Virus record (IMG/VR): IMGVR_UViG_2061766007_000941
Coordinates: 5,679 to 69,678 of that record
Length of the DNA: 64,000 nucleotides
Origin: a virus
Taxonomy: Duplodnaviria; Caudoviricetes
Direction: 5' to 3' (one strand)
Part shown: positions 1 through 64,000 of the stretch, in pieces
How the letters are laid out: each line of letters opens with the position of its first letter
Numbering within the stretch: position 1 is the first letter of the stretch
Translations under genes and position numbers: made by a program
Notes under the pieces: generated by a model
Seen by the model: only the letters and a program-made list of their open reading frames with translations
Database searches by the model: none
Told to the model about the DNA's origin: nothing

Positions 1-2
1 TC

Positions 3-1814
3 TAGTTCTTTAGTATCAAGCATGTATATATCTCTACGATATTTAAATATAATATAGTTCTCAGCTACTTGAATAGTATTGAATGCATCACAACTAACTG
101 ATGTATTAACAATAACTCTCTTGTATGGTGAATAGTAATCTCCATCATTATAGTCATCACCATTACCAGTAACAACTGAAATGTTTCCACCAAGCGTTTC
201 ATTATCTGAGAATGCTACAATGTGTGAATCGAATACAACAACAGCTATAAGTCTTTCATTCTTATTTGTTCTGAAGTTTAAGTTACCTCCGTAGGAAATA
301 TAATTAATTTGTCCTACAACTGTCTTATACCATTCACAAGAATTATAAGCATCATCATAGAAGATTAATTTAGAACCATCACTAACAACCTTAGTACATG
401 AATGCATTCTTAGGAATTGTTCATCTGGTGCTATATATCCATGATTAGCTCTAGTAGTAGGATCATTCCATCCTTGTGCTCTACAATATTGTAAAGTGTA
501 TTCTGGATGGTATGCTTGTTGTACTTTTCTAGTAATATGTGTCTTACTATATTGTGCAACAGCTTGATCAGCAACTAAATCTCTTTTAGTTTGTTGTCCA
601 CCATCAATATATATTTGACCTTCATCTCTATCAAATGAATAAGTCTTTGTAGCCATATCATAATTTTGTTGGAAGTCTGATGTTAATGTACATCTGATAA
701 ATAACTCTTGACCAGCTACAGGTTGCACTCCATTATTTAATTGTGTTAATTGTGCACCTGTAAGTGATAATGTAGTTAGTCCCTTAGAACTTAAGCTATT
801 AGGATTTAAATCTTTATCCCAGAATACAACAACTTGCCAAGGTTTATCAGCACCAAATCTAGCTTCCCATTTGTAATATAAATCTTCTTTTTCATATCCT
901 TTTAAGCAATTAACTTTAGCTGTAGCAGTAATACCACTTGTGATATTGTTGCCAGCTAATACTTTAGGTTCTGTTATGATTTGACCTATAGCAGTTTTAG
1001 GAACATTATCAACATCATCAGCATAATGATTTGGGAATGGTGATAAGTTATTAACACCTATGTTTTGTATTTCCCAACTATTAGGTTCGTAAGCTCCTAA
1101 GATATATCCATATAGATAATAATCATTAGCTTCTGAATCAAACTTCTCTTCTATTCTTAGTATTCTTAATCCAGTTGCCATAAAGAAATATGTTACTTCT
1201 TCATTTCTGTAGCCATCTGAATTAGGAACAGTTGTTGAACCGTGTGGGTTCATATTAAGTTTAGCAGGAATACCTTGAACCCTTTTAGTATTTTGGATAA
1301 TAAGAGTATCTTGATATTCATCTGGTTCAGGTACATATGTAGGATCATCATTATTACCTGCATAGAAGTGATAAATAAATCCTTCTGTATCCTGAGTTAA
1401 ATCTACTTCTTCTCTAATTTCTAGGTCTATAGCGTAGTTAGTACAATCATCTCTTGATGTAGTATGAGGAACATCAATTAATAATAAGTTCATATCAATC
1501 TCATCATTTGAATTTGTATATGATCCATAAAAAATGTGACCATTTCTTACTGAGATAATATAATCTTTGTGCTCAGCTGAGAACATGAAGTCACCTTGTG
1601 GTCTTGTATTAATAGGAAGATTTAATCTTTTAATTATCTTTTCTCCTTTTCTGTTTACTAATGATTTATTAACATAGTGACAGTTAAGACCATCTCTTAG
1701 TTCATTCATTTCAAGAGCTTCGTTAGAAAGATTAGTATTAATACCACCATCAAATTGATCATATGTTGCTGGTGTATCATATACATAAGTTCTTACCTTT
1801 TGTACTAATGACAT
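3..1814 (-). CDS. Tail nozzle/stabilisation protein (P22 gp10 / T7 gp12-like), runs off the left edge
   Basis: Absent from the ORF track because there is no stop in the window. ATG at 1814; reads MSLVQKVRTYVYDTPATYDQFDGGINTNLS and stays open to the edge in my translation. N-terminal F-x-GG-I-N motif and position after the adaptor gene are typical. Confidence 0.55.
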   Translation of the reverse strand, partial: MSLVQKVRTYVYDTPATYDQFDGGINTNLSNEALEMNELRDGLNCHYVNKSLVNRKGEKIIKRLNLPINTRPQGDFMFSAEHKDYIISVRNGHIFYGSYTNSNDEIDMNLLLIDVPHTTSRDDCTNYAIDLEIREEVDLTQDTEGFIYHFYAGNNDDPTYVPEPDEYQDTLIIQNTKRVQGIPAKLNMNPHGSTTVPNSDGYRNEEVTYFFMATGLRILRIEEKFDSEANDYYLYGYILGAYEPNSWEIQNIGVNNLSPFPNHYADDVDNVPKTAIGQIITEPKVLAGNNITSGITATAKVNCLKGYEKEDLYYKWEARFGADKPWQVVVFWDKDLNPNSLSSKGLTTLSLTGAQLTQLNNGVQPVAGQELFIRCTLTSDFQQNYDMATKTYSFDRDEGQIYIDGGQQTKRDLVADQAVAQYSKTHITRKVQQAYHPEYTLQYCRAQGWNDPTTRANHGYIAPDEQFLRMHSCTKVVSDGSKLIFYDDAYNSCEWYKTVVGQINYISYGGNLNFRTNKNERLIAVVVFDSHIVAFSDNETLGGNISVVTGNGDDYNDGDYYSPYKRVIVNTSVSCDAFNTIQVAENYIIFKYRRDIYMLDTKEL

Positions 1815-1817
1815 ATA

Positions 1818-2555
1818 CTACACCCTTTCTAAACAAATAGTTCCATCTTCATCTCCATAGTTATCCTCATGTGCTAATACATAAGTTAAGTCTTCTATGT
1901 AGTATTTATAATTATTTAAAGCTAATTGAACTCTATCAGTATCTTTACTATATCTTTGTAAGATAAAGAAGATTCCAAATAGAACTATAGCATCTTCAAA
2001 TTCTTTTCTTAATTTAATTACTGTTGTTTTGTAGTCCTTTAATTGAGGTTGTTCAGGTGCAACTAATCTCTTATCATATCCTAAGATAATTTGTTGTACT
2101 TCTTTGTTTCTGAATCTAACTTCAATATACATTTTATTTCCTTTAGTATAATAGATAGCATCTTTATCTAAGTATGCAAAGTTACTTCTTACAACTTTAG
2201 GATAATCTTCTACAACAATACTATTAATTCTTTCATCAGTTAAAGCTAAGCGTTCTGCTAGATATACTTTATTATCTACAACAACCTTAACATGTAGAGC
2301 GTTTCTATAATCTTCAGGAATATCTATTTCATATAGACCTCCCTTTAAATTAGTGAAATACTTTTCATCCTCAGGTAATTCAACATCTTCTTCTATTACT
2401 GGTTGTGGTAAGTAAGGTTGTTCATTAAACTCTCTGTATCCCCTACTTGTAATATCTGCGAAACAGTTTTCAATAATAGTTTGAAGAACATTTTCAGTTA
2501 GTACATCTAAACCAGTACTCTCTCTGATTCTTTGATATAAATCCTTATAAGTCAT
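1818..2555 (-). CDS. Head-tail adaptor / tail tubular protein A-like
   Basis: 245 aa, between capsid and nozzle genes; helical N-terminus MTYKDLYQRIRESTG; mainly positional inference. Confidence 0.45.
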   Translation of the reverse strand: MTYKDLYQRIRESTGLDVLTENVLQTIIENCFADITSRGYREFNEQPYLPQPVIEEDVELPEDEKYFTNLKGGLYEIDIPEDYRNALHVKVVVDNKVYLAERLALTDERINSIVVEDYPKVVRSNFAYLDKDAIYYTKGNKMYIEVRFRNKEVQQIILGYDKRLVAPEQPQLKDYKTTVIKLRKEFEDAIVLFGIFFILQRYSKDTDRVQLALNNYKYYIEDLTYVLAHEDNYGDEDGTICLERV

Positions 2556-2929
2556 TATATTTCCCTCCCTACCATAGTTTCTATAGTTTTCAATGTTCGA
2601 GTAGTAAGTAAATCAAAACCTTTTTGATCATTATCTTCTAAGGTTTTATTGTGCATAGCTCTTTCTCCTTCTAGCTCTAAGCCAAACTTCTTGACATCAT
2701 TGGCTAGAATGTCAGTTACCAACCAGCCATTTAACATATCATCTTCAATAACAGCATTCAAACTTTCATCATTATAAGCAAATGATTTAGTGGAATGAAG
2801 TTCATATGTATCTCTGGCTGTGTTAAATAATAGTAACAAAGTATTATTAGATGCAGCGAGTACTCGTTCAAAAAGATTACATATGTTAACAGGCTTTAAA
2901 TATGGATGTGTTCTTAAGAAAGTATTCAT
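2555..2929 (-). CDS. Hypothetical virion-module protein (likely start MNTFLR at 2929)
   Basis: ORF with GGTAGG RBS; stop overlaps the next start. Confidence 0.55.
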   Translation of the reverse strand: MNTFLRTHPYLKPVNICNLFERVLAASNNTLLLLFNTARDTYELHSTKSFAYNDESLNAVIEDDMLNGWLVTDILANDVKKFGLELEGERAMHNKTLEDNDQKGFDLLTTRTLKTIETMVGREI

Positions 2930-2954
2930 ATTTACACCTACCTTCACTGATTTA

Positions 2955-2963
2955 ATTATAACA
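2955..2963 (-). promoter_or_regulatory. Extended -10 promoter (TGtTATAAT) directly behind the capsid terminator
   Basis: Reverse complement of attataaca at 2955-2963. Confidence 0.55.
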
Positions 2964-2993
2964 AAAAAGGAAGAGATAGTCTATATCTCCTCC
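2963..2993 (-). terminator. Rho-independent terminator after the major capsid gene
   Basis: GGAGGAGATA-tagac-TATCTCTTCC followed by T6. Confidence 0.8.
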
Positions 2994-3008
2994 TGATGTG
3001 ATCTCTTA

Positions 3009-4301
3009 TTAAACAGTTTCGGCAGCGTTGATGAATGCAGCATGTGACTTCCATGCATCAATATACATATCAGCATATTTAGTCATGATACCTTCATAGA
3101 TTTCAGAACCATCTCTTCTTTCTAATACTTGATGATTTCCAGAAGTGATCCATCCGAATTCTTTTCTTACTAATTCACCAATCTTGTCAGTGTCTAGTAA
3201 GTAAACATTTTTATCTCTAGAATATTTATCTTTGTATAAAGTATAAGTATCAAACTTAATATCTTTTCTACCTAAATTGAATCCAGTGTTTCCACTATCA
3301 ATCATATATTCTTTAAATTGATATAATGATTTTTCAATTGTAGAGATAATCTTGTGGTTAGATGCTACTAACTTAACGCTAGAATCATCAGCACAACTTA
3401 CTTCGATATGGTCTGCCATATCTCTTAATTTAGATTCTGTTAATAGAGTATTATTTAAATCTTGAACTGTGCAGTTTAATGTTTTATAAACATTTCTATC
3501 TACACCAAAGATATTATTATTTTGAGTAATAACGATATCTTGTAAACCAGTATATTCTGGAACGATAGCTGCAGATTTATTTAATTGTCTACTAAATACT
3601 TTAGATCCGTTAACAACATCAGCTAAAGCTTTACCAGTAGCATAGTCTTGTACTAATACAATAACTCTTTCTGATCCAACAGCATCATTATATTTTTGCC
3701 ATACTTTACCTTGAGCGATTATAGAATCGTCAGTAGCATCAGCAAAGGCAACACCCATACCTGGTAAGATTGATAAGCTGTTTCCAACTTTACAATCAAC
3801 TAAATCAGTTGCCATTACATTTCCTGAAGCACTAGCTGCAGTAGTAGTAACATCTGAGATAGTTCCAATTAAACCAGATTTAGAACCATATGTAAATCTG
3901 TTAATTGTATGTTTTAATGACATATTCATTCTTCCTAAAGAATCATTTAATACATCAAAGATAGAACCATCAGTAGTTCCTTTTAAGATAGTTTCGTCAG
4001 TAATTGCGAAAATACCCATTAGCTTAGTAGTGTCGAATTGAGCTTCAACAGTTTCAGCTGCATTAGTGTAATCATTTACACCTAATACATAAGTGTCGTT
4101 ACCGTTTCCTAACATACGAATGTTATCAGTAACACCAAGAGCAAAACTCTTAGTACGATATTTACCTGTTAAAGTATCTTTCTTTAATTTATTAATTAAC
4201 GCTTCCATTGTATTGAATTCGTTTTGTAATCCATCAGTGTATTCAATCTTAAGGAAGTCTTCTAATGATGCTTTAACATTAACATTATTATATTGTATCA
4301 T
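3009..4301 (-). CDS. Major capsid protein
   Basis: 430 aa directly after portal and scaffold, followed by a strong terminator; size and order are typical of HK97-fold capsids. Confidence 0.75.
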   Translation of the reverse strand: MIQYNNVNVKASLEDFLKIEYTDGLQNEFNTMEALINKLKKDTLTGKYRTKSFALGVTDNIRMLGNGNDTYVLGVNDYTNAAETVEAQFDTTKLMGIFAITDETILKGTTDGSIFDVLNDSLGRMNMSLKHTINRFTYGSKSGLIGTISDVTTTAASASGNVMATDLVDCKVGNSLSILPGMGVAFADATDDSIIAQGKVWQKYNDAVGSERVIVLVQDYATGKALADVVNGSKVFSRQLNKSAAIVPEYTGLQDIVITQNNNIFGVDRNVYKTLNCTVQDLNNTLLTESKLRDMADHIEVSCADDSSVKLVASNHKIISTIEKSLYQFKEYMIDSGNTGFNLGRKDIKFDTYTLYKDKYSRDKNVYLLDTDKIGELVRKEFGWITSGNHQVLERRDGSEIYEGIMTKYADMYIDAWKSHAAFINAAETV

Positions 4302-4312
4302 AGCGATACCTC

Positions 4313-4984
4313 CTATTCAAATTTAGATGAATCTAAGTTAAATAGTTTAGTCTTAAAGGCGTTCATTGCTTCTCTTGTATTTTGTACTGTAGGTGGTTTT
4401 ACTTCAGGAGCTCCACCAGCATTAACATCATCACTAGTCATTGTTCTATTTACCATAGAGCTTAGTTCCTTACGGAATGCTTCTTGATCAGCTAGACTAG
4501 CTTCTTCTTTTTTATCTTCAACTTTTGGTTCTTCCTTTACTGGATTAATTACTTTATGGATTGGATGCTCTGCATTTTGCATTGCTCTACCATATAGTAA
4601 TGAGAAAGAATCAATGATGTATCTTACTGATACATTCTTTTCATTCATATATAATTTTAAGAAGTTATTTAATTCATCAGCTAAACAATCATAAACTTCT
4701 TTACCTACTTGTGAGATAATTTCAGTTACAGCTTGTTCAGTGTAATCTTCTCTTCTTTTCTTTTGGAAGTATTCAGTAATCTCTGGTGCAATAGCAGGTG
4801 CAGCATTTGTTGCAGCCTTTACTGTATCCATTTGATTCTCTAAGCTTTTAGCTTTAGCTTCCAATTTAGTTATATATGAGTTTTGGTTTGATCTTTGATT
4901 TTCTAAATCTTGGATCTTCTTTTCAGCTTCCTTTGCTTTAGCTTCTGCTTCAGCAATCTTAGCTTGCATTTCTTCTTCAGTCAT
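4313..4984 (-). CDS. Capsid scaffolding protein
   Basis: Coiled-coil, Glu/Ala/Lys-rich 223 aa between portal and capsid; strong GGAGG RBS. Confidence 0.65.
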   Translation of the reverse strand: MTEEEMQAKIAEAEAKAKEAEKKIQDLENQRSNQNSYITKLEAKAKSLENQMDTVKAATNAAPAIAPEITEYFQKKRREDYTEQAVTEIISQVGKEVYDCLADELNNFLKLYMNEKNVSVRYIIDSFSLLYGRAMQNAEHPIHKVINPVKEEPKVEDKKEEASLADQEAFRKELSSMVNRTMTSDDVNAGGAPEVKPPTVQNTREAMNAFKTKLFNLDSSKFE

Positions 4985-5040
4985 AGTATCTCCTCCTTAA
5001 TATGCTGTACTATGTAATCCTTGGCTCTTATGAGCTGTAA

Positions 5041-6951
5041 TTATAATAACGCCTTGGCATTCTCGTAGACACCTTTATTAGAAGTATCTTGTTTGAACTT
5101 AGAGTGTTCCTCGATATGCTTTTTCATACTCTCCTGAACATATTCATAAAGCTCTGGATCACTCTTTTTCAAGCTTCTTACTTGTGCAGATAATCTAAAC
5201 ACTGTGTGTTCTAAGATATGTTGTTCATGATTATCATAATCATGTACTTCAATATCTATCTTATCTAACAAGTCTTGTTGCTCATCACGAATACAATCGT
5301 GGTTAGCTCTTTCAATTGGATCTAGAGTATCTTTTAGATATCCTGAATTCAAGGAATCTAATATCTCTAATTTGGTGATATATGATAAACCACCTTGAGG
5401 ATTATACACACCCAAATTTGAGGCTTGCGTCATTTTTAATTGACGAGCTTGATCTGATTGCATCAGGAATTCCCTGTTTACAATTTCTAGATTCTCTGGA
5501 TCTATTCCTCTTAAGTTATATTTTAGCATATAACTGTCTAATTTAGCAAGTTTCAAGACATCTCTCAACTTACTCTCTCTATCTAACTCAGTGTAAAGTA
5601 CATGTCTGAATAGTCTTACCATGCATCCTGAGATAGAATCAATAGCATTAGTTAACTTATTTTGGTCTGCTTCGCCAATCTTATCTGCTACGCCATCAGT
5701 TCTAACAGAACTCTTTGACATACCATATGCTGATATTTGTGATAGACCTGCAGTAACTAACATGTCTTCCTCAATAGATTTAAGATAATTAGTTATCTCT
5801 GTACCTATTTGAGCTTTAACTACTGGTTCTGGTTTCTTAGCATTACGCTTTAAATGTATGAATTGTCCTGGCTTATTAGTAATAGCATTAGGATTAACTA
5901 AAGTGTTTTGCCATACATACATTTGACCAATAGATAAATGATTTATATGTTCTAGTAATCTATTCTTAATACTATTGTAAGTATCTTGAATAGGAATGAT
6001 TTGACTATAAACTGTAACACTAACTAAATGATTAGGTACTGTTTGTAAGTTTAAGAAGTCAAATGGTATTTCTCTTTTACCATTAGAATTATTATATGGA
6101 AGATCTCCTTGATATAATATTTCATCATTGATAAATAACATATAATGACCATTAGGATAAATAGCATCTGGTTTACGATAATATTCATAAACATATGCAT
6201 ATTTATTTTGTTCAAATCTGTTACTATCAGAATATCTTACATCAGCTAAGAAATATCTAGGATCTATTTGTTCAGGCTTAGCCTCAAATCCCCATCTCTT
6301 TCTAATGTATTCAAGTGAGAACATTCTTCTATGAACAAGTTCATTAATATCTTCCATAGATTCAACAGCAAGTGAATCAACTAAGATTTCATGCATTGGT
6401 ATAACATCAATGAATACTCTACCTTCTCTAATGCTTCTCTTTGCATTTGCTTTAAAATCTTTATCACTAGGCTTTTTGATAGTAATATCTCTAACTTCAA
6501 TCTCATCACCTTTAGACCAATCAATACCTGTCTTGAACCATACAAGTCCAAAGACATCTGCTTGTTGTACAGCCTTTTGATATTTATCATCAAAGTGAAT
6601 ATCTTTTCTAAATGCTTCTAGGAATTTATTTCCTTCAACTGCATTAGTTACAGATTCTTCTCTGTTGTCTGTACCTCTAAATCCTGTAATAGGTTGGTTT
6701 TGAGAAAGGATACCATATCTAGTTAAATAGATAGGTAACATTCTGTTAAATACTTTTCTCTCTAAGTATAAACTATTGTGAGTCTTCATACCCTCAATAG
6801 CAAGAATTCTATCATTGATGCGTCTGTATTGCATACCTTGAATATAAGCCTTATTGAGTTCACCAGATAAAACGAATGGTCTTAATCTTAAGTCTGCATC
6901 GTTAACAAATGAATGAACTCTGTTTAATAATTCTCTATTACCGTTAACCAT
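5041..6951 (-). CDS. Portal protein
   Basis: 636 aa downstream of TerL and upstream of scaffold; helical C-terminal region; podovirus portal size. Confidence 0.75.
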   Translation of the reverse strand: MVNGNRELLNRVHSFVNDADLRLRPFVLSGELNKAYIQGMQYRRINDRILAIEGMKTHNSLYLERKVFNRMLPIYLTRYGILSQNQPITGFRGTDNREESVTNAVEGNKFLEAFRKDIHFDDKYQKAVQQADVFGLVWFKTGIDWSKGDEIEVRDITIKKPSDKDFKANAKRSIREGRVFIDVIPMHEILVDSLAVESMEDINELVHRRMFSLEYIRKRWGFEAKPEQIDPRYFLADVRYSDSNRFEQNKYAYVYEYYRKPDAIYPNGHYMLFINDEILYQGDLPYNNSNGKREIPFDFLNLQTVPNHLVSVTVYSQIIPIQDTYNSIKNRLLEHINHLSIGQMYVWQNTLVNPNAITNKPGQFIHLKRNAKKPEPVVKAQIGTEITNYLKSIEEDMLVTAGLSQISAYGMSKSSVRTDGVADKIGEADQNKLTNAIDSISGCMVRLFRHVLYTELDRESKLRDVLKLAKLDSYMLKYNLRGIDPENLEIVNREFLMQSDQARQLKMTQASNLGVYNPQGGLSYITKLEILDSLNSGYLKDTLDPIERANHDCIRDEQQDLLDKIDIEVHDYDNHEQHILEHTVFRLSAQVRSLKKSDPELYEYVQESMKKHIEEHSKFKQDTSNKGVYENAKALL

Positions 6952-7268
6952 TATAGATCAGCGTTCTCTTCTTTGAATTGATCAACATCAAATTCATGAG
7001 GATTAAAATAATTATCCTCACCATTGGCTTCATTCAAAATATCTTCAACGCTTGTTCCTTGATTACCTGTATTGGTAACCATATCAGTCTGTGGAGTTTC
7101 TAAATTAATAGAACCAAGCACATCACTTATGATGCATACTTGTCTTTTATTTACTTCACTAAACAATAATAAGAAATTATATAGGACTATAGATATACAT
7201 GTTATAGCAATACCAAGTAACACACCCATGATTATAATAACTATTAATAGCATTATTAATGGATCCAT
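6951..7268 (-). CDS. Small membrane-anchored protein
   Basis: Long hydrophobic N-terminus (LIMLLIVIIIMGVLLGIAITCISIVLYNFLLLF); GGAGG RBS. Confidence 0.6.
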   Translation of the reverse strand: MDPLIMLLIVIIIMGVLLGIAITCISIVLYNFLLLFSEVNKRQVCIISDVLGSINLETPQTDMVTNTGNQGTSVEDILNEANGEDNYFNPHEFDVDQFKEENADL

Positions 7269-7278
7269 GTTTTACCTC

Positions 7279-7752
7279 CTATTTTTTCTTAGTAGTTTTC
7301 TTCTCTTCCTTTACTGGAATTTCAGCTTCTTCAAACACTACTGGTTCTTCTACTGATTCCTTAGCTGTTTCTTCAACAGTTTCTTCAGCAACTTCTTCAG
7401 TTGGTTCTTCTACTTCTGGAGTTTCAACTTCTTCAGTTGATTCTTCAGGAGTTTCTTCAGCTGGTGCTTCTTCAGCAACAACTGGTTCAGCAGTTTCTTC
7501 AACTACTTCTTTCTTCTCTGCTTTTCTAGCATCAGAAATTTTTAATTCAAGAACTTCTTCTAAATAATCTTTGCTATCTAAGATAGCTTGTCTTAAGATT
7601 TTGGAATTGAAGAACATCTTTGAACCCATAAATTCTTCATGTAAGAAAGCTATATCTCCTCTACTATATTCAGGACCAAATGGTACACCTGGAATAAAAG
7701 TAGCAGAAGATGGATCAGAGAATGTCTTTTCTGTTGGTTTAAATACAAACAT
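7279..7752 (-). CDS. Hypothetical protein with low-complexity acidic (EET/AEE) tail
   Basis: ORF with RBS, Glu-rich C-terminal half. Confidence 0.65.
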   Translation of the reverse strand: MFVFKPTEKTFSDPSSATFIPGVPFGPEYSRGDIAFLHEEFMGSKMFFNSKILRQAILDSKDYLEEVLELKISDARKAEKKEVVEETAEPVVAEEAPAEETPEESTEEVETPEVEEPTEEVAEETVEETAKESVEEPVVFEEAEIPVKEEKKTTKKK

Positions 7753-7775
7753 AATTTATTCCTCCTTATAGTTAA

Positions 7776-7804
7776 ATTATAGCATTAAAAGTAATCTTCT
7801 TCAA
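7776..7804 (-). promoter_or_regulatory. SigmaA-type promoter for the head operon
   Basis: TTGAAG-17-TATAAT with TG extension (TGcTATAAT). Confidence 0.65.
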
Positions 7805-9359
7805 TAGATACACCAAAGAAGGGTTCTTCAGCCATAGCATCTAATTCCTCTTCTTCATCATCTAGTTTTCTTTGAAGCTTAGTTCTAGTATCAACTTCTA
7901 CATCATCAAAGCCTATAGGAGCAATGTCACTTGAGTAGAATACTAGGAATAAACCATATGCATCTAGTGCATGGTCAAGACAACCTTTAGCTATTTGTCC
8001 TACATTTATATCATCATATACTGCATTGTCAAATTCATTTAATAGATTTGTACACAATCTAGATATTCTAAATATAGGAACACCATCAGCTCCTACTAAT
8101 TGAGTAGCTGAATGTAATTTGTCATAACGCATTTCAACTTTACCTTTACCTGAATCAACACCTATAGGGTTTAAACCATAGTACTCAAATACATCTGATT
8201 TCATTTCTCCTATAACTCTACCTGAATCATCACGATATCTATCTCCGTTACGATACATATCATGTGGTAATAGTGTAGCTGTTATGTTATAACCTTTACT
8301 TTGTTCTTTAATTTCTTTTACGAAATCTTCAAATATTAATTCTTGTCCATACATTTCTTTAAATGATATTACTCTTCCATCAGGGAATACTGCATGCCAT
8401 ATAGCAGAATGGTATGAAGGTTTATAACCCCAGTCAATAGATATATAGATGTCTGTTAACTCTGGGTTTTTATCTACTTCAGAGAATGCCAACTTAGGAT
8501 CAAGTATAGCTTCTTCTTTAACATCAAACATTCTACCAGCTACTACATCCCAGTTACCATAAAGATCCATTTGTTTTCTATAATCATCTTGCATTTCTAG
8601 CATTGCTGCATAAGATGCATTTAAGAATGGATTATCTTTATATGATGCTGGTATGAATCTAACAGTTACTTTAATATCACCTTTAGCTGTATGCATCATT
8701 TCTACATGGTCTTTAGTTTCAATAGGAGCATTTGTTACAGGGTCATAAGATACAACAGTAGTATCAATAAATCTTCTTTTAACCCATTTATGTCCTCTAC
8801 CTCCAGGGTTACAACCTAATACTACCTTAGTAGGTATTCTTAATGTTTTACCTGTATAAGGATTTGTTTGAACTGTAGAACGAACTGTAGATAACAAGTA
8901 ATTAAATGTTCTTTCATCTTGCTTAGTAACTTCATCAATAGCAAGATAATGAAATTCCCAACCTTGTTTACTTACTGCTTCTCTATAGTCAGCAACTCTT
9001 TGAAGAGTAATGTAACTACCATTAGGGAATATAATTGAACGAGATGGATACCAACTACTTGACTTTTCTCTGTAGTCATAGATTTGTTGACCATCTACTT
9101 TTTGTGGAAACAATGTAGGTAATTTATCTAGGAACGATTGTTTAACAGCATCAAGGTTTTCACGGATGATACAACATTTAGCTCCTGGATATGTGGTACA
9201 GAACATGAAGGCATCAGCGAGAATACCCGCTGATTTACCTCCACCTCTTGAACCACCATACAATGTTATGGATATCTCATCAAAGCTAACTGGTGCATTA
9301 TGTAGCATCAATTGCTTTGCATGAGGTTGATATGTTGGTGTGACCATTACAGTTGCCAT
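7785..9359 (-). CDS. terL: Terminase large subunit
   Basis: Walker A GGSRGGGKS, Walker B LAIDEVT, coupling motif GCNPGG, RNase H-like nuclease start ISIDWGY. Confidence 0.92.
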   Translation of the reverse strand: MATVMVTPTYQPHAKQLMLHNAPVSFDEISITLYGGSRGGGKSAGILADAFMFCTTYPGAKCCIIRENLDAVKQSFLDKLPTLFPQKVDGQQIYDYREKSSSWYPSRSIIFPNGSYITLQRVADYREAVSKQGWEFHYLAIDEVTKQDERTFNYLLSTVRSTVQTNPYTGKTLRIPTKVVLGCNPGGRGHKWVKRRFIDTTVVSYDPVTNAPIETKDHVEMMHTAKGDIKVTVRFIPASYKDNPFLNASYAAMLEMQDDYRKQMDLYGNWDVVAGRMFDVKEEAILDPKLAFSEVDKNPELTDIYISIDWGYKPSYHSAIWHAVFPDGRVISFKEMYGQELIFEDFVKEIKEQSKGYNITATLLPHDMYRNGDRYRDDSGRVIGEMKSDVFEYYGLNPIGVDSGKGKVEMRYDKLHSATQLVGADGVPIFRISRLCTNLLNEFDNAVYDDINVGQIAKGCLDHALDAYGLFLVFYSSDIAPIGFDDVEVDTRTKLQRKLDDEEEELDAMAEEPFFGVSIEEDYF

Positions 9360-12300
9360 TAGCTAACCTTCTTTCTCTTTTGATAATCACTTAGATTATT
9401 GTAATAAGGATTATTTATATAAGATTCTTCTTGGTCTAATAATTTAACAGGACCTTGATTCTTATTCTTATTGTATGTGTTTAGTGATTGAGTTTCATTA
9501 TAATCATTCTTCCATACACCCATTTGAGGTGATACTTCAACATTAATCTTGTTAATAGAACCATAAGGCTTATTGAATTGTACTTTTTTATTATTGTATC
9601 CATTATTAGGATAGTAAGTTACATAAGGTGCTTTCTTAGGATAGTATGACTTAGGATAACTTGAACCACTACCAGAATAAGTCTTGTTATAATACTTAGT
9701 TCTCTTTGGTAAGTATACAGATGTTGATTTCTTATTAGGGAACAACTCTTGTAGTAATGGATAGAATTCATTTTCATATTGGATTGCTCTTAATAAGTCT
9801 TTATATTCTTTAGAATTTAAAGTATTAAAGTATGCTTGCTTATCTGTAAGTGATTCTAATTTTCTTACAATAGAATGATTATTTAATACACTCTTAATTG
9901 TAGTTTCACTTACTCCATTATTGTATTGAGAAATAATGTAAGCATATACAGTAGCAGGTTCAACTTTATTCTTTAACATTTTCTTAAGCATGTTATTCAT
10001 CTCTTGATAATCATCTTTGTTATAAGAACCATATCTAGATTTAGTATTTCTAATTCTTTCCATTGAATCTGCTTCAATATAATCTTCTACCTCATCACTA
10101 TATGTACCATCAGATAGTTTATATTTATAATTCTTTAAGTCTGTTAATCTATTGTAATAGTTTGTAGTATCTTTTTTATAAGTCTTTTGATTTCCAAGGC
10201 TTGATGCAATACCTCTTCTAGCTCCCTTCATTAAAGAACTAGTAAATGTAGAGTCATCAGAGTACTTGTCAAACTTATACTGATCTACAATTGAGTTCGC
10301 TGTATTAGAACCTATTACAAATCCTAATACTTTTCTCATTCCGTTTTCAATTCTATCATATTGATATTTAGTGTTCATTAATGAACTTCCATAGATATCA
10401 TATCCTGACATAACTTCAACTGGAACTTTAATTGCTGGATTTAAATGAGATGTAATATTTGTATTAACAGCACCAAATATCTTTTCCAATAATGTTTTAT
10501 TATATGGATTAGTAAATGGTTCAATAAACATACTATTAACATTCTCTACAGGATTCATAGATGAACCTGACTTTTGTGGAGAACCACTAATTACAGTACC
10601 AACTAAATCTATTGTAGATAATTCTTTAACCATCTTATCTTTTTCATCTTCTTCTATTCCGAATAGATCACAAATCCAAGATGTTATTAACATAGATAAT
10701 CCTGTAATACCAGCTAATCCCATACTAGGAACTGCTGCAGTTTTTATCCATTGATCTGCATTATCAGAAGTAAATCCTTCCTTAAATAATTTTCCAAGGG
10801 ACATACCATAAGCACCCATTGTTCTTGCAAAGTTCATAGGGAATGTTGCATATAGCATTAATCCACTTGTTTTCTTAGATAATTCTGGGAAGCCTCCTGG
10901 TGAACCTAACATGTAATCCATTACCATCATTGCTTTATCTGCATTATTATCTAATGAATCAATAGCGTCTTTAGCAAAGTACATTGGACCATAGTTTGGT
11001 TTACCATTATCAAAGGATTCTTTTGCTGCAAGATATATAGCATATCTTCCTAAATGGTTTTGGAATTCTAATGGATCTGTTAGAGTATTTAATACTCTCA
11101 TAACTTTATCTGGTCCAGAAATATCCTCACTGAATGTAACAGGATCTTTACCAGTTAATCCAATAGGTTGTCCTTCACGCATCATATATTCTTTAAGTTC
11201 ATCACTCATTTGAGTTCCTTTAGATTGGAATGCTGCAAGTAATTCTCTTCTTGCTGGTCCCATATATTTAATAGTATTAGGGTCATACATAATACCCATA
11301 CTATAATCGAAACCTGTGAATGATATTAATCTATTTAATATCTTAGAAGGTAAGGCCATTTGTAATGCAGAAGACCATTTAGAGATTTCCTTTAATGTCT
11401 TCATTGTATTATTAGGAATCTTAGTAGTATAGATATGGGATTCTAAATGATCAGCAATATCATTTCTCATTAAGTAAATATCTCCACTTATAATCTTTTC
11501 TAAGATGAATTGATTCCACATAGTATCATTATAACTATTATAAGATATTTCCATGTTCTCAACTAAGTTAGCCATTGAAGAAGAACTCCAAGGATTAACT
11601 ACTCCACCTTTAACATATTTTTGACCATAAGCATTTACCAATGAATAACCATCTTGCTTTAATGCCTCAATGTAAGAACCCATTCTATTAGCAAAGTCTG
11701 TACTAGATTGAATCATTGATTGACCAATTAACATCTTAGCATAATAGAAATTAGCTATAGTCTTTGCTGAGTTCTTAACTTCTAGTGTTTCATTAGAATC
11801 ATTAGCAACTCTTTCAAAGTCTGTATAAGATCTTAAGTCTGATCTATTTGTAGTTTCTATAAATTTATCTATTAATAAATCTAATCTCATATCAACTTTA
11901 GAATACATATCTCTGTATTGTTTAAATGTAGTTTTATCTACACCGGTTGCAAATTCCATACCAGTTAAATCATTTATAACATTTAGAGTTTGTTCTTGAA
12001 TTTCTTTAGCAGCTGGATTATCTCTTAAGTATGTTTTGTCATCTGATTCAGAAACAACTTTATCTAATAAGTTACTTACACCATCTAGTAAAGTATCATT
12101 CTTTAACATATCTCCATTTATTAGAGTATCTTTAATTACTTTTGCTGAATGCATCTTAGATAATTCTTTGATAATAGATTCTGATGAATTCCATAAATCA
12201 AATTCTAATGTTGATGCTTGTTTATTTTCTTGAGATACAGGATTAAATCTTTGTAATCCTAAAGCATTCTTTATAGCAGAAGCTGCCTTTGCTTGATTAT

Positions 12301-15300
12301 AAGACTTACTTGTAGATTTATATGGAGCAATCATACCCATCAAACAATGTTCTAATGGTTCTCCTGTTTCCTTTGAAACCATAGCACTTAAATTCTTTAA
12401 TGATTCTAAGTGTTGTTTGAATGCTGCTCCGACTTCTGGATACATTTGATCAAAGTGTTGTAGCTTTTCAGCAACTTCATTTAGATTATTATATCCATGG
12501 TATTTTAAAGCCTCATTAATTGAACTGTCTTCTCTGGCATTAAATAGTGCTTGGCAAACAGTATATTCTTTTATTTCATTATCTGACATTCTAGACATAG
12601 CTATTTGTTTAAAGTTATTTAATATTGCCATTGGTTCTTGTTCAATATATAGAGCACCGGCAGATTGATTCTTCATCGCTACTGTAAGCTCAGCACCAAG
12701 CTCTGTATCTTCTTTAAGTCCTTGTCTACCCCAAACACTCTTCTCTAGAACAGATTCTTCTCCACCTGATAATATTCTAGCAGGAGCTATTTTAGATTCT
12801 GTATTATAATCAGAAACTTTAAAATTGTCTTTTACTTCTCCTGTTCTTTCATCAATTAAATCATTCTTTAATGATGAATATATGTTATCAAGTTCTTTAT
12901 CATATTTCTTAGTAGACATTCTGTATCTATCTTTATTAATATTCTCATCTAATGCTTTAGCATCAAGTGTTTCACTGTTAACTCTAGAATTTCTTAAAGC
13001 ATTATATGTTGAATAATTCCATACAGTATTCTTTGTTTGTTGTTGTAGTTCTTTAAGAGTACCAGTTATAGGAACATTCTTACTTAATACAATGTTTGGT
13101 TTTCCATCATCTCCCCATTGAACTGCAAGATGACTATCATAAATTTGATATAACTTTTTAGAATCAGATAAATCTAATCTCTTTTGTTCAATAGTATCAG
13201 TAGGATTTAAATTTTGTAATTGATATAACATCATTGCTACTTTAGCATAGTTACCTTTTAAATCTGTTTCTCCTGATATCATTAAGTTAATTAATTCTGG
13301 AGATATACCTTGTTGTCTAGTATTATTAACTTCCTTTGTTTCTGGTTCAGTTAATGAAACTTCAACCGGTCTATAACCAAGTCTATCTGCTTTATTTGTT
13401 ACAAGACCTGTCTTTCTACTTTGAGATTGTGGAATGAATTTTTGTAATTCATTATCTTGAGTAGTATATTTAGAACTCCAGTTTCTGAAATTATTTTCCA
13501 TATTTGCTGTATTCTCTACAAATGTAGAATAAGGTAATAAACCTTGCTTATACATTTCTTTTACTTTATAAGAGTTGATACTTGAAACACCACCATTTAA
13601 TAATGTGAAGAAATCATATGGTGATAAATAGTAATCTTCATGATTAGTCATACCCTTACCAACATTCATTTCATCAGGACTTAAATGTACTGTTCTACCT
13701 TTATAAGTGCTTAAGTTAGTAGAACCATCAGCATTCATATTTGTTTGTGATGTTATATCATTCTTACTATAAGCTCCAAATGGATCAGTTCCCTCAGCTC
13801 TTGATCTTCCATAATCACCTAACAATGCAAGTCCTGCTTCACTAAATAATCTCTCACCTATAGGATCATCAATCTTATCTTTAAACTTTAATCCTAATGT
13901 GTAAGCGATACTTGTATATTTATCTGTAGCAAGATACATGTTATTAGTTAAATTATGTCTAAGTTTATTAGCATCCATTGTTGTATGGAAAGCATCTTGT
14001 AATTCTTTATCAGTTAATCTGTTAATTATATAGGATATCTTAGCTCTGTTGTATACTCCAAGGAAGTTTTCGTTTTGTACATCCTTATAAGGTTTCCATA
14101 CAGAGTTTCTTAAATCTGCATAATCTTCTGGATTTGTAACTAACTTACCATCTTCTATCTTACCACCAAACATAAAGAAACTATTTATTGTATTAGCATT
14201 CATTACAACATGTAATGCATCTACATTTCTTTCTCTATCTTTTTCCCAAGCATGTGTATCTTCTACAATCTTAGGTGTGGCTTCAGTATAGAATCCATAA
14301 GCAGTTATTTTCTTTCCATTAGAATCTCTTAATGTGATAGCAGTTTCTGTAGTATCCATAGCTTTATTACTTCCGATAGATAGCTTAGAAGGATCTGGTT
14401 TATTTAATAGGATAGATACATCAGCGTCAGTAGAGAATGTACCATTAACTACACCTTTACCTCCGATATCTGTTGCAATCTTGTAACCATTATCCAAGAA
14501 ATCTATTTGTTGTACATAAACTGTATTTCCTTTAGCACCTGCTATTCTAGATAATCTATTAAGTGTCATAGGATTTTTACCAGTAGTAATTTTTGTACCA
14601 GCTTTATAATATTTTCCTATTTCTAAATTAGCTAGTTTATCTTTAGGACCTATAGTATATTTCTTTAAAGTATATCCTGCTAATTGATTTTCTTTATCTT
14701 TGCCTTTGTTATTTATTAATACAGTATCTTCACCAATACCAATAGGGGTTTCAGATTTACCATAGTGTGTTATAACAAATGCTTTTACAGGTTTTGAATC
14801 TCTAAAGATATTTTTATTATAAGAATCACTATTATCTGTAACAAGTTTATTGATTAAAGAATTTAAGTTATAATCAACAGCTTGACCATATAAACTATTA
14901 TCACTTGGTAAATAGAATTGTGTCTTAGCTAGTTCATTATATAACTCAATATTCTTTTGAGTAGCCTTAATTCTATCTTGCATTATTGCATATTGTTGTA
15001 TCATTTTGTCTGACATTAATGCTTCATTTAATCCTGTAGGGTCCATAGAAGTTAATTGAGCTTCTTCAATTCTTCTTAACATTTGATCATACTTATTAAA
15101 TGCTGCAGATATATAGCCATTCTCTAAATCCTTAGTCATTTCATTGATACTAGGCTTCATTATATTTTCAATGTCTGAATAATAAGGAGAGCCCTTATAA
15201 GATTTTGAAACAGCTTCAATTATTCTATCTCCTAAGCCATCTATAAGTTCTTTGTTATTAGGATCAATATTATCAAAGTATTTAGCTACTGTGTTAGAAC

Positions 15301-18300
15301 CATAGATACCTGCTGCTAATAAATCTGTCCATGCATTATTAATAGTTTTATTTTTTAATTTATTAATAGCATATTTTTCATTAACACCTGTTGTTTGGTC
15401 AATAAAGTTATATAAGTATTTATTAACTAACTGACTATCTTCTGCTCTTAATCTTTCTTGACCAGAGAATGTAACAGGTACACTATATGTTTTACCATTT
15501 AAAGTTACTTCTCTATTAGTATCAGAAGCATAGATAGCAGGGTTATTAATATATCTAATAGGTGCAACACTTCCAGTGTCTTCATATAAAGTTTTTTCTA
15601 CAAAGCCTTTAACTTTGTATTTTCCTTTTTCATCTAACTCAATATCAAAGTCTGTTGCTACTAACCATAAGTCTTTTAAAACTTTTTTGATATCTGCTTC
15701 TGGATAATTCTTAGCTATATAATCTGTAAACTCTTCTGTTTTATCTAAGAATGTTTTTTCATTAGGTATTATACCTTTCTCTAATAAAGCATCAGCATCT
15801 TTACAAAGCTTTATGATTTGTTCATCTTTACCTATAGTATTAATAATTAAATTCTTTTCTTTATAACCATCATAGTAAACACCATTAGATCTTAAATAAT
15901 CTAAGACATTCTCTTGAATATTATGAACTTTATATTTTTCATTTGTATAAAGTTTTAATACATCTTGAGTGTAATCTTCTGGTTTTAATAGAATTAAGTG
16001 GTCACCATCGAAGTCACGAGAACCTAGAGTTTCAATAACTGTTTCTGGTACTAACATATAATTACCTTTTAGAGTTGTATCGACTACTATTCTTCTTGGT
16101 AAGATCTTATCATTAGCATCTGCTGGATGAATTAATAATTGTGAATATAACTCAGCATCTTTAATTGGATCATATTCTCTGCCCATTAAGTTTCTAAATT
16201 GATTTGGAGATAATACTACCATAGATGAATCTGCAACAACAGCATTATTTGCTCCTGTATTTATTTCTTTACCAACAGGTAATGCATCAATAAGATCATA
16301 TAAACCTTTTTTAGATTGAGCAATTACTGCATCTACATCTCCATAGTTATTTCTTAAATAATCCATGTACATATTTGATATCTTAGTATTTATTAGTTTT
16401 ATATCATTACCTAATAAATCTTTAGGATTTACCCCATTTCTGAATGAACATATAGTAGCCATATCAGAAAGGAAGTCTTGTTCATCAGCAGTATTTGAGA
16501 ATCTTAATGCCTTAGTAATTTCATGGAATGTATCTACAAAGTCTTTATTATTCTTTAAAGCTTTATATTTTTGGAATTGTTTTGGATCAAGATCTTTATC
16601 TTTATAAGGATCTGTATCAAACAACTTATATGTAGCAACCTCATCTTCTATTTGAGAAGGGTCTATACCAAGGTTAGTCATGATTCTTTCTACTCTAGCT
16701 TCATTACCTAAAGTTTCTAATAATGAATTCATATCTGTACCAGAACTCTTCATTTCAATTCTTATAGCATTTATGAATTTATCTTTAGGAATATCATTAG
16801 CTTTTGCATATGACCATAACTTATTTATTACTAATTGTTTATTATCTGATAAAGATTGTAATGCTTTAGAAGATAAGTAGTTATCCATAACTTGTTGATC
16901 TTTAATAGCATAAGCAGTAGCTGCATATCTTTTATTCATCATGTATTCAAAGATATCAGTAGCAGCTGTCACAGTATCTGTAGTTATAGATTTATCATAA
17001 TCAAAGTAATCTTTAAGACTAGGTTGTTTTAGTTGAGCATCCTTAATCTTATCATCTACTTTTCTTAATACTGACTCTAATTGATCATCACTAAGTTTAA
17101 TATTGTTTTCATCTAATGTTTTCTTTAAATCTAAATATAAGAAATCTCTTATGGATTTAAGATTAAATGTTGCATTTACAACTTTAGCAAACATATCTTG
17201 TGTAACATCAGCATCATATAAACCTGAGTGAGCTCCTTGGTTAATAAGTTCAAATTCCTCAGCTCTTATATCTTTTTTACCACTGTTCTTTGTTTCTATA
17301 GCTTGTGAGTTATCACTTAGTGTTTTAACATCCACATGTGTGAATTTAGATAATAGTTCATCATCAAACATATTACCTGTTTTCATCCAAGGTACATCGG
17401 CTTCTGTTGTATTATATCCTAATAAGATACTTCCTTCTTTTGCATATTCATTAAAGAACTCTTTTACTTCAGAAGGTTTTAGATATAGAGTTGAATCATC
17501 TATATGATCATAAATGTTTTTATACATTTCTACAGTATCTCTGTAACCTTTATTATCTTTATAGAAGCTACTATTAAAGTCAATGTTATCTTTAATCCAT
17601 TGTTCTCTTAATTTTGTTTTAGCCGCTTCAGTCATGTTATTAGATTCATAATTAACAAAGATATTATAATGCTTAGTTTCCCAACCATCTTTAGTTCTTG
17701 TTTTAACATTAACACCTATATTGAATACTCCTTCATCATAATCTTTAGCATCCATCTTTAAGGATGTTTCTGTATCGAAAGATACAATAGTGTTGTACTT
17801 TGATTGAATTGTATTATCATCAAAGCTCTTTACTAAATCTAATAATTCTTTTGTGTTAAGTCTTGCAGGCTTATCATTATCATAATTAATAGTAAAGCCA
17901 TCTTTAAGATCATTTGATTCATATTCTTTTTTCATATCTAATAGAGATCTATCTCTGACTAAGAAATCTATTGTAGGAGCATCCTCTTTATCTACTAAAG
18001 ATTTTAAAATTAATCTTTCAGCTTGTTCTTGAGGTGTGTAGTTCTTTCCATCTTCTTCAATTAGATTAATAGCATTCTTGATGTCAGTAACTAATTGTCT
18101 TCTTTCAGGTGTCATATTGTCTATGTTACCTAAACCGTAAGATAAATTAACTAAAGACCTTACTGCCTTATTATTAGTTCTGTATTCATCTACAGTATCT
18201 ATACTATTTTCAACAGCATCTCTAACAGCACTATTCATTGTTACAGGATCTCCATCTTTCATTAGGTTGAAGAATTCTCCTTTAGATATATGAGCAACTT

Positions 18301-21300
18301 CAGCTCTTTCTCTAAAGATATCATAGATTCTTCTATTTCTTTGAATAGATGAAAGATTGTCTACAGGAACTTTATTAAGAAGTTCTTGAACTCTTTCTGG
18401 GTTAATATTACCCCCAAAGATATCTTGTTCTAGTTGTGTAACATCCTTATACTCTGTCCCTCTTCTTAAGTAATAACTATTATCCATAATGAAATGTCTA
18501 TATAAGTCTGTAACAAAGTCATCAAAGTTTTCATCTAGATTCATATAAGAAAGCTTTAATGCTGCAGTGTTTCCAATATCTTGTGAGTCAGCTTTTATAA
18601 TAGTACATCCTTTTAGTTCTTCTTTAGCTTTATGTAAATTAAATAATAAATCATTATAATTAGCAGAACTATATTTATCTAATAAGTCTGTATTACCATC
18701 TTTTAATGAACCATTCTTAACTATAAAGTAGTTAGCAGTTTCACCGGCATATTCAACACCTTGATGTAAGTTAACAAGTGTTGCAGCAGTGTGCATTAAT
18801 TCTTCTGTATTAGCATCTTTGAAAGTTTCTTTCAATTCATCAAATGTATTAAGAACTGTTTTCATATGTCCCATAGCATTATGTGCATAAGAATATCTTT
18901 CAACATCACTAGCATAAGGAGCAGATGTATATAAGTTTCTATCCTCTAGGATTCCGTTAGTTAATGTATCATAAAATTCATTATCTAATAAATCTTCAGA
19001 TGTATTAATTAATTTATTAAATGCTTTAGTTTTGTCATCATCTATATCAGCAATAGAGTTTTGAATATATTTAAACATTCTATTATGATCACTATCTAAA
19101 CCATCTTTAGCATTAATATATTCATCTCCAACTTTAACAGGTAAGGAACCAATGCCAGCATAAGCATCATCTACTAATGAAGGACCATTATTGACTACAT
19201 GCTTTTGACTAACTTCCATTTGCTTTTGTGCAAGCTTAGTATGTTTCTTGGCTTCTGCAAATATAGAATCTACAACATCATTATACTTAGAACCCCATAG
19301 TTCTTTTAGTGTAGGTATTAAAGTTTCTTTTACTTTGAATGAAACATCTCTATTATCCATAGCTTGTTTATAGTTTTCTGCAAGCATATCAGCAACTTCA
19401 TCTATGTCTTGAATTGGAATGTAACCATCATTACCTATTATACCTTTAAGTAATCTAGTAGGATCATCTTCAACATATTTAGTTACAACATGTTCAGTGA
19501 AGAATGCTTGTCTATATTGATTATCTTCTTGAGTCATTATAGATTTAATCATATCAACAGCATCTTGTACTGTCTTCATGTTAACCCAAGCAGTATCACC
19601 TTTAACTTCGACATTATCCCAACTACCTAAAGCTGCAGCCATTCTTTCAGAACTTACATAAGTTTCATCTGGATTACCAGCTTTACCTACATAATATCCT
19701 GGAATAGTTGATTTACTATTAGGAGTACCATAAACTCTTCTTTCACCATCAGTTATAGGTTCAAAGTAAGCTTTTAATTTGTTAACAAGTTCTGTTGTTA
19801 CTTTTCCACCATTCTCTGTGATGGAATCTAATAATATATTTCTTGTTGTTTTATTCTTAATTAATATTCTATGATTCTCATATTCAGAACTATCAGATTG
19901 ATGTGTTAATTCATTGAATGCATCAACATAAAGTTTAGTCATGATATCATAAGGATTTTTAGAAGTCTTAGCATATTCATACCAATCTTCAAATGTTTCA
20001 TGTGAAACATCTTCTCTTACATATCCAGCACCTTCAATAGGATTGAAATCTCCTTCTTTGTTTATAACTTCATTTAAGAATTTAACATATCTAGAGTTTT
20101 CTTCGTCATCCCAAGGCAATCTCATATTAAGGATATCAAATCCTGTTTCTCTATTATGTCCAGGTAACGCTTGTTTTAAACCTTCAGTTGTATGTGTAGC
20201 AAATGCATCTATGATACCTTGTTCACCTTGTTCTTTAAGTTCTTGTAATTGTAATGGTATAAGTTTATGAATATTAAAGTTTTCAGAAACTACATAATCC
20301 ATTACTTTATCTTTAGTTATTCCTGGTTTTAATTCTAAGTAATAAGAATCATTACCATTACTTAAAGTTCTACCAGAAACTTTCCAAATGTTATCTGCAT
20401 ATTTTTTAGAAGTAGCTCTATGACCATCAGCATAATTATTATCTTCTAGCCATTTAACTTCATCTTTAGATAATCTGATATTTGTATAATCAGACTTGAA
20501 TATATTATCTACTAATAATTCACAAATGAAATAATTCTCTAATTGTGAATTATATTTAACAGGAGAACCTGCTGACTTAGTTAATAAATAAGTTAAGTCT
20601 TTACCTGTTTGTCCTGCTAATTTACCAGATAACTTTCTTAAGTTCTCAACATTACCTAACATAGCTTGAGCTATAGGCATTGAGAAATTATATTTACCAT
20701 CTTTGCTTTTCTCGAAAGGTATTAATTGTAATAATGGAGCTTCCTTTAATGTTAATTGAAGTTTAGGATCAATGTTCTTTAATTCAACTTGATCTAGTAT
20801 AGCCCTTTCAATATCTATTGTTTGAAGCTTATTACCTTTCATGTCTTCAAAGATTTTATTATTTAAATCATATGTTAACTTACCAATAGTTATAGAACTC
20901 TTAGTAGCTAGTTGATCTTTTAATTCCTCTATGTTATTAACTCTAGGAACATTCAATACAACAGTGTTTCCTGTGAAACTCTTTACACCTTTAATGTGTC
21001 CAGTTAATTGTTTTATTTCTTGAGGATTCTTTCCTGCTACATCATATCCAAACTCTCTCATGAAATTGATATAGTCTTCAGGATTTGTATCAAGATCAAA
21101 CATAATTAAACTACTATTTTGTTTAGACCATTGTGTAAGTTTATTCATATCATTATATAAATCTGATTCATATTTAGCATATTCTTTAGCATTTCCTATA
21201 TTTTTAATGTTAGAAGAACCTACTCTGAATAAATAATCAGTGAAGTCTTGAGTTGTTTTACCTCTGAATGTATTTAAATCAATATAGATTTTATTGCCTT

Positions 21301-24300
21301 CCATAGTAATTGTTTTACCATTATCATAGATATCATCATATTGTTTAGCAAAGTCTATAATAGATTTATATACATCAGTCTTCTTGAAATCATCTAATGA
21401 TTCTTCTTTATAGTTTCCAACCTCATATAGATATGCTGCTATATCTTCAGGTTTGCTACCTTCATTTAATCGACTCAAGTCTAAATTCTTTGGGAGCATA
21501 TTCTTGAATCGATCATCCATTTGGCTTTCAATGAATTTTACTTTACTTGATAGGCTCCCATTTTGAAAAGCTTCAGGGTTTTCCTTAACAGCTTTCATTA
21601 TCTTATTGTAAGATTCTTCAGATAATTCCCCAGATTTCTTAAGGTCTGTAAATACTTGCATTACTACAGGATCTGTTAAATCTATTTGAGATACTTTATC
21701 TTTTTGTACTTTTAATAATACATCAGACATTGTAGTCAAATAATTATATGCTGCAGTTGCTTTTGTATCTTTTACATTCTTTAAATCTACTTTAGCAATA
21801 TAACCTTTAGCACTTAAGCCTAAGAATATTTCTCCAGCTTGTTTAGGAGTTATGAAAGGTTTATTATTACTATTCTTACCTTCAGATTCAACAGTAGATA
21901 ACTTATGTAGTATAGAAGATATTACTGCAGTCTTTTGTCCTTCAGTAACATTAGTATCCATTAAACCTTTTGATAAGTTATTAATAATTTCAATCTTATC
22001 TGCTTTAGATGCTTTAGTAGTTAAAGCTAATATAGATTGATGGATTAAAGTATTTACTGTAGAAGTATTTAAATAATCTATTTGATCAAAGTATGGTTGA
22101 ACTTTATAAACTACTTCACCATTTAAATCAATCTTTTGTAAGTAACCTAAGTCTGCAGAAATGTCTAATGCAATTTCATTAGCTTTATAATCTTGAGTTC
22201 TTTCTCCAGAGTTTGGTAAGTATAAGTATTGATTATTAGCAGCAGTAGGATCTTGTTCTTTAAGTTTCTCAAATAAAGCTTCATTCTTTTTAGCCATTGT
22301 ATAACCTGTTTGAGAAATTAAATCTTTACCACTAACTTTATCTCCAATAACTTCTTGAGCTTTCTTAATATAATTTTCATACTCTTGTCCAACTATTACA
22401 TTCTTTAATTGTTCAATAGTTGCATCAAAGGAACTATTCTTAACTTCTTGAGCTTGGAATGTTTTCTTATCTCCAGATACTCCTGTTAAGAAGTCTGCTC
22501 CTCTCTTTATAGATTTTAAAGGAGAAGTAAATACAGATATTAAGGAAGGTTTTTCAAAGTCAGCTGGGTTAGAATATTTTTCAATACGGGCTAACTTAGA
22601 AGCATATATTAATTCTGCATTCTTATAAATTTCTTTTAATCTATCTCTTTCTGCTGTGATTCTAGATTCATCTAATACTTCTCTTAATATCTTAGGAACA
22701 TCTTCTCCAGGTTTCTTTAACCCTTCAGATAATTGATCCATAGCATATAAGATCTTTCCTTCATAGGATACAGCATCAGGAGCTTGTTCTAAATCTCTAA
22801 TATATTTATTTTTAACTTCTATTAATGCAGCTTGTTTCTCACCTTTAGCATTAGCTATTTCAGAATCAAACTTAGAAAGTAATTGTGTATGAGATCTACC
22901 AATAGTTTCTAGTCCTGCATTCCATTCTTTTATTTGGCTTCGTGTTGAATACCATAAAGTATTAATTGCAGAACGAGCAACATTCTCAAAGCTTAAACCT
23001 TCACCAACTGCTTTAGCAATATTGAAGTCTTTAAGTTTACCATTCTCATCTAATCCAGATAAACCTGAGATAGAACCTGTTAACATATTACCTGCAAAGT
23101 CTGCAGCTGAGTTAAATGCAATAACACCTGCTCTAGATAGTAAGTATTTCTTTAATGTACCTTTAACATTATTACTTAGTTCTTGTTTTAAACCTTCACT
23201 AGTTTTTTGAGTAATTAATCTGTGTACTTGTTTTGCCCAAGCTTTTTGAGCAGTATCACTAAATACTCCAGCATCTCTACCAAAGTATGCTTGGAATTGA
23301 TTATCATCCATACCACCAGATATGAATGTATCAATAGCTAAGTTAATACTATTAGTAACTACCGATCTTTTAAATATATCTAAATCACTTGCACCTTCTT
23401 CATATAAGTGTGCAGTTGTAATATTCTTTCTTGTATCATTAAGCATGTTCTTAGAGTTTGCTACGAAAGCAGCTCCGAATCTTCTACCCCATACTTGAAG
23501 GTTTGCACTCTTCCAATTTCCAGCTAATAAGTCTTTAGTGGCATTAATTGGACCATGTGCCATAGCACCTGTATTAGTACCAATGTTACCTGTTTGCCAT
23601 TTAAGTACTGTACCAGTTCCTTTAACTATCTTACCTCCGATAGTATGACCAGATGCTTCTAATCTTTGACCCCATCCCATTAGACCTGTACCTTTTGTTG
23701 CGGCAGATGTTGCAGTACCTGCATCACCAACTGCACCTATGATACCTGCTAATGTCATAGTACCAGCGATTGTACCAGCCATTGAACCAATGAAGTTAGC
23801 TACATCTTGTCCTGATACAGATGAGTCTAGGTCAACATAACCTGTGTCAACTAACCAAGGTACATCATCATTAAGCCAACCATCAAAGCTATTAGACCAT
23901 TCAAAGAAGTCATCACTATCTATGCCATCCCAGAATCCTGCATCTCCTCCGAAGACTGCTGATATAGGAACTGCTGATTCAATAGTGTTTAATGCAATTA
24001 GTCCTAGGTCTGCAATACCAGTAAATACCTTAGCAAATCCTGATGATGCAGATCTACCAAAGGAAACTAATCCATTATTATTTAAATCTATTCCTTCGAA
24101 TGAACCATCTGCTTTTTGTTTTAATGTTCCATGACCTTCTCCACCTTTACCATCTAGTACATAAAGTTTTCCATCTGTATGTAGATAGTAGTATGTTCCA
24201 GTAGAGTCTTGAGTCATTCTTGCTTGTGCAGCGATTGATCCATTATGTAATGCTTTGAAGAAATCCTCATCACTTAAGTTTTCCTTAAAGTTCTCCATTT

Positions 24301-25072
24301 GTGGAAATAAATTTTGAACTTTATCTGCATCCATGTCATCAATCTCTTTGCCTACAAGGTTAGCAAGCTGAGTTTCTCTAATATCTGAATGTGCATATTG
24401 TCCAGCTAATCTAGCTTGGTGATAATTCTCAGCAGCTTGTTTAACTTGTGACATTAAGTAGTTATTAGTAAATGGGTTCGAGAAGTCATTGTTCAAGAAC
24501 TTATTTTGCCAGTAAGCTACACTAGTTACATCGTAACCCATAGTTGCAAGGATATCTCTACCATATGCTTCCATTAAGGCATCATCATATGAGATTTTTC
24601 CCTCGTCTACTTGCTTGAAGATTTGATCATATCTTTCTTGAGCTAGTAGTTCTTCATGTGCATACTCATAACCTGGTAATGGAGAGCCTCCTTGGTTGAT
24701 GTAGTTTGTGTAAGTATCTGTGTAGTTACCATTTTCGTCCATCAAGTTAAGTTTGGACATTATCTCATCTCTAGTAGTGAACCCATTAGAGAACTCTGAT
24801 TTCTCTAGGTCTACTGGTTTTGAGATTTTCAATGTAGGTTCTGTGATGGTAGGTATACCAGCAAGAACATTATCCATTGCTTGTTGTCTACTAAAGTTAG
24901 ATTCCTCTTCTAACTTTGTGACTTGTTTCTCTATTTGGTCCTGTTGTGTTTTGTTCGGAGCAAACCCAAGATTAATATCTGTGGTTGTGTCCGTGTTGAT
25001 GTTTACTGCCGCTAGGTTATTGTTATCATCCACTTGGATATTACCTAAGCCAGTAATGTCATTAGATTTCAT
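9359..25072 (-). CDS. Giant (~5,240 aa) polyvalent protein: putative virion-packaged two-barrel RNA polymerase with DEDDh exonuclease
   Basis: ORF track 9359..25114; the RBS GGAAGGAGG favours the start at 25072. LGSRDFDGDH at nt 16001-16015; GYKIATDIGGKGVV at ~14447-14488; FDTET/GYN..EAD/HSGLYD exonuclease motifs at ~17210-17780; hydrophobic Gly/Ala segments near both ends. Confidence 0.72.
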   Translation of the reverse strand: MKSNDITGLGNIQVDDNNNLAAVNINTDTTTDINLGFAPNKTQQDQIEKQVTKLEEESNFSRQQAMDNVLAGIPTITEPTLKISKPVDLEKSEFSNGFTTRDEIMSKLNLMDENGNYTDTYTNYINQGGSPLPGYEYAHEELLAQERYDQIFKQVDEGKISYDDALMEAYGRDILATMGYDVTSVAYWQNKFLNNDFSNPFTNNYLMSQVKQAAENYHQARLAGQYAHSDIRETQLANLVGKEIDDMDADKVQNLFPQMENFKENLSDEDFFKALHNGSIAAQARMTQDSTGTYYYLHTDGKLYVLDGKGGEGHGTLKQKADGSFEGIDLNNNGLVSFGRSASSGFAKVFTGIADLGLIALNTIESAVPISAVFGGDAGFWDGIDSDDFFEWSNSFDGWLNDDVPWLVDTGYVDLDSSVSGQDVANFIGSMAGTIAGTMTLAGIIGAVGDAGTATSAATKGTGLMGWGQRLEASGHTIGGKIVKGTGTVLKWQTGNIGTNTGAMAHGPINATKDLLAGNWKSANLQVWGRRFGAAFVANSKNMLNDTRKNITTAHLYEEGASDLDIFKRSVVTNSINLAIDTFISGGMDDNQFQAYFGRDAGVFSDTAQKAWAKQVHRLITQKTSEGLKQELSNNVKGTLKKYLLSRAGVIAFNSAADFAGNMLTGSISGLSGLDENGKLKDFNIAKAVGEGLSFENVARSAINTLWYSTRSQIKEWNAGLETIGRSHTQLLSKFDSEIANAKGEKQAALIEVKNKYIRDLEQAPDAVSYEGKILYAMDQLSEGLKKPGEDVPKILREVLDESRITAERDRLKEIYKNAELIYASKLARIEKYSNPADFEKPSLISVFTSPLKSIKRGADFLTGVSGDKKTFQAQEVKNSSFDATIEQLKNVIVGQEYENYIKKAQEVIGDKVSGKDLISQTGYTMAKKNEALFEKLKEQDPTAANNQYLYLPNSGERTQDYKANEIALDISADLGYLQKIDLNGEVVYKVQPYFDQIDYLNTSTVNTLIHQSILALTTKASKADKIEIINNLSKGLMDTNVTEGQKTAVISSILHKLSTVESEGKNSNNKPFITPKQAGEIFLGLSAKGYIAKVDLKNVKDTKATAAYNYLTTMSDVLLKVQKDKVSQIDLTDPVVMQVFTDLKKSGELSEESYNKIMKAVKENPEAFQNGSLSSKVKFIESQMDDRFKNMLPKNLDLSRLNEGSKPEDIAAYLYEVGNYKEESLDDFKKTDVYKSIIDFAKQYDDIYDNGKTITMEGNKIYIDLNTFRGKTTQDFTDYLFRVGSSNIKNIGNAKEYAKYESDLYNDMNKLTQWSKQNSSLIMFDLDTNPEDYINFMREFGYDVAGKNPQEIKQLTGHIKGVKSFTGNTVVLNVPRVNNIEELKDQLATKSSITIGKLTYDLNNKIFEDMKGNKLQTIDIERAILDQVELKNIDPKLQLTLKEAPLLQLIPFEKSKDGKYNFSMPIAQAMLGNVENLRKLSGKLAGQTGKDLTYLLTKSAGSPVKYNSQLENYFICELLVDNIFKSDYTNIRLSKDEVKWLEDNNYADGHRATSKKYADNIWKVSGRTLSNGNDSYYLELKPGITKDKVMDYVVSENFNIHKLIPLQLQELKEQGEQGIIDAFATHTTEGLKQALPGHNRETGFDILNMRLPWDDEENSRYVKFLNEVINKEGDFNPIEGAGYVREDVSHETFEDWYEYAKTSKNPYDIMTKLYVDAFNELTHQSDSSEYENHRILIKNKTTRNILLDSITENGGKVTTELVNKLKAYFEPITDGERRVYGTPNSKSTIPGYYVGKAGNPDETYVSSERMAAALGSWDNVEVKGDTAWVNMKTVQDAVDMIKSIMTQEDNQYRQAFFTEHVVTKYVEDDPTRLLKGIIGNDGYIPIQDIDEVADMLAENYKQAMDNRDVSFKVKETLIPTLKELWGSKYNDVVDSIFAEAKKHTKLAQKQMEVSQKHVVNNGPSLVDDAYAGIGSLPVKVGDEYINAKDGLDSDHNRMFKYIQNSIADIDDDKTKAFNKLINTSEDLLDNEFYDTLTNGILEDRNLYTSAPYASDVERYSYAHNAMGHMKTVLNTFDELKETFKDANTEELMHTAATLVNLHQGVEYAGETANYFIVKNGSLKDGNTDLLDKYSSANYNDLLFNLHKAKEELKGCTIIKADSQDIGNTAALKLSYMNLDENFDDFVTDLYRHFIMDNSYYLRRGTEYKDVTQLEQDIFGGNINPERVQELLNKVPVDNLSSIQRNRRIYDIFRERAEVAHISKGEFFNLMKDGDPVTMNSAVRDAVENSIDTVDEYRTNNKAVRSLVNLSYGLGNIDNMTPERRQLVTDIKNAINLIEEDGKNYTPQEQAERLILKSLVDKEDAPTIDFLVRDRSLLDMKKEYESNDLKDGFTINYDNDKPARLNTKELLDLVKSFDDNTIQSKYNTIVSFDTETSLKMDAKDYDEGVFNIGVNVKTRTKDGWETKHYNIFVNYESNNMTEAAKTKLREQWIKDNIDFNSSFYKDNKGYRDTVEMYKNIYDHIDDSTLYLKPSEVKEFFNEYAKEGSILLGYNTTEADVPWMKTGNMFDDELLSKFTHVDVKTLSDNSQAIETKNSGKKDIRAEEFELINQGAHSGLYDADVTQDMFAKVVNATFNLKSIRDFLYLDLKKTLDENNIKLSDDQLESVLRKVDDKIKDAQLKQPSLKDYFDYDKSITTDTVTAATDIFEYMMNKRYAATAYAIKDQQVMDNYLSSKALQSLSDNKQLVINKLWSYAKANDIPKDKFINAIRIEMKSSGTDMNSLLETLGNEARVERIMTNLGIDPSQIEDEVATYKLFDTDPYKDKDLDPKQFQKYKALKNNKDFVDTFHEITKALRFSNTADEQDFLSDMATICSFRNGVNPKDLLGNDIKLINTKISNMYMDYLRNNYGDVDAVIAQSKKGLYDLIDALPVGKEINTGANNAVVADSSMVVLSPNQFRNLMGREYDPIKDAELYSQLLIHPADANDKILPRRIVVDTTLKGNYMLVPETVIETLGSRDFDGDHLILLKPEDYTQDVLKLYTNEKYKVHNIQENVLDYLRSNGVYYDGYKEKNLIINTIGKDEQIIKLCKDADALLEKGIIPNEKTFLDKTEEFTDYIAKNYPEADIKKVLKDLWLVATDFDIELDEKGKYKVKGFVEKTLYEDTGSVAPIRYINNPAIYASDTNREVTLNGKTYSVPVTFSGQERLRAEDSQLVNKYLYNFIDQTTGVNEKYAINKLKNKTINNAWTDLLAAGIYGSNTVAKYFDNIDPNNKELIDGLGDRIIEAVSKSYKGSPYYSDIENIMKPSINEMTKDLENGYISAAFNKYDQMLRRIEEAQLTSMDPTGLNEALMSDKMIQQYAIMQDRIKATQKNIELYNELAKTQFYLPSDNSLYGQAVDYNLNSLINKLVTDNSDSYNKNIFRDSKPVKAFVITHYGKSETPIGIGEDTVLINNKGKDKENQLAGYTLKKYTIGPKDKLANLEIGKYYKAGTKITTGKNPMTLNRLSRIAGAKGNTVYVQQIDFLDNGYKIATDIGGKGVVNGTFSTDADVSILLNKPDPSKLSIGSNKAMDTTETAITLRDSNGKKITAYGFYTEATPKIVEDTHAWEKDRERNVDALHVVMNANTINSFFMFGGKIEDGKLVTNPEDYADLRNSVWKPYKDVQNENFLGVYNRAKISYIINRLTDKELQDAFHTTMDANKLRHNLTNNMYLATDKYTSIAYTLGLKFKDKIDDPIGERLFSEAGLALLGDYGRSRAEGTDPFGAYSKNDITSQTNMNADGSTNLSTYKGRTVHLSPDEMNVGKGMTNHEDYYLSPYDFFTLLNGGVSSINSYKVKEMYKQGLLPYSTFVENTANMENNFRNWSSKYTTQDNELQKFIPQSQSRKTGLVTNKADRLGYRPVEVSLTEPETKEVNNTRQQGISPELINLMISGETDLKGNYAKVAMMLYQLQNLNPTDTIEQKRLDLSDSKKLYQIYDSHLAVQWGDDGKPNIVLSKNVPITGTLKELQQQTKNTVWNYSTYNALRNSRVNSETLDAKALDENINKDRYRMSTKKYDKELDNIYSSLKNDLIDERTGEVKDNFKVSDYNTESKIAPARILSGGEESVLEKSVWGRQGLKEDTELGAELTVAMKNQSAGALYIEQEPMAILNNFKQIAMSRMSDNEIKEYTVCQALFNAREDSSINEALKYHGYNNLNEVAEKLQHFDQMYPEVGAAFKQHLESLKNLSAMVSKETGEPLEHCLMGMIAPYKSTSKSYNQAKAASAIKNALGLQRFNPVSQENKQASTLEFDLWNSSESIIKELSKMHSAKVIKDTLINGDMLKNDTLLDGVSNLLDKVVSESDDKTYLRDNPAAKEIQEQTLNVINDLTGMEFATGVDKTTFKQYRDMYSKVDMRLDLLIDKFIETTNRSDLRSYTDFERVANDSNETLEVKNSAKTIANFYYAKMLIGQSMIQSSTDFANRMGSYIEALKQDGYSLVNAYGQKYVKGGVVNPWSSSSMANLVENMEISYNSYNDTMWNQFILEKIISGDIYLMRNDIADHLESHIYTTKIPNNTMKTLKEISKWSSALQMALPSKILNRLISFTGFDYSMGIMYDPNTIKYMGPARRELLAAFQSKGTQMSDELKEYMMREGQPIGLTGKDPVTFSEDISGPDKVMRVLNTLTDPLEFQNHLGRYAIYLAAKESFDNGKPNYGPMYFAKDAIDSLDNNADKAMMVMDYMLGSPGGFPELSKKTSGLMLYATFPMNFARTMGAYGMSLGKLFKEGFTSDNADQWIKTAAVPSMGLAGITGLSMLITSWICDLFGIEEDEKDKMVKELSTIDLVGTVISGSPQKSGSSMNPVENVNSMFIEPFTNPYNKTLLEKIFGAVNTNITSHLNPAIKVPVEVMSGYDIYGSSLMNTKYQYDRIENGMRKVLGFVIGSNTANSIVDQYKFDKYSDDSTFTSSLMKGARRGIASSLGNQKTYKKDTTNYYNRLTDLKNYKYKLSDGTYSDEVEDYIEADSMERIRNTKSRYGSYNKDDYQEMNNMLKKMLKNKVEPATVYAYIISQYNNGVSETTIKSVLNNHSIVRKLESLTDKQAYFNTLNSKEYKDLLRAIQYENEFYPLLQELFPNKKSTSVYLPKRTKYYNKTYSGSGSSYPKSYYPKKAPYVTYYPNNGYNNKKVQFNKPYGSINKINVEVSPQMGVWKNDYNETQSLNTYNKNKNQGPVKLLDQEESYINNPYYNNLSDYQKRKKVS

Positions 25073-25122
25073 ATATTTCCTCCTTCCACTCTCGGTGGTC
25101 ATTTGGATTACCATCCAATTAA

Positions 25123-25131
25123 ATTATATCA
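25123..25131 (-). promoter_or_regulatory. Extended -10 (TGaTATAAT) upstream of the giant gene
   Basis: Overlaps the stop of the 57-aa ORF; followed by two short hairpins and the RBS. Confidence 0.5.
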
Positions 25132-25302
25132 TTTCTTTGTCTTCTTGGCTATTATACTCTGTATTTGAGCCATGGATAACCAATGTCGTTTTCCGGTCTT
25201 ATCTGTAAGCCTCCATCTAGGAGTCTTGCGTGATTGGTCTGGTTGTATTTCTCTGTATACTTTACCATCATGATAAAGATAACCCTTGCCGAATGTGATC
25301 AT
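25129..25302 (-). CDS. Small basic protein, 57 aa (MITFGKGYLYHDGKVYREIQ...IIAKKTKK), not in ORF track
   Basis: AGGAGG-5nt-ATG, open 174 nt, promoter 25 nt upstream. Confidence 0.75.
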   Translation of the reverse strand: MITFGKGYLYHDGKVYREIQPDQSRKTPRWRLTDKTGKRHWLSMAQIQSIIAKKTKK

Positions 25303-25327
25303 GTTAACCTCCTCTCTCTATATATTT

Positions 25328-25356
25328 AGTATAGCACTTCTGTCCACTGAAGTAAA
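25328..25356 (-). promoter_or_regulatory. SigmaA-type leftward promoter
   Basis: TTTACT-17-TATACT with TGc extension; spacer contains the GTGGACA half-site. Confidence 0.6.
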
Positions 25357-25363
25357 CGAAAAG

Positions 25364-25400
25364 TGGGAAAAATTGTCCCCATTGGGAAAAATTGTCCCCA
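25364..25400. repeat. Tandem 18-bp quasi-palindrome TGGGAAAAATTGTCCCCA x2
   Basis: Exact copies at 25364-25381 and 25383-25400; related copies at 26667-26687 and 26709-26719. Confidence 0.85.
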
Positions 25401-26017
25401 GTCCTATAAGTGGGAACGAGAGCCCCAAAATTTTCGTGAGGTGTGCCGAAACGAATATATAATAGGGTAAAGTACCATTTTGATTATAATCTATTATAAA
25501 TATTCAATAATACTATAGGGGGTAGGTGTTGTGGTTGTTACTATTATAAAGAGTGATGAAAAACACTAACAGAACCAAACAACAACACACAAACTATTAT
25601 TTTAATAGCCGTATTATAAATATAGTTTCCGTTTCCTTAACAACATAGTATAAAAACCCTAACAAATTATATATTCTAAACGCAGAACCGAGCGAGCGTA
25701 GCGAGCGATAAAGCCTCACGGCGTTTGAGTGGCGAACTTTGAATGAGCGTAAGATGATGGCATTAGGAGTCGCAAAGAAAGATTCGCTGAGCTAACGGAT
25801 GCCCTCTCTGTTCCGAACCCTATCGAGATGGCCGAACTTTGAACGGAAGCGATGGTCAAGACAAGAGGAAACCCGCGATCACTTGATCCAGTAGATGTAG
25901 ATATCGATTAATGATAGATAAATATTGCTAGTCGATATGTGCACCTAATGGTGTACACCAGGTAGTTCCTGGAAGGTAGTCCGCTGTATTAACAGCAAAG
26001 GAAGAGGAGATGATATT

Positions 26018-26314
26018 ATGACTACATTAAAACTAAAGAGAGAATGGTGCTTAGTACTTGGCATCATGATCGGAGGAGCAGCTATGTTAGCTGGTGTGAG
26101 TCTAGGTAACTGGCTAGCTACTCAACGAGAGGAGGTGAATCGTGAGTACCACGAGCGTGTGGAAAAGTATGTGAGCTGCATTCGTGAGCAAGACGAAACA
26201 CGAGGATGGATAATTAGAAGCGAGTGTAGTTCTGATTGGAAGGAACTAGACCGTGAGTCTGGTTTAACTTACCACCAAGTTGGTAGGGATTTATATTTGA
26301 ACCACGAAAACTAA
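26018..26314 (+). CDS. Small membrane protein in the GC-richer patch
   Basis: GAGGAG RBS; N-terminal TM helix WCLVLGIMIGGAAMLAGVSLG. Confidence 0.55.
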   Translation: MTTLKLKREWCLVLGIMIGGAAMLAGVSLGNWLATQREEVNREYHERVEKYVSCIREQDETRGWIIRSECSSDWKELDRESGLTYHQVGRDLYLNHEN

Positions 26315-26423
26315 TACGACTATTAAGCGTGTGGACGGTTGTGTGTCGTGTCGTGTGTGTTGCGTGCGTGTGGTGTGCTAAGAACCTGGGAAAAAACGCC
26401 CCATTTCCCTGACACGAGTGTAA

Positions 26424-26663
26424 AGTACACAAGTGTGGACAAATGCGAAATTCAAAATCTGAATCAAGTGTATTAAACTTTTTATTCTTACTAATTTTTC
26501 TCAATTATTTTTGAATTTATTAAATGTCCACACTGAGTGGACAAGCTATAAAGCCCCATTCCACCTAGGTTTCTACTATAGTGTACAACAAAAACTACAA
26601 AATCTCTCCACACCTGTGGTCCACTAAGCACCCCCCATCCTTATTGGTCCACACCTATGGACA
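26424..26663. promoter_or_regulatory. Cluster of five TGTCCAC-N4(5)-GTGGACA-like palindromes
   Basis: 26424-26441, 26525-26543, 26570-26587, 26605-26622, 26646-26663. Confidence 0.7.
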
Positions 26664-26777
26664 AAATGGGAAAAATTTTCCCACTTTACCACCATAAAGT
26701 GTAAAGTAATGGGGACAATCCGCCCCACTAATAGGTTAAGTTACACCTACCAAAAGACAACTAGAAAGGAGAAAGGT

Positions 26778-26927
26778 ATGACAGAAACAGAATACATGGG
26801 TTATGTCTATCGTCTACATTTCTTAGAATCTCTTTTAGAACAACCCACCCTACCATCTCATTATACAAGAGAGTCTATAGAAAAAGAGATAAAAGAAATT
26901 AGACACAAATTAGGTAGAGATGAATAA
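26778..26927 (+). CDS. Hypothetical protein, first gene of the plus-strand operon (start MTETEY)
   Basis: GAAAGGAG RBS upstream of ATG 26778. Confidence 0.6.
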   Translation: MTETEYMGYVYRLHFLESLLEQPTLPSHYTRESIEKEIKEIRHKLGRDE

Positions 26928-27348
26928 GATCTACATTGATATGGATGGTACATTAACACCTTATGATTATGCAGATTATAAAGATGATAAGTGGAAACAC
27001 CATCCATCTATTTTATGTAAGCCACCTATCATTACAAATATTCCCCCAGACTTTGTGATACTAACATGTGTTGCAACAACAAGGGAAGCTATATTGAAAA
27101 AGAGCTGGGCTAAGCATTACTTCCCAAATAACCAATTTATTACTTGCTTCTCATCTAAGTATAAGGAAGTAAACCCTCAAGATTCCATACTGATAGATGA
27201 TTATAATAAGAATCTGGATGAATGGAAAGCTGCTGGTGGTATACCTATTAAGTTTCTTAATGGTATTAACTCACCTAGAAAAGATATGCTTTGTGTACGA
27301 GCAATAGAAGGTACACTAGAAAGATGTGATTTAAATGACAATTATTAA
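26920..27348 (+). CDS. HAD-family 5'(3')-deoxyribonucleotidase-like protein
   Basis: IYIDMDGTL motif I; ILIDDYxxN-x-xEW motif IV. Confidence 0.8.
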   Translation: MNKIYIDMDGTLTPYDYADYKDDKWKHHPSILCKPPIITNIPPDFVILTCVATTREAILKKSWAKHYFPNNQFITCFSSKYKEVNPQDSILIDDYNKNLDEWKAAGGIPIKFLNGINSPRKDMLCVRAIEGTLERCDLNDNY

Positions 27349-27473
27349 TATTTACAATAATAAAAGGAGAAAGACACCATTAATTATTTATCCTATAACT
27401 AATTTATTTTTCATGCCTATGGTGTTATCTCATTATTCAAAGAAATATCCTAAAGGAAGAATGGAGGTTACTC

Positions 27474-28667
27474 ATGCGTAAGTTATCTAAGAAACAAAAA
27501 CAATTTATAGAAAAGAAAGCTAAAGTTCAATCTTCTCTAACTGCTCAAGATAAACTCGAGCTTGAGAAGATGAATGATTATGAAACATTATATCAAGATG
27601 CTGATAGATATTTTGATGATATCAGAATCTCTTTAGTGTTTCATCGTGCATTAAATCCTATGCAAGCAAAGATTGGAAAGGAGTGGGATTAATGAAACAT
27701 ACTAGAATATTTATTGGAGTACTTTCTTTACTAGGAAGTATTGGTTGTTTTTATAATTTATTAACAGGCAATGGTGATGTTAGAATTGCTATTCTTTGTA
27801 TCGCTATTGCTACTGGTTTCTTATTAACTACTAGACAAGATAGAATACTTGACATGAAGTCTGATGCATTCTTACTTATTACTTTATCTAAATGTCTAGA
27901 TAGATTATCTGATGAACAACAAAAAGAAATAGCTGAAGAAGTTTCAGAAGAATTAAAGAAAGAAGGATTATTATAATGGCTATGGTTACTTATGATGATG
28001 AAGGTAATATGTATGTGGATGAAGTTTTTCCAGATGACCCTGTTAGAACTGTGTCTGATAATACATTACTGGATGAATCAACAACAATTATTATTAAAGG
28101 ACTCTTTGCATGTGCTGAAGAGTCTACATTAATAGATGATTATAAAAAGATTGCTATTAATGTGCATGATCACAATTGTGGTAGGATGATTTATACCTAT
28201 GTGCCTAAGAGAGCACTTAACTTTTTAGTTAAACACAATCCTTATACTTTTACTGCTCATTACTTTGAGCATCCTACTAGAGTTAAAACTTATACAACTG
28301 TGGTTACATCTATATTAGATATGAATGGTAATGAAATTTTATAGGAGGTATTAATATGAAAATTTTTAAATGTCCATTATGTCATGAAACATTAAATGAT
28401 ATTGGAGTAGTTTCTAAAGCTACTCATACATTCAACATTGAGTCTGCAGAATATTCTTCTATAGATAATATAGAGGAAACAATAGAATATTATTGTCCTG
28501 CATGTGGAGATACTTTACCTTTCTCCTTCACTGATGATTTTATTAAAGAGGTTGAAGAAGAGAAAAGGTATACTCCATCAGCCTTTGACTTAGAGGATTA
28601 TATCCCTAAGCATGCAGAGTATATTCCTAAACACATGAAGGAGGATAACGATGACAAGAATATGTAG
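27474..28667 (+). CDS. Four small hypothetical genes (27474-27692; membrane protein 27692-27976; 27976-28344; Zn-ribbon 28356-28667)
   Basis: Tiled ORFs with RBSs; two TM helices in the second; CPLC...CPAC in the fourth. Confidence 0.6.
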
Positions 28668-29097
28668 TGATTGTGGTTTAGAATTCTCTGGCAGAGCTAG
28701 TAATATATGTCAAAGATGTTATCAATATTATCGCAGACATCCCGAAGGTAAGTATCCTATACCTGAGGATGGTGTTATTACTTATGCTGACAATGGTGAT
28801 ATAGTCTGCCACGAATGTGGTAAGGCTTATCCTAAGTTAATACAACATGTTTATTATACACATCATATGTCACACAATGAATATTGTGATAAACATAAGT
28901 TTTTACATAACACTAAGTTCACAGCTGTGGATTATCAAGATAAGATGAGAACATATTCTACCCTTTATGCTGATAAAGTTATTAAAGATAACTTACTTAT
29001 TAAGGGGCAGTCGACTAGGTTTATACCTGGTCAAGATGTTTCAGGTCGAGGACATCATATTAAGAAAGGTGGTGATTTAAATGAGGATGAATCCTAA
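28651..29097 (+). CDS. Zinc-finger protein with MucR/Ros-like finger
   Basis: N-terminal CxxC..CxxC then IVCHECGKAYPKLIQHVYYTHHMSHNEY, resembling the MucR CxxCGKxFKxLxxHLxxxHGMTPEEY pattern. Confidence 0.55.
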   Translation: MTRICSDCGLEFSGRASNICQRCYQYYRRHPEGKYPIPEDGVITYADNGDIVCHECGKAYPKLIQHVYYTHHMSHNEYCDKHKFLHNTKFTAVDYQDKMRTYSTLYADKVIKDNLLIKGQSTRFIPGQDVSGRGHHIKKGGDLNEDES

Positions 29098-30304
29098 TAT
29101 CTTGAATGAAGGTAATTCTATGGAAGTCTTAGAATATAATGAAGACGAAATGAAAACTATCGTCAGATGTAACAACTGTGGAAAGCCTACACCTTATGGT
29201 TCTACTAGAATGTGTAGTGGTTTTGTAGGTTGTGACAATAAGATAATAGTTAATGGTAAAGAAGTTGAATGTTACTTTGGAGATTTATTACCTAGAGTAA
29301 TGGACTACAAAGAAAATAACTATGCCTTATATATGTCAGGCAAAGTTTATCGTTGGCGTGATAATGCTGACGGTGGTTTGAAAGGAGAATAAATAATGTT
29401 ACATATGTTTAATGTTCCAATGGCTACTAGAGTTAAGCACAAAGTTAAACACCAACATATTGGTGGTAAGAAAATTCTTATTGAAGGCTGGACTACTATA
29501 GGAGATATTATAGATTGTCCAGTGTCACAATTAAATATTGCACAAATTAATTTCATTCAAAGAAGAATTGATTTAATTGCAGATGACTTTTCTGATTCTG
29601 TAATTGTTTACTATGGTCATGTCAAAGGCTTAGGTTATCTCGTTGCTGAGGATGAGATTCGTTGCAATAAAATATTTAAAACTATTATTGAGAAAGGAGG
29701 TGAATAATATGTTTAAGATTCAACCATCAGCTCATGGATACATAGCTACATTAGAAAAGACTGGTGACAGATATTTCTGTGGTCATATTAAACCTACACA
29801 AGGTTATCCTAAGAAAGCTAAGTATCCTTATAAAGCTGATATTAGTTTAATGAAGATGGAACCAGATTCTACTGGTGTTAATCAAATGACATTCCATCGT
29901 TTAAGTAGAGGTAATGCTCAAGCTAGAGCTATTATCTCAGCAATAACTCCAGAGTTATGTGCTTATTTAGATAGAGAAGCTGCTATTGCTGCAGCTGTTA
30001 AACAAGAAGAGGAAGAAAAGTATACTCTTCTAGAACAAAATTTAGATGATATAATAGAAGGAGAATAATTATGAAAAAACATTTAAAAGAATTATCTAAT
30101 TTAAAGAAAGAACTTAATAGTTTAACTATTGATATTGATAGAATAAAATACTTTGAAAAGGATCCTTACATTTCTAAGAGTGCTAGTTGGATGGCTAGAC
30201 AAAACAGATTATCTTTAGAAGCTTTAAAAGCTGAGAAAGAAAAGAGATGCCAACAACTAGAATTCATTAAGAAATTAATAGACCTTTTAGATAAGGAGGC
30301 TTAG
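29081..30304 (+). CDS. Four hypothetical genes (29081-29392 Cys-containing; 29396-29707; 29709-30068; 30071-30304)
   Basis: Tiled ORFs with RBSs; the third most likely starts at ATG 29709 (AGAAAGGAGG RBS). Confidence 0.6.
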
Positions 30305-30305
30305 T

Positions 30306-30815
30306 ATGGATGGTACTAATTATATAGGTATTATAGTAGAGAAGTTATATGATGTTGACGATACAGGTTTTGGTAAATGTAGAATACTTCAAGGTGATAT
30401 TGTAATACCTATTAAGATGGATAAGTTTAATGCTGATATCTTTAATGCTGTAGGACGAAACACTTTTGCAATTGCTGCTGAGTTTTGTTCTGTGAATAAA
30501 AAGATTTTTATTAAAGCATTTAAAGTTACAGCTATTAGTAGTCTACTTATTTTAACTAATTACATTTCTTTTATAGGTACTCTAACACAGTTACCTAAGA
30601 ATGGAATTATTAAAGTAAAACTTATGAACAATTCTAATATAGAATTACCTATAAGAATTGATCATATACCTGATACCTCTCTTAAGTGTGTATCTTTAGA
30701 CACTGTTGTAGCTGTACAAGGTTCTTTTATTTCTGCTTATGTTACTAAAAATAATAAGACTTCTAAAGTTGTTAATATAAAAGCTGATAAAATAATGATT
30801 GGAGATTTTGAATAA
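30306..30815 (+). CDS. Tandem OB-fold / SSB-like protein
   Basis: Two similar beta-rich halves (YIGIIVEK / FIGTLTQLP ... VVAVQGSF ... VVNIKADKI) resembling SSB/PriB folds. Confidence 0.35.
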   Translation: MDGTNYIGIIVEKLYDVDDTGFGKCRILQGDIVIPIKMDKFNADIFNAVGRNTFAIAAEFCSVNKKIFIKAFKVTAISSLLILTNYISFIGTLTQLPKNGIIKVKLMNNSNIELPIRIDHIPDTSLKCVSLDTVVAVQGSFISAYVTKNNKTSKVVNIKADKIMIGDFE

Positions 30816-32014
30816 TGATACAGTTTATTTCTTATGATGATTTCATGTCTAAGTATGAAGATGAAATCTATGAGCGTTATTGCGATTTATATCCAGAAGA
30901 AATTAATTCTGACTGGACTTTAGAAGATGCTAATGATACTTCATTAGAAGACTTAGTGTCTATTATTTGGATGGAACATATAGCAGAAACATTAAAAGAA
31001 GAGATACCTAAAGACTTCTTGTCTTTATTGTATCCTGGTAGAGATTTTTAAAGGAGGTGATGTAATGGTATATGTAGAACCTAAAGATGCAGAATTTTAT
31101 TCTACTCTTATTAAGGATGGTTTAACTATCTATGAAAGTCAAGATGGTTTGACAGCTCATATTATTTATGATTGTCACACTTATGAACTTCAATTAGAAG
31201 AAGTAAGTGATGATAAATATATTTTATTATATATAAAGGAGGTGAAATAATATGTTTAATCTTTTAGTAGAGAATCGTAAGTTAAGAAAGAGATGTAATA
31301 CTCTTGAACTTAAACTCGAAACTCTTGAAGACACTATTAAAGATGAACTATATAAAGATTTCATGGCTAAGCTAGGAGAATCTGATATGGTTAGTCGTCT
31401 TAAAGAAGAAAATAAAAAGCTTCGTGAAGAACGAAAAGTTCTAAAGCGTATGCTTATGGAAGGAAAGGAGAATTAGTATGATAACTTTAGATAAGACTTG
31501 TCGTGATATCGTTGCTAAATATCTTTCTACTATTTCAACAGGTAAGATACTTAAGTTTCAATTCAAAGCAAAAGATATATCTAAAGTAGAGTATCACGAA
31601 AAACTTTTCAATCTTGTTGATGAGTTAATCTCAGGTGAGGATGGAGCCTCAGCTGTAGAAAAAGTTTTTGACATGCAAGATTACTTTGAATTTAATCCTA
31701 TGAGTCAATTAGATAAATTAAATTCACAAGAAGCTTCATGTATTATTGAACCCTTAATATTAAAGAGAATAGATGCTGAAGGTAATGTACATTATATATG
31801 TGATTCTCTTTATAAACAAGGTGATATTGTGATTAAGAAGTTACCTTTTAATCCTGTATCATTAGAGAGGTTGTATGTATTGATGTCAGATCATCATTAT
31901 TATACAGCCGGTGCTAATATAGGTAACAATAACATATTATGTTTTGGCATAAATCAAGAAGCTGTTATAGCTTATAGAAAAAATTTAATTAAAAGTATAG
32001 AAGGAGGCCGTTAA
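30815..32014 (+). CDS. Four hypothetical genes (30815-31051; 31065-31250; 31252-31476 coiled coil; 31478-32014)
   Basis: Tiled ORFs with AAGGAGG RBSs. Confidence 0.6.
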
Positions 32015-32015
32015 T

Positions 32016-33449
32016 ATGGCAAAGAAAGTAAATAAAAGTTTAGCAGAAGAACTTAAAACATCTGCAATCATTTGGAGTGGTGTTACTAATAAAGATAACA
32101 CTAGAGTTTTCATAGTTAATTTTAATAGCAATCATCATGTTGTTCTTATAGAAGAAACAGAAACTAATATAGTTTATTATGCACCTAAAGAAACTCTTGC
32201 TCTTAAGGCAGAGATAGGTAAAGCATTATATGAAGTTCACCCTGAACTTAAGAAGAAAGATGTAGGTGCAATTCCTACTACTTCATTCACTGGTATTGAA
32301 GTTGTTGGAGATGATAATGAATTATGTTTCTCTAAATCTATTAAAGTATTATCTGAATTAACAGTAAGAAATGCTTTAGATAAAGTTGGTATAGATACTA
32401 CTAAGTATGCTTATACTAAAATTAATGTAGATAATTCTCATAATCTTAAGGAAGCTTGGGCTACACATGGATATAAGAATTATTCTCAAGAAGTTTTAGA
32501 TCTTATGACTGATGTATCTAAGTATAAAACTTATACAATGGATAAGATTGATGAATATGAAATGATGGATGCTGGTTGTTATCTTGGTATGGTAGCTGCT
32601 GGTCCAGCTGGTACAGGTAAATCAACAGATCCACTTATCTATTGTGCTAAGGAAGAAATTCCTGTAATAGTATTTCAATGTACTCAAGGTACAGAAGATG
32701 ATGCTATCATCGGTAACTTCATTCCTAATACTGAAGGTACTGGATATAAATTAAAGAGAGGACCATTAGCAAATGCTATTGAACAAGATTGTTGGTTAGT
32801 CATTAATGAAGCTAACTATTGTCCTTCTGGAATTTTATCTTGTTTAAATAGTATTATGGATGACAATGGTCAAGTGTTATTGGATGATGGAACTATGTTA
32901 CATCGTGGTCCTAACTTTAGATTAATTCTAACAGTTAACCCTGGATATAGAGGTACTAATCTATTTAATGAGGCTACTCTTAATAGATTTGCTACCGTAT
33001 ATTATCCACCAATAACAAAAGATACTTTAATTAAGAGATTATCTTTTGAATCTGGTTATAAGAATAAGAAAGTTTTATCAGCTGTTGCAGAACAATTTGA
33101 TAAACTTAGAAACATATATGAATCTCGTAATATGGAAACAGAAGTAACATATAGAAATGCTATTCGTTTCTTAAAGATGAGATTATTAAAACCAGAAGTA
33201 GATATTGTTAAACAATTTGATATGGCATTTATCACTAATGCTATCTTTGAAATGAATGATATCACTACTGAGTTAAATGATTTACAAGAAATCAGAAAGG
33301 ATATGGTTTCTGAAATAGAACAAGCTTTAGCAGATGGTACTGAAGAAGCTAAAGAAACATCTTGGTCTTGTGATATTGGAATTGATTTAGATGATTTAAC
33401 ATCTCAAATAGGTGAAGATGGTTCATTCTTAGATGATGAGGAGGAATAA
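32016..33449 (+). CDS. MoxR-type AAA+ ATPase (CbbQ/NirQ/CobS-like)
   Basis: GPAGTGKS, GPLxxAI, Walker B region WLVINEAN, TVNPGYRGT, NEATLNRF. Confidence 0.8.
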   Translation: MAKKVNKSLAEELKTSAIIWSGVTNKDNTRVFIVNFNSNHHVVLIEETETNIVYYAPKETLALKAEIGKALYEVHPELKKKDVGAIPTTSFTGIEVVGDDNELCFSKSIKVLSELTVRNALDKVGIDTTKYAYTKINVDNSHNLKEAWATHGYKNYSQEVLDLMTDVSKYKTYTMDKIDEYEMMDAGCYLGMVAAGPAGTGKSTDPLIYCAKEEIPVIVFQCTQGTEDDAIIGNFIPNTEGTGYKLKRGPLANAIEQDCWLVINEANYCPSGILSCLNSIMDDNGQVLLDDGTMLHRGPNFRLILTVNPGYRGTNLFNEATLNRFATVYYPPITKDTLIKRLSFESGYKNKKVLSAVAEQFDKLRNIYESRNMETEVTYRNAIRFLKMRLLKPEVDIVKQFDMAFITNAIFEMNDITTELNDLQEIRKDMVSEIEQALADGTEEAKETSWSCDIGIDLDDLTSQIGEDGSFLDDEEE

Positions 33450-35310
33450 TATGAAGACATATTCTATTGACAAGATTGTGAATGCTATCTTATCTTTAGA
33501 TAGACTTCATAAGATGAGTAACTTTGCTACTTCAAAAGTTGGTAAAGATGTTAGAGTTATATCTCTTAACTCTGATGCTTGTTATTCTTCATGTGATTAC
33601 TGGGACGGAATGAGAATTCAGTTAGGTAATCAGTTTTATCCTATTGCTTTTGATGATAGAGCTCCTGTACCTGCTGTTGATTTAAAAGCAAAGTATAAAC
33701 ATATAGCTATGATAATGTATGGTGCATATTATCATGAGTTATTTCATTTATTATATACACCATTTGGTTATGCTACAGATTTATTATCTGGTTGTAATCA
33801 ATACTTCCAACAATTTGTACATACAGTTGCTAATATATTGGAAGATCAAACTATAGAAGGTACTGGTATGAATAGATATCCTTTCTCTGAGAAATATATT
33901 ATGGCAACAAGAGAAGTATTTAAACTTCCTAATACTCTTAAACTTATAGAAGAGTCTATTACTGAGGAACCAGATAATCCTGGTACAATGTTAGGATATC
34001 TTCTACATTTCTGTAGAGGTACTGACATGTCACAATTCCCTGAATATAAACTTTGGAATGACCATAAAGAGTTTATAGAATGGGGTGCTTATAAGTGTAT
34101 CAATACTATTGACCCACATTTAAGAGCTAAAAGACAAGTTGCTTATGGTCTTGAGCTTACTAAGATACTTGATATGAAAGAACCTGAGAAGAGCAATGTT
34201 GAAAGTCCTAACTTATCTAATCTTGCTTCTGATTCAAGTGGATTTAGTAAGTCTTCTTCTGGTAAAGGTATGTCTGCTATTAATAAATCAACTGGTAACA
34301 TGGGTAATGAGAATGCTGAGCGTACTATGCAAGGACAAACTCAACCTCAAGAATCAGATGAGGATGCTGCTAAACCACCAGAAGAAATGAAAGAAGTTAA
34401 AGCACAACATGGATCTGGAGATGGTGAATGCCCTACAGATTCTGGTGATTTAACTAAAGCTGGTATTACTCAATTAGCAAATGATGAACCAGTATTTGGT
34501 GAAGGTCATTATGCTGATAAGATATCTAAGTATATCAAGACAGAGAAATACCTACCTGAATATAATAAAGTTGTTAGACTATTTGAAACTCAAATAAGAA
34601 ATGTTGTTGCTATCATTCGTAAGATGTATGCAACTAATAATGCTAGTTGGAATCATTATAAAACGAAAGGCAAACTAGATATGTCTACAATCTATAAGAA
34701 AGGTAACTATAAAATCTTCAAGAAAAAGAATGCTCCAGCTCCAACTGCTGATTTAGTATTTGAAATACTTGTAGATAATTCTGGAAGTATGACAGGTACT
34801 AAAGCTAAGTTGGCTGGTAAAGCATTAATTATTTTCTGTGAAGCATTGAATAGATTACATATACCTTTTAGTGTAGATTGTTTTACTGAATCAAGATGTG
34901 CTATCACTATATCTTTAAAAGATTATGATGAACTATATGATAAAGTAAAAACAAATATGACTTTATTTACTGAAGGTTATGATGTTCATGCACTTAACAC
35001 TTGGTGTGGTAATGTGGATGAAATCAATCTTAGATATGTTGCAGATAAACTATCACAAAGATTAGAGAAAGACAAAGTTCTTATTGTAATTAGTGATGGT
35101 GCAACATGTGGAAGTTGGAAAACTCTTAAGAAAGTTGCTGATAATATAGCAGCTACTGGAGTTACTATGTTAGGAATTGGTATCTTTGATAGCAATGTTG
35201 AAATGATATATAAGAATTCCATGATTGTAAAGAATGTAGAAGACCTACAAGGATTAGGTACATTCTTAAATAACTATTTAATTAAAAAGATTTTTAAAGG
35301 AGGAGAATAA
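33433..35310 (+). CDS. vWA-domain partner protein (CobT-like)
   Basis: MIDAS DNSGSM, LIVISDG; N-terminal HExxH (YHELFH); adjacent to the MoxR ATPase. Confidence 0.8.
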   Translation: MMRRNNMKTYSIDKIVNAILSLDRLHKMSNFATSKVGKDVRVISLNSDACYSSCDYWDGMRIQLGNQFYPIAFDDRAPVPAVDLKAKYKHIAMIMYGAYYHELFHLLYTPFGYATDLLSGCNQYFQQFVHTVANILEDQTIEGTGMNRYPFSEKYIMATREVFKLPNTLKLIEESITEEPDNPGTMLGYLLHFCRGTDMSQFPEYKLWNDHKEFIEWGAYKCINTIDPHLRAKRQVAYGLELTKILDMKEPEKSNVESPNLSNLASDSSGFSKSSSGKGMSAINKSTGNMGNENAERTMQGQTQPQESDEDAAKPPEEMKEVKAQHGSGDGECPTDSGDLTKAGITQLANDEPVFGEGHYADKISKYIKTEKYLPEYNKVVRLFETQIRNVVAIIRKMYATNNASWNHYKTKGKLDMSTIYKKGNYKIFKKKNAPAPTADLVFEILVDNSGSMTGTKAKLAGKALIIFCEALNRLHIPFSVDCFTESRCAITISLKDYDELYDKVKTNMTLFTEGYDVHALNTWCGNVDEINLRYVADKLSQRLEKDKVLIVISDGATCGSWKTLKKVADNIAATGVTMLGIGIFDSNVEMIYKNSMIVKNVEDLQGLGTFLNNYLIKKIFKGGE

Positions 35311-35313
35311 AAT

Positions 35314-36555
35314 ATGACAATTAAAGAAGTTAATCAATTAAGAAAAGAGGGTTTGGATAATGCTACAAAGGAGCAATTAATGGAGGCTTATCCAATTGTT
35401 AATGCAACTAAGAATACTTTTGCATCATTAGAAAAGGAAATTAAAGAAGCTTTAGAAGGTAAGATGGAAGTTGGAGATCAACTTTCATTTGACTTCGGAA
35501 GTGATATCTATACATCTAAGATGGTATCTGTTGATGAGATATCATTTGATTGTAGTGATGAGGATTTATATATAGAATGTAGCAAAGCTGCTTCTGCATA
35601 TTGTAAATTATCTGTAGATAAAACTGCAATCAAGAAAGATTATGTTAAAGGAATTCTTCATCCAGATATTATTAAACATGTAGTTGTTACTCAACAACAA
35701 GAGATGAAGATGACTAAGAAAGCAAAGAAGGAGGTGGCATAATGTATATTTGTAAAGACTGTGGTTTAATCTTTAGTGAACCAAAGCATTATTCAGAAGA
35801 CAGAACTCCAGGTGGAGTTTGTGAAGGAGGCTCTTTCATAGAACATTATGAAGGATGTCCTGCTTGTGCTGGTGCTTTTGATGATGCACAAATGTGTCAA
35901 CGCTGCAGTGAGTGGTGTGATAATAATTTCTGTGACTCTTGTATTGAAGATATTAAGAAAGAGTATGCAGATATTATTAGTGAGAACTTCACTGCTAGTG
36001 AATATGATACTATTTGTGATTGTATTCTTAACCCTTATTCTGATAAACCTTATTGGGATAGAGGTATTGCTAGAGAAAAAGCTAGACGCAATGAAAAATA
36101 TTTAATGTCTTTCTTAGAAAAGTATATTAAATTAATGAAGGATAATTTCAGACCTGATGAATATGATTATACTGAAGATGTTGAAATAGAATTTAAGGAG
36201 GATTAAAATGTTAGAAACAAATAAGATATTTCTAGATGCTTATGTATTAGTTAATAAAGCCCTTCAAAGAAAGGGTGCAACTTATTATCCAGCATCTGTT
36301 GGCAAAGCATATAAGGATCTCTTTCATAGAGATTCTTTTGCTTGCATAAGTTTTTATGCTAATGATGGTGAGCAATATTATATGTATTTTAATAGTGCTT
36401 ACAATCCTGAAATAAACAGGATGTGTTTTTCTAGTATCACTATAGTTTCTAGAGAGAATTTAAATCTTGGTAAAGCTTCTTATGAATCTAAAACTCATAT
36501 AGAAACTATTGATGATATAAATGATTTTGTAAATCTATTGGAAGGAGTGTTATAA
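35314..36555 (+). CDS. Three hypothetical genes (35314-35742; Cys-rich 35742-36206; 36208-36555)
   Basis: Tiled ORFs with RBSs; multiple CxxC in the second. Confidence 0.6.
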
Positions 36556-36556
36556 T

Positions 36557-37813
36557 ATGAATAAGCTAGATGTTGAGAAAGATTTATTAGGAAGTGTCTT
36601 AATTAATTTTGAAAATGCTGATAAGTTCTTAGCAACTGTTAGAGAATCTGATTTCACTGATAAGAGAAACAGACATATCTATAAATTAATTGAGAAACTT
36701 TATACAACTAATGTTCAAACATTTAATTTCACTGATGTTTTTGCTACTTATCCTAAAGCCATAGATTATTGTGGAGGTGTAGATTATTTAGCAGAAGTAA
36801 TTGCTGATTGTATATCCCCCAATTCTTTTGATTCACATAGAAAAGCTTTGATTAAAATGTCAACTATTGAATCAGTTACTAATCTAAGTAAGAATGCAGA
36901 AGGTATCTTTAAAGAAGACTTTGATAAAGGTGTAGATTATATTGAATCACAATTAGAATCTATTGTAGATAGAGTTCATAAGAGTGAATCAGTTAATCTA
37001 TATCAAGCTTTCAAATCTTCTTTAGATCCTTCAGCTAATATGAATGTAGATTTAGGTTTTAAATCTTTACATAATATTATGGGTTATCCACATCCAGGTG
37101 AGCTTATGATTATAGGAGCTAGACCTGGTATGGGTAAAACTGCATTCGCTTTAGGTTGTTTATTTAATTATATTTGTACTAAAAAGAAAAGAGCAATTAT
37201 GTTTTCTTTAGAGATGTCAGGTCAAGAATTATTTTCTAGAATGATATCTTCTATATCTAAGATACCTTTATCAGATATTAGAAGTTTAAGTTTACCTGAT
37301 GATGCTAAGAAATGTTTAGATGATAATGCTAAAGAGCTTGCATCTAATCAATACTTATCTTTATATGATAAGTCTGTATCTAATATCCCATCTCTTCGTG
37401 CTGCTATTCGTAAAGAAAGCAAGAAAGGAGAAGTTGGTTTAGTTATTGTAGACTATTTACAATTAATAACTGGTACTGGTAATAATAATTATGAAAAGGT
37501 ATCAGAGATATCAAGACAATTAAAACTTATTGCTCGTGAATTTAATTGTACTGTTATAGCTTTATCACAATTGTCTAGAAAAGTTGAAGACAGAAGTGAT
37601 AAGCGTCCACAACTTTCAGACTTGAGAGAGAGTGGAGCTATCGAGCAAGATGCTGATTATGTTTTATTTTTATATAGACATAACTATTATGCTAAGGATC
37701 CTAATGTAGACCCTACTAAGGACCCTTTATCAATAGAAGTTGCTAAGAATAGACATGGTAAAACAGGTACAATTCAAATAGAATTTGATTTAACTACAGG
37801 AAGTTTTCAATAG
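36557..37813 (+). CDS. dnaB: Replicative DNA helicase
   Basis: GARPGMGKT, SLEM, VIVDYLQL, LSQLSR, SDLRESGAIEQDAD, KNRHG. Confidence 0.95.
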   Translation: MNKLDVEKDLLGSVLINFENADKFLATVRESDFTDKRNRHIYKLIEKLYTTNVQTFNFTDVFATYPKAIDYCGGVDYLAEVIADCISPNSFDSHRKALIKMSTIESVTNLSKNAEGIFKEDFDKGVDYIESQLESIVDRVHKSESVNLYQAFKSSLDPSANMNVDLGFKSLHNIMGYPHPGELMIIGARPGMGKTAFALGCLFNYICTKKKRAIMFSLEMSGQELFSRMISSISKIPLSDIRSLSLPDDAKKCLDDNAKELASNQYLSLYDKSVSNIPSLRAAIRKESKKGEVGLVIVDYLQLITGTGNNNYEKVSEISRQLKLIAREFNCTVIALSQLSRKVEDRSDKRPQLSDLRESGAIEQDADYVLFLYRHNYYAKDPNVDPTKDPLSIEVAKNRHGKTGTIQIEFDLTTGSFQ

Positions 37814-37822
37814 GAGGTATTT

Positions 37823-38017
37823 ATGAGAGAAAAATTAGAAGACTTTAAATATGAATTGAAAGAATTTCAAGATGTTTTAATTAAGCATAGATATGATATA
37901 CCAGAAGATACTTATAAAGTACTCTTTGATTTATTATTTCATGCTTTAAATACTTTAAAAGAATTGGAGGTAATTATTCATGATGAAGAGCGTGCTAAAA
38001 CCAGGGACCGTGGTTAG
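37823..38017 (+). CDS. Small hypothetical protein overlapping the MazF-like gene
   Basis: GGAGG RBS; 64 aa. Confidence 0.55.
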   Translation: MREKLEDFKYELKEFQDVLIKHRYDIPEDTYKVLFDLLFHALNTLKELEVIIHDEERAKTRDRG

Positions 38018-38360
38018 AGTTTCTTATACTGATTTTAATAATAAACCTCTTGAAGGTTATTTCTGTGTTCTTTATGATGAAGAACTAGATGCATCTAATA
38101 AATATATGAATAATATTATTGCAATTAAAATCACTACATCTTATATGATGATAGATAATTATTCTGTTCCAGTTACAGATAATTACACAACTCTTTTCAC
38201 AAGAGATTCTATGGCTTTATGTTCTAAGCTTCATACTTTTTCAAAGGATCAAATCTTAGATATTAAAGGTAGATTACATCCTAAAACATTTAGAGATGTA
38301 TATAAATGTTATAGAAGATTTATAACAGAATTAGAAAGACAAATGGAAAGTTATTTTTAG
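37980..38360 (+). CDS. PemK/MazF-fold protein
   Basis: PGTVVRVSY; NIIAIKITTS; DSMALCSKLHTFSKDQILDIKGRL match the MazF pattern. Confidence 0.6.
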   Translation: MMKSVLKPGTVVRVSYTDFNNKPLEGYFCVLYDEELDASNKYMNNIIAIKITTSYMMIDNYSVPVTDNYTTLFTRDSMALCSKLHTFSKDQILDIKGRLHPKTFRDVYKCYRRFITELERQMESYF

Positions 38361-38371
38361 GAGGTATTAAA

Positions 38372-39644
38372 ATGCATTTATCTAATTCAATGAAACAGTT
38401 AATGGCATACTGTTATTCAAACAAAAATGCCATACACTATGAATATGTTTTTGATAAGAGGGACGAATCTTTTACGGTTCGTTTCTTTCTTACAGAACAA
38501 AATTATTTTGCTATTACACTAAAAGGAAATGATACAGACTGCGAAGTAAGAGAGTATAATGTTACTAAGTCTTGGTATCATCCTTCTACTAGAGTTACTT
38601 ATCTTAATAAGTATTTCAAAAAATATAGAGTAGATGCTAGTACTTATATGTATCTTGCTATCGTACCTATAAATGTAGTACTTGAGAAGTTATCTAAGAT
38701 TTCTGCTAGTAGTATTAAGCTTACTAATATAGCAGAGAAGGATAAATATAATGCTTGGCGTGGTGTCTTTAGAGCCACTTCAAGATTTTAGGAGGTATAA
38801 TTATGGGACAAAGATTATGTTTACAAATTAATAGAAATAGAAAACCAGTGGCCAATGCTTATTATCATTGGTCTGGTTATACTCTATCATCTATGGCTTT
38901 ACTTGAACAAGTATATAGTTATTTATCTGATCATATGGATGATGAAGATAAAAAGCTAGTTGCTATTAGAGCTCTTGAAAGTACAGGAGCTGGTATTGAA
39001 AAGTATGATGGAGAGATATCTGATTATGATATTCTTAAGAGAGTTTCTAAATATAAAGATGTAGATTTTTCTATTGGAGATGATAGGAATGATGGTCTTA
39101 TTGCATGTTTTCCTAAGAGTATGCAAGGTTTATATGATGCATCAGAAGAGTATTGTTCTATAGATATGGATACTTTACTTATAGATTTTGATGTGTTATG
39201 TCATTATGATACTATTGAGGAAATTAAAGAATGGTGTGAAGGTGTTGTAGAGGATGACATTCCTGAGTACGAAGCCTCACCTTATGAGTGTGATATAGGA
39301 ACCCTAAGAGATTTAATAGATGGTATTCAAGATTCCAACTTTATTAAATGTAGTGATGGTTACTATGGGGAGATAGGATAATGGCAATAAATCTTCATAA
39401 TGCATTTTCTCTTACAGGAGATCTTGTTAATTATAATGAAGATAAATTTATTTTCATTATTAAGAATCCTGTTGGTAGTTCTGTTTCATTACCTATATTA
39501 ATGACTAGTGATGCTGCTTATTATTGTACTTTAACTAAAGGACATACATATTATAATAAAGAAATATTAGTTTGCTTTGATTTAAATAAAAAAGGAAATG
39601 TTGTTCTTAGATGTTTAGCTATCAAACCTGATATTTCTCTTTAA
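38372..39644 (+). CDS. Three hypothetical genes (38372-38791; 38803-39381; 39381-39644)
   Basis: Tiled ORFs with GGAGG RBSs. Confidence 0.6.
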
Positions 39645-39675
39645 AAATGATATAATATTTTAAAGGAGTGATAGT

Positions 39676-40032
39676 ATGATTACTAAAGGAAAATTCTTAG
39701 AGTTACTAAAGTCTTTAGACCCAGACCCTAATTTTCATACAGCTATTATTCAAGAATGTTTTAAGAAACTTCCTGATGCTGTTGCTTGGAAATTATCCAG
39801 ACAATTATATCTAGAATATTTTTGGGATGGTGACAAATATAGGATGAAAAATAATATCACCGGTGAAGAATTATTGTTTAGTTCTTATACAGAAGCTGTA
39901 CAATACTTAACTAAGTTAGGTTATAAAGCTACTAACACTGGTGTTGCTAATGCATTTAGAAGTCGTTCTAAAGATTATTGTAACCATACATTTTATAATG
40001 ATAAAGAAAAAGAGATTACTTATTTTGAGTAA
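39676..40032 (+). CDS. Protein with C-terminal NUMOD1-like HTH; own extended -10 (TGaTATAAT, ~39648-39656)
   Basis: FSSYTEAVQYLxxxGY...GVANA pattern; AAGGAG RBS. Confidence 0.45.
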   Translation: MITKGKFLELLKSLDPDPNFHTAIIQECFKKLPDAVAWKLSRQLYLEYFWDGDKYRMKNNITGEELLFSSYTEAVQYLTKLGYKATNTGVANAFRSRSKDYCNHTFYNDKEKEITYFE

Positions 40033-41554
40033 TCCCTTTTCTTATCAAACTATTTAATCTTAAATAACTGCATGCTATTGAGCTTGCATTTTTTAATGCT
40101 TCATCAATAGATTTATAACTATCTAATATACCTTCATCATAAAGGTTTACTATTTTATTATTTCTTACATCCACACCGGTTCTTTTATTTATAAGATATT
40201 TTCGTCCGGGGATATTTTTTATACCTGCATTATTTAATATTTGTTTCATTGGTAATCTTAATAATTTTCTAATAGAAATGTTATTCATTTTTAAACTTAT
40301 GTTATATAAAGTTTTGCCCCCACCTAGAACAACTCCGTTCTCGAGTGCCATTCTGACAGCTCCGATCGCATCATCTAATTTTAAATGTAGAGTTTTGAAT
40401 TCTGTTACTGTAGGAACTCCTACTTTAATTTTAACTACCCCATTCTCTAAAGCTCCAAGTCTTTTAGTATATAAAGCTTCATCTACTCCACTTAATTTAT
40501 ACTTCTTATCCAGCTTCTTTTTATATTGTTTGATTCTTTCTGGTACAAGTTTATTCTTTTCACAGATAAATAAGCTTCTGTCGATCTCAATTACCACATG
40601 ATCAGCATGACCACAGTATTCATACTTATAATCTCCAACGCCATTGCTGGCATCTTGAACTACTCCATTAGTTACTGCAGCTAAATCCATGTACACATCA
40701 TCCATCTTAGTTTCATTAACGAATATGAATTGATACTTGAAGTTATTCTTGATTAATGTATCAATCAAAAGTCTTAATGTATTAGGATTGAATGCTGGAT
40801 TCAATACAAACACAAATGGATTCTTGATTTTATCTTCAGGTATACTCTTGAAGAATTCACCTAATCCTACTTGAGTCATAACTCCTTCTTTTAATAATAC
40901 TATGTTACAGTTATCAGCTTCCCACTTCTCACCGTCATCACATAGAGCTGCCATTGCATCACTCATGTAACCACTATCTATTGAGAATCCCTTAGTTTGT
41001 TCTACTTTAACTCCAGATCCTTCACGATCATGTTCAATAACAATGTTCATTCCAGCTCCACATTTCTTGTAAGCTTCTTCTACAATCTCACCAACCATAG
41101 GAATCTTAGTACTAATAGTTGCAATACTTTTAACATGTTTAGGTTCCATCTTGAACTTTTCCATTTTAAGTTTCTCTCTAACCATTGCAACTTCATGCTC
41201 TATTTGATCAGCTACTAATTGTGGATGTTTACCACGCTTGATCATTTTATATCCGTGATCATATAATGCATTAGTTAACAGAATAGTTAATGTTGTACCA
41301 TCTAATGCTTCTTTTTCTGTAGTCGCAGCTGCTTCGATCATATCTACTGCGATCATCTTTTCCATTCCATCTAGATGAATCGCTTGACGAGCTACAGTTA
41401 CACCATCATCTGTTAGTGTACACTTACCAAAGTCATCATCTAATGCAACCAATAATCCTTTAGCTCCCATTGTAGGAACTACCATATCATTTATCTTTTG
41501 GAATGTTTCCTTGATCAGACTTTGTGCCTGATTCTTTTTCTTTATCTCTAACAT
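40016..41554 (-). CDS. groEL: Chaperonin GroEL (Cpn60)
   Basis: TMGAKG, TDDGVTVA, LDGTT, VKIKVG, KLDDAIGA, GVVLGGG; no C-terminal GGM tail. Confidence 0.92.
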   Translation of the reverse strand: MLEIKKKNQAQSLIKETFQKINDMVVPTMGAKGLLVALDDDFGKCTLTDDGVTVARQAIHLDGMEKMIAVDMIEAAATTEKEALDGTTLTILLTNALYDHGYKMIKRGKHPQLVADQIEHEVAMVREKLKMEKFKMEPKHVKSIATISTKIPMVGEIVEEAYKKCGAGMNIVIEHDREGSGVKVEQTKGFSIDSGYMSDAMAALCDDGEKWEADNCNIVLLKEGVMTQVGLGEFFKSIPEDKIKNPFVFVLNPAFNPNTLRLLIDTLIKNNFKYQFIFVNETKMDDVYMDLAAVTNGVVQDASNGVGDYKYEYCGHADHVVIEIDRSLFICEKNKLVPERIKQYKKKLDKKYKLSGVDEALYTKRLGALENGVVKIKVGVPTVTEFKTLHLKLDDAIGAVRMALENGVVLGGGKTLYNISLKMNNISIRKLLRLPMKQILNNAGIKNIPGRKYLINKRTGVDVRNNKIVNLYDEGILDSYKSIDEALKNASSIACSYLRLNSLIRKGITQNK

Positions 41555-41653
41555 ATTTAGCCTCCAATTGTTTTATTCGTTTGGTTAATCCTTTTTCTCC
41601 ATAAAAATCCCTGCGAAGGAGAAGTAAGCTATACTCTCTATCTTCTTCTGGAC

Positions 41654-42057
41654 TCATAACCAAGGATCTCCAATAATTATATTATCATATTTTATTCCTT
41701 TTAGTAACTGTCTAAGTATTGGCATATATTTTACAGGGAATTTATCCTTAATCCTGACAGTCTTTCCTTCTAAATAGATATGATATTCTTTTACTTTGAC
41801 TTCTGTCATTAAATCTTCATTGTATTCATATTCATCGAACACGCCTTTTAATATTTCCATAACTTTTAAAATCTTTATAGAATACACAATGAGGGAGTGG
41901 GTCACCAGGAATCCACTCGATAATTGTAGCATCACTATATTCCTCTCTATCCACTTGATCAATCATAAAGTGAAATTGATTTTTATCTGTGAAACTTGCA
42001 AGCTTTACATCCTTACAGGTTTCTCTATTTCTAGCCCATAGTTCATACATGTTGTTC
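41654..42057 (-). CDS. Two short hypothetical genes (41654-41962 region and 41832-42057)
   Basis: ORFs between transglycosylase and GroEL; true starts uncertain. Confidence 0.4.
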
Positions 42058-42060
42058 CCC

Positions 42061-42579
42061 CTAATACCAGTGTTTATTTTTGAAATGGTTCCATCCATTA
42101 CAAGGATCACCACCGTATCTTCCAGCAATATAATTAACTCCCCATCTTATTTGAGCTTGCCAATCATTACTGCCTTGTTGTTTTTTAATCTTACTACATG
42201 GATGTGCCTGAGGAATTCCACATGCACCAGATGATTTATTCACACTGTTTGGATTCCATCCAGATTCATGTGACCATAGATAATCCAGACATTGCATCTG
42301 TGTATCATTATATCCTCCAACAGATTTAGCATATGCCATGTACTCACTTTTACTACCAGTAGCTCCCTTTCGTGTAGCCTGTGTAGTTTTCTTTGTAGTC
42401 TTTTTCTTTGTTGTAGTAGTTGTAGTAGTCGGCACCGTCTGGGACGGCACTGGCTCTGGTTCTTCTACAACTATAGTTTCTTCTGTATGAGCCTCAGTTG
42501 GCTCAGGTAATTTTGTTATTAATTCTATTGATCCAATAATGATCAGTGTTACTGCTGTAACAGTTAGTAAATTTTTCAT
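42061..42579 (-). CDS. Membrane-anchored lytic transglycosylase (SLT/Apf-like)
   Basis: N-terminal TM, Thr/Lys linker, catalytic HESGWN, SSGACGIPQA, QIRWGxxYIxxRYG. Confidence 0.85.
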   Translation of the reverse strand: MKNLLTVTAVTLIIIGSIELITKLPEPTEAHTEETIVVEEPEPVPSQTVPTTTTTTTKKKTTKKTTQATRKGATGSKSEYMAYAKSVGGYNDTQMQCLDYLWSHESGWNPNSVNKSSGACGIPQAHPCSKIKKQQGSNDWQAQIRWGVNYIAGRYGGDPCNGWNHFKNKHWY

Positions 42580-42637
42580 TTATATTCCTCCTTTTAATTC
42601 AACCAAAGTCCCCTTAAAATTTAGTCTATAAACATCA

Positions 42638-43014
42638 CTACTCCTTATTTAAACTTTTCATAGATTCTTTATATAATCTTTCTAGTTGTGGAGTCCACAA
42701 TGAAATTTTATCTACATAATCTTCATCTTCAAAGTTACTATTACCTATTTCATATAGAAAGGCATGAGTAATTTCATGTCTAAAGATATGAGATATTTGT
42801 GCAAAGCTATAGTTAGGATCTATATTCACATGTATTTCTTTTGTATTGTAATCTGTGAATCCATCCACTATAGGTTTCTTCTCATTCATTGTTTCCTCTA
42901 ATTTATAATAAGAATCTAGTTTCCTAGATACATCATTTATTTCTTTTATGTCCTTATGTACAATGATTTTATATGTAATACCTTGAATCATTATACTTGG
43001 TTCTGTCTTTTTCA
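42638..43014 (-). CDS. HExxH metallopeptidase-like protein
   Basis: FRHEITHAFLYE; likely start MKKTEP near 43014. Confidence 0.55.
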
Positions 43015-43257
43015 TTATTCTCCTCTTTCTCCTCGGAACTCTAACTTCAATAAGTCTTCTGTCCATATCTTACTAACATATAGGTTGTATGCTTTACCAT
43101 GATATTTAAATTTACATTCAACATCACACATATCATACCCACAAATATTACCCATTCTAATTACTTTAGTTACTTTCAAACTACTTATACATTTTTTTAA
43201 ATCTTCTAAAGTCCCCCTGAAGTCATAGTGACCACTAGCTAAAATCTTCTGAATCAT
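43015..43257 (-). CDS. Hypothetical protein
   Basis: 80-aa ORF tiling between neighbours. Confidence 0.5.
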   Translation of the reverse strand: MIQKILASGHYDFRGTLEDLKKCISSLKVTKVIRMGNICGYDMCDVECKFKYHGKAYNLYVSKIWTEDLLKLEFRGERGE

Positions 43258-43510
43258 AAGCTAGTACATCTGCCATGTCTACAATTAAGTAGTTAGTACC
43301 CTTGTAACTTAAAGGTAATGCAGCATACAATGGGAAGTATACTACATCGTTTTCACTTATGTCATATAGTTCATAATTTTTAACAATTACTTTACCTTTT
43401 ATGACATCTTTGCGTGACTGAGTTTCATTAGTAATGCTAAGTCCATTACCTAGCTCAGTTTGTGTGTCCATTTGTTGGACTAAGATCTTGTTCTTATTTA
43501 CTTTGATCAT
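43235..43510 (-). CDS. groES: Co-chaperonin GroES
   Basis: 91 aa; NKILVQ, mobile-loop-like TELGNGLSIT, KGKVI, NDVVYF, YLIVDMADVLA. Confidence 0.8.
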   Translation of the reverse strand: MIKVNKNKILVQQMDTQTELGNGLSITNETQSRKDVIKGKVIVKNYELYDISENDVVYFPLYAALPLSYKGTNYLIVDMADVLAYDSEDFS

Positions 43511-43531
43511 TTATTCTTACCTCCTATATTA

Positions 43532-43560
43532 AGTATAACATTGTCCACTATAAAATACAA
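43532..43560 (-). promoter_or_regulatory. SigmaA promoter for groES operon with embedded palindrome half-site
   Basis: TTGTAT-17-TATACT (TGt extended); TGTCCACTATA at 43542-43552. Confidence 0.7.
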
Positions 43561-43561
43561 T

Positions 43562-43625
43562 AAAAAAGGACCAATTTCTTGGCCCATTTATAGAAAGGAG
43601 GCGAATAGCATTAAACAGTTCACCT
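43562..43625 (-). ncRNA. Putative ~64-nt sRNA with anti-Shine-Dalgarno sequence (sRNA-2)
   Basis: TTGACA(43661-43656)-18-TATAAT(43637-43632); terminator GGGCCAA-GAAA-TTGGTCC-T6 (43562-43585); no ORF; carries CCUCCUUUCU. Confidence 0.65.
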
Positions 43626-43657
43626 ATATTTATTATACTATTCAGTTAATTAATGTG

Positions 43658-45034
43658 TCAACCTTTATAGTTATCTCTCTTTTTTTGGTTTCCTTCTGAG
43701 TCTGTCCAGTATTCATTCTTATTATAAACTAATCTAGGACTTCCTTCTTTATCTATAATGTAGAAGTTACCATTGTATTTGTACATATCAGTGCCTTCAG
43801 ATACAGGATGTCTTGTAACTTTACCTTTATCATCCTTTGTTTCATAGAAATCTCCTGAAGTAGAAGTTCTCTTTTCACCTTTCTCTGTAATAGTTGTTCC
43901 AGATATCCAGTTTTGTTGTGCTATTGTAGCATCTAATTGTTTCTCTGCAACTCTTACACTAGCCCATGCAGCTCCCGCAGCACTTCTAGCTATCTTATTA
44001 GCTTGATCTTGAAGCTCTTCATTAACTTTGTTGTTACGAACAGTTTCATCATAAGTTAATTTACTTAGAGTTTCAATACCATAGTATCTAGTTACTGTAT
44101 TTCCGTTCTCATCTTTGACATCCCAATGTTCAAATCCTTTTGAGTCATAGTATGCTTGAGCAGCAGCATTAACTCCACGAGCTCTAGCCTTTTCAGCATC
44201 TGTTGAATATGGGTTATCAAGAATATCCTTAGCAATCTTTTGTTGCTTCATCATTTCACTAGCTTCAGGTGGTACATAGCATCCAGTTTCATTAGCTTCC
44301 TTAACAGCTAGGTCAACTGCATCCTGGTAGTATTGTAATGCTAAAGCTTTTTGATCAGCTTCTGCATACATCCTAGCTATACCAAGCTTAGTATCAACAC
44401 CATACTTTTGCATCTCAGCTTGAGTATACATGTTGGCAGCTGTTTCTGCTTGTAAGAATTCTACTTGTAAATCACTGGCTGTCTTTTGTCCACCTTCCCA
44501 ACCCATCTTATCTTGGGTTTGTCTGGCACTATATTCACTAGCAAAGTAATTATTGAATGCACTGCTTGCAGCTTTATCAACTTCTTGCTTAGCTTGAATA
44601 GATTCATATCTAGCTTGGCTAGCTTCTTGATCATATTTAGTTTGTGCCATTTCGGCAGCTATCTTATTCCAAGTATAGTCTTCATTTTCAGTAGCTTTAT
44701 ATTGGTCACCCATACCATACTCAGATTCAAAGGCACCTTTTAATTCTGCATTATTACTAAGAGTTGTACTAGTTTTAATAGTAGTATCATAATCTTTTTG
44801 TGCAGAACTATTATAATTAAATGTTTGTTTAGCATCTGCTTGTGACATTGCATTACTTGCGATCTCACTTGCATGATCCTTTTCTCCTATAGGTTGAGTA
44901 GGTTTGCTTGCATTAGCATACATACTCTTATCAGGAGAAGTAACTTGATTTAATACTTCAGGTGCTGGTTCAACATCTGGTTGGTTTGGTCCATCAGCTA
45001 TTGGTTGATTATTTAGTACATCTGAATCTTCCAT
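43658..45034 (-). CDS. Putative internal virion (ejection) protein A
   Basis: Ala/Gln-rich helical 458 aa; shares a segment with the neighbouring gene. Confidence 0.45.
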   Translation of the reverse strand: MEDSDVLNNQPIADGPNQPDVEPAPEVLNQVTSPDKSMYANASKPTQPIGEKDHASEIASNAMSQADAKQTFNYNSSAQKDYDTTIKTSTTLSNNAELKGAFESEYGMGDQYKATENEDYTWNKIAAEMAQTKYDQEASQARYESIQAKQEVDKAASSAFNNYFASEYSARQTQDKMGWEGGQKTASDLQVEFLQAETAANMYTQAEMQKYGVDTKLGIARMYAEADQKALALQYYQDAVDLAVKEANETGCYVPPEASEMMKQQKIAKDILDNPYSTDAEKARARGVNAAAQAYYDSKGFEHWDVKDENGNTVTRYYGIETLSKLTYDETVRNNKVNEELQDQANKIARSAAGAAWASVRVAEKQLDATIAQQNWISGTTITEKGEKRTSTSGDFYETKDDKGKVTRHPVSEGTDMYKYNGNFYIIDKEGSPRLVYNKNEYWTDSEGNQKKRDNYKG

Positions 45035-47505
45035 TATTTGTTACCTCCCATCATATCATTTATTGTAGCTTTTTCTTTTCTCCAATCATTAAAGGGTAAT
45101 ATTTCAGCCTTAGGAATTCCATCTTTTTCCATACGGCTAACATATTCTTGATATTCTACTTGTTCAGAATCAGCAGTGTTTTGAGTTTCATCAGGAACAT
45201 TTCTAGGACCACTGGCAGAAGACCCTCCCCCGGAAGATGTACTAGATTGTTTGTCATCATCCTTATGTTCTTCTCTATATTTTTGTGTCGCTTCTGATTC
45301 CATGGTATCTTGGTTTTTACCTGATGTAGTTTCAATATATCCAGCTTGATAATGTTTTGCATCTGTAGATAGATGTGATAAATTTTGTTTTGTCATCTCT
45401 TCAGCTTTAGTTTGAGATATTATTTTAAATGAGTAGCCATCTCTTGTTGTTTCTTTTTCCATATATACTATGCTTCCATCTGGATTAGTATATGCATATA
45501 CATTATTGGATAGATTCTTTGCTTTATCTAATACACTATCTACATGAACAACTGTGCTATGACTATCTCCATTTAAATCTTTTTCTTTTACTATAGATCC
45601 CCATCCAGTTTCTGTCATTCGTTTATTACCATTACCTTTATCATAGTAAGATACAATTACATCTCCTTCTGAACCTTTTACAGTAATAAATCTAGTAGCA
45701 GATTTGTCTGTTAATTCTTGGAACTTTCCATCATTTTCAACTTCATAATACTTACCATCTGCATCTTGCATTATGATACTTGTATTTAATTTCTTTGTAC
45801 TCATACCACCATTAACAACTTTATATCCTTGTTGTTCTTTTTCTGCAATGGTTTTAGTTTGTTTAGCACTTATATTATAATAAGTACCTCTTGAGTATGC
45901 TCCAGCAAAATCAGATCTATTAAATTTATTTCCAACATTTATTCCTTCACCATTATATTCTAATTTTTTAGAAGTGAAGTTGGATACAACTTTTTCTATT
46001 GTATTATGACCATCAATGCTGGTATATTTACTAGTTATTTGATGGAATACACCATTATCATCTTTCCAATAGCATCTAGTAACAGGTTTTCCATCATCTG
46101 TACTGTGGAATGTATAAACTTTTTTACCATTTGAGTTATCTCCAGATTCACTTATTGTCCAAGTTTCAGCATTTAAATAAGATTCATCTAGGATGTTACC
46201 ATTATTTTTATAGGATTCTTTTAATCCAGTATCTCCTAGATCTGCTTGATATCTATTATAGAATTCAACAGGATCTTTATCATTCTTTTTAAGAACATCA
46301 TCTAACCAAGTCTTACCCTTAGCTGTTAGAACAGCTGAGTAATAATCATTTGAATTAGTTAATAATTCTGTAAGTGGATTAGATGTTTTAGTAACTTCCC
46401 TAGTGAATTCCATTTTATCTTCATCAAATTTCCAGCCATCTTCTTCCATACCTTTAATATAATCTTCCAATTGTGTTGGAGTAAAGTCATGGTTACCAAA
46501 TGGTTGAACTTCTGTTTCAGTCCATGTTTTACCTTCAAATCCTTGAAGACCTTGATAGTCAGGATAATCACTAAGTTTATGTCCAAGAACATTATCATTA
46601 TCAAGTCCAATTTCTTTTGTAATGTTGTGACCTGATTGCATTTCATATTCTTCTAATTGGAATTTAAGTTGTCTTAATTGTAACTTAGCACCAGCAGCAC
46701 TGGCTCCTGCTTGACTTGCAGCTATTTGGTTAGCTTGTTTTTGTAACTCACCCATGATTTTATTATGTCTAACATTCTCTTCATAGTTCATCATGTTTAA
46801 ACATTTCATACCACGAGTAGAAATTTTATTAGCAGCAAACCATTGCTCAGCTACACCAGAAATTCTATTAGCTTTAGCTTTAGATGCATCATCTGCATTA
46901 GGATCATTCAATACTGTTTGTGCAGCTTCATAATTAGCTAACATGTATTGTCCTTCTGCTGGCATATACCAACCGGTTAGTTGGGCTTCAGCTATAGCTT
47001 TTTCTTGAGCAGCTCTATAATAACCATAGGCTGTTTCTTTTTCTTTTTGTGCAGCATATGCACGAGCTGTAGCTAGAGTTGAATCATAATAATACTTTTG
47101 TAGATCCATCTCATCATACATCTCTTCATTGATAATAGTATTTAAGAAACTCATTTGAGTATCTTTATCATTAATTCCACCAGCTACCCAATATGATCCA
47201 GCTTCTTCACGATCATAATCATAATCCTTAGTAAGAAATCTGTTCATAGCACTACCTGATGTAGCAATAACATTCTCATCATGTGATATATGCATAGCAT
47301 CTTGCACAAGATTTTGTGTTACATCTTTTGTAGGATCATATGTGATATCATTCTGTGGTAAATTATCATATGTAGTGTTAGCATCCATAGGAGTTACTTG
47401 TTCTACAACAGTAGGTTGCTCCACTACAGTAGTATCTTGAGTAACCTCTGGTTGGATATTGGAAGTATCTTGTTCAATTATTGTTGCATCTTCCATACTA
47501 TACAC
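45034..47505 (-). CDS. Putative internal virion (ejection) protein B
   Basis: 823 aa, Ala/Gln-rich helical N-terminal half paralogous to the neighbour. Confidence 0.45.
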   Translation of the reverse strand: MYSMEDATIIEQDTSNIQPEVTQDTTVVEQPTVVEQVTPMDANTTYDNLPQNDITYDPTKDVTQNLVQDAMHISHDENVIATSGSAMNRFLTKDYDYDREEAGSYWVAGGINDKDTQMSFLNTIINEEMYDEMDLQKYYYDSTLATARAYAAQKEKETAYGYYRAAQEKAIAEAQLTGWYMPAEGQYMLANYEAAQTVLNDPNADDASKAKANRISGVAEQWFAANKISTRGMKCLNMMNYEENVRHNKIMGELQKQANQIAASQAGASAAGAKLQLRQLKFQLEEYEMQSGHNITKEIGLDNDNVLGHKLSDYPDYQGLQGFEGKTWTETEVQPFGNHDFTPTQLEDYIKGMEEDGWKFDEDKMEFTREVTKTSNPLTELLTNSNDYYSAVLTAKGKTWLDDVLKKNDKDPVEFYNRYQADLGDTGLKESYKNNGNILDESYLNAETWTISESGDNSNGKKVYTFHSTDDGKPVTRCYWKDDNGVFHQITSKYTSIDGHNTIEKVVSNFTSKKLEYNGEGINVGNKFNRSDFAGAYSRGTYYNISAKQTKTIAEKEQQGYKVVNGGMSTKKLNTSIIMQDADGKYYEVENDGKFQELTDKSATRFITVKGSEGDVIVSYYDKGNGNKRMTETGWGSIVKEKDLNGDSHSTVVHVDSVLDKAKNLSNNVYAYTNPDGSIVYMEKETTRDGYSFKIISQTKAEEMTKQNLSHLSTDAKHYQAGYIETTSGKNQDTMESEATQKYREEHKDDDKQSSTSSGGGSSASGPRNVPDETQNTADSEQVEYQEYVSRMEKDGIPKAEILPFNDWRKEKATINDMMGGNK

Positions 47506-48163
47506 CTCCTAATGATAAATCAGTTCCTCCCATTGCAGCATCATCCATAGCTCCTACATTATTTGCAGGTGCTCCTTGTGCTTGTGGAGGTAATGGTTCA
47601 CCAGTTTCACCAGGAATAACATCTCCACCTTCTGGTTGTTTACTTGGACCAGCTTGTCTTGTACCTGGTTGAGTTAACTTACGAATAGTTTCTTGTTCTC
47701 TTGGATCAAGCTTACTAATCTCTCCTTGCCAATCAACCTTAGGTATTGGTTCATTAGTGAAGTCACCAGTTGTTAAATCAAAACCTTCTCCAATAGCTTC
47801 TTTAACAGTCATCCAACCTCTAGGTGTTTCAACTTCTATAGATGTAGGATCTTTCATAGCTTTTTCAAGAAGTTCTTTCTTGTATTTTTCACTGATAGCT
47901 CCTTCACCTTTCTCTAGAATATTTAATAACTCTTCAGCATCTGGTTTAAGTTTTTCTTTTTCTTCATCAGATGTATTAGAGATCTCTAGAGTAGGATCAG
48001 CTTCACTAGAAGAAGGTGAATACATCATTTCTTCTAAAACTTTATTAGCTTTTTCTTCATCTTTAGCCTCATCTTTAGGCTTTTTAATTTCTTTTCCGGC
48101 ATTTTCTGCAGGTAAACCGGACTTTGGTCCAGTCATAAGTGGACTCATCTCTTCGTTTGGCAT
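47498..48163 (-). CDS. Hypothetical acidic, Pro/Gly-rich protein
   Basis: 221 aa with AGGAGG RBS. Confidence 0.6.
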   Translation of the reverse strand: MPNEEMSPLMTGPKSGLPAENAGKEIKKPKDEAKDEEKANKVLEEMMYSPSSSEADPTLEISNTSDEEKEKLKPDAEELLNILEKGEGAISEKYKKELLEKAMKDPTSIEVETPRGWMTVKEAIGEGFDLTTGDFTNEPIPKVDWQGEISKLDPREQETIRKLTQPGTRQAGPSKQPEGGDVIPGETGEPLPPQAQGAPANNVGAMDDAAMGGTDLSLGGV

Positions 48164-48390
48164 AATAAATATTCCTCCTTTATTATATTATTATCTTTGT
48201 CAATGATACCATGACTTCTCGCTACATTAGCCATGATAACATGACTCTTTTTATTTGGATCAAAGTCACCTCTAGATATTAGTCTAGTAATATAAACAAG
48301 ATTACGATCCAAGTCATTAGCCTTATTAACAGTTCTTTTTTTCTTATGATAGGTAGGTTTCTTGACCTTAAATCTAAGCACATCCTTCAT
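48145..48390 (-). CDS. Small basic protein (likely start MKDVLRF)
   Basis: AGGTGA RBS, promoter immediately upstream. Confidence 0.55.
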   Translation of the reverse strand: MKDVLRFKVKKPTYHKKKRTVNKANDLDRNLVYITRLISRGDFDPNKKSHVIMANVARSHGIIDKDNNIIKEEYLLCQTKR

Positions 48391-48406
48391 AGTATCACCT
48401 ATGTAA

Positions 48407-48447
48407 ATTATACCATAGTAGATAAATCTCTTCAATAATGGTATAAT
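48407..48447. promoter_or_regulatory. Overlapping divergent sigmaA promoters
   Basis: Minus: TTGAAG(48435-48430)-17-TATAAT(48412-48407). Plus: TAGATA-17-TATAAT(48442-48447). Both have TGg extension and form a 10-bp inverted repeat. Confidence 0.7.
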
Positions 48448-48458
48448 GTAGGCAGGAG

Positions 48459-49106
48459 ATGATGAGTATGCAAAGAACATTTGCACCAGACATCATCACA
48501 ACTAAAGAGAACCTATTAACTGCACTTCGTAATGGAGATATTAAGACATCTAAATATAATCTATTGAACGAAGAGGAAAAGTTATTCGTTGAATTAGTTG
48601 TGTTTGGTGATTATAATGCTGAACAAGCAATGATGTCTATAAGAGGTAATGATTATCATAAAGGTATGGGTAACAGAATCTGTGCTAGACCTAATGTAGC
48701 AGATGCCTTAGAAGAATTATCTTATAAAAAGAATAAGAAATTTATGGCTGAGGTTACATCATCTAGAGATGCAGCACTTCGTAAGCTTATGTATATAATG
48801 AATACTACAGAGGATGAAAGTGTAGCTGCTGCCTGTGCCAAAACTATATTAGATAAAGCTGATAAGATCACTACAGAGAAAGAAGCTGCTGATGCAGTTA
48901 ATGCTATTCAATTTAATATTAATCTAGCTCCTCAACCTGTTGATGTTAATAATCCTAAGGTTGATCTTGATGCTCCAATCATTTATGATGTGCAAGATTA
49001 TGATGAAAAGGTTTCTACAATGCTCCCTAAGAAGGAGGAACCTAATGCATCTGGTTTAGATTTTAAATTAAACTATTCTGCTGTTGATAATTACTCAGAC
49101 AATTAG
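48459..49106 (+). CDS. Terminase small subunit-like protein
   Basis: LNEEEKLFVELVVFGDYNAEQAM...GNRICARPNVADALEEL resembles the TerS HTH (LTxKQxxFVxEY...NAxQA...GxRLLxxPxV). Confidence 0.65.
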   Translation: MMSMQRTFAPDIITTKENLLTALRNGDIKTSKYNLLNEEEKLFVELVVFGDYNAEQAMMSIRGNDYHKGMGNRICARPNVADALEELSYKKNKKFMAEVTSSRDAALRKLMYIMNTTEDESVAAACAKTILDKADKITTEKEAADAVNAIQFNINLAPQPVDVNNPKVDLDAPIIYDVQDYDEKVSTMLPKKEEPNASGLDFKLNYSAVDNYSDN

Positions 49107-49112
49107 TATAAT
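49084..49112 (+). promoter_or_regulatory. SigmaA promoter for sRNA-3
   Basis: TTGATA-17-TATAAT overlapping the TerS stop. Confidence 0.7.
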
Positions 49113-49118
49113 ATTTTT

Positions 49119-49216
49119 GAGAGAATGCTCTCTCACCCCAAATCTATGAACTCGGTAATAAAATAATGAAAGAAGGTGAATACCTCTCCCTTCCTATATT
49201 ACCCGGGTTCTTTTTT
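49119..49216 (+). ncRNA. Putative ~98-nt sRNA (sRNA-3)
   Basis: 5' hairpin TGAGAGA-atgc-TCTCTCA; long stem GAACTCGGTAATA/TATTACCCGGGTTC followed by T6; no RBS-linked ORF. Confidence 0.55.
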
Positions 49217-49224
49217 ATTGCACG

Positions 49225-49337
49225 AAAAAAGGAACCGTTCGGCTCCCTTTCGTGTCGATCCTTACGGATTTGTTGAAGATTAACATGATCACAACAACGA
49301 CAAGACCTTTAACTTAGAGAGGCAGGTTTCCCTACCT
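49225..49337 (-). ncRNA. Putative ~112-nt structured sRNA (sRNA-1)
   Basis: Perfect TTGACA(49372-49367)-17-TATAAT(49349-49344); GGTAGG-GAAA-CCTGCC, TTGTTG-16nt-CAACAA and ATCC-GTAA-GGAT hairpins; terminator GGAGCC-GAAC-GGTTCC-T6. Confidence 0.75.
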
Positions 49338-49361
49338 ATAACCATTATAAGGTATGTACAA

Positions 49362-51326
49362 TTATTTGTCAATCAATGTATCTCCATCAACTATCAAGTT
49401 ACATTCCTCTGCAATCTCAGTTTCAAATCTAGTTGAACGAACTGATTTAAATCCATTAAGCTCACACCATAGTGTGTATTCAGAATATATTTCATCAAAC
49501 TTTTTACTTTTAAGATACGCCGTTGTAATCTTCTTAGCATTAATCCAACTAAGAACACTTGAGTTTTCAATCTTATATTCTTGCATAATTTCTTTAACAC
49601 TATCTGGCATTGTAAACTCATGACTAGATGTAAGAACTTTTTGAATTGCATACATGCTTTTATAAGCTATATACTCTAAATCTTTCATTAAATCATCATG
49701 GAACTTTGCTCCATCAACAAGACTTACTTTACTTAAGTTTGCATTGAATGGAATGATTATTAATTTTCTATAGAAACCATAACTTGTATCTGGTGTACGA
49801 GGTAACTTGTTTGCTGAGAAGAATAATGTCGCAAACACGGTGTCCGAGAATGGATGTGCATTCTTTCTCTCTATAGTTATTTCATCTCCACCACATATTT
49901 GTTTAAATAGGTCACTATCTTTTAAAGGTTGTGCTGATATATCACCACTAAGTGATACCAATCTATTGTGTAATTCAGCAACTCTAAACTTTTCTCCTAA
50001 ATCTTTAAATGAAATACTGGTACAATTTTCTCTTCCAGCTATTTCCTTAATGATATCTAGGAATGTACTCTTACCATTTCTACCTCCACCATATAATAGA
50101 AATGCTTTATGTAATGCTTGAGTCTTTAGGAAACTATATCCGATAGCTTCATATAATAATCGCTCACAGTCTTTATCTCCACAAGTGGCTGTAGCAAAGA
50201 AGTCATCAGCTGTAGGTCCCACAGCATCTGGATTCCAGTTAACATGTAACTGAATTGTTTCTAAATGTTCTGGACTATGAGGTTCAAAACTCATATCCTT
50301 TAAGTCTAGTCTACCATTTAAGAAAGAAACTTTGAAAGGATCTTTATTAAATTCAGTAGGACTAAGCTCTAATAAATTATTTAAATACTTTATTACTTCA
50401 ACTTTTTGAAAGTCTTTTAACATAGGGCAGAACTTTGTAATCACACCCTTAACATAATCATCATTACTTACATAAAGACCTTTCTCCTCATCATAATAAT
50501 ATAAGAGTTTAGTCTTTGCATCCTTTTTAATCTTTAGGAAATCTATTAGGAAATTTCCCATTAGGTCATGTTTAAATGTAGAACCATCAAAGAACTTTTG
50601 CTCTGGAAGGTTCTCATTATTACTAGGTCGTAGCATTGTATCCTCCATCTCTTTTTCAGATAAAGGACTAGTTGCTACATATTTATTAATTAATCTAATG
50701 CATTCAGTTCTTTCATCAGGAGATAAGTTTGTAGTCTTTAATCTCCATAGTTGTCTATTATAAGTATCATTTCTAGCTTCCTTTAAAGGAAATTCTATGA
50801 AGTTATCCTCTGGTTTCTTACCTCTTTTAAATATAGGTGTTAACCAGAATGGCAACTTCTCAATACCATTATAATAAATAACCTCTCTATCAGATAATTT
50901 CTTACTGGTATTTATTCTTGGGTTTTTAAAAGCTGTTGTTATAAATGACTTTCCATTGCAATGTACAATAGTGTCACAGAATGCTCCAACAGCTGTAATA
51001 TTACAGACAGTTTTTATATTGTAATCACTCTTGGCATAGATGTGCATACCTCTATGTGTTTTAACACACATAACTTTTTCTTTTCTGTCTTGTATTATTT
51101 TAAAAACTATATCAGATGTTGTCCTGTCATCAATATCTATAACAATATATCCTTCAGGAAGTAGCCACCCTATTTCCATATCAGGTTCTGTGTTTGCAAT
51201 CTTAACTATTTCAGTGAATGTCAGAGGAGTTAGCTTTTGTCCGGTAACCGGTTTGCCTTCATGTAATCTTACATAGCCAGCACGGTTGCCATTGTACTTC
51301 TCATTAAATTCTTTAAAAGTTATCAT
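49362..51326 (-). CDS. Primase-helicase (prim-pol N-terminus, P4/D5-type SF3 helicase)
   Basis: VIDID and KTHRGMHIY primase motifs; YGGGRNGKST Walker A; FSANKLP. Confidence 0.88.
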   Translation of the reverse strand: MITFKEFNEKYNGNRAGYVRLHEGKPVTGQKLTPLTFTEIVKIANTEPDMEIGWLLPEGYIVIDIDDRTTSDIVFKIIQDRKEKVMCVKTHRGMHIYAKSDYNIKTVCNITAVGAFCDTIVHCNGKSFITTAFKNPRINTSKKLSDREVIYYNGIEKLPFWLTPIFKRGKKPEDNFIEFPLKEARNDTYNRQLWRLKTTNLSPDERTECIRLINKYVATSPLSEKEMEDTMLRPSNNENLPEQKFFDGSTFKHDLMGNFLIDFLKIKKDAKTKLLYYYDEEKGLYVSNDDYVKGVITKFCPMLKDFQKVEVIKYLNNLLELSPTEFNKDPFKVSFLNGRLDLKDMSFEPHSPEHLETIQLHVNWNPDAVGPTADDFFATATCGDKDCERLLYEAIGYSFLKTQALHKAFLLYGGGRNGKSTFLDIIKEIAGRENCTSISFKDLGEKFRVAELHNRLVSLSGDISAQPLKDSDLFKQICGGDEITIERKNAHPFSDTVFATLFFSANKLPRTPDTSYGFYRKLIIIPFNANLSKVSLVDGAKFHDDLMKDLEYIAYKSMYAIQKVLTSSHEFTMPDSVKEIMQEYKIENSSVLSWINAKKITTAYLKSKKFDEIYSEYTLWCELNGFKSVRSTRFETEIAEECNLIVDGDTLIDK

Positions 51327-51607
51327 TCAAATAATTCTTTCAATTGATCAATGCTTCGTACTTCCATAGCAACACCTCCACTTTCTCTGATTAATTCTAG
51401 TTTTATTTTTTGCAAATCACTTAGAACTGATCCTTGCTTTAATTCGAATGCATAGAACTTACCCTTGTGACAGCATATGATATCAGGTTCACCCTCTAAT
51501 TGATAGGATGACACATGTATCTTAATAACATATGCTCCAATACTATGTAGATAATTTATTACTTTTGTTTGGAACGCTGACTCAAGGGCAACTTTTCTTT
51601 TTACCAA
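51323..51607 (-). CDS. VRR-NUC nuclease (Holliday junction resolvase-like)
   Basis: ESAFQTKV...GEPDI...FELK. Confidence 0.85.
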   Translation of the reverse strand: MVKRKVALESAFQTKVINYLHSIGAYVIKIHVSSYQLEGEPDIICCHKGKFYAFELKQGSVLSDLQKIKLELIRESGGVAMEVRSIDQLKELFE

Positions 51608-52098
51608 GCTATATCTTCATCAGTTGTTACATCATAAGATTCAGTATCTTCAATAGTAGTTTCTTCTACTGGTGCAACAGGAGTTTGAGCTGGTGCACTT
51701 GAAGTTTTGTTGCTAGCTTTATATTTAACAGATTGATAATCATTTCCGTCATTACCTTTTCTAACTAATAACTCTACAGTTACAGCCTTATTTAATAATA
51801 ATGCTTCAATATCAACCTTAGCTGCCTCATCTTCATTGTATGGGCAACCTGCAGATTTTCTTAGGTTACGATATTTCCAAGAGAATTGTCCCTTTGGATC
51901 GAAAGATACTCTATCCCAGAATAATCTTCCTTTATATTTTCCATCACTAATTACTTTGAATGTGATGTTTAGAGTGTCAGGCCAGTCCTTGTCCATTTCT
52001 ATTTTAGTAATTTGGGCAATTTCTTCAGCACTAACCATTACTTCAAAACTTTTATCATTACTTGTATCTTGTTTTCCTTGATTAATAAATAAACTCAT
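51601..52098 (-). CDS. Phage single-stranded DNA-binding protein (DUF669-like)
   Basis: LNITFKV..GKYKGRLFWD; acidic tail ending EDIAW. Confidence 0.6.
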   Translation of the reverse strand: MSLFINQGKQDTSNDKSFEVMVSAEEIAQITKIEMDKDWPDTLNITFKVISDGKYKGRLFWDRVSFDPKGQFSWKYRNLRKSAGCPYNEDEAAKVDIEALLLNKAVTVELLVRKGNDGNDYQSVKYKASNKTSSAPAQTPVAPVEETTIEDTESYDVTTDEDIAW

Positions 52099-52099
52099 A

Positions 52100-52966
52100 C
52101 TACTTCTCTCCTTCTTCTTTTACTTCATTACTCATCTTCGCATTAGCTACTGCTAATAAAGTTCTATTTACATCACTAGCAACAGCCATAGTTGCATTAA
52201 AATTTTCTAATAACTTATGGTAGTCTTCTGATAAAGGGTCAGCCTTTTCAACAGCTTCTACTATAGGTTTTACTTTTGTATCTAAAACTTCAGCTAGTTT
52301 TTTTAAATCTTCTATCATACTATTTACCTCCCTTCACTGTAGTTTTCTTTTTTCTACCAGGAGTTTTCTTAGCTGTAGTTTTCTTTTCAGCTTTTTCTTT
52401 ATTTACTCCCATAATTTTATCTAACTCTTCTTGTTTAGTCTTTTTATCTTTATCACTAGTAGCTAAGTCACTTAAATCAATAAGGATTTCTACTAGAGTC
52501 TTGTCATCAGAACATACCATTTTCTTTAGGTAGTCTAAATCTTTGTCTTGGATATAATTCTTTCTATACATATCCTTTAATGTGCTTGTAATGAATCCCA
52601 TTACTTCTGCAGTGGAACCCTTTACTATTTCTTTGTGTCTAAATAGACCATTTTTAACTATTATTTTCATATAATCTCCTCATAATATATTTTATATCCA
52701 TATGCTGATCTACCTTTACCTTTAAGGCATTTGTACATGTAGCTTCTGTCACATACAATATTTTTTCTTTGATAGAAGTATTCAATTAAATTCTTCATAT
52801 CTAGAAATTTAAGAACTTTTCCTATGTCATGATCTTCTAATACTATCATCTTTTTATCATGTGCAATAGCCCAGGCTCTATCAACTTCCTTAAGTTTGTA
52901 TCTATCAGGAAGGTTATTGAATGCCTCCCTGAACGCTACAACTAGATCTTCATCACTACTTTTCAT
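52100..52966 (-). CDS. Three hypothetical genes (52100-52318; 52320-52670; 52667-52966 with NUMOD1-like C-terminus)
   Basis: Tiled ORFs; RSYMYKCLKGKGRSAYGY in the third. Confidence 0.55.
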
Positions 52967-53756
52967 TAATCATTTTGTCCAATACATTTTTCTTGAACTT
53001 ATCATATGTTAAGTCAGCAACTTTTTCAGGAACTTTAAAGTCTTTAGGCTTTCTACATTTAGTTACTAAGTATGGATGTGGTCCAATGTATGTAACAAAG
53101 TTTGTTTTTTCAACAACATTATTGTTACTATCAAGACTTTGATCTCTTTCTACTTTTGTATACCAAACGAATGATGCTTTAGCACATAAACTAACAGCAC
53201 TTGAAGTCATTAGACTAGGGATTAATGTGTTAAAGTCTGGATTGCTATCATCTTTCATTTCTTTTTCATGAGCAATAGCAACTACTCTAGCACCAGTTTT
53301 CATATGTAAATACTTTAATAAGTTATATACATCTTCTTGACTATCCTTTGCTTGTCCCCAAAGTTGTAATGTCATAGAAGTTTTATTACTAGAAGATTTT
53401 AAATGTTTCTTAATTATAAATTCTAATTGTGTTAATGAATCAACTACAATAGTTGAATACTTAACTGGAACTTGTTTGCCATCTACTTCTGAATAACCTC
53501 TAACTACATCTTCAAGAACTTCATCTAATTCTTCAAAGGTTTCAATTGGAACCCAGTCAATAAGTTCTTTATCCTTAGCTGCTACTGAACCAATACCACC
53601 TTCTAAGATATCTAGGTATAACATTGGTGCTTCTTTTGTTTTTGGAAATGTAGAAGCAAGAACTGTTTTACCTGTACCTGATTTTCCATAGATGATATAA
53701 ACTTCATCTATAGGAGCTTCACTAGCTCTTTTCTTTTTGCTTTGAAGTATACTCAT
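52956..53756 (-). CDS. AAA ATPase (Sak4 / phage nucleotide-binding protein-like)
   Basis: IYGKSGTGKT, LDIxEGG, IVVDSLT, IAHE. Confidence 0.8.
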   Translation of the reverse strand: MSILQSKKKRASEAPIDEVYIIYGKSGTGKTVLASTFPKTKEAPMLYLDILEGGIGSVAAKDKELIDWVPIETFEELDEVLEDVVRGYSEVDGKQVPVKYSTIVVDSLTQLEFIIKKHLKSSSNKTSMTLQLWGQAKDSQEDVYNLLKYLHMKTGARVVAIAHEKEMKDDSNPDFNTLIPSLMTSSAVSLCAKASFVWYTKVERDQSLDSNNNVVEKTNFVTYIGPHPYLVTKCRKPKDFKVPEKVADLTYDKFKKNVLDKMINEK

Positions 53757-53774
53757 AATCGTTCTCCTTTCTTT

Positions 53775-54003
53775 CTGCAGTTGTTCACTGCTTGCAACAT
53801 ATAAGAATGCTCATTCCAGGATTTACTCCTCAACCCTAAGAGATCTCGTGTAGTCGGTTCGTGTCGTGCTCTTTCAGAATTGTAGGTTTAACTACTTATC
53901 TAGGTACGCTAGATACTATTCTTCCGTCACGGTAAGGTAACTACTGGTTTAACAGTGGTAGCTACTCCACCATCTTCCTCTTATATGTTCCAAGCAAGGA
54001 ACA
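53775..54003 (-). ncRNA. Highly structured ~230-nt intergenic RNA / leader
   Basis: 11-bp long-range stem (53796-53806 with 53979-53989) enclosing several hairpins; no ORF; strand inferred from flanking genes. Confidence 0.5.
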
Positions 54004-54004
54004 A

Positions 54005-54364
54005 CTAAAGTCGTTCTGCTCTAAATATTTGTCCCTTTTTAGAATATAGCATTGTTAATCCATAGTGTGCAAGTATCTTAAGTATATCATTTTCCATAAA
54101 AGCTGTCATCTCCCTTTCACTTTTATATGATAAGTGCATTGTGCTTTGTGCAGAATGTGCTGTTGATGCTACTTTTATGTATAAATTTATTGTTCTGTCT
54201 TCATATAATTTTCCTTGTGCATAAAATAATAAGCATGCGTCATCAGGTGTATGATAGACATCTGCAATATTTGATAGGTGGTAATCAATATTTTGTCTAA
54301 ATAAATTAAGTGAACCTCTGGATGAACCAGTTGTTACTGTTCTTTGAAATATTATAGTGTTCAT
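54005..54364 (-). CDS. Hypothetical protein (start MNTIIF)
   Basis: GGAGG RBS, consensus promoter upstream. Confidence 0.65.
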   Translation of the reverse strand: MNTIIFQRTVTTGSSRGSLNLFRQNIDYHLSNIADVYHTPDDACLLFYAQGKLYEDRTINLYIKVASTAHSAQSTMHLSYKSEREMTAFMENDILKILAHYGLTMLYSKKGQIFRAERL

Positions 54365-54380
54365 CTTACCTCCTAAATAC

Positions 54381-54409
54381 ATTGTACACTATAGTGGATA
54401 TAATGTCAA
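54381..54409 (-). promoter_or_regulatory. SigmaA promoter overlapped by palindromic operator
   Basis: TTGACA-17-TACAAT; TGTACACTATAGTGGATA at 54383-54400. Confidence 0.8.
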
Positions 54410-55329
54410 TTACTTTTTTTAATTTTATCAATGATAATTTGTCTGTCATCTAATGTAGGATTATAATAATCTAAATTACATAGATCAACATAAGGGCAGT
54501 AGTCACATAATGGTCCATGAACCCTTTGTTTTTTACCACTCTTGCATCCTTGATATGAATCATATAAGTCTTGAATATTAGAATCAAGAATATTTGTATC
54601 TAATAATTGACATCTTGTTCTTCTGAATAAAGGATGACCACGCTTCTCTAAGTAATCTAATACTCCTTGGTATTCTGGGGCAGTATCTAATCCCATTTCA
54701 CATAACTTATTATAGTAGTCTTCATATAATACCAAGCCTAGTTTATTCTTATCAGCACTTGGTTTACCATTCATATTTAATGGCACTGGTTGGATCTTTG
54801 CAATTCTAACCTCATCAATTTCATATGCATCAGGTAGAATATTTAAGTGATCCTTAACTAAACTACAATAAGTTAGTAATTGAGTATTATATTTAACTTG
54901 ATTAGTGGTATATTTTAATGGTTTTACAGTTGTTTTAGTATCTCTTAATATTGTTATACCATCTTTCTCAACAAGACGGTCTATGATACCTTTAAATGTG
55001 TCACCATCTTCCCACTCTTCTACAAGTTCTAACTCACTTCCTATAACTTTTTCAGATGTTATATCATAATGAGCTAGATATCTTTTAAATACATCTTCAA
55101 GTAATCCTGATTCAGTAGATAATACACCTACTTTTACTTTAGTTTCATAATCATTTATTACTGATGTATAGTCTTCACCTTTGGTTGCTTTATCTAAGCA
55201 TTGATGGAATAAATCTCCTAGGATTAGGAATTCATTTCCTTCAGTATATATCTTTTCATCATACATATAGGAATGTTTTCTTGGACATTGGTTATATGTA
55301 CTTAATCTTGAATAACTAAAGTTTCCCAT
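54406..55329 (-). CDS. PD-(D/E)xK exonuclease (Cas4/RecB-like)
   Basis: SYSRLSTYNQCPR, GIIDRL...DTKT, C-terminal CDYCPYVDLC (four Cys in total). Confidence 0.85.
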   Translation of the reverse strand: MGNFSYSRLSTYNQCPRKHSYMYDEKIYTEGNEFLILGDLFHQCLDKATKGEDYTSVINDYETKVKVGVLSTESGLLEDVFKRYLAHYDITSEKVIGSELELVEEWEDGDTFKGIIDRLVEKDGITILRDTKTTVKPLKYTTNQVKYNTQLLTYCSLVKDHLNILPDAYEIDEVRIAKIQPVPLNMNGKPSADKNKLGLVLYEDYYNKLCEMGLDTAPEYQGVLDYLEKRGHPLFRRTRCQLLDTNILDSNIQDLYDSYQGCKSGKKQRVHGPLCDYCPYVDLCNLDYYNPTLDDRQIIIDKIKKSN

Positions 55330-55330
55330 A

Positions 55331-57094
55331 CTATTCCTCCTTAAGATATTCTTCTAGTTCTACACCTGCACCGAATGGTCCTACCTCTATATCTGCTACA
55401 AGAGGTACATCCCAAGGTACAGTTATATATTTATCTCTAAATTTTGGGTGTTGCATTATTGATTGAATTTTTAGTATGTTACTTTTAAAGTTTTCATTCT
55501 TTTTAATAAGCATTTCAACACTATCATGTACAGTTGCTACCATTTTAACTTCATCTGGATTCATAGTATTATGTATTTCAATAAGAGCACATAACATTAT
55601 GTCACTAGCTGCTGATTGTACAGGGAAATTAAGAACTCTTCTTAAGAATTTTTGTCTTAAGTCTGGGAAGTGTAAGTCCTTAAATGAAACTTTATATCTT
55701 CTACCCATAATACTTGTGACATATCCTTTAGTCATTAGTTGTTCTTGTGTATCCTTATAGTATTTTGGTAGTTCATGATAGCTTTCAAAGAATTTATTTC
55801 TTATCCTTGTTGCATCTTCTAGTGTTACATCTACACCATAAGAAAGCTTGGCATACTCAACGAATGATTTAGCTTGCATACCATATAGATATCCAAAGTT
55901 AATTGCTTTCGCTTGAGTTCTTTGTTGTTTAGTTACTTCTTCTCTAGGAATACCAGCAACTAAAGCTGCCATGTTTCTATGTAAATCTTCTCCATTATTG
56001 TACGCAAATTTAATTGCTTCAACACCAGCTACGACAGCAGCTGTTCTAAGTTCTGCTTGAGAATAATCCATACAAACCATTTCCCATTCAGGATCTGTTG
56101 ATTGGAATAATGTCTTAAGCTTTTTATTTCTAGGAACTTGTTGAAAGTTTGGATTGTTACAACTTGTTCTACCAGTAACTGTAGTATGTAAATTAAATGT
56201 TGGGTATATCATTCCATCCACTTGTTTATCTAACCAATCTTTTAAGAATGTTAAAGCTTTATCAGCTTCTCTTCTTTTTAAAATTAAATCCACAATAGGA
56301 TGTTTACCACCTAATTTACTTAATGCTTCTATTCCAGTGCCTGGTTGACCAGAGTCTGTATAACAAGGTATTGGCAATTTCAATTGATTATATAAAAGGT
56401 CTTGTAATTGTTTTGGGGAGTTCCAGTTTATATCTGCATAACTCCTTAATTGCAAATCAATATCTTGTAGTGTTTCTTCATATTCTTCAAGTGTATCCTT
56501 TAATTGTTCTACATTAATAGGTACACCATTTACTTCTACATCTCTATATACTTCTGTCACTTTCAAAGTTAATTGATATGACTTAATATCTAGAGGATCT
56601 ATAGTTCTTCTTAATACTTCATATATTTTTCTAGTGTAGTAAACATCATAACCTAGATATTTAGCTACATCTTCTTTAGATTTAGATGTTTTCTTACTTA
56701 AAGATACATCCCAATCTTCTACTCCTAATAATCTCATAGCACAAGGTTTAAGTCCTAGCCATTTTCCTCTGTTATTAATTAGCTCAGAAGCTGATGAACA
56801 GAAGTATGCTAGTAACATTGTGTCATGTGTTATAGGAATTGTGTATCCATAATGAAATTTAATCATCTTAGTATCAAATTTACCATTATGAAATATATTT
56901 ATATAGTTCTTTTTCTCTAGTTCTTTAAGGTATGCATGCATTTTATCTTGCTCAGTGTTACAGTCAATGATAATAGTTTCACCTTTATCATCATCTGTTC
57001 CATCCCAAGTATGTATACCTAACCAATTTATCTTGTCATGTATGTCAAGACCATCTGTTTCAATATCTATACTATTGTATTTCTTCAGATTCAT
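55331..57094 (-). CDS. polA: Family A DNA polymerase with 3'-5' exonuclease
   Basis: DIETDG, HNGKFD, TGRTS, MDYSQAELR, KAINFGYLYG (Phe at the E. coli 762 position), TVHDS. Confidence 0.95.
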   Translation of the reverse strand: MNLKKYNSIDIETDGLDIHDKINWLGIHTWDGTDDDKGETIIIDCNTEQDKMHAYLKELEKKNYINIFHNGKFDTKMIKFHYGYTIPITHDTMLLAYFCSSASELINNRGKWLGLKPCAMRLLGVEDWDVSLSKKTSKSKEDVAKYLGYDVYYTRKIYEVLRRTIDPLDIKSYQLTLKVTEVYRDVEVNGVPINVEQLKDTLEEYEETLQDIDLQLRSYADINWNSPKQLQDLLYNQLKLPIPCYTDSGQPGTGIEALSKLGGKHPIVDLILKRREADKALTFLKDWLDKQVDGMIYPTFNLHTTVTGRTSCNNPNFQQVPRNKKLKTLFQSTDPEWEMVCMDYSQAELRTAAVVAGVEAIKFAYNNGEDLHRNMAALVAGIPREEVTKQQRTQAKAINFGYLYGMQAKSFVEYAKLSYGVDVTLEDATRIRNKFFESYHELPKYYKDTQEQLMTKGYVTSIMGRRYKVSFKDLHFPDLRQKFLRRVLNFPVQSAASDIMLCALIEIHNTMNPDEVKMVATVHDSVEMLIKKNENFKSNILKIQSIMQHPKFRDKYITVPWDVPLVADIEVGPFGAGVELEEYLKEE

Positions 57095-57290
57095 TAATAA
57101 GCTCCATTAGTTCTTCGATACTATTAAGTTTTAAAATTCTTACTAGTTCTCGAGCAACTTCAACTGAGATGTTCTTTTTCTCTCCATTAATGATTTGATA
57201 AATATAAGATCTAGAAATAGTTGTTTCAGTAGCTTTTAACATTTGGTCAACACTACCATATAATTCTTTTATTTTAGAATCAAATTTCAT
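57072..57290 (-). CDS. XRE/Cro-like HTH protein, 72 aa (start MKFDSK)
   Basis: ISRSYIYQIINGEKKNISVEVARELVRIL is a typical XRE recognition helix and C-terminus; AAGGAGG RBS. Confidence 0.7.
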   Translation of the reverse strand: MKFDSKIKELYGSVDQMLKATETTISRSYIYQIINGEKKNISVEVARELVRILKLNSIEELMELINESEEIQ

Positions 57291-58863
57291 CTTTATCCCT
57301 CCTTTTATATATTTCAAACTCGCTATTATTAAAACTCTTTTTGTTTTGTAAGCTTGCCAATCTATATGGTTCAACTGTTCCTTTAACAATAATGTAGTAA
57401 TAATTACATTCACGCGTTTGACCTATTCTTCTGATTCTATATTTAGATTGTTCAAAGTAAATGTATGAATCATGTAAGGAATAATAGATTATGTTGTTAA
57501 TATGTGGGAAATCTAAAGCAGCATTACCAGATACTATTTGTATTACTAAGTAATCAACAGTACCTTCTTTGAATTTTTGTAAAGACTCTGGTGCATCTTT
57601 TGATTGACCATTTACGCAGACGAAATTCTTTTTATTCTTTTTAAGGATTTCACTTACTATCTTTTGCTCCTCATCATATACCGTATAAATAATTGCTTGA
57701 GGACATTTATTAAGTAATTGTGTAAATGCTTCAGCCTTTGGATTGTAAGGTGCTCTATGAGGTGTTCCTCCATCATCATAGATAAAGCCAGAACATAATT
57801 GAGTTAATTTAGTTCTATGCTTAGCACCACTATCTCCTAATGCATACCATCCTTTGCCTTTTAATACTTTAGTCTTTTTAAAATTTCTATAAGTATCCTT
57901 TAAATCCCCTAGTTGACAGTGGATAACCTTTTCAACTTCTTGTGGTAAGTCTATTAGGTTCTCAGTCTTGTCACCATAAGTACATTTAGAAATAATTTCT
58001 TTTAATTCATCACTATGTAATTCTTTTATAGGTTTATAATAATCATCTAATACAAAGAATCTATTATAAAAGTATGTTTTTACTGTTAATAACATAGGAT
58101 TAAGTATTTTTAATTGTGCAAACACTTCATCTCTTTGCTTGTCTTGTGGAGTACCAGTAAAGAGATATTTGTTTTCAGCATTAATAGTACATAAAGTTTT
58201 ATTTATACCAGAAGATACATTCTTTGCTTTATGAGATTCATCTAATATCATACAAGTGTAATTAATATCTTTATATTTATCTACACTTTCATAGTTAGTT
58301 ACCAAGATTGTAAAGATGTCAGGGTTAATTGGTATAGGTTTAGTACTAACTTTAGCATCTGGCAAATACTTTTTTATTTCTGTTGAATATTGTGGAATAG
58401 CTTTCTTCGGAGTAACTACTAAGTATGTGTGCTTTGTAGGATTAGAATCCTCTATCATTTTTATTGCTCCTAATGCTATAAGAGTTTTACCAGTTCCTGG
58501 TCCTAAGAATATACAATATCTTTTGAATCTAGATATTAAGTTTAATGCATTCTTTTGGTGTTCCTTCCAAGTGATTCCATCAAATGTAGGAACTTTTAAT
58601 TGCTTATCCCATTTAGGTACATAGTCTATTTCTTCTTGTTCTACAAAATCTATAACTTCTTGAGCAATATCAAAGTGTGATGATAGAAAACTAGCATAAG
58701 CTTTAATAAAAAGTATAGCTGAGTTATTCATCATACAATAGAACTGTCTACCTCTAGGATGTAAAGTTAAGAATGTGGATTCTCTTAACTTATTATACAA
58801 AGATAGGTTATCCCCGGGATCAAACATCACGAATCCTTTGTATAAATAAATTCGTGGTCCCAT
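57280..58863 (-). CDS. SF2 (SNF2-like) helicase (likely start MGPRIY)
   Basis: GPGTGKT, ILDESHK, TGTP, QSxxRIxRIGQ. Confidence 0.85.
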   Translation of the reverse strand: MGPRIYLYKGFVMFDPGDNLSLYNKLRESTFLTLHPRGRQFYCMMNNSAILFIKAYASFLSSHFDIAQEVIDFVEQEEIDYVPKWDKQLKVPTFDGITWKEHQKNALNLISRFKRYCIFLGPGTGKTLIALGAIKMIEDSNPTKHTYLVVTPKKAIPQYSTEIKKYLPDAKVSTKPIPINPDIFTILVTNYESVDKYKDINYTCMILDESHKAKNVSSGINKTLCTINAENKYLFTGTPQDKQRDEVFAQLKILNPMLLTVKTYFYNRFFVLDDYYKPIKELHSDELKEIISKCTYGDKTENLIDLPQEVEKVIHCQLGDLKDTYRNFKKTKVLKGKGWYALGDSGAKHRTKLTQLCSGFIYDDGGTPHRAPYNPKAEAFTQLLNKCPQAIIYTVYDEEQKIVSEILKKNKKNFVCVNGQSKDAPESLQKFKEGTVDYLVIQIVSGNAALDFPHINNIIYYSLHDSYIYFEQSKYRIRRIGQTRECNYYYIIVKGTVEPYRLASLQNKKSFNNSEFEIYKRRDKDEI

Positions 58864-58876
58864 ATTTACACCTCCT

Positions 58877-58932
58877 TGTACATTATAGTGGACACCTATA
58901 TTCAGTATATCAGACAAAATAAAAAATAGCAA
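58877..58932 (-). promoter_or_regulatory. SigmaA promoter with downstream palindromic operator
   Basis: TTGCTA-17-TATACT (TGa extended, 58932-58904); TGTACATTATAGTGGACA at 58877-58894, between the inferred TSS and the RBS. Confidence 0.75.
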
Positions 58933-58942
58933 GAGCTATTTT
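58921..58942 (-). terminator. Terminator at the end of the tail gene
   Basis: AAAATAGC-tctt-GCTATTTT(TT). Confidence 0.6.
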
Positions 58943-60599
58943 CTAGTTTTTCTCCACTTTCCATCTTTCTTAATCCAAACTTCTTTTACTTCTTTGTGAT
59001 TAACATTTCTGAATGTGGTTTTATTAACTTCTCTAGCTATGCTATTTTCTTTAACCCATAAACCTGCACCACTAGGTTCAATGGATACTGTTATTTCTCT
59101 TCTATCATAACGGCTATTATCTCTTCCATATAATTCAACTATAAATCTTCTAGTTGTTTGATACATATCTTTGGTAATTAATATATTATGCTCTAAAGAT
59201 GTACCTCCAACTGTTTTAAGATTTGTTCCGTTAGCATCATATAACCTACATTGATAATATCCTTCAGGGTTTGTAAATTTACAAGCCAATCTGATATATC
59301 TATCACCTGTAACATTACCTCCATCAGCAGAACCACTAAATGATTGAATGTTTGCTACTGGAATCTCAGCTGTTTCAAGTCTTAATGTTTGTAATGCACT
59401 ACCAAATCGTTGGTCATTACCTTTATATTCAAGACCTACTACAACATCTAATGTACCTTTTCTACTGTTACCTCTATTAATAGGTACAGTATCTGTCCAT
59501 GTATAAGATCTATCAGGTCCAAGTAATCCTTGTAGATTTCCAAATGGACCATTATAATATTGGGCATTTTTTAGGTAATAACTAGGTGTGCCCCATCTAC
59601 TTTTCCATGTACGAGGCCATCCCCAGTAACGCAGATATCCATTCCATGCTCTAATAGCTATACAAGTACTGTTACTTAATAATCCAAAATATGATGTACT
59701 ATAAGCAGATACAGTACATTCATAAGTTGCACTATTAGCATCACAAGATATTTGTCTAGCACTTACAAATGTATACTTAGCCATTAGTATTTATAATAAA
59801 TAGCCTTTTCAGGTGCATTATTAAGAGCAGCTGATGGGTCTGTAGTTCCCATTAGATGATAAGTGTTATGATAATTAGTTATTGCTGTACTTACAGCATT
59901 ATCTACATATGTTTTATTAGCTATTTCATTAGCATTTGCAGGTGTTGAACATGTAGAACCTGTTGGTAATGTAACACCATTAGTTAAAGTTAAAGCTTGT
60001 GAAATAGTTAAATTTCCAATTGTACCAGTTGAAGCATTTAATTCTCCTACAGTTTGAGATGTTGCTAGTCCTGCTACAGTTTCTGCAATTTCTTCTACTG
60101 TTGATCTGATTTGTGTAACAGCTTCTAATGCCACAGTACCAGCATCATTACTAGATATGATTGCAATACCTTGTGAATTGATGTATACACCATAAAGAAT
60201 TCCTTGTAAGAAATCTCCTGGTTCTAGGAACATTAAGTTTCCTGGATTAGATACATCATATTTCTTTAATGGAACATCTAATCTATGTACTGTTCCTGTG
60301 TCTGGATCTGTTCTAGTGAATCTAATCTTACTTGAATGATCATCTCCATCATAAGCAAATGTATGAGATGCCCTGATATTAAACATTACATTCTTAGGTA
60401 AGTCTGCAACAGTAGTTAGTTCACTTAAGAATCCTGTGACATTTAAATAGTTAGGGTGGTTGGAATCATAGTCTTCAATATATAAAAGATTAAGATACTT
60501 GTCACAGATTTCTTGAACAGAGTTTGCATAGACAGAAACAATTTTATCAATGTCACCAGTAAAGTTTTCTAGTCTTTCAACTCTTTCTTCTAATGTCAT
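58936..60599 (-). CDS. Two probable virion/tail proteins (58936-59784; 59784-60599)
   Basis: Beta-rich Thr/Ser/Asn composition; ANKTYVD and YHLMGTTDPS-type ends seen in tail proteins; function uncertain. Confidence 0.45.
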
Positions 60600-60616
60600 A
60601 ATATTCCTCCTTTAAA

Positions 60617-60641
60617 ATTAAAAGAGTGCTTGCACACTCTT
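60617..60641 (-). terminator. Terminator after endolysin
   Basis: AGAGTGT-GCAA-GCACTCT followed by a T-rich run. Confidence 0.65.
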
Positions 60642-61425
60642 ATATCTTTTTCAAAGCTTCTGCTTTGTAGAATCCAGTAGTGCCAGTTGAATTACCTACT
60701 TGATATGGGAACTTTCTACCTGTCCATATCTTTAGGATTTGTCTTTCCCAACCGATACCTCCAGCTCTCCATCTATCTCCATAACTAGAAGCATTACCAG
60801 GTCCTACGATTTTAACTTTATCTCCTACTTTTAATTCAGCACTGGGTGCTGGTGTAGGAGTTGGTGTAGGAGTTGGTGTAGGTTGTGGAGCAGGTTCAGG
60901 TCTATAACCTTCAGGTGCAATACAACCTCTATATTTGTATGGTGAGTTAGAACCCCAGTTACCATTAGCATTAGATCTAATAGCAGTCCAGAATGGTTTA
61001 CTTGAACCGTAACCTGATTCAGCAGTTCTAATTTTTGTTGGATGTCCTTGAGCATCTCTTGCAAGAATTTCAATTACAATAGCAACATGTCCAGCTCCAT
61101 CAGAACCATCTCCGACTCTACCTTTCGCCCATACAAGAATACCTCCAACCATTGGATCATTGTATACAGATAACTTGGAAGCAATAGCTCTTTCAATAAA
61201 GTTTTCTGCATTACATGTTAAATGGTATTTCTCATATCCAAATTCATGCTCTTCATTAAAGGCACAACATGCGTATCCTACGCAGTTTGCAAGTACATCA
61301 CATTCATCTGTAGGTTTACCTTTAATACAATATGAGTAACCACCAGATGCTGTTCTTGTGAAGTACTTATTTCCTTTTACAGGTTTAGTTGTTCTTATCT
61401 TCATCTTCAATTTCACATCCTTCAC
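60640..61425 (-). CDS. Endolysin, CHAP catalytic domain + Pro/Thr linker + cell-wall-binding domain
   Basis: ANCVGYA (Cys), GHVAIV (His), ESGY; PAPQPTPTPTPTP linker. Confidence 0.85.
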   Translation of the reverse strand: MKDVKLKMKIRTTKPVKGNKYFTRTASGGYSYCIKGKPTDECDVLANCVGYACCAFNEEHEFGYEKYHLTCNAENFIERAIASKLSVYNDPMVGGILVWAKGRVGDGSDGAGHVAIVIEILARDAQGHPTKIRTAESGYGSSKPFWTAIRSNANGNWGSNSPYKYRGCIAPEGYRPEPAPQPTPTPTPTPTPAPSAELKVGDKVKIVGPGNASSYGDRWRAGGIGWERQILKIWTGRKFPYQVGNSTGTTGFYKAEALKKI

Positions 61426-61588
61426 CTATAATATCTTTGAAGTCTTCTTCAGTAGGGAATGTAGTTTGAGGATCATATACCTCTACATCTTCACCATCAC
61501 CGATTCCTTCTTCTTCCATGATATAGTTCTTGTCATATTCTTCTACAAGTTCTTTATCATACTCTACTTCGATTACTTGTTCTTCCAT
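61385..61588 (-). CDS. Small very acidic protein
   Basis: GGAGG RBS; Glu/Asp-rich 67 aa. Confidence 0.55.
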   Translation of the reverse strand: MEEQVIEVEYDKELVEEYDKNYIMEEEGIGDGEDVEVYDPQTTFPTEEDFKDIIGEGCEIEDEDKNN

Positions 61589-61599
61589 AATCTTACCTC

Positions 61600-61896
61600 C
61601 TATTTTTCTTTACTTTGCTTATATAATTGGTTGAAGTATACGCTAGCACCAGCTGTTAATATGCCTTGTGTTATCGCTGTGAATGCAGCCATAGCAATTA
61701 GTTTGGCACTATTTACATCTGTAGTAGCGAATACATATAATGCACTAAGAACAATAGAAACAGTTCCTAGAGTCACAGGAATAAATTTGTCTTTAAAAGC
61801 ACTAGCTTTAAGACCCTTACCTATTAAATAAAGTACTGGTACTAAGATTAATAGTTCAGGTTTAATGAATTCCTTAATGATTTCTATGCCTTCCAT
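61600..61896 (-). CDS. Holin (Hol44-like)
   Basis: KPELLILVPVLYLIG...IP...AITQGIL; three hydrophobic segments. Confidence 0.8.
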   Translation of the reverse strand: MEGIEIIKEFIKPELLILVPVLYLIGKGLKASAFKDKFIPVTLGTVSIVLSALYVFATTDVNSAKLIAMAAFTAITQGILTAGASVYFNQLYKQSKEK

Positions 61897-61917
61897 ATAC
61901 CCTACCTCCTTTATATT

Positions 61918-61946
61918 ATTATAACATAGACTAAATTATTAGACAA
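61918..61946 (-). promoter_or_regulatory. SigmaA promoter for the lysis cassette
   Basis: TTGTCT-17-TATAAT with TGt extension. Confidence 0.65.
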
Positions 61947-61954
61947 TAAAGCAG

Positions 61955-62404
61955 CTAGTGTTTCTTTCTAGCTGCAGCGTCTTGAAGAAGTTTTCTATCT
62001 ACTTCAACTTCTCCATTTATTTTTATCTTTTTTCCATTGATGTTCATGAAATGATATTTCTCTTTATAGAAGTCATAAACATCTAAATCATCAAATGCAC
62101 TCTTAATGATTTCTTCTGAGAGGTCTTCACCCTTTCGTAATTGTAAACCATACTGATGTATTCTACTTTTGGTATTTCTTAAATCTCTCATGTCATTTTC
62201 GTACTCAATAGTATCAACTTGCTTTTGAATCTTATCGATTCTCTCATTAGTGGATTCTGTAATCTTCTTACCAATCCATTTTAAGGGAGAAACTTTAATT
62301 GGTAACACTTCAATGGTTACACCACAGATTGCTAACAAGTCTACAATCACTCTAATCACATAGATTAAATTGTGAAAGTCAATTTGAATTACAGAATTGT
62401 TCAT
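61955..62404 (-). CDS. Membrane-anchored hypothetical protein; own promoter TTGCTA-17-TATAAT (62455-62427)
   Basis: N-terminal hydrophobic segment then coiled coil. Confidence 0.6.
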   Translation of the reverse strand: MNNSVIQIDFHNLIYVIRVIVDLLAICGVTIEVLPIKVSPLKWIGKKITESTNERIDKIQKQVDTIEYENDMRDLRNTKSRIHQYGLQLRKGEDLSEEIIKSAFDDLDVYDFYKEKYHFMNINGKKIKINGEVEVDRKLLQDAAARKKH

Positions 62405-62476
62405 TTTACACTCTCCTTACCCTTTAATTATACTAGATAAATAAAATTCTAGCAACACTAGTATTAGAATTGTTCT

Positions 62477-63037
62477 TCATGCATTTGTTATTGGTGTTTT
62501 TCCTATTGGTACATCATAGTAATCTATATATAATGCTTTTATAGTACCAGCATTACCATTTGAGTCATTTGGAATAATACTTTTAAATACTACCCAACCA
62601 GGAGGTAAATCACTTAGTTTATAACAATTTGGTGCAGTTTTATAAGAACCCCAAGCACCGCTTGTATCACCCCAAGTAAGACCAAAATTCCATTGTCTAC
62701 TTTGAAATTCTCCAGCATTATTAAACCAACCAATTACACAACCTGTACCACTTGTAACATTATCACTACTCCAGATAGACATTCCCATCCATCTTTCACA
62801 ACCTTCGGTAACAGGAAAACTACAACCTATGCCATATGCTTTAGTAACATCTCGCCATTCATTTTTTACGAATGAGTGCCCCCCAAAGAACATTAATTGA
62901 CTATATATAGGAATATTATAATTCCTTTTTAGATTGTTTATATAATTACAACTATAAGCATTAGTTTGACTATTACTTTGTGTATTTACAACAGTATTTT
63001 CAGGTAAATTACCTTGAAATGTTTTCTTTATTCTCAT
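62477..63037 (-). CDS. Tail fibre-associated protein
   Basis: VVNTQSNSQTNAYSCNYIN segment typical of tail fibre modules; Trp-rich beta domain. Confidence 0.5.
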   Translation of the reverse strand: MRIKKTFQGNLPENTVVNTQSNSQTNAYSCNYINNLKRNYNIPIYSQLMFFGGHSFVKNEWRDVTKAYGIGCSFPVTEGCERWMGMSIWSSDNVTSGTGCVIGWFNNAGEFQSRQWNFGLTWGDTSGAWGSYKTAPNCYKLSDLPPGWVVFKSIIPNDSNGNAGTIKALYIDYYDVPIGKTPITNA

Positions 63038-63046
63038 AATTTCCTC

Positions 63047-64000
63047 CTAATCAGTAGTTTTTGTATATTCAATACAAACCCAATAATCTCTTAATCTATT
63101 ACTACCATAAACATTTTGTTCAATATCTATTTTAGTTTTAGTACAATTTAACATAACATTTGCATTAGCGGTTGTTACATATTGTAATGGGAAATATTGT
63201 TGATTTACTGTGTCCCATATTGAGCCATATATATCTTTAACTCTATCAATATTACTGATGTTATGATTAAAAGAATAATGATTATTACTAAATGTAGGAA
63301 AACCTGTATAAAACCAACATTTTCTATATAACTTTTTTCCATTAAAAGTACCTATAATTTTTTCACTCGTAGAATAATCAATCGAATTACTAATATAATC
63401 TGGCACTTCCTCATACCCATCAGGTACAGTATTTCCATCATAGTCAATAACTGAGCCAATAGGCAATGTGTCACCTAAGTCATTTCCCGGAACAGATACT
63501 TTAAATGCTTTAATCATATAGTATTCAGCAATAGATGGTTGAACAATAGATATTGTTTCATCAAAAGTACTATCTTGTCTTATAGGTGCATTATCTGAGT
63601 AACTACCGCTTATTAAAGTTCTTTTAGTGCTTACTACTCTACTTCTAGTTGGATAAGGCTCAATATAAAGAGTGCCATCACTACCAACTGTTTGCCAGTG
63701 TTGATGAGTGTTAGTTTTGCTACCATATTTTTTACCAGCAGCATTGAAATTAGTATCACTAGGGTCAACACCAATAGGTATATAACCCGGCATATTTGGT
63801 AAGTTAAATGTTGTACTTCCATCTCCACTTCCGTGAGTTGTGCCTATTACATCAAACAACTCTTTATAGGTTGTTCTTGATACAGCACTACCATCACATA
63901 GTAACCATCCGTGTGGTGGAGTACTTGCTGGGTATGGTGAAATAAGTCCAATAGGAACACTATCTCCTCCACCTCCACCACCTTCAAATGGTTCTCCATT
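63047..64000 (-). CDS. Tail fibre protein with tail-collar domain, starts beyond the right edge
   Basis: Frame is open to the edge: GDSVPIGLISPYPASTPPHGWLLCDGSAVSRTTYKELFDVIGTTHGSGDGSTTFNLP; second partial collar LPIGSVIDYDGxTVPDGY. Confidence 0.85.
   Translation of the reverse strand, partial: NGEPFEGGGGGGDSVPIGLISPYPASTPPHGWLLCDGSAVSRTTYKELFDVIGTTHGSGDGSTTFNLPNMPGYIPIGVDPSDTNFNAAGKKYGSKTNTHQHWQTVGSDGTLYIEPYPTRSRVVSTKRTLISGSYSDNAPIRQDSTFDETISIVQPSIAEYYMIKAFKVSVPGNDLGDTLPIGSVIDYDGNTVPDGYEEVPDYISNSIDYSTSEKIIGTFNGKKLYRKCWFYTGFPTFSNNHYSFNHNISNIDRVKDIYGSIWDTVNQQYFPLQYVTTANANVMLNCTKTKIDIEQNVYGSNRLRDYWVCIEYTKTTD

Follow-up and report, generated by a model that had tools for sequence, protein, structure and literature searches.

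Between a 458-aa ORF and a GroES-like gene of an uncultured rumen phage lies a gap of 147 nt, in which a promoter of perfect consensus and a sequence complementary to Shine-Dalgarno (SD) elements precede a terminator. Does this gap hold the gene of a small regulatory RNA acting on distant ribosome-binding sites, or is the arrangement better explained by the neighboring chaperonin genes, by the opposite strand or by chance? The DNA analyzed here (the window) covers 64 kb out of a 69.7-kb virus record, has a GC content of 32% and codes, among others, for a giant ORF of 5,251 aa. The phage is virulent-looking, and its ribosome-binding sites are strong and of the AGGAGG type. Its relatives come from rumen-type metagenomes, one of them being located inside a yak-rumen Acholeplasmatales MAG.

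Promoter, terminator and predicted RNA

The features of the locus are listed below, in the direction of its transcription on the minus strand.

43658-45034, minus strand: 458-aa ORF with no function assigned; its TGA stop is at 43660-43658
43632-43661, minus strand: P1, TTGACA-18-TATAAT, a perfect promoter of the sigma-A/sigma-70 type, with the TGA stop of the 458-aa ORF inside its -35 hexamer
43562-43625, minus strand: predicted RNA of ~64 nt, with a putative start 7 nt past the -10 hexamer and a putative end in the U-tract
43599-43625, minus strand: 5'-terminal hairpin of 7 bp, AGGUGAA paired with UUCGCCU, -9.0 kcal/mol
43592-43607, minus strand: anti-SD stretch UAUUCGCCUCCUUUCU, complementary to the ribosome-binding site of the gene starting at 29709
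43562-43585, minus strand: intrinsic terminator GGGCCAA-GAAA-UUGGUCC followed by U6, -10.4 kcal/mol
43532-43560, minus strand: P2, extended -10 promoter of the GroES-like gene, TGnTATACT, with a weak -35 element (TTGTAT) and GTGGACA in the spacer; conserved in L001, L013 and L023
43235-43510, minus strand: GroES-like co-chaperonin gene (Cpn10), start region AGGAGGUAAGAAUA, able to pair with the anti-SD when both lie in one read-through transcript
40016-41554, minus strand: GroEL gene

As a first-pass annotation of this DNA had described, P1 overlaps the upstream stop codon: its hexamers, TTGACA at 43661-43656 and TATAAT at 43637-43632, are separated by an 18-nt spacer and match the consensus at 12/12 positions, the TGA lying inside TTGACA. 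Perfect TTGACA-N16-19-TATAAT sites are found twice in the 64-kb window against 0.26 expected (two are reached in 3 of 100 shuffles), and the other one heads a different non-coding RNA, 'sRNA-1'. Seven promoter matches of at least 11/12 are present in the 69.7-kb genome; since four of them are intergenic, with intergenic DNA constituting 14.6% of the genome, the consensus appears to be in use by this phage. The GAAA-loop terminator and the stretch of ~64 nt, also described previously, are present on the minus strand at the positions given there. The proposal that this terminator is stronger than those of the relatives was rejected (-10.4 kcal/mol here vs. -10.3, -9.7, and -8.8 kcal/mol).

The 64-nt RNA (approximately 43625-43562) has a predicted folding energy of -19.8 kcal/mol (z = -3.4), equalled by none of 200 shuffles. 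Both its minimum-energy and its centroid fold consist of two independent hairpins only, so that the predicted layout is the 5'-terminal hairpin, single-stranded CCUUUCUAUAAAU and the terminator hairpin. The 5'-terminal hairpin contains an SD-like AGGUGA and hides the 5' part of the anti-SD, half of which is, by this prediction, tied up in a structure of -9 kcal/mol; CCUUUCUAU is predicted to be unpaired with a probability of about 0.9 for most bases. A search of 43560-43661 with the Rfam covariance models at E-values up to 10 matched zero families, C4 included. Thus bracketed by a promoter and an intrinsic terminator 64 nt apart, the unit looks, from its sequence, like a discrete promoter-to-terminator RNA gene; as a 7-codon ORF lies inside it, the term 'non-coding' is not absolute.

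Read together, the 3' arm of the hairpin and the exposed strand give UAUUCGCCUCCUUUCUA, an extended anti-Shine-Dalgarno sequence with the last 11 nt copying the Bacillus-type 16S tail. This tail is GAUCACCUCCUUUCUA (PMC5427494), and its last 11 nt are identical at 11/11 positions to CCUCCUUUCUA (43601-43591). The 8-nt extension CCUUUCUA, which lies outside the hairpin and is predicted to be unpaired, completes the copy. In the transcribed sense, CCUCC occurs four times in the 69.7 kb, this occurrence being the sole intergenic one. The literature searched yielded no description of a phage RNA as an anti-SD or as a copy of the 16S tail.

Relatives and the origin of the module

Homologous loci were collected via the 458-aa protein and via GroEL, and those of G001/L001/L002, L013, L023, and L003-L005 were compared. 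In G001/L001/L002 (79% amino acid identity of the 458-aa protein), the stop codon is followed by the terminator hairpin, a promoter TTGTCT-17-TGnTATAAT with GTGGACA in the spacer, the SD and GroES. The same order of stop codon, terminator, extended -10 promoter and GroES is seen in L013 (54% identity), and also in L023 (37% identity), where an extra small gene precedes GroES; in L003-L005 the synteny differs, and an RNA like this is absent. In the alignment, the window has about 70 extra nucleotides, comprising P1, the hairpin and the anti-SD, without a counterpart in L001/G001, L013 and L023, which have nothing between the stop codon and the terminator with P2. The module is therefore unique to this phage among the relatives compared, and conservation in relatives, which the first-pass annotation had suggested as a check, was not observed. 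The terminator is kept at this position in the relatives and ends the upstream operon there; this comparison shows both the terminator and P2, the extended -10 promoter, to be ancestral. P2 of the window (TTGTAT / TATACT) is weaker than that of the relatives (TTGTCT / TATAAT).

Neither the rest of this genome nor G001 contains a copy of the module, and when G001 and the L013 contig were scanned for CCTCC on the sense strand, no anti-SD unit similar to this one was found. Searches of a phage GenBank collection in near and distant modes gave no match, and an exact 22-mer search of IMG/VR gave zero matches. As a single sequence is known, a covariation test is impossible. Paralogy with sRNA-1 was considered and is not significant (63 of 500 shuffles score equally). 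The C-terminus of the 458-aa protein is hypervariable and mosaic, and the protein P0126 matches its first ~340 aa with 100% identity but continues with a different tail; hence, the module lies at a recombination joint. The tails of P0004, P0006 and P0007 resemble that of the window.

Predicted pairing partners

The three start regions needed below are as follows.

29691-29711, plus strand: best predicted trans target, from the SD through the spacer to the start codon of gene 29709-30068, whose 119-aa product belongs to no known family
52316-52337, minus strand: start region of the 72-aa gene 52100-52318, the second-best predicted target; duplex -25.4 kcal/mol, best cofold energy, -18.9
31235-31254, plus strand: start region of gene 31252, with a 12-nt match to AAAGGAGGUGAA (31235-31246), -20.5 kcal/mol

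Each of the 74 called start regions was scored against the RNA core (43612-43586), with cofold energies charging for the opening of both RNAs. The complementarity of UAUUCGCCUCCUUUCU (43607-43592) to AGAAAGGAGGUGAAUA (29691-29706), reported previously as extending over 16 nt with one G-U pair, was verified, and AGAAAGGAGG is found in the window at these two places only (the 43592 region and the 29709 site), against 0.08 expected. The 29709 site ranks first of 74 by duplex energy (-26.4 kcal/mol) and second by cofold (-16.6), and when both strands of the 69.7-kb genome were scanned, it was the top non-self site, following the self-antisense one. The first-pass annotation had staked its proposal on this site being among the top predicted targets, and in the ranking of the phage ribosome-binding sites this was the case. 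AGAAAGG in the 29709 mRNA has a predicted probability of about 0.7-0.8 of being unpaired. The next by duplex energy after 52318 are 47496 (-23.6 kcal/mol) and 31065 (-23.1). All three score better than 31252, the other target singled out by that annotation: its 12-nt match is real, but it holds only about rank 11 and has a weak cofold energy of -8.4.

Among all SDs of the genome, the 29709 site is at the same time the strongest one when scored with a generic 16S tail (-23.0 kcal/mol). The duplex energies of the small RNA correlate with the 16S-tail energies (r = 0.67), because CCUCCUUUCUA is identical to the 3' end of Bacillus-type 16S rRNA; the same identity limits the specificity of the RNA. 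The top rank is therefore partly trivial, and much of the apparent 'specificity' is SD strength. On the other hand, -26.4 kcal/mol is reached by 2% of shuffles when CCUCC is kept and by 5% when CCUCCUUUCUA is kept, and the pairing energy averaged over the 74 start regions falls among the best 1-3% of the shuffles. The flanks thus still add something, and the RNA looks like the complement of an idealized start region of this phage.

Gene 29709 is rare: it is represented by 4 clusters among 5.8 billion proteins, with the homologs P0124, P0131 and P0132 encoded on ~70-kb contigs. Searches of G001, of G002 (the L013 MAG) and of IMG/VR gave no homologs. This rarity fits a young regulator-target pair, and fits equally the general turnover of the accessory genes at 26-31 kb, most of which are missing from G001. 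A duplication of the 29709 start region as the source of the anti-SD stretch was rejected, as the local alignment consists of the 16-mer only, with a score of 28 vs. 19.4 +/- 2.7 in shuffles (maximum 31), and the flanks alone score below the shuffle mean.

A possible trans-acting RNA and its alternatives

Our preferred, still tentative reading, to which we assign a probability of about 0.4, is that of a discrete lineage-specific RNA that acts in trans by pairing with ribosome-binding sites. P1, being of the host-type consensus, would fire and give an RNA of ~64 nt ending at the already existing terminator of the upstream operon. Its exposed CCUUUCU seed would bind the purine-rich AGAAAGG of strong ribosome-binding sites, the pairing would then spread into the hairpin arm, and the duplex would prevent the 30S subunit from binding the mRNA. 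Gene 29709, paired over 16 bp to 2 nt before its AUG, would be the best phage target, followed by 52318, 47496, and 31065; strict specificity for 29709 within this reading is doubtful. That the RNA is made, is stable and represses anything, we infer beyond what is given by the sequence itself. The features expected of this class of regulators that are present here are an own promoter and terminator, and an accessible seed with complementarity to a distant SD beyond chance (2-5% of shuffles); conservation or covariation in the relatives (L001/G001, L013, L023) is not among them. Apart from the lack of conservation, the trans-acting reading is opposed by 29709 being simply the strongest SD, by half of the anti-SD being enclosed in a hairpin, by the normal gene-start layout downstream of P1, and by the near-consensus start region on the plus strand. 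For the second trans-acting repressor suggested in the first pass, the discrete unit and the rank of 29709 are supported, as is a C/U-rich stretch predicted to be exposed. Its specificity is weakened by the part played by SD strength and the role of 31252 by its rank, conservation lends no support, that the targets are early genes is an assumption, and other readings fit parts of the same DNA.

Two further frames, one on each strand, have to be considered.

43588-43611, minus strand: possible 7-codon micro-ORF MLFASFL with the stop UAA; AGGUGA is 8 nt upstream of its AUG, and 3 nt separate the stop from the stem of the terminator
43592-43699, plus strand: AGAAAGGAGG, 8 nt, ATT and a hydrophobic frame of 29 codons, which lies opposite the 3' end of the 458-aa gene

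The micro-ORF suggests that P1 could be a second strong promoter of the chaperonin genes, and the 64-nt segment an attenuator in cis, a possibility that we consider unlikely. Either ribosomes translating MLFASFL would halt 3 nt short of the terminator stem, which then could not form, or, in read-through RNA, the anti-SD would pair with the GroES ribosome-binding site and silence GroES. The distances agree with the former: AGGUGA lies 6 nt past the -10 hexamer and 8 nt before AUG, as in the layout of real genes (e.g., TATAAT-TTACAT-AGGTGA-TACT-ATG at 48407), and a ribosome terminating at UAA, 3 nt ahead of the stem, would cover the 5' arm of the terminator. However, an AUG at a usable spacing has a chance of roughly 10%, as estimated from base composition, and any hairpin on an anti-SD automatically has an SD-like arm; neither the minimum-energy nor the centroid fold provides an antiterminator partner for GGGCCAA in the leader. 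The latter variant agrees with the minimum-energy read-through fold, in which UAUUCGCCUCCU is paired with AGGAGGU-AA-GAAUA of GroES, but this pairing is seen in the minimum-energy structure only (ensemble frequency 0.014, z = -2.0), and the duplex is weak, -14.5 kcal/mol. The weakness of P2 in the window, as compared with P2 of the relatives, speaks for the cis reading; still, the conserved P2 is situated after the terminator, so that P1 is not needed for GroES expression. The locus has the short ORF with an SD before a terminator that is typical of a leader-peptide attenuator, but neither mutually exclusive antiterminator and terminator structures nor dependence of the downstream gene on the leader promoter. 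Similarly, erm/cat-type leaders and RNA thermometers resemble it in placing a short ORF, its SD partly masked by a hairpin, ahead of a terminator and a regulated gene, which here codes for a chaperonin. They differ in that an antiterminator was not found here, that the downstream gene can be transcribed from P2, and that no RNA family matches. The CCUUUCUA extension separates the models: it is explained by design by a trans-acting or sponge-type anti-SD RNA, whereas a leader hairpin has no need for it and leaves it unexplained. A sponge of this kind would be a global mimic of the 16S 3' tail, a variant of the trans-acting reading in which an abundant free anti-SD soaks up the strong SDs of host and phage mRNAs and retunes translation, or else acts as a decoy for a factor recognizing the 16S tail; even taken jointly, these two versions are very improbable. 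The 11/11 identity to the Bacillus-type tail, the mean pairing energy over the 74 start regions (top 1-3% of shuffles) and the full consensus strength of P1 agree with it, but such an RNA must compete with a large excess of ribosomes and would hurt the phage itself, as phage genes use the same type of SD; besides, the host 16S tail was sought and not found in the linked Acholeplasmatales MAG, and the literature searched holds no precedent.

The remaining explanations place the meaning of the sequence on the plus strand or deny it any, and we rate both as quite unlikely, to a similar degree. On the plus strand, AGAAAGGAGG followed after 8 nt by ATT would be the start region, live or a relic of recombination, of a small hydrophobic ORF; if live, the minus-strand RNA would be its cis-antisense repressor, as in a type I toxin-antitoxin pair. 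A strong antisense promoter opposite a small hydrophobic ORF is the typical arrangement of such pairs, which the locus resembles. GGAGG is in the sense orientation to local genes at 73 of 77 genome sites, many of which are recognizable ribosome-binding sites; the 8-nt spacing is within the usual 6-9 nt, the frame encodes a hydrophobic peptide of 29 residues, and the region is a recombination joint, as evidenced by the tail switch of P0126. Against this, the start is ATT, with ATG, GTG and TTG being absent at usable spacing, the sole promoter candidate scores 9/12, which is the background level, A-rich coding DNA is expected to have hydrophobic frames on its complementary strand, and the 29-codon frame has no Pfam match. 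The relic version, in turn, does not explain the perfect P1, and the likeness to the 29709 start region ends at the 16-mer, with no sign of duplication. A small hydrophobic frame and a predicted antisense RNA are present, but the canonical start codon and the promoter of such an ORF were not found. With type I loci of the ibs/sib and fst/RNAII types, the locus shares a small RNA that has a strong promoter and is perfectly complementary to the start region of a ~30-codon hydrophobic frame, but this frame starts with ATT, has no family match, lacks a convincing promoter and lies across the 3' end of a gene of structural size. If there is no function at all, the locus would be a recently recombined, divergent 3' untranslated stretch with a chance promoter and a chance SD-complementary run, and any RNA would be noise. 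The absence of the module from L001/G001, L013 and L023 and the hypervariable, mosaic C-terminus of the 458-aa gene are consistent with this, and promoter-like hexamers are common (18 at 9/12 vs. 11.3 expected) because the genome is AT-rich. What argues against chance is the joint rarity of a 12/12 promoter (0.26 expected per window), the 10-mer (0.08) and the flank complementarity (top 2-5% of shuffles), which occur within 100 nt and in the right order, with a terminator following.

The trans-acting reading has partial parallels among known regulators; c4, sar and the C-rich small RNAs of Bacillota all cover the ribosome-binding site by means of exposed pyrimidines. The c4 antisense RNA of phages P1/P7 is a phage small RNA that blocks translation via exposed bases at a ribosome-binding region (review PMC12197685). 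It is processed from a longer transcript and is conserved among relatives, whereas the candidate module is not conserved. The sar RNA of P22 likewise occludes the ribosome-binding region of a phage mRNA. The candidate RNA is, like these two, phage-encoded and predicted to pair with a ribosome-binding region through exposed bases; however, c4 and sar act on the neighboring ant operon in the immunity region, while the best target of the candidate is 14 kb away on the other strand, and the candidate has no sequence or Rfam similarity to them. In the C-rich-motif small RNAs of Bacillota (RsaE/RoxS type), unpaired C-rich motifs pair with the G-rich SDs of several mRNAs, and no long specific flanks are needed. 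These RNAs have several CCC/UCCC loop motifs and are chromosomal and widely conserved, in contrast to the candidate, with its one linear CCUCCUUUCU run copying the 16S tail and no Rfam match. With the 3' tail of 16S rRNA itself, the candidate shares CCUCCUUUCUA and the partner sequences in mRNAs, but it is not part of a ribosome, and its upstream context reads UAUUCG where the rRNA has GGAUCA, part of this context being enclosed in a hairpin.

Should the RNA prove not to be real, the locus would show that, given any anti-SD run, the match 'found' in a genome will be its strongest ribosome-binding site. If it is real, it would be the second small RNA acting on ribosome-binding sites in one phage, beside sRNA-1, and a compact case of translation control through a phage-borne copy of the ribosomal anti-SD; its absence from the relatives would then imply that a regulatory RNA had arisen very recently at a recombination joint.

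Promoter layout and transcript starts

Promoters of the phage follow a fixed layout, in which the -10 hexamer is followed, after ~6 nt, by the Shine-Dalgarno (SD) sequence (e.g., at 48407, 54381, 61918, and 7776 on the minus strand, and at 39656 and 48447 on the plus strand), from which 5' untranslated regions of only ~15-20 nt would follow for most mRNAs. Both putative small RNAs, sRNA-1 and the candidate anti-SD RNA, begin with AGGU, spaced from the -10 hexamer as the SD is in the gene promoters, and each has a 7-bp hairpin at its 5' end. Separately, an 11/12 promoter (TTGATA-17-TATAAT, 49083-49112, plus strand) was found directly after the plus-strand gene 48468-49106; it faces the sRNA-1 locus, located on the opposite strand, and could yield a transcript antisense to it.

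The region upstream of the GroES-like gene

The GroES-like gene is preceded by an extended -10 type promoter (TGnTATAAT), common to four lineages.

Extended -10 promoters ahead of the GroES-like gene
43532-43560, minus strand: promoter in the window
L001:5276-5305: counterpart in relative G001
L013:4170-4195: counterpart in a more distant relative
L023:2352-2385: counterpart in a still more distant relative

In the window and L001, its spacer contains GTGGACA, half of the reported palindrome TGTCCAC-N4-GTGGACA, of which the half-site alone is clear. Within 43507-43611 (minus strand), a 7-codon micro-ORF is separated solely by UAA from a 26-codon frame (43587-43507) in the same reading frame, which ends with ATGA overlapping the GroES start; this arrangement is probably due to chance in AT-rich DNA.

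Variable regions of the window and G001

In G001, a repeat-rich stretch of ~1.2 kb without ORFs (L001:7040-8250) separates GroEL from the small genes on the GroES side, and neither a tRNA nor an Rfam family was found in it; the equivalent place in the window is occupied by ORFs instead (transglycosylase and others).

Repeats in L001:7040-8250
TATGGTGCTAATTAA: 4 copies
TTAGTTAGTAGCATA: 3 copies
GAAGAGGTGTTnnACC: 3 copies
86-nt repeat pair: 94% identical to each other

The 458-aa protein (43658-45034, minus strand) belongs to a large family (170 matches, on ~70-kb contigs). Its C-terminal ~100 aa are hypervariable and mosaic, and the homologue P0126 is identical to it from aa 1 to ~340, then continues with the tail type of another homologue, P0002, which suggests that the C-terminal part is an exchangeable module with a possible role in binding.

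Identity between the window and G001, the 79%-related phage, is 80-90% for GroEL and the structural genes, whereas nearly all small plus-strand genes at 26018-31051 lack homologues in G001; this block is a fast-turnover accessory region.

Follow-up and report, generated by a model that had tools for sequence, protein, structure and literature searches.

Phage RNAs known or proposed to pair at translation starts

Structured RNAs that silence phage messages are known from phages P1 and P7, where loops of the c4 antisense RNA (immI; Rfam C4) pair around the ribosome-binding site (RBS) of a phage message and block its translation (PMC12197685). DicF of the Qin prophage and similar short trans-acting RNAs pair with the translation start of a distant message and stop its translation (PMC12197685). 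The target of DicF is host ftsZ. The RNA considered here, sRNA-1, lies in a 64-kb stretch of phage DNA that was analyzed as a whole (the window) and recalls both: like c4, it is a phage-encoded structured RNA with a loop complementary to the RBS region of a phage gene, and like DicF, it is proposed to pair in trans with a distant translation start. The c4 RNA is processed from the transcript that carries its target, just upstream of that target, pairs through two loop sequences with two sites on the icd/ant leader, and serves immunity in a temperate phage, whereas sRNA-1 has a consensus promoter and a terminator of its own, its proposed target belongs to a different module and transcription unit 24 kb away, and the window contains no lysogeny genes. 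These differences, together with the lack of a match to any Rfam model, place sRNA-1 outside the P1/P7 c4 type. DicF depends on Hfq in a Gram-negative host and is processed from an operon transcript, whereas the best target of sRNA-1 is a phage gene and the signals here are of Gram-positive type (GGAGG Shine-Dalgarno sequences, SDs, and a sigma-A consensus).

SD-masking sRNAs of Firmicutes (RNAIII and RsaE of S. aureus, RoxS of B. subtilis, LhrC of Listeria) carry a pyrimidine-rich motif in a loop or linker that pairs with the G-rich SD, with several such motifs per RNA, and end at an intrinsic terminator. They are bacterial chromosomal genes with CCC/UCCC motifs. sRNA-1 shares the loop or linker position of the motif, the proposed SD pairing and the intrinsic terminator, but it is viral, its motif is U-rich (AUCUUC) and would pair via G-U, and its complementarity reaches 27 bp in one lineage. 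The small cis-antisense phage RNAs sar of P22 and OOP of lambda likewise pair with a phage message at its start or close to it and so repress the gene, but they are transcribed opposite the target and thus fully complementary by construction, unlike an RNA encoded 24 kb from its proposed target. To our knowledge, only a handful of trans-encoded sRNAs regulating a phage's own genes have been described, mostly in temperate phages of Gram-negative hosts. sRNA-1 would belong to the known class of RBS-masking antisense sRNAs, its target being only partly supported.

The sRNA-1 gene and its conservation

The sRNA-1 gene occupies positions 49225-49372 of the minus strand and, as read from the letters and with prediction tools, comprises a promoter, an ORF-less transcript and an intrinsic terminator:

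49367..49372, minus strand: -35 hexamer TTGACA, overlapping the final codons and stop of the primase/helicase gene; identical in 8 of 8 lineages
49344..49349, minus strand: -10 hexamer TATAAT, exactly 17 nt past the -35
49225..49339, minus strand: sRNA-1 transcript as predicted (~112-115 nt); seven other lineages have homologues
49321..49336, minus strand: helix 1, 6 bp with a GAAA loop (GGUAGG-GAAA-CCUGCC); 100% of cells paired, 3 of 6 pairs changed on both sides across lineages
49298..49320, minus strand: single-stranded U/G-rich linker, highly conserved in the alignment
49270..49297, minus strand: helix 2, a 6-bp stem (49297-49292 with 49275-49270) and a 16-nt loop (49291-49276)
49258..49269, minus strand: extra small GNRA hairpin (AUCC-GUAA-GGAU), in this phage and its relative L002 only; an insertion relative to six other lineages
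49225..49247, minus strand: intrinsic terminator, 7-bp stem (49247-49231), GAAC loop and U6

The preliminary description, made from the letters of this DNA, had reported a perfect TTGACA-17-TATAAT promoter, a non-coding transcript of ~112 nt with two GNRA hairpins, and an intrinsic terminator, all of which were recovered here as sequence features. The promoter scored 12/12 (-35 at 49372-49367, -10 at 49349-49344) and is one of only two perfect sites within 40-56 kb; no minus-strand ORF of at least 30 aa lies between the primase stop and the terminator; the GNRA hairpins are at 49336-49321 (GAAA) and 49269-49258 (GUAA); and the terminator stem is followed directly by its U-run. At the level of sequence, the locus thus has the makeup of an independent transcription unit, with its own promoter and terminator and no ORF. 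We infer that host RNA polymerase with a sigma-A-type factor would start at the consensus promoter overlapping the primase stop codon and would end about 100-115 nt on, at the intrinsic terminator; both transcript ends are predictions, the 5′ end from the -10 and the 3′ end from the U-run. The strand opposite 49225-49340 holds no gene, the convergent 215-aa ORF ending at 49106, and sRNA-1 is not of the cis-antisense type, transcribed opposite its target. A plus-strand terminator-like hairpin is present at about 49130-49216.

Rfam 15, whose families include the C4 antisense RNA, 6S and known Firmicute sRNAs, gave no match anywhere in the window at gathering thresholds and, with permissive settings over 48900-49600, only chance-level matches (E = 0.3-10), none of them on sRNA-1. 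The sRNA and target regions likewise had no match in the phage nucleotide collection, and no RNA run is listed among the sequencing runs that contain this phage. IMG/VR and species-genome matches to an exact 18-mer and to a loose gapped pattern, including Ruminococcus MAG contigs, were set aside as chance; an nhmmer profile of the sRNA rejected all but the known loci. Contigs from four DNA runs spanning 48400-51400 showed a single difference inside sRNA-1, in the terminator loop at 49237 (C here, A in four other strains), the strains being too few to test constraint.

The sRNA-1 gene is conserved in at least eight phage lineages, this one included, with primase identities of 65-100%, directly after the primase gene in all of them; a single-protein search of IMG/VR recovered just two primase relatives. 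The -35 is unchanged across the eight lineages despite differing C-terminal coding sequence of the primase/helicase gene, the spacer is 17 nt in all eight although its sequence has diverged, and the -10 reads TATAAT in six lineages, the other two having TATACT. The terminators of relatives differ in sequence and keep the stem and U-run.

The fold is also more stable than expected, at -37.5 kcal/mol (z = -4.0; 0 of 200 shuffles folded as well). Across the lineages, the three-helix structure has 86.6% of cells paired, vs. 38-57% when the 3′ partners are slid, and eight pairs change on both sides; none of 500 shuffles reached the covariation score. Helices 2 and 3 were set manually before counting, RNAalifold on a MAFFT alignment having predicted helix 1 only. 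In helix 2, 89% of cells are paired and two pairs carry double compensatory changes. Its loop measures 16-22 nt across the family and ends in a conserved AUGU..AUCUU(C), the 3′ half of the loop being kept in all lineages. With promoter, helices 1-3 and terminator all retained across eight lineages, compensatory changes included, it is very likely that sRNA-1 is a genuine gene for a structured RNA with its own transcription.

Complementarity to the start of the 57-aa ORF

The proposed target is the translation start of a small basic ORF, and the features involved are:

49275..49293, minus strand: 19-nt segment of sRNA-1 whose complement contains the SD and the AUG of the 57-aa ORF (sequence match and duplex prediction)
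25294..25312, minus strand: proposed target helix A, comprising the SD GGAGG (25312-25308), spacer, AUG (25302-25300) and codons 2-3
25284..25291, minus strand: proposed target helix B, CGGCAAGG in codons 4-7, pairing with 49305-49298 over 8 bp, two of them G-U
25129..25302, minus strand: the 57-aa basic ORF, conserved in 9 lineages
25123..25131, minus strand: TGATATAAT, overlying the stop codon that ends the 57-aa ORF and a candidate extended -10 promoter from which the giant gene would be transcribed independently of the small ORF; relatives conserve the stop-Tyr-Asn reading

Positions 49293-49275 pair with 25312-25294 over 19 bp, 14 Watson-Crick pairs followed by five of which two are G-U. 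A gapless 19-nt pairing with two G-U pairs had been described before and is exact, but its target coordinates (25313-25295) were one base off; coverage of both SD and start codon of the 57-aa ORF stands, as does the placement of 16 of the 19 nt in a hairpin loop, which is right for the covariation-supported hairpin (the single-sequence minimum free energy fold draws this region differently). Duplex prediction adds, in this genome, a second and collinear helix that the earlier description lacked, in which the 3′ part of the linker (49305-49298, UCUUGUCG) pairs over 8 bp with 25291-25284. The two mismatches noted earlier are indeed wobbles, and all four non-Watson-Crick positions in the 27 bp place an sRNA U opposite a target G. 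The whole 19 + 8 bp duplex is predicted at -38.7 kcal/mol.

Within this genome, the match between the loop and the SD and start codon of this ORF stands out statistically. Scored by the loop alone, the site ranks first of 79-83 translation starts, at -28.2 vs. -16.8 kcal/mol for the runner-up (about 11 lower), and with an accessibility term included the values are -16.6 vs. -5.9. Energies of -13 to -20 kcal/mol count as background, because an RNA as rich in U and G as sRNA-1 pairs indiscriminately with coding starts rich in A and C. When up to three mismatches are allowed, the pattern is expected 0.02 times and was found twice. Dinucleotide shuffles, the control proposed beforehand for phage translation starts, reached the best contiguous-helix score in 3 of 400 cases genome-wide and in 1 of 2000 within translation-start windows (p about 5e-4), which puts the match to an accessible seed beyond chance in this genome. 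Start sites were listed by a simple rule (SD plus ORF) that misses some of them; a good site in phage D came to light by pattern search alone.

These numbers bear on the reading that no functional relation links the RNA and the ORF. On that view, the locus would belong to the 3′ end or terminator of the primase mRNA, its likeness to a promoter would be accidental, and the 19-nt match would be coincidental or left over from an inverted duplication of a translation start. An exact inverted match of 14 nt is expected by chance in 64 kb of AT-rich DNA, and the match here was singled out after the fact from several candidate sRNAs. Against this stand the shuffle results, the wobble pairing preserved at all four differences, and a perfect promoter whose spacer is fixed in eight lineages and which stays intact even where its position relative to the primase stop codon shifts. 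The pairing elements UCUUGU, UGUG, AUGU and AUCUUC are moreover ancestral to the sRNA-1 family, which makes a recent duplication unlikely. We regard this reading as highly improbable.

Antisense action at the 57-aa ORF would proceed as follows. The predicted RNA folds into a 5′ hairpin, the single-stranded U/G-rich linker, a weak hairpin with a loop of 16-22 nt, and the terminator. In this phage and near-identical strains, loop and linker would pair with the SD, AUG and codons 2-7 of the ORF over 19 + 8 bp. Occlusion of the 30S binding site would be the most likely action, repressing translation of the small protein, perhaps with decay of the mRNA to follow; both the pairing in vivo and the repression by sRNA-1 are what we infer from the complementarity.

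The small 57-aa protein had no match in Pfam or PHROGs. The earlier claim that this ORF opens the virion/RNAP transcript was not confirmed: the conserved TGATATAAT on its stop codon looks like a separate promoter, and the downstream giant gene therefore seems to have a promoter of its own. Because this candidate internal promoter is conserved, the 57-aa ORF probably does not control the transcript of the giant gene.

Predicted pairing in relatives and possible roles of the loop

Five near-identical strains retain the target site; the sole substitution within it, a synonymous change from ATC to ATT in L028/L029, replaces a G-C pair by G-U. Lineage E (ENA ERZ808277; primase 90%) retains the 11 sRNA nucleotides that face the start codon and codons 2-3, and its sRNA is predicted to bind a target site of this phage's type at -31.8 kcal/mol; its link to L031 rests on one shared ENA sample and similar coverage and is not established. 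L002 (primase 84%) differs at three seed positions, one of which faces the G in the start codon. For phages B, C and D, whose primases are 79, 78 and 65% identical, the orthologous start pairs over 8, 11 of 13, and 10 bp, respectively, centered on the SD, and ranks 11 of 54, 32 of 56 and 16 of 93 start sites. Outside this phage's clade, cognate sRNA/target pairs are no better than non-cognate ones, and a CopraRNA-like ranking over four genomes placed no orthologous gene consistently on top. Conserved complementarity in relatives, a check set beforehand, was thus not seen beyond the closest clade: near-identical strains have it and E has part of it, while in B, C and D, the three relatives for which sRNA and target were both recovered, 8-13 bp around the SD are left.

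The target sites of B and C were reached by walking along contigs with exact-protein matches. Single-protein searches of IMG/VR found no relatives of the 57-aa ORF or of the giant-gene N-terminus, an alignment-based search there for the small ORF found phage D only, and a metagenome scan for it found five start sites, none from the sample of L002 (IMG 3300028805). In phage C, the primase is 78% identical and the giant-gene N-terminus only 36%. The replication module, which carries sRNA-1, and the virion module, which carries the target, recombine independently, which makes a fixed sRNA/target partnership across 24 kb fragile. With pairing in distant lineages reduced to the SD-proximal part, the extended match to the 57-aa ORF reads as lineage-specific. 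The earlier proposal of a trans-acting phage sRNA that blocks translation of this ORF is therefore upheld in part: the sRNA gene and an outstanding match in this genome speak for it, but the complementarity is not conserved in the more distant relatives compared.

What is conserved is the loop. Its 3′ half (about 15 nt) hardly varies among five lineages (B, C, D, F and G) while the orthologous targets differ, and its end (AUGU..AUCUUC) resembles the core of the 16S anti-SD with U replacing two C, so that G-U pairing with SDs of the GGAGGU(GA) type would be possible. The RNA may then be real with its conserved job elsewhere, in general or multi-target SD masking, by the conserved loop and linker, of other phage messages or of host messages (host shut-off or reprogramming), the long match being a recent lineage-specific addition or of minor regulatory weight; we consider this unlikely as a whole, though a serious contender. 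It would account for the top-scoring site lying at another gene in each relative: B matches the start of its convergent neighbor gene over 13 bp, C and D match the start of a 165-aa ORF over 10 + 9 bp, and D also matches the gene after a PemK-like gene over 12 bp. It would also fit the 6-8 start sites per genome that carry GGAGGTG. These alternative phage targets are, however, likewise unconserved across lineages and have energies within the background range, whereas the match in this phage lies far outside it.

In relatives with primase identities of 41-52%, this locus is taken by different units, each running from promoter to terminator, in which CCUCC-type stretches are unpaired; syntenic units in distant relatives carry 10-12 nt identical to the 16S 3′ end. 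Such units in distant relatives point the same way as the multi-target reading and fit SD masking as a common theme. Where pairing in distant lineages is SD-proximal only, the family-wide function would be SD masking of some phage or host messages.

The same conservation of single-stranded sequence without conservation of a phage target could mean that sRNA-1 acts without pairing to a message, by titrating, as a decoy or sponge, some protein or nuclease that recognizes the 16S 3′ tail or CU-rich RNA, or in replication beside the primase gene. The likeness of the loop and of a second RNA, sRNA-2 (43661-43565), to the 16S 3′ end and the fixed place directly after the primase gene in all lineages would agree with this, but no protein partner or motif was identified, and the 27-bp collinear complementarity with its all-wobble mismatches would be left unexplained. 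We hold it to be improbable.

Weighing these readings, we put at about even the chance that sRNA-1 is a genuine RBS-masking antisense sRNA of an uncultured clade of ~70-kb bovine rumen/gut phages, with the 57-aa ORF as a lineage-specific target. A broader proposal, which we advance as speculative and rather doubtful, is that this clade and its distant relatives use small RNAs imitating the anti-SD tail of the ribosome to mask chosen RBSs for timing or host takeover, lineages re-aiming the loop by a few substitutions. Examples that would come under it are sRNA-1 (U for C), sRNA-2, and the syntenic RNAs with 10-12 nt of the 16S 3′ end.

sRNA-1 represents a family without an Rfam match in an uncultured ~70-kb phage clade with Gram-positive-type signals, and it offers a clean, testable pair in the 27-bp duplex between loop and start site. 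The relatives with drifted loops form a natural series that could show how sRNA targets are gained and lost as phage modules recombine. Should antisense action at the 57-aa ORF prove wrong, the conserved RNA would still need an explanation; should it prove right, RNA-based control of translation would be added to the regulation of phages carrying a giant virion RNA-polymerase-like protein.

Genomic setting and predicted transcription unit of sRNA-1

The window takes in 64 kb of a viral contig from IMG/VR that is 69.7 kb long, and Logan contigs from bovine-gut metagenome runs contain the same phage. Its replication genes occupy the minus strand from 64000 to 40016, within which sRNA-1, a predicted structured RNA (49225-49372, minus strand), lies in a 250-nt gap between the primase stop codon and a convergent ORF.

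Features discussed in the text (window positions, strand)
Within 64000-40016, minus: family-A DNA polymerase, SNF2 helicase and PD-(D/E)XK nuclease of the replication block
49362-51326, minus: D5-type primase/helicase of the replication block
49372-49367, minus: sRNA-1 -35 element, TTGACA
49349-49344, minus: sRNA-1 -10 element, TATAAT, 17 nt after the -35
49084-49216, plus: TTGATA-17-TATAAT at the stop of the 215-aa ORF, then a long hairpin and T-run
48459-49106, plus: convergent 215-aa ORF, facing the primase gene
43565-43661, minus: sRNA-2, a second small unit (~60-nt RNA), with a perfect TTGACA-18-TATAAT promoter and a terminator
9359-25114, minus: giant gene, an ORF of 5251 aa whose DFDGD motif is one seen in two-barrel RNA polymerases

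The promoter, predicted non-coding transcript, hairpins and terminator that the preliminary description had read here are all present in the sequence. The promoter scores 12/12, is one of two perfect sites within 40-56 kb, and is followed by no minus-strand ORF of at least 30 aa. The predicted RNA has a 6-bp hairpin with a GAAA cap, a small one capped by GUAA and a terminator whose 7-bp stem is followed by U6 (fold energy −37.5 kcal/mol, z = −4.0). An Rfam search returned no match to sRNA-1, and no similar DNA was found among known phages. The element at 49084-49216 might form another small unit, the third, placed tail-to-tail with sRNA-1, or be just the terminator of the 215-aa ORF; lineage L002 has a TTGACA-17-TATATT promoter at the equivalent place. 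GroEL- and GroES-like proteins (40016-41554 and 43235-43510, minus strand) and a MoxR (AAA_5) plus VWA/CobT-like pair (32016-35310, plus strand) are also encoded in the window and conserved in relatives.

Conservation of promoter and structure in related phages

Primase homologues are common in assemblies, and the region directly 3' of the primase gene was readable in seven further lineages.

Related lineages (locus; primase identity to the window)
E: L361; 90%
L002: L002; 84%
B: L014/L015; 79%
C: L010-L013; 78%
F: L362; 75%
G: L363; 70%
D: L036; 65%

TTGACA, a spacer of exactly 17 nt and TATAAT or TATACT were found in 8/8 lineages, with diverged spacer sequences. The distance from the -35 to the primase stop codon differs in lineage C, so the hexamer itself, and not just coding sequence, is conserved. 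On the alignment of homologues from all eight lineages, the three-helix structure has 86.6% of cells paired, vs. 38-57% with partners slid; eight base pairs carry changes in both partners, and 0/500 shuffles reached its covariation score (0.39). Helix 1 is wholly replaced in D with pairing kept (GGAUAU/AUAUCC), helix 2 in G and D has U-A/G-C in place of G-C/U-A, and the GUAA hairpin is an insertion confined to the window and L002. Conserved promoter and covariation together provide strong sequence-based evidence that sRNA-1 functions as a structured RNA and has a promoter of its own.

The conserved loop starts with UG and ends in AUGU, one or two nucleotides and AUCUU, before the C of the stem. 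About 15 nt of it (UAAUGUCAUCUUCAA) are common to B, C, D, F, and G; the window has UA instead of their single C, L002 has AA at that position, and in E a C replaces the first A of AAUGU. The Firmicute 16S rRNA 3' end reads GAUCACCUCCUUUCU. The loop segment UCAUCUUC differs from UCACCUCC by two C-to-U changes; G-U pairs therefore allow the loop to bind extended Shine-Dalgarno sequences (SDs) like GGAGGUGA. We regard a non-pairing decoy, or a role in replication, beside whose genes sRNA-1 lies, as unlikely.

At the same locus, relatives whose primase is 41-52% identical have unrelated units, each running from promoter to terminator, with unpaired CCUCCU-type stretches, and the unpaired middle of sRNA-2 carries CCUCCUUUCUA, 11 nt identical to the Firmicute 16S tail; from these units, SD masking looks like a common theme. 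Such units lie directly after the primase gene in loci L038, L039, and L040 and at L364 2282-2386; L039 has two, one of which matches the 16S 3' end exactly over 12 nt. Phage D has a second mini-unit (L036 4596-4700) inserted directly after the sRNA-1 homologue; it comprises a TTATAAT -10, the stretch UUCUCCUUAGAGC and a separate terminator.

Predicted pairing with the start of the 57-aa ORF

The proposed target, the SD and AUG of a 57-aa ORF (25129-25302), lies 24 kb downstream of sRNA-1 on the same strand, on which ground we rejected a cis-antisense RNA, and heads a block of this ORF and the giant gene. Apart from two U-for-C changes, positions 49293-49275 (19 nt) read as the reverse complement of the SD-AUG stretch; the complementarity described earlier stands, while its target coordinates were one base off (actual 25312-25294). 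A second collinear helix joins 49305-49298 to 25291-25284 (codons 4-7; 8 bp, two G-U), giving a predicted duplex of −38.7 kcal/mol. Among about 80 start sites, the loop-only energy was −28.2 kcal/mol here vs. −16.8 for the next best, or −16.6 vs. −5.9 with a crude accessibility term. The best contiguous-helix score was matched by 1/2000 dinucleotide-preserving RNA shuffles in start-site windows and by 3/400 genome-wide on both strands, so the match exceeds nearly all of the shuffled controls earlier proposed as a check, estimates limited by its having been chosen after looking over several candidate RNAs. The 27 bp include four non-Watson-Crick positions, each with an sRNA U opposite a target G, the kind of difference that preserves pairing. 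Start-site energies, shuffles and wobble-only differences show that this is no chance 14-mer; set against the after-the-fact choice, they make it quite improbable that sRNA-1 and the 57-aa ORF have no functional relation.

The 57-aa protein is conserved and basic, with no protein family match. In relatives its gene has an extended -10 promoter, so host polymerase would transcribe both partners. A TGATATAAT element lies on the ORF's stop codon (25123-25131, minus strand), also in B, C, and D, and the stop-Tyr-Asn reading recurs in further lineages. This is likely an extended -10 promoter for the giant gene, which casts doubt on the first suggestion that the virion/RNAP transcript begins with the small ORF. 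The overlap occurs in most lineages (L022, L023, L116, L031-L034). At 25345-25400 (minus strand) and 26620-26720 there are tandem GGGGACAATTTTTCCCA copies, along with a GTGGACA half-palindrome within the small-ORF promoter, whose GTGGACA-N-TATACT arrangement also precedes the GroES-like gene (about 43545).

Target conservation and proposed function

Small-ORF start sites of B and C were reached by walking along contigs, and that of D via an IMG/VR record.

Orthologous start site vs. own sRNA (pairing; loop-only rank)
Phage B: 8 bp; 11/54
Phage C: 11 of 13 bp; 32/56
Phage D: 10 bp; 16/93

Complementarity conserved in relatives, the check set for the initial reading, did not materialize here: B, C, and D keep only SD-centred pairings of 8-13 bp at these ranks. 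In a matrix of eight sRNAs by ten orthologous start sites, the window-type site was bound strongly only by the window clade (window −38.7, E −31.8, L002 −27.3 kcal/mol), and outside it cognate pairs were no better than non-cognate ones. Combining ranks over orthologous genes in four genomes gave no consistent target. Each relative has a best site of its own: in B the convergent neighbour gene is matched over 13 bp, in C and D a 165-aa ORF over 10 + 9 bp, and in D also the gene after a PemK-like gene over 12 bp, all with energies within background. At the last of these, in G001 (phage D), a 12-nt stretch perfectly complementary to the conserved loop (AAGAUGACAUUA) spans the start codon of a 149-aa ORF (minus strand as oriented here); its B and C orthologues pair with the sRNA linker instead (8-10 bp).

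Close-clade evidence for target conservation is mildly positive at the sequence level. Five near-identical strains retain the site, the sole change inside it being synonymous (G-C to G-U); a small ORF with 72% identity retains the ACAUGAUCACAUUCGG stretch, and E retains 11 nt covering the start codon. The L002 seed has three substitutions, one opposite the G of AUG, and searches with the small ORF and the giant-gene N-terminus did not find its target. The N-terminal 800 aa of the giant gene (counterparts of 5290 and 5330 aa in relatives) are 36-66% identical, vs. 78-79% for primase, and in lineage C 36% vs. 78%; this faster divergence indicates mosaic replication and virion modules, and such mosaicism would separate any sRNA from a target 24 kb away.

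The trans-acting reading of the preliminary description is thus partly supported: by the RNA gene and the start-site match in the window, but not by conserved targeting beyond the close clade. The conserved function may instead be masking of other phage or host SDs, the long match being a lineage-specific extra; the shared anti-SD loop fits this and the within-background energies of candidate sites do not single out a target, and we consider it possible but rather doubtful. The chances seem about even that, in this lineage, sRNA-1 would be made early from its consensus promoter and its loop and linker would base-pair to the 57-aa ORF message from its SD through the AUG into the first codons, blocking 30S binding.

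In this proposed working sRNA-1 is closest to c4 RNA of P1 and P7 and to DicF, in which pairing at the ribosome-binding site (by a loop in c4) blocks translation (PMC12197685). The pyrimidine-loop sRNAs of Firmicutes are a further parallel. A promoter and terminator of its own, a distant target and the lack of a model match rule sRNA-1 out of the c4 family. Judged by sequence, sRNA-1 represents a new family of RNA whose functional kind is known, and since a separate promoter probably serves the giant gene, it is the small protein itself that would be repressed.

Follow-up and report, generated by a model that had tools for sequence, protein, structure and literature searches.

The stretch of DNA analysed here, referred to below as the window, is 64,000 nucleotides (64 kb) long and covers most of the genome of an uncultured phage of a ~70-kb type from cattle rumen. 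The whole genome has 69,678 bp with a G+C content of ~31%, and its first 50 bases are repeated ~276 bp from the genome end. Three genes on the minus strand are of concern in this study: a giant gene with an ORF of 5,251 aa (9359..25114), a small gene of 57 aa directly upstream of it (25129..25302), and a gene for a D5-type primase/helicase (49362..51326). The last of them is convergent with a 215-aa ORF, and the gap of 255 bp between the two is the site of the small RNA discussed below, sRNA-1. A search of public runs shows that the sRNA-1 stretch is contained in gut metagenomes of bovine and other ruminant origin that stem from 13 studies, and no RNA run is among the public runs listed as carrying the sequence. 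GenBank phages have no DNA match to either the sRNA-1 region or the 57-aa gene region, and the protein matches to the primase among them are at most 31% identical. The host is probably of a low-G+C Gram-positive type. A complete relative of 71.3 kb, G003 (L036 / G003:C33, JAGCWW010000069.1), was placed by binning in a yak-rumen MAG of the Acholeplasmatales; binning alone being weak evidence, we take this as a hint of the host, and it agrees with the low G+C content and the strong GGAGG Shine-Dalgarno (SD) sites.

The promoter predicted for sRNA-1 is TTGACA-17-TATAAT, of the sigma-70/sigma-A type (49344..49372, minus), and its -35 box is formed by the last primase codons (I-D-K-stop). The earlier note had called it perfect, and indeed it scores 12/12 when read from 49372 to 49344; it is the one perfect site of this kind in the 64-kb window, against 0.09 expected. 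The note had also described a non-coding transcript of ~112 nt with two GNRA hairpins and a terminator, which is in accordance with the 113 nt predicted by us (49225..49337, minus), where the start is inferred 6-7 nt past the -10 box and the end is the U run. From the 5' end, the predicted RNA consists of a terminal hairpin of 7 bp with a GAAA loop, beginning at the predicted +1 (49320..49337); a single-stranded linker that forms a conserved block in the alignment (49298..49319); a second hairpin with a loop of 16 nt, in which lie 16 of the 19 nt of the seed (49275..49293); a small third hairpin of 4 bp with a GUAA loop (49258..49269); and an intrinsic terminator (49225..49251) with an 11-bp G+C-rich stem and a GAAC loop, followed by six U, all of them on the minus strand. 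The seed has a mean unpaired probability of 0.54, and its two halves behave differently in the family: the 3' half, ending in UCUUC, is conserved, while the 5' half varies between lineages. The minimum free energy of the RNA is -37.1 kcal/mol (z = -3.4), and 1 of 200 shuffles is equally stable. In Rfam, sRNA-1 has no family match either at the gathering score or at E <= 10, and the tRNA scan finds nothing. Two other readings of the locus were rejected. A small ORF on the sRNA-1 strand has its ATG within the -10 box and is not conserved; and sRNA-1 as a cis-antisense RNA is ruled out, since the strand opposite 49225-49337 is intergenic between the convergent genes.

Relatives of the phage were reached via primase homologues in IMG/VR, JGI, ENA, Logan and one GTDB MAG. 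On the whole, 14 distinct variants from ~70-kb rumen phages, with primases 65-90% identical, were examined, and in all of them the sRNA-1 unit lies directly after the primase stop codon with a common layout: the -35 box in the last primase codons, the -10 box, six bases, the 5' hairpin, the linker, a stem with a large loop, and the terminator. TTGACA and the -10 box are kept in 14 of the 14. In the RNAalifold analysis of the relatives' alignment, both sides have changed in 13 of the 23 consensus base pairs; compensatory changes occur at four of the six aligned pairs of the 5' hairpin, the distance of which to the -10 box is conserved, and the terminator stem covaries strongly among the variants. 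The third hairpin is confined to the window lineage and the L019 type, where its loop is GAAA. The alignment has indels whose lengths are not divisible by three, and in no relative is a gene called at the position. The covariance model of sRNA-1 finds exactly one copy per genome, and a pattern scan of IMG/VR gives one true locus and one chance match (L052). Past the terminator the sequences of the relatives are unrelated, while the unit itself is ~90% identical. The closest relative is the L019 type (Ga0310691_10000526), with 84% identity in the primase and ~90% in the sRNA. Of the 14 variants, 10-12 show hardly any change in the linker and in the 3' half of the loop. At a finer scale, comparison of four bovine-gut DNA runs, taken from different studies, shows an invariant sRNA-1 body next to primase codons that vary, and the sole change in the RNA lies in the terminator loop, at 49237. 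One gut-metagenome contig has a third loop variant, which equals the window up to 49283 and then continues into an A-rich spacer like that of the L019 type, showing that loop variants of sRNA-1 coexist within one sample. With a unit of promoter, hairpin, loop and terminator after the primase in every relative examined, and with stems that covary, the earlier claim of a phage sRNA is well borne out: the comparative support is strong, and we predict that sRNA-1 is very probably a genuine sRNA gene.

The gene proposed as its target belongs to a small conserved family, found just upstream of the ~5,200-aa giant gene in every relative read. A word search with the 57-aa protein returns two clusters only, which understates the family, and further homologues are located by position in G003, G004, L059 and L060; on the gene map of the L019 type, a 66-aa gene stands at the same place, ahead of a giant gene of 5,270 aa. 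The protein has no Pfam or PHROG match. Its AF2 model, with four strands and one helix, has a pLDDT of 69.5, and the fold search with this model gives no significant match, with weak SH3/KOW-like rows at E > 0.3 and none in Atlas. Upstream of the gene lies a promoter-like site, TTTACT-17-TATACT with an upstream TG (25328..25356, minus); if it is used as a promoter, reading from 25356 to 25328, the gene would have a 5' UTR of ~20 nt. Another promoter-like element, with a TG-extended -10 box, overlaps the small-gene stop codon directly upstream of the giant gene (25123-25151, minus). This placement is kept in every relative, L038, L050, L059 and L060 also included, and suggests that the giant gene could be transcribed from a promoter of its own. 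The 57-aa ORF had been taken to open the virion/RNAP transcript; with a promoter-like -10 site between it and the giant gene, this is not established.

Several further features are seen around the two genes. Just upstream of the 57-aa promoter-like site there are tandem hairpin-like units of the form GGGGA-N-TCCCA (25360-25400, minus), which the distant L016 retains with altered inner bases (1400-1450), and upstream of these units follows a strongly conserved block of ~35 nt (window ~25440-25475). In the L008-type phage, an additional ORF of 58 aa lies between the 57-aa-family gene and the giant gene (L059 2445-2621, minus), and phages that are otherwise near-identical (L059 versus L060/L061) differ in a mosaic fashion in the module that precedes the giant gene. 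The JGI gene calls on Ga0310691_10000526 (L034 / L035) read TGA as Trp, with some small ORFs lengthened; the giant ORF of this contig is open under the standard code, so the reading looks like a pipeline artefact and not like recoding.

In the window genome, sRNA-1 pairs with the start of the 57-aa gene in one long helix. The proposed target (25294..25312, minus) comprises the SD (GGAGG), a spacer of 5 nt, the AUG and the next two codons, and sRNA-1 49293..49275 forms with 25312..25294 a gapless duplex of 19 pairs, 14 of them consecutive Watson-Crick pairs, followed by five that include two G-U, both of which fall on the SD. Collinear with it, a further helix of 7-8 bp joins the 3' part of the linker (49304..49298) to codons 4-6 (25285..25291, minus). 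The gapless 19-nt pairing with two G-U over the SD and AUG, and the 16 of 19 seed bases in a loop, are thus as the earlier note had described them, except that the target had been placed at 25313-25295, one position off. In L014/L015, a strain variant has U for C in the target, and the pair is preserved as G-U. Cofolding of sRNA-1 and target gains -30 kcal/mol, with the 5' hairpin, the third hairpin and the terminator retained.

When both strands of the whole 69.7-kb genome are searched for trans duplexes, the target start gives the strongest (-39.5/-41.3), with the runner-up at -32.6. Among the start regions it ranks 1 of 87-88 by the energy of the whole core (-38.9; mean -17.6, sd 4.7), 1 of 87 by the loop alone (-27.7 versus -15.8 for the next, a margin of ~12 kcal/mol), and 1 of 87 by helix length (18-19 versus 12 for the next). 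None of 150 dinucleotide-shuffled sRNA cores and none of 150 random genomic 71-mers reach the observed pairing; for a random genomic 71-mer, the probability of at least 19 contiguous Watson-Crick and G-U pairs with any start region is 0.0053, a significance that is weaker than computed if the match was spotted first and the RNA afterwards (post hoc selection). Our analysis shows that, in the window genome, the accessible seed is complementary to the SD and AUG of the 57-aa gene beyond chance. The second-best start region for the core is that of 31478-32014 (plus), with a multi-helix duplex of -34.4 kcal/mol (z ~ -3.6).

Next we report the pairing in relatives, where the sRNA and the target can be compared within the same genome for four pairs: the window, G004, G003 and the L008 type. 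For G004 (IMG/VR, 71.8 kb, primase 65% identical), the start of the homologous 56-aa gene ranks 1 of 85 (-32.0; mean -17.7, sd 4.1), with helices of 10, 8 and 10 bp over the SD, the AUG and codons 3-5, whose sequences are unlike those of the window; by the loop alone it ranks 13 of 85. In G003 (primase 66% identical), the homologous start comes at rank 14 of 81, with a 7-bp anti-SD helix only; in the L008 type, for which 30 kb of one ENA record were read, its rank is 49 of 58. Cognate pairing beats cross-genome pairing for the window and G004, and the cognate diagonal is third of the 24 permutations. L060/L061 have early genes in common with the L008 type but a different homologue of 53 aa. 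Its start region, beginning with the SD and ending with the initial nucleotide of the start codon, pairs perfectly with the family-consensus loop over 13 bp, two of them G-U; the sRNA of these two phages is not on the contigs themselves. When the consensus type is compared with the window type, changes in the loop are matched by changes at corresponding positions of the start region immediately past the SD, as co-evolution would predict. The loop of the L019 type has three changes, one of which would face the G of the AUG in an unchanged register. Ranked by mean z-score, the 57-aa family comes first among 37 ortholog groups (-1.99) and second with the window left out. No other phage gene among these groups consistently matches the loop, and no consistent site is found for the linker, the best sites of which are non-orthologous between genomes. 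In the Acholeplasmatales MAG, the loop-complement pattern has 8 matches versus 1 in the control, a count that is not interpretable. Conservation of the complementarity, on which the earlier note had set weight, is therefore mixed: G004 and the consensus match of L060/L061 speak for it, while G003 and the L008 type speak against it. The same holds for the claim that sRNA-1 blocks translation of the 57-aa gene, which the statistics and thermodynamics in the window genome favour, while the relatives keep the match only partly. Since relatives retain the pairing only in part, the 57-aa gene is a plausible target, not a proven one.

Based on the features observed so far, namely the anatomy, its conservation, the covarying stems and the complementarity beyond chance, we infer expression, timing and repression in the following scheme. 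The host RNA polymerase would transcribe sRNA-1 from the consensus promoter embedded in the end of the primase gene, and the RNA would be stabilised by its protective 5' hairpin and its own terminator. The loop of hairpin 2 would serve as a U-rich anti-SD motif, with a lineage-specific extension that would read over the spacer, the AUG and codons 2-3 of the 57-aa gene. Pairing would nucleate loop-first on the SD and AUG and zip into the linker, giving 19 and then 7-8 bp; the duplex would occlude the ribosome-binding site at ~8 nt from the mRNA 5' end, so that the 30S subunit would be excluded and initiation blocked, and it may also open the 57-aa mRNA to decay. As to timing, sRNA-1 would be an early, constitutive RNA restraining the gene at the head of the virion module. 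That sRNA-1 acts in trans in this lineage by blocking the ribosome-binding site of the 57-aa gene is, as judged from sequence, about an even chance.

A different reading accepts sRNA-1 as a real sRNA but places its main conserved partner elsewhere, in host mRNAs or in several phage starts recognised through the U-rich anti-SD loop and the linker, the 57-aa match then being coincidental or newly acquired in this lineage. In the 10-12 variants mentioned above, linker and 3' loop half stay near-invariant while the starts of the 57-aa family differ, a hint that some other partner is the more conserved one. For G003 and the L008 type, there are start regions that pair with the loop better than that of the 57-aa family; the start of an SSB-like gene is within the top three loop matches in two relatives; and a true CCUCC anti-SD is present in another small RNA candidate of this phage. 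Against such a partner, only the 57-aa family scores consistently among the ortholog groups, the best sites for the linker are not orthologous across genomes, and in the window the 57-aa start is ahead of all others by ~12 kcal/mol with the loop alone. We consider this reading unlikely on balance, though with a real share of the probability.

The two remaining explanations dispense with specific mRNA pairing. Lying immediately past the primase stop codon and facing a convergent gene, the unit might be simply the 3' end of the primase operon, a terminator or 3'-UTR stabiliser between convergent genes with an incidental promoter-like site, and read-through from the operon would also stop at its terminator. 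This is very improbable: a mere terminator needs neither a 5' hairpin at fixed spacing after a perfect promoter nor a conserved loop of 16-22 nt, the perfect promoter, the single one of its kind in the window, has been preserved in every variant, and the unit stays ~90% identical where the sequence past the terminator diverges fully. Least probable of all in our judgement is a decoy RNA, the loop of which would mimic the 16S rRNA 3' end or bind a phage or host RNA-binding protein, with no specific mRNA pairing. By inspection, the loop motif does resemble the rRNA anti-SD with U replacing C, and conserved single-stranded blocks are typical of protein-binding sites; but a decoy leaves unexplained both the match of 19 and 7-8 bp in the window and that of 10, 8 and 10 bp in G004. 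Pairing of sRNA-1 with the start of the 57-aa gene is the most probable of these readings.

Known regulators resemble sRNA-1 in part. The anti-SD sRNAs of Firmicutes, of the RsaE/RoxS and RNAIII type, pair with GGAGG-type SD sequences by pyrimidine-rich loops; they have a 5' stem-loop and a Rho-independent terminator, and act with C-rich motifs and seeds of 6-12 nt on many targets. sRNA-1 is similar to them in its anti-SD loop, 5' hairpin and terminator, whereas its loop is U-rich, with two G-U on the SD, and extends past the AUG into one gene. Among phage RNAs, the loops of the c4 RNA of P1/P7, to which the P4 CI RNA is related, pair with a distant, non-overlapping phage ribosome-binding site and block translation (PMC12197685). 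The likeness to c4 is that of a structured phage RNA of ~80-110 nt, with loop pairing in trans near a phage ribosome-binding site and a specificity that differs among related phages. Unlike c4 and P4 CI, sRNA-1 has no match to the Rfam C4 family or to any other Rfam family; it has its own promoter and terminator, while c4 is processed from the operon it controls; its proposed target belongs to another gene block at a distance of 24 kb; and its phage is of ~70 kb, uncultured, and encodes a giant protein of ~5,250 aa, while the c4 phages are temperate and enterobacterial. With no model match, its own promoter, no processing from the target operon and another phage type, sRNA-1 is not a member of the C4 family. 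DicF of the Qin prophage is a short phage-derived RNA that pairs in trans with a start region and blocks translation (PMC12197685). sRNA-1 likewise has its own terminator and a predicted start-region pairing in trans; DicF differs in acting on the host target ftsZ, in depending on Hfq and in being processed from a longer transcript, whereas the best target of sRNA-1 is a phage gene and the pairing is far longer (19 bp and more). The aQ RNA of lambda is a further phage RNA that represses a phage gene by pairing (PMC12197685). Together with lambda OOP and P22 sar, aQ is transcribed opposite its target and fully complementary to it, while sRNA-1 is encoded 24 kb from its proposed target.

A second RNA candidate, sRNA-2, is seen at 43562-43661 (minus), where a promoter close to consensus overlaps the stop codon upstream and the short predicted transcript ends in a terminator with a GAAA loop. 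It has a true CCUCC-type anti-SD stretch resembling the 16S rRNA 3' end. sRNA-2 follows the design principle of sRNA-1 and, by the covariance model, is not its paralogue.

To our knowledge, very few cases have been described of trans-acting RNAs by which phages regulate their own genes, mostly in temperate enterobacterial phages. By its predicted structure and pairing, sRNA-1 is a new, unannotated RNA family of a known regulator kind, and it comes with a concrete target that is open to testing. A striking match in a single genome needs relatives, and here the relatives back the target only partly. Going further, the loop and the start of the small gene could be a co-evolving, lineage-specific lock and key that serves as a timing gate for the virion module and could silence a superinfecting relative of the same type, as compared with the heteroimmunity by c4 in P1/P7; together with the RNA at 43562-43661, it could form an RNA-based layer of translation control in a clade with no cultured member. 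This extended picture is speculative, and we hold it to be rather improbable as a whole. The clade that carries sRNA-1 is formed by widespread, uncultured ~70-kb phages of cattle, yak and sheep gut with a protein of ~5,200 aa; if confirmed, sRNA-1 would mean that these phages also control their virion module by an RNA switch, and would give Rfam a new phage family.
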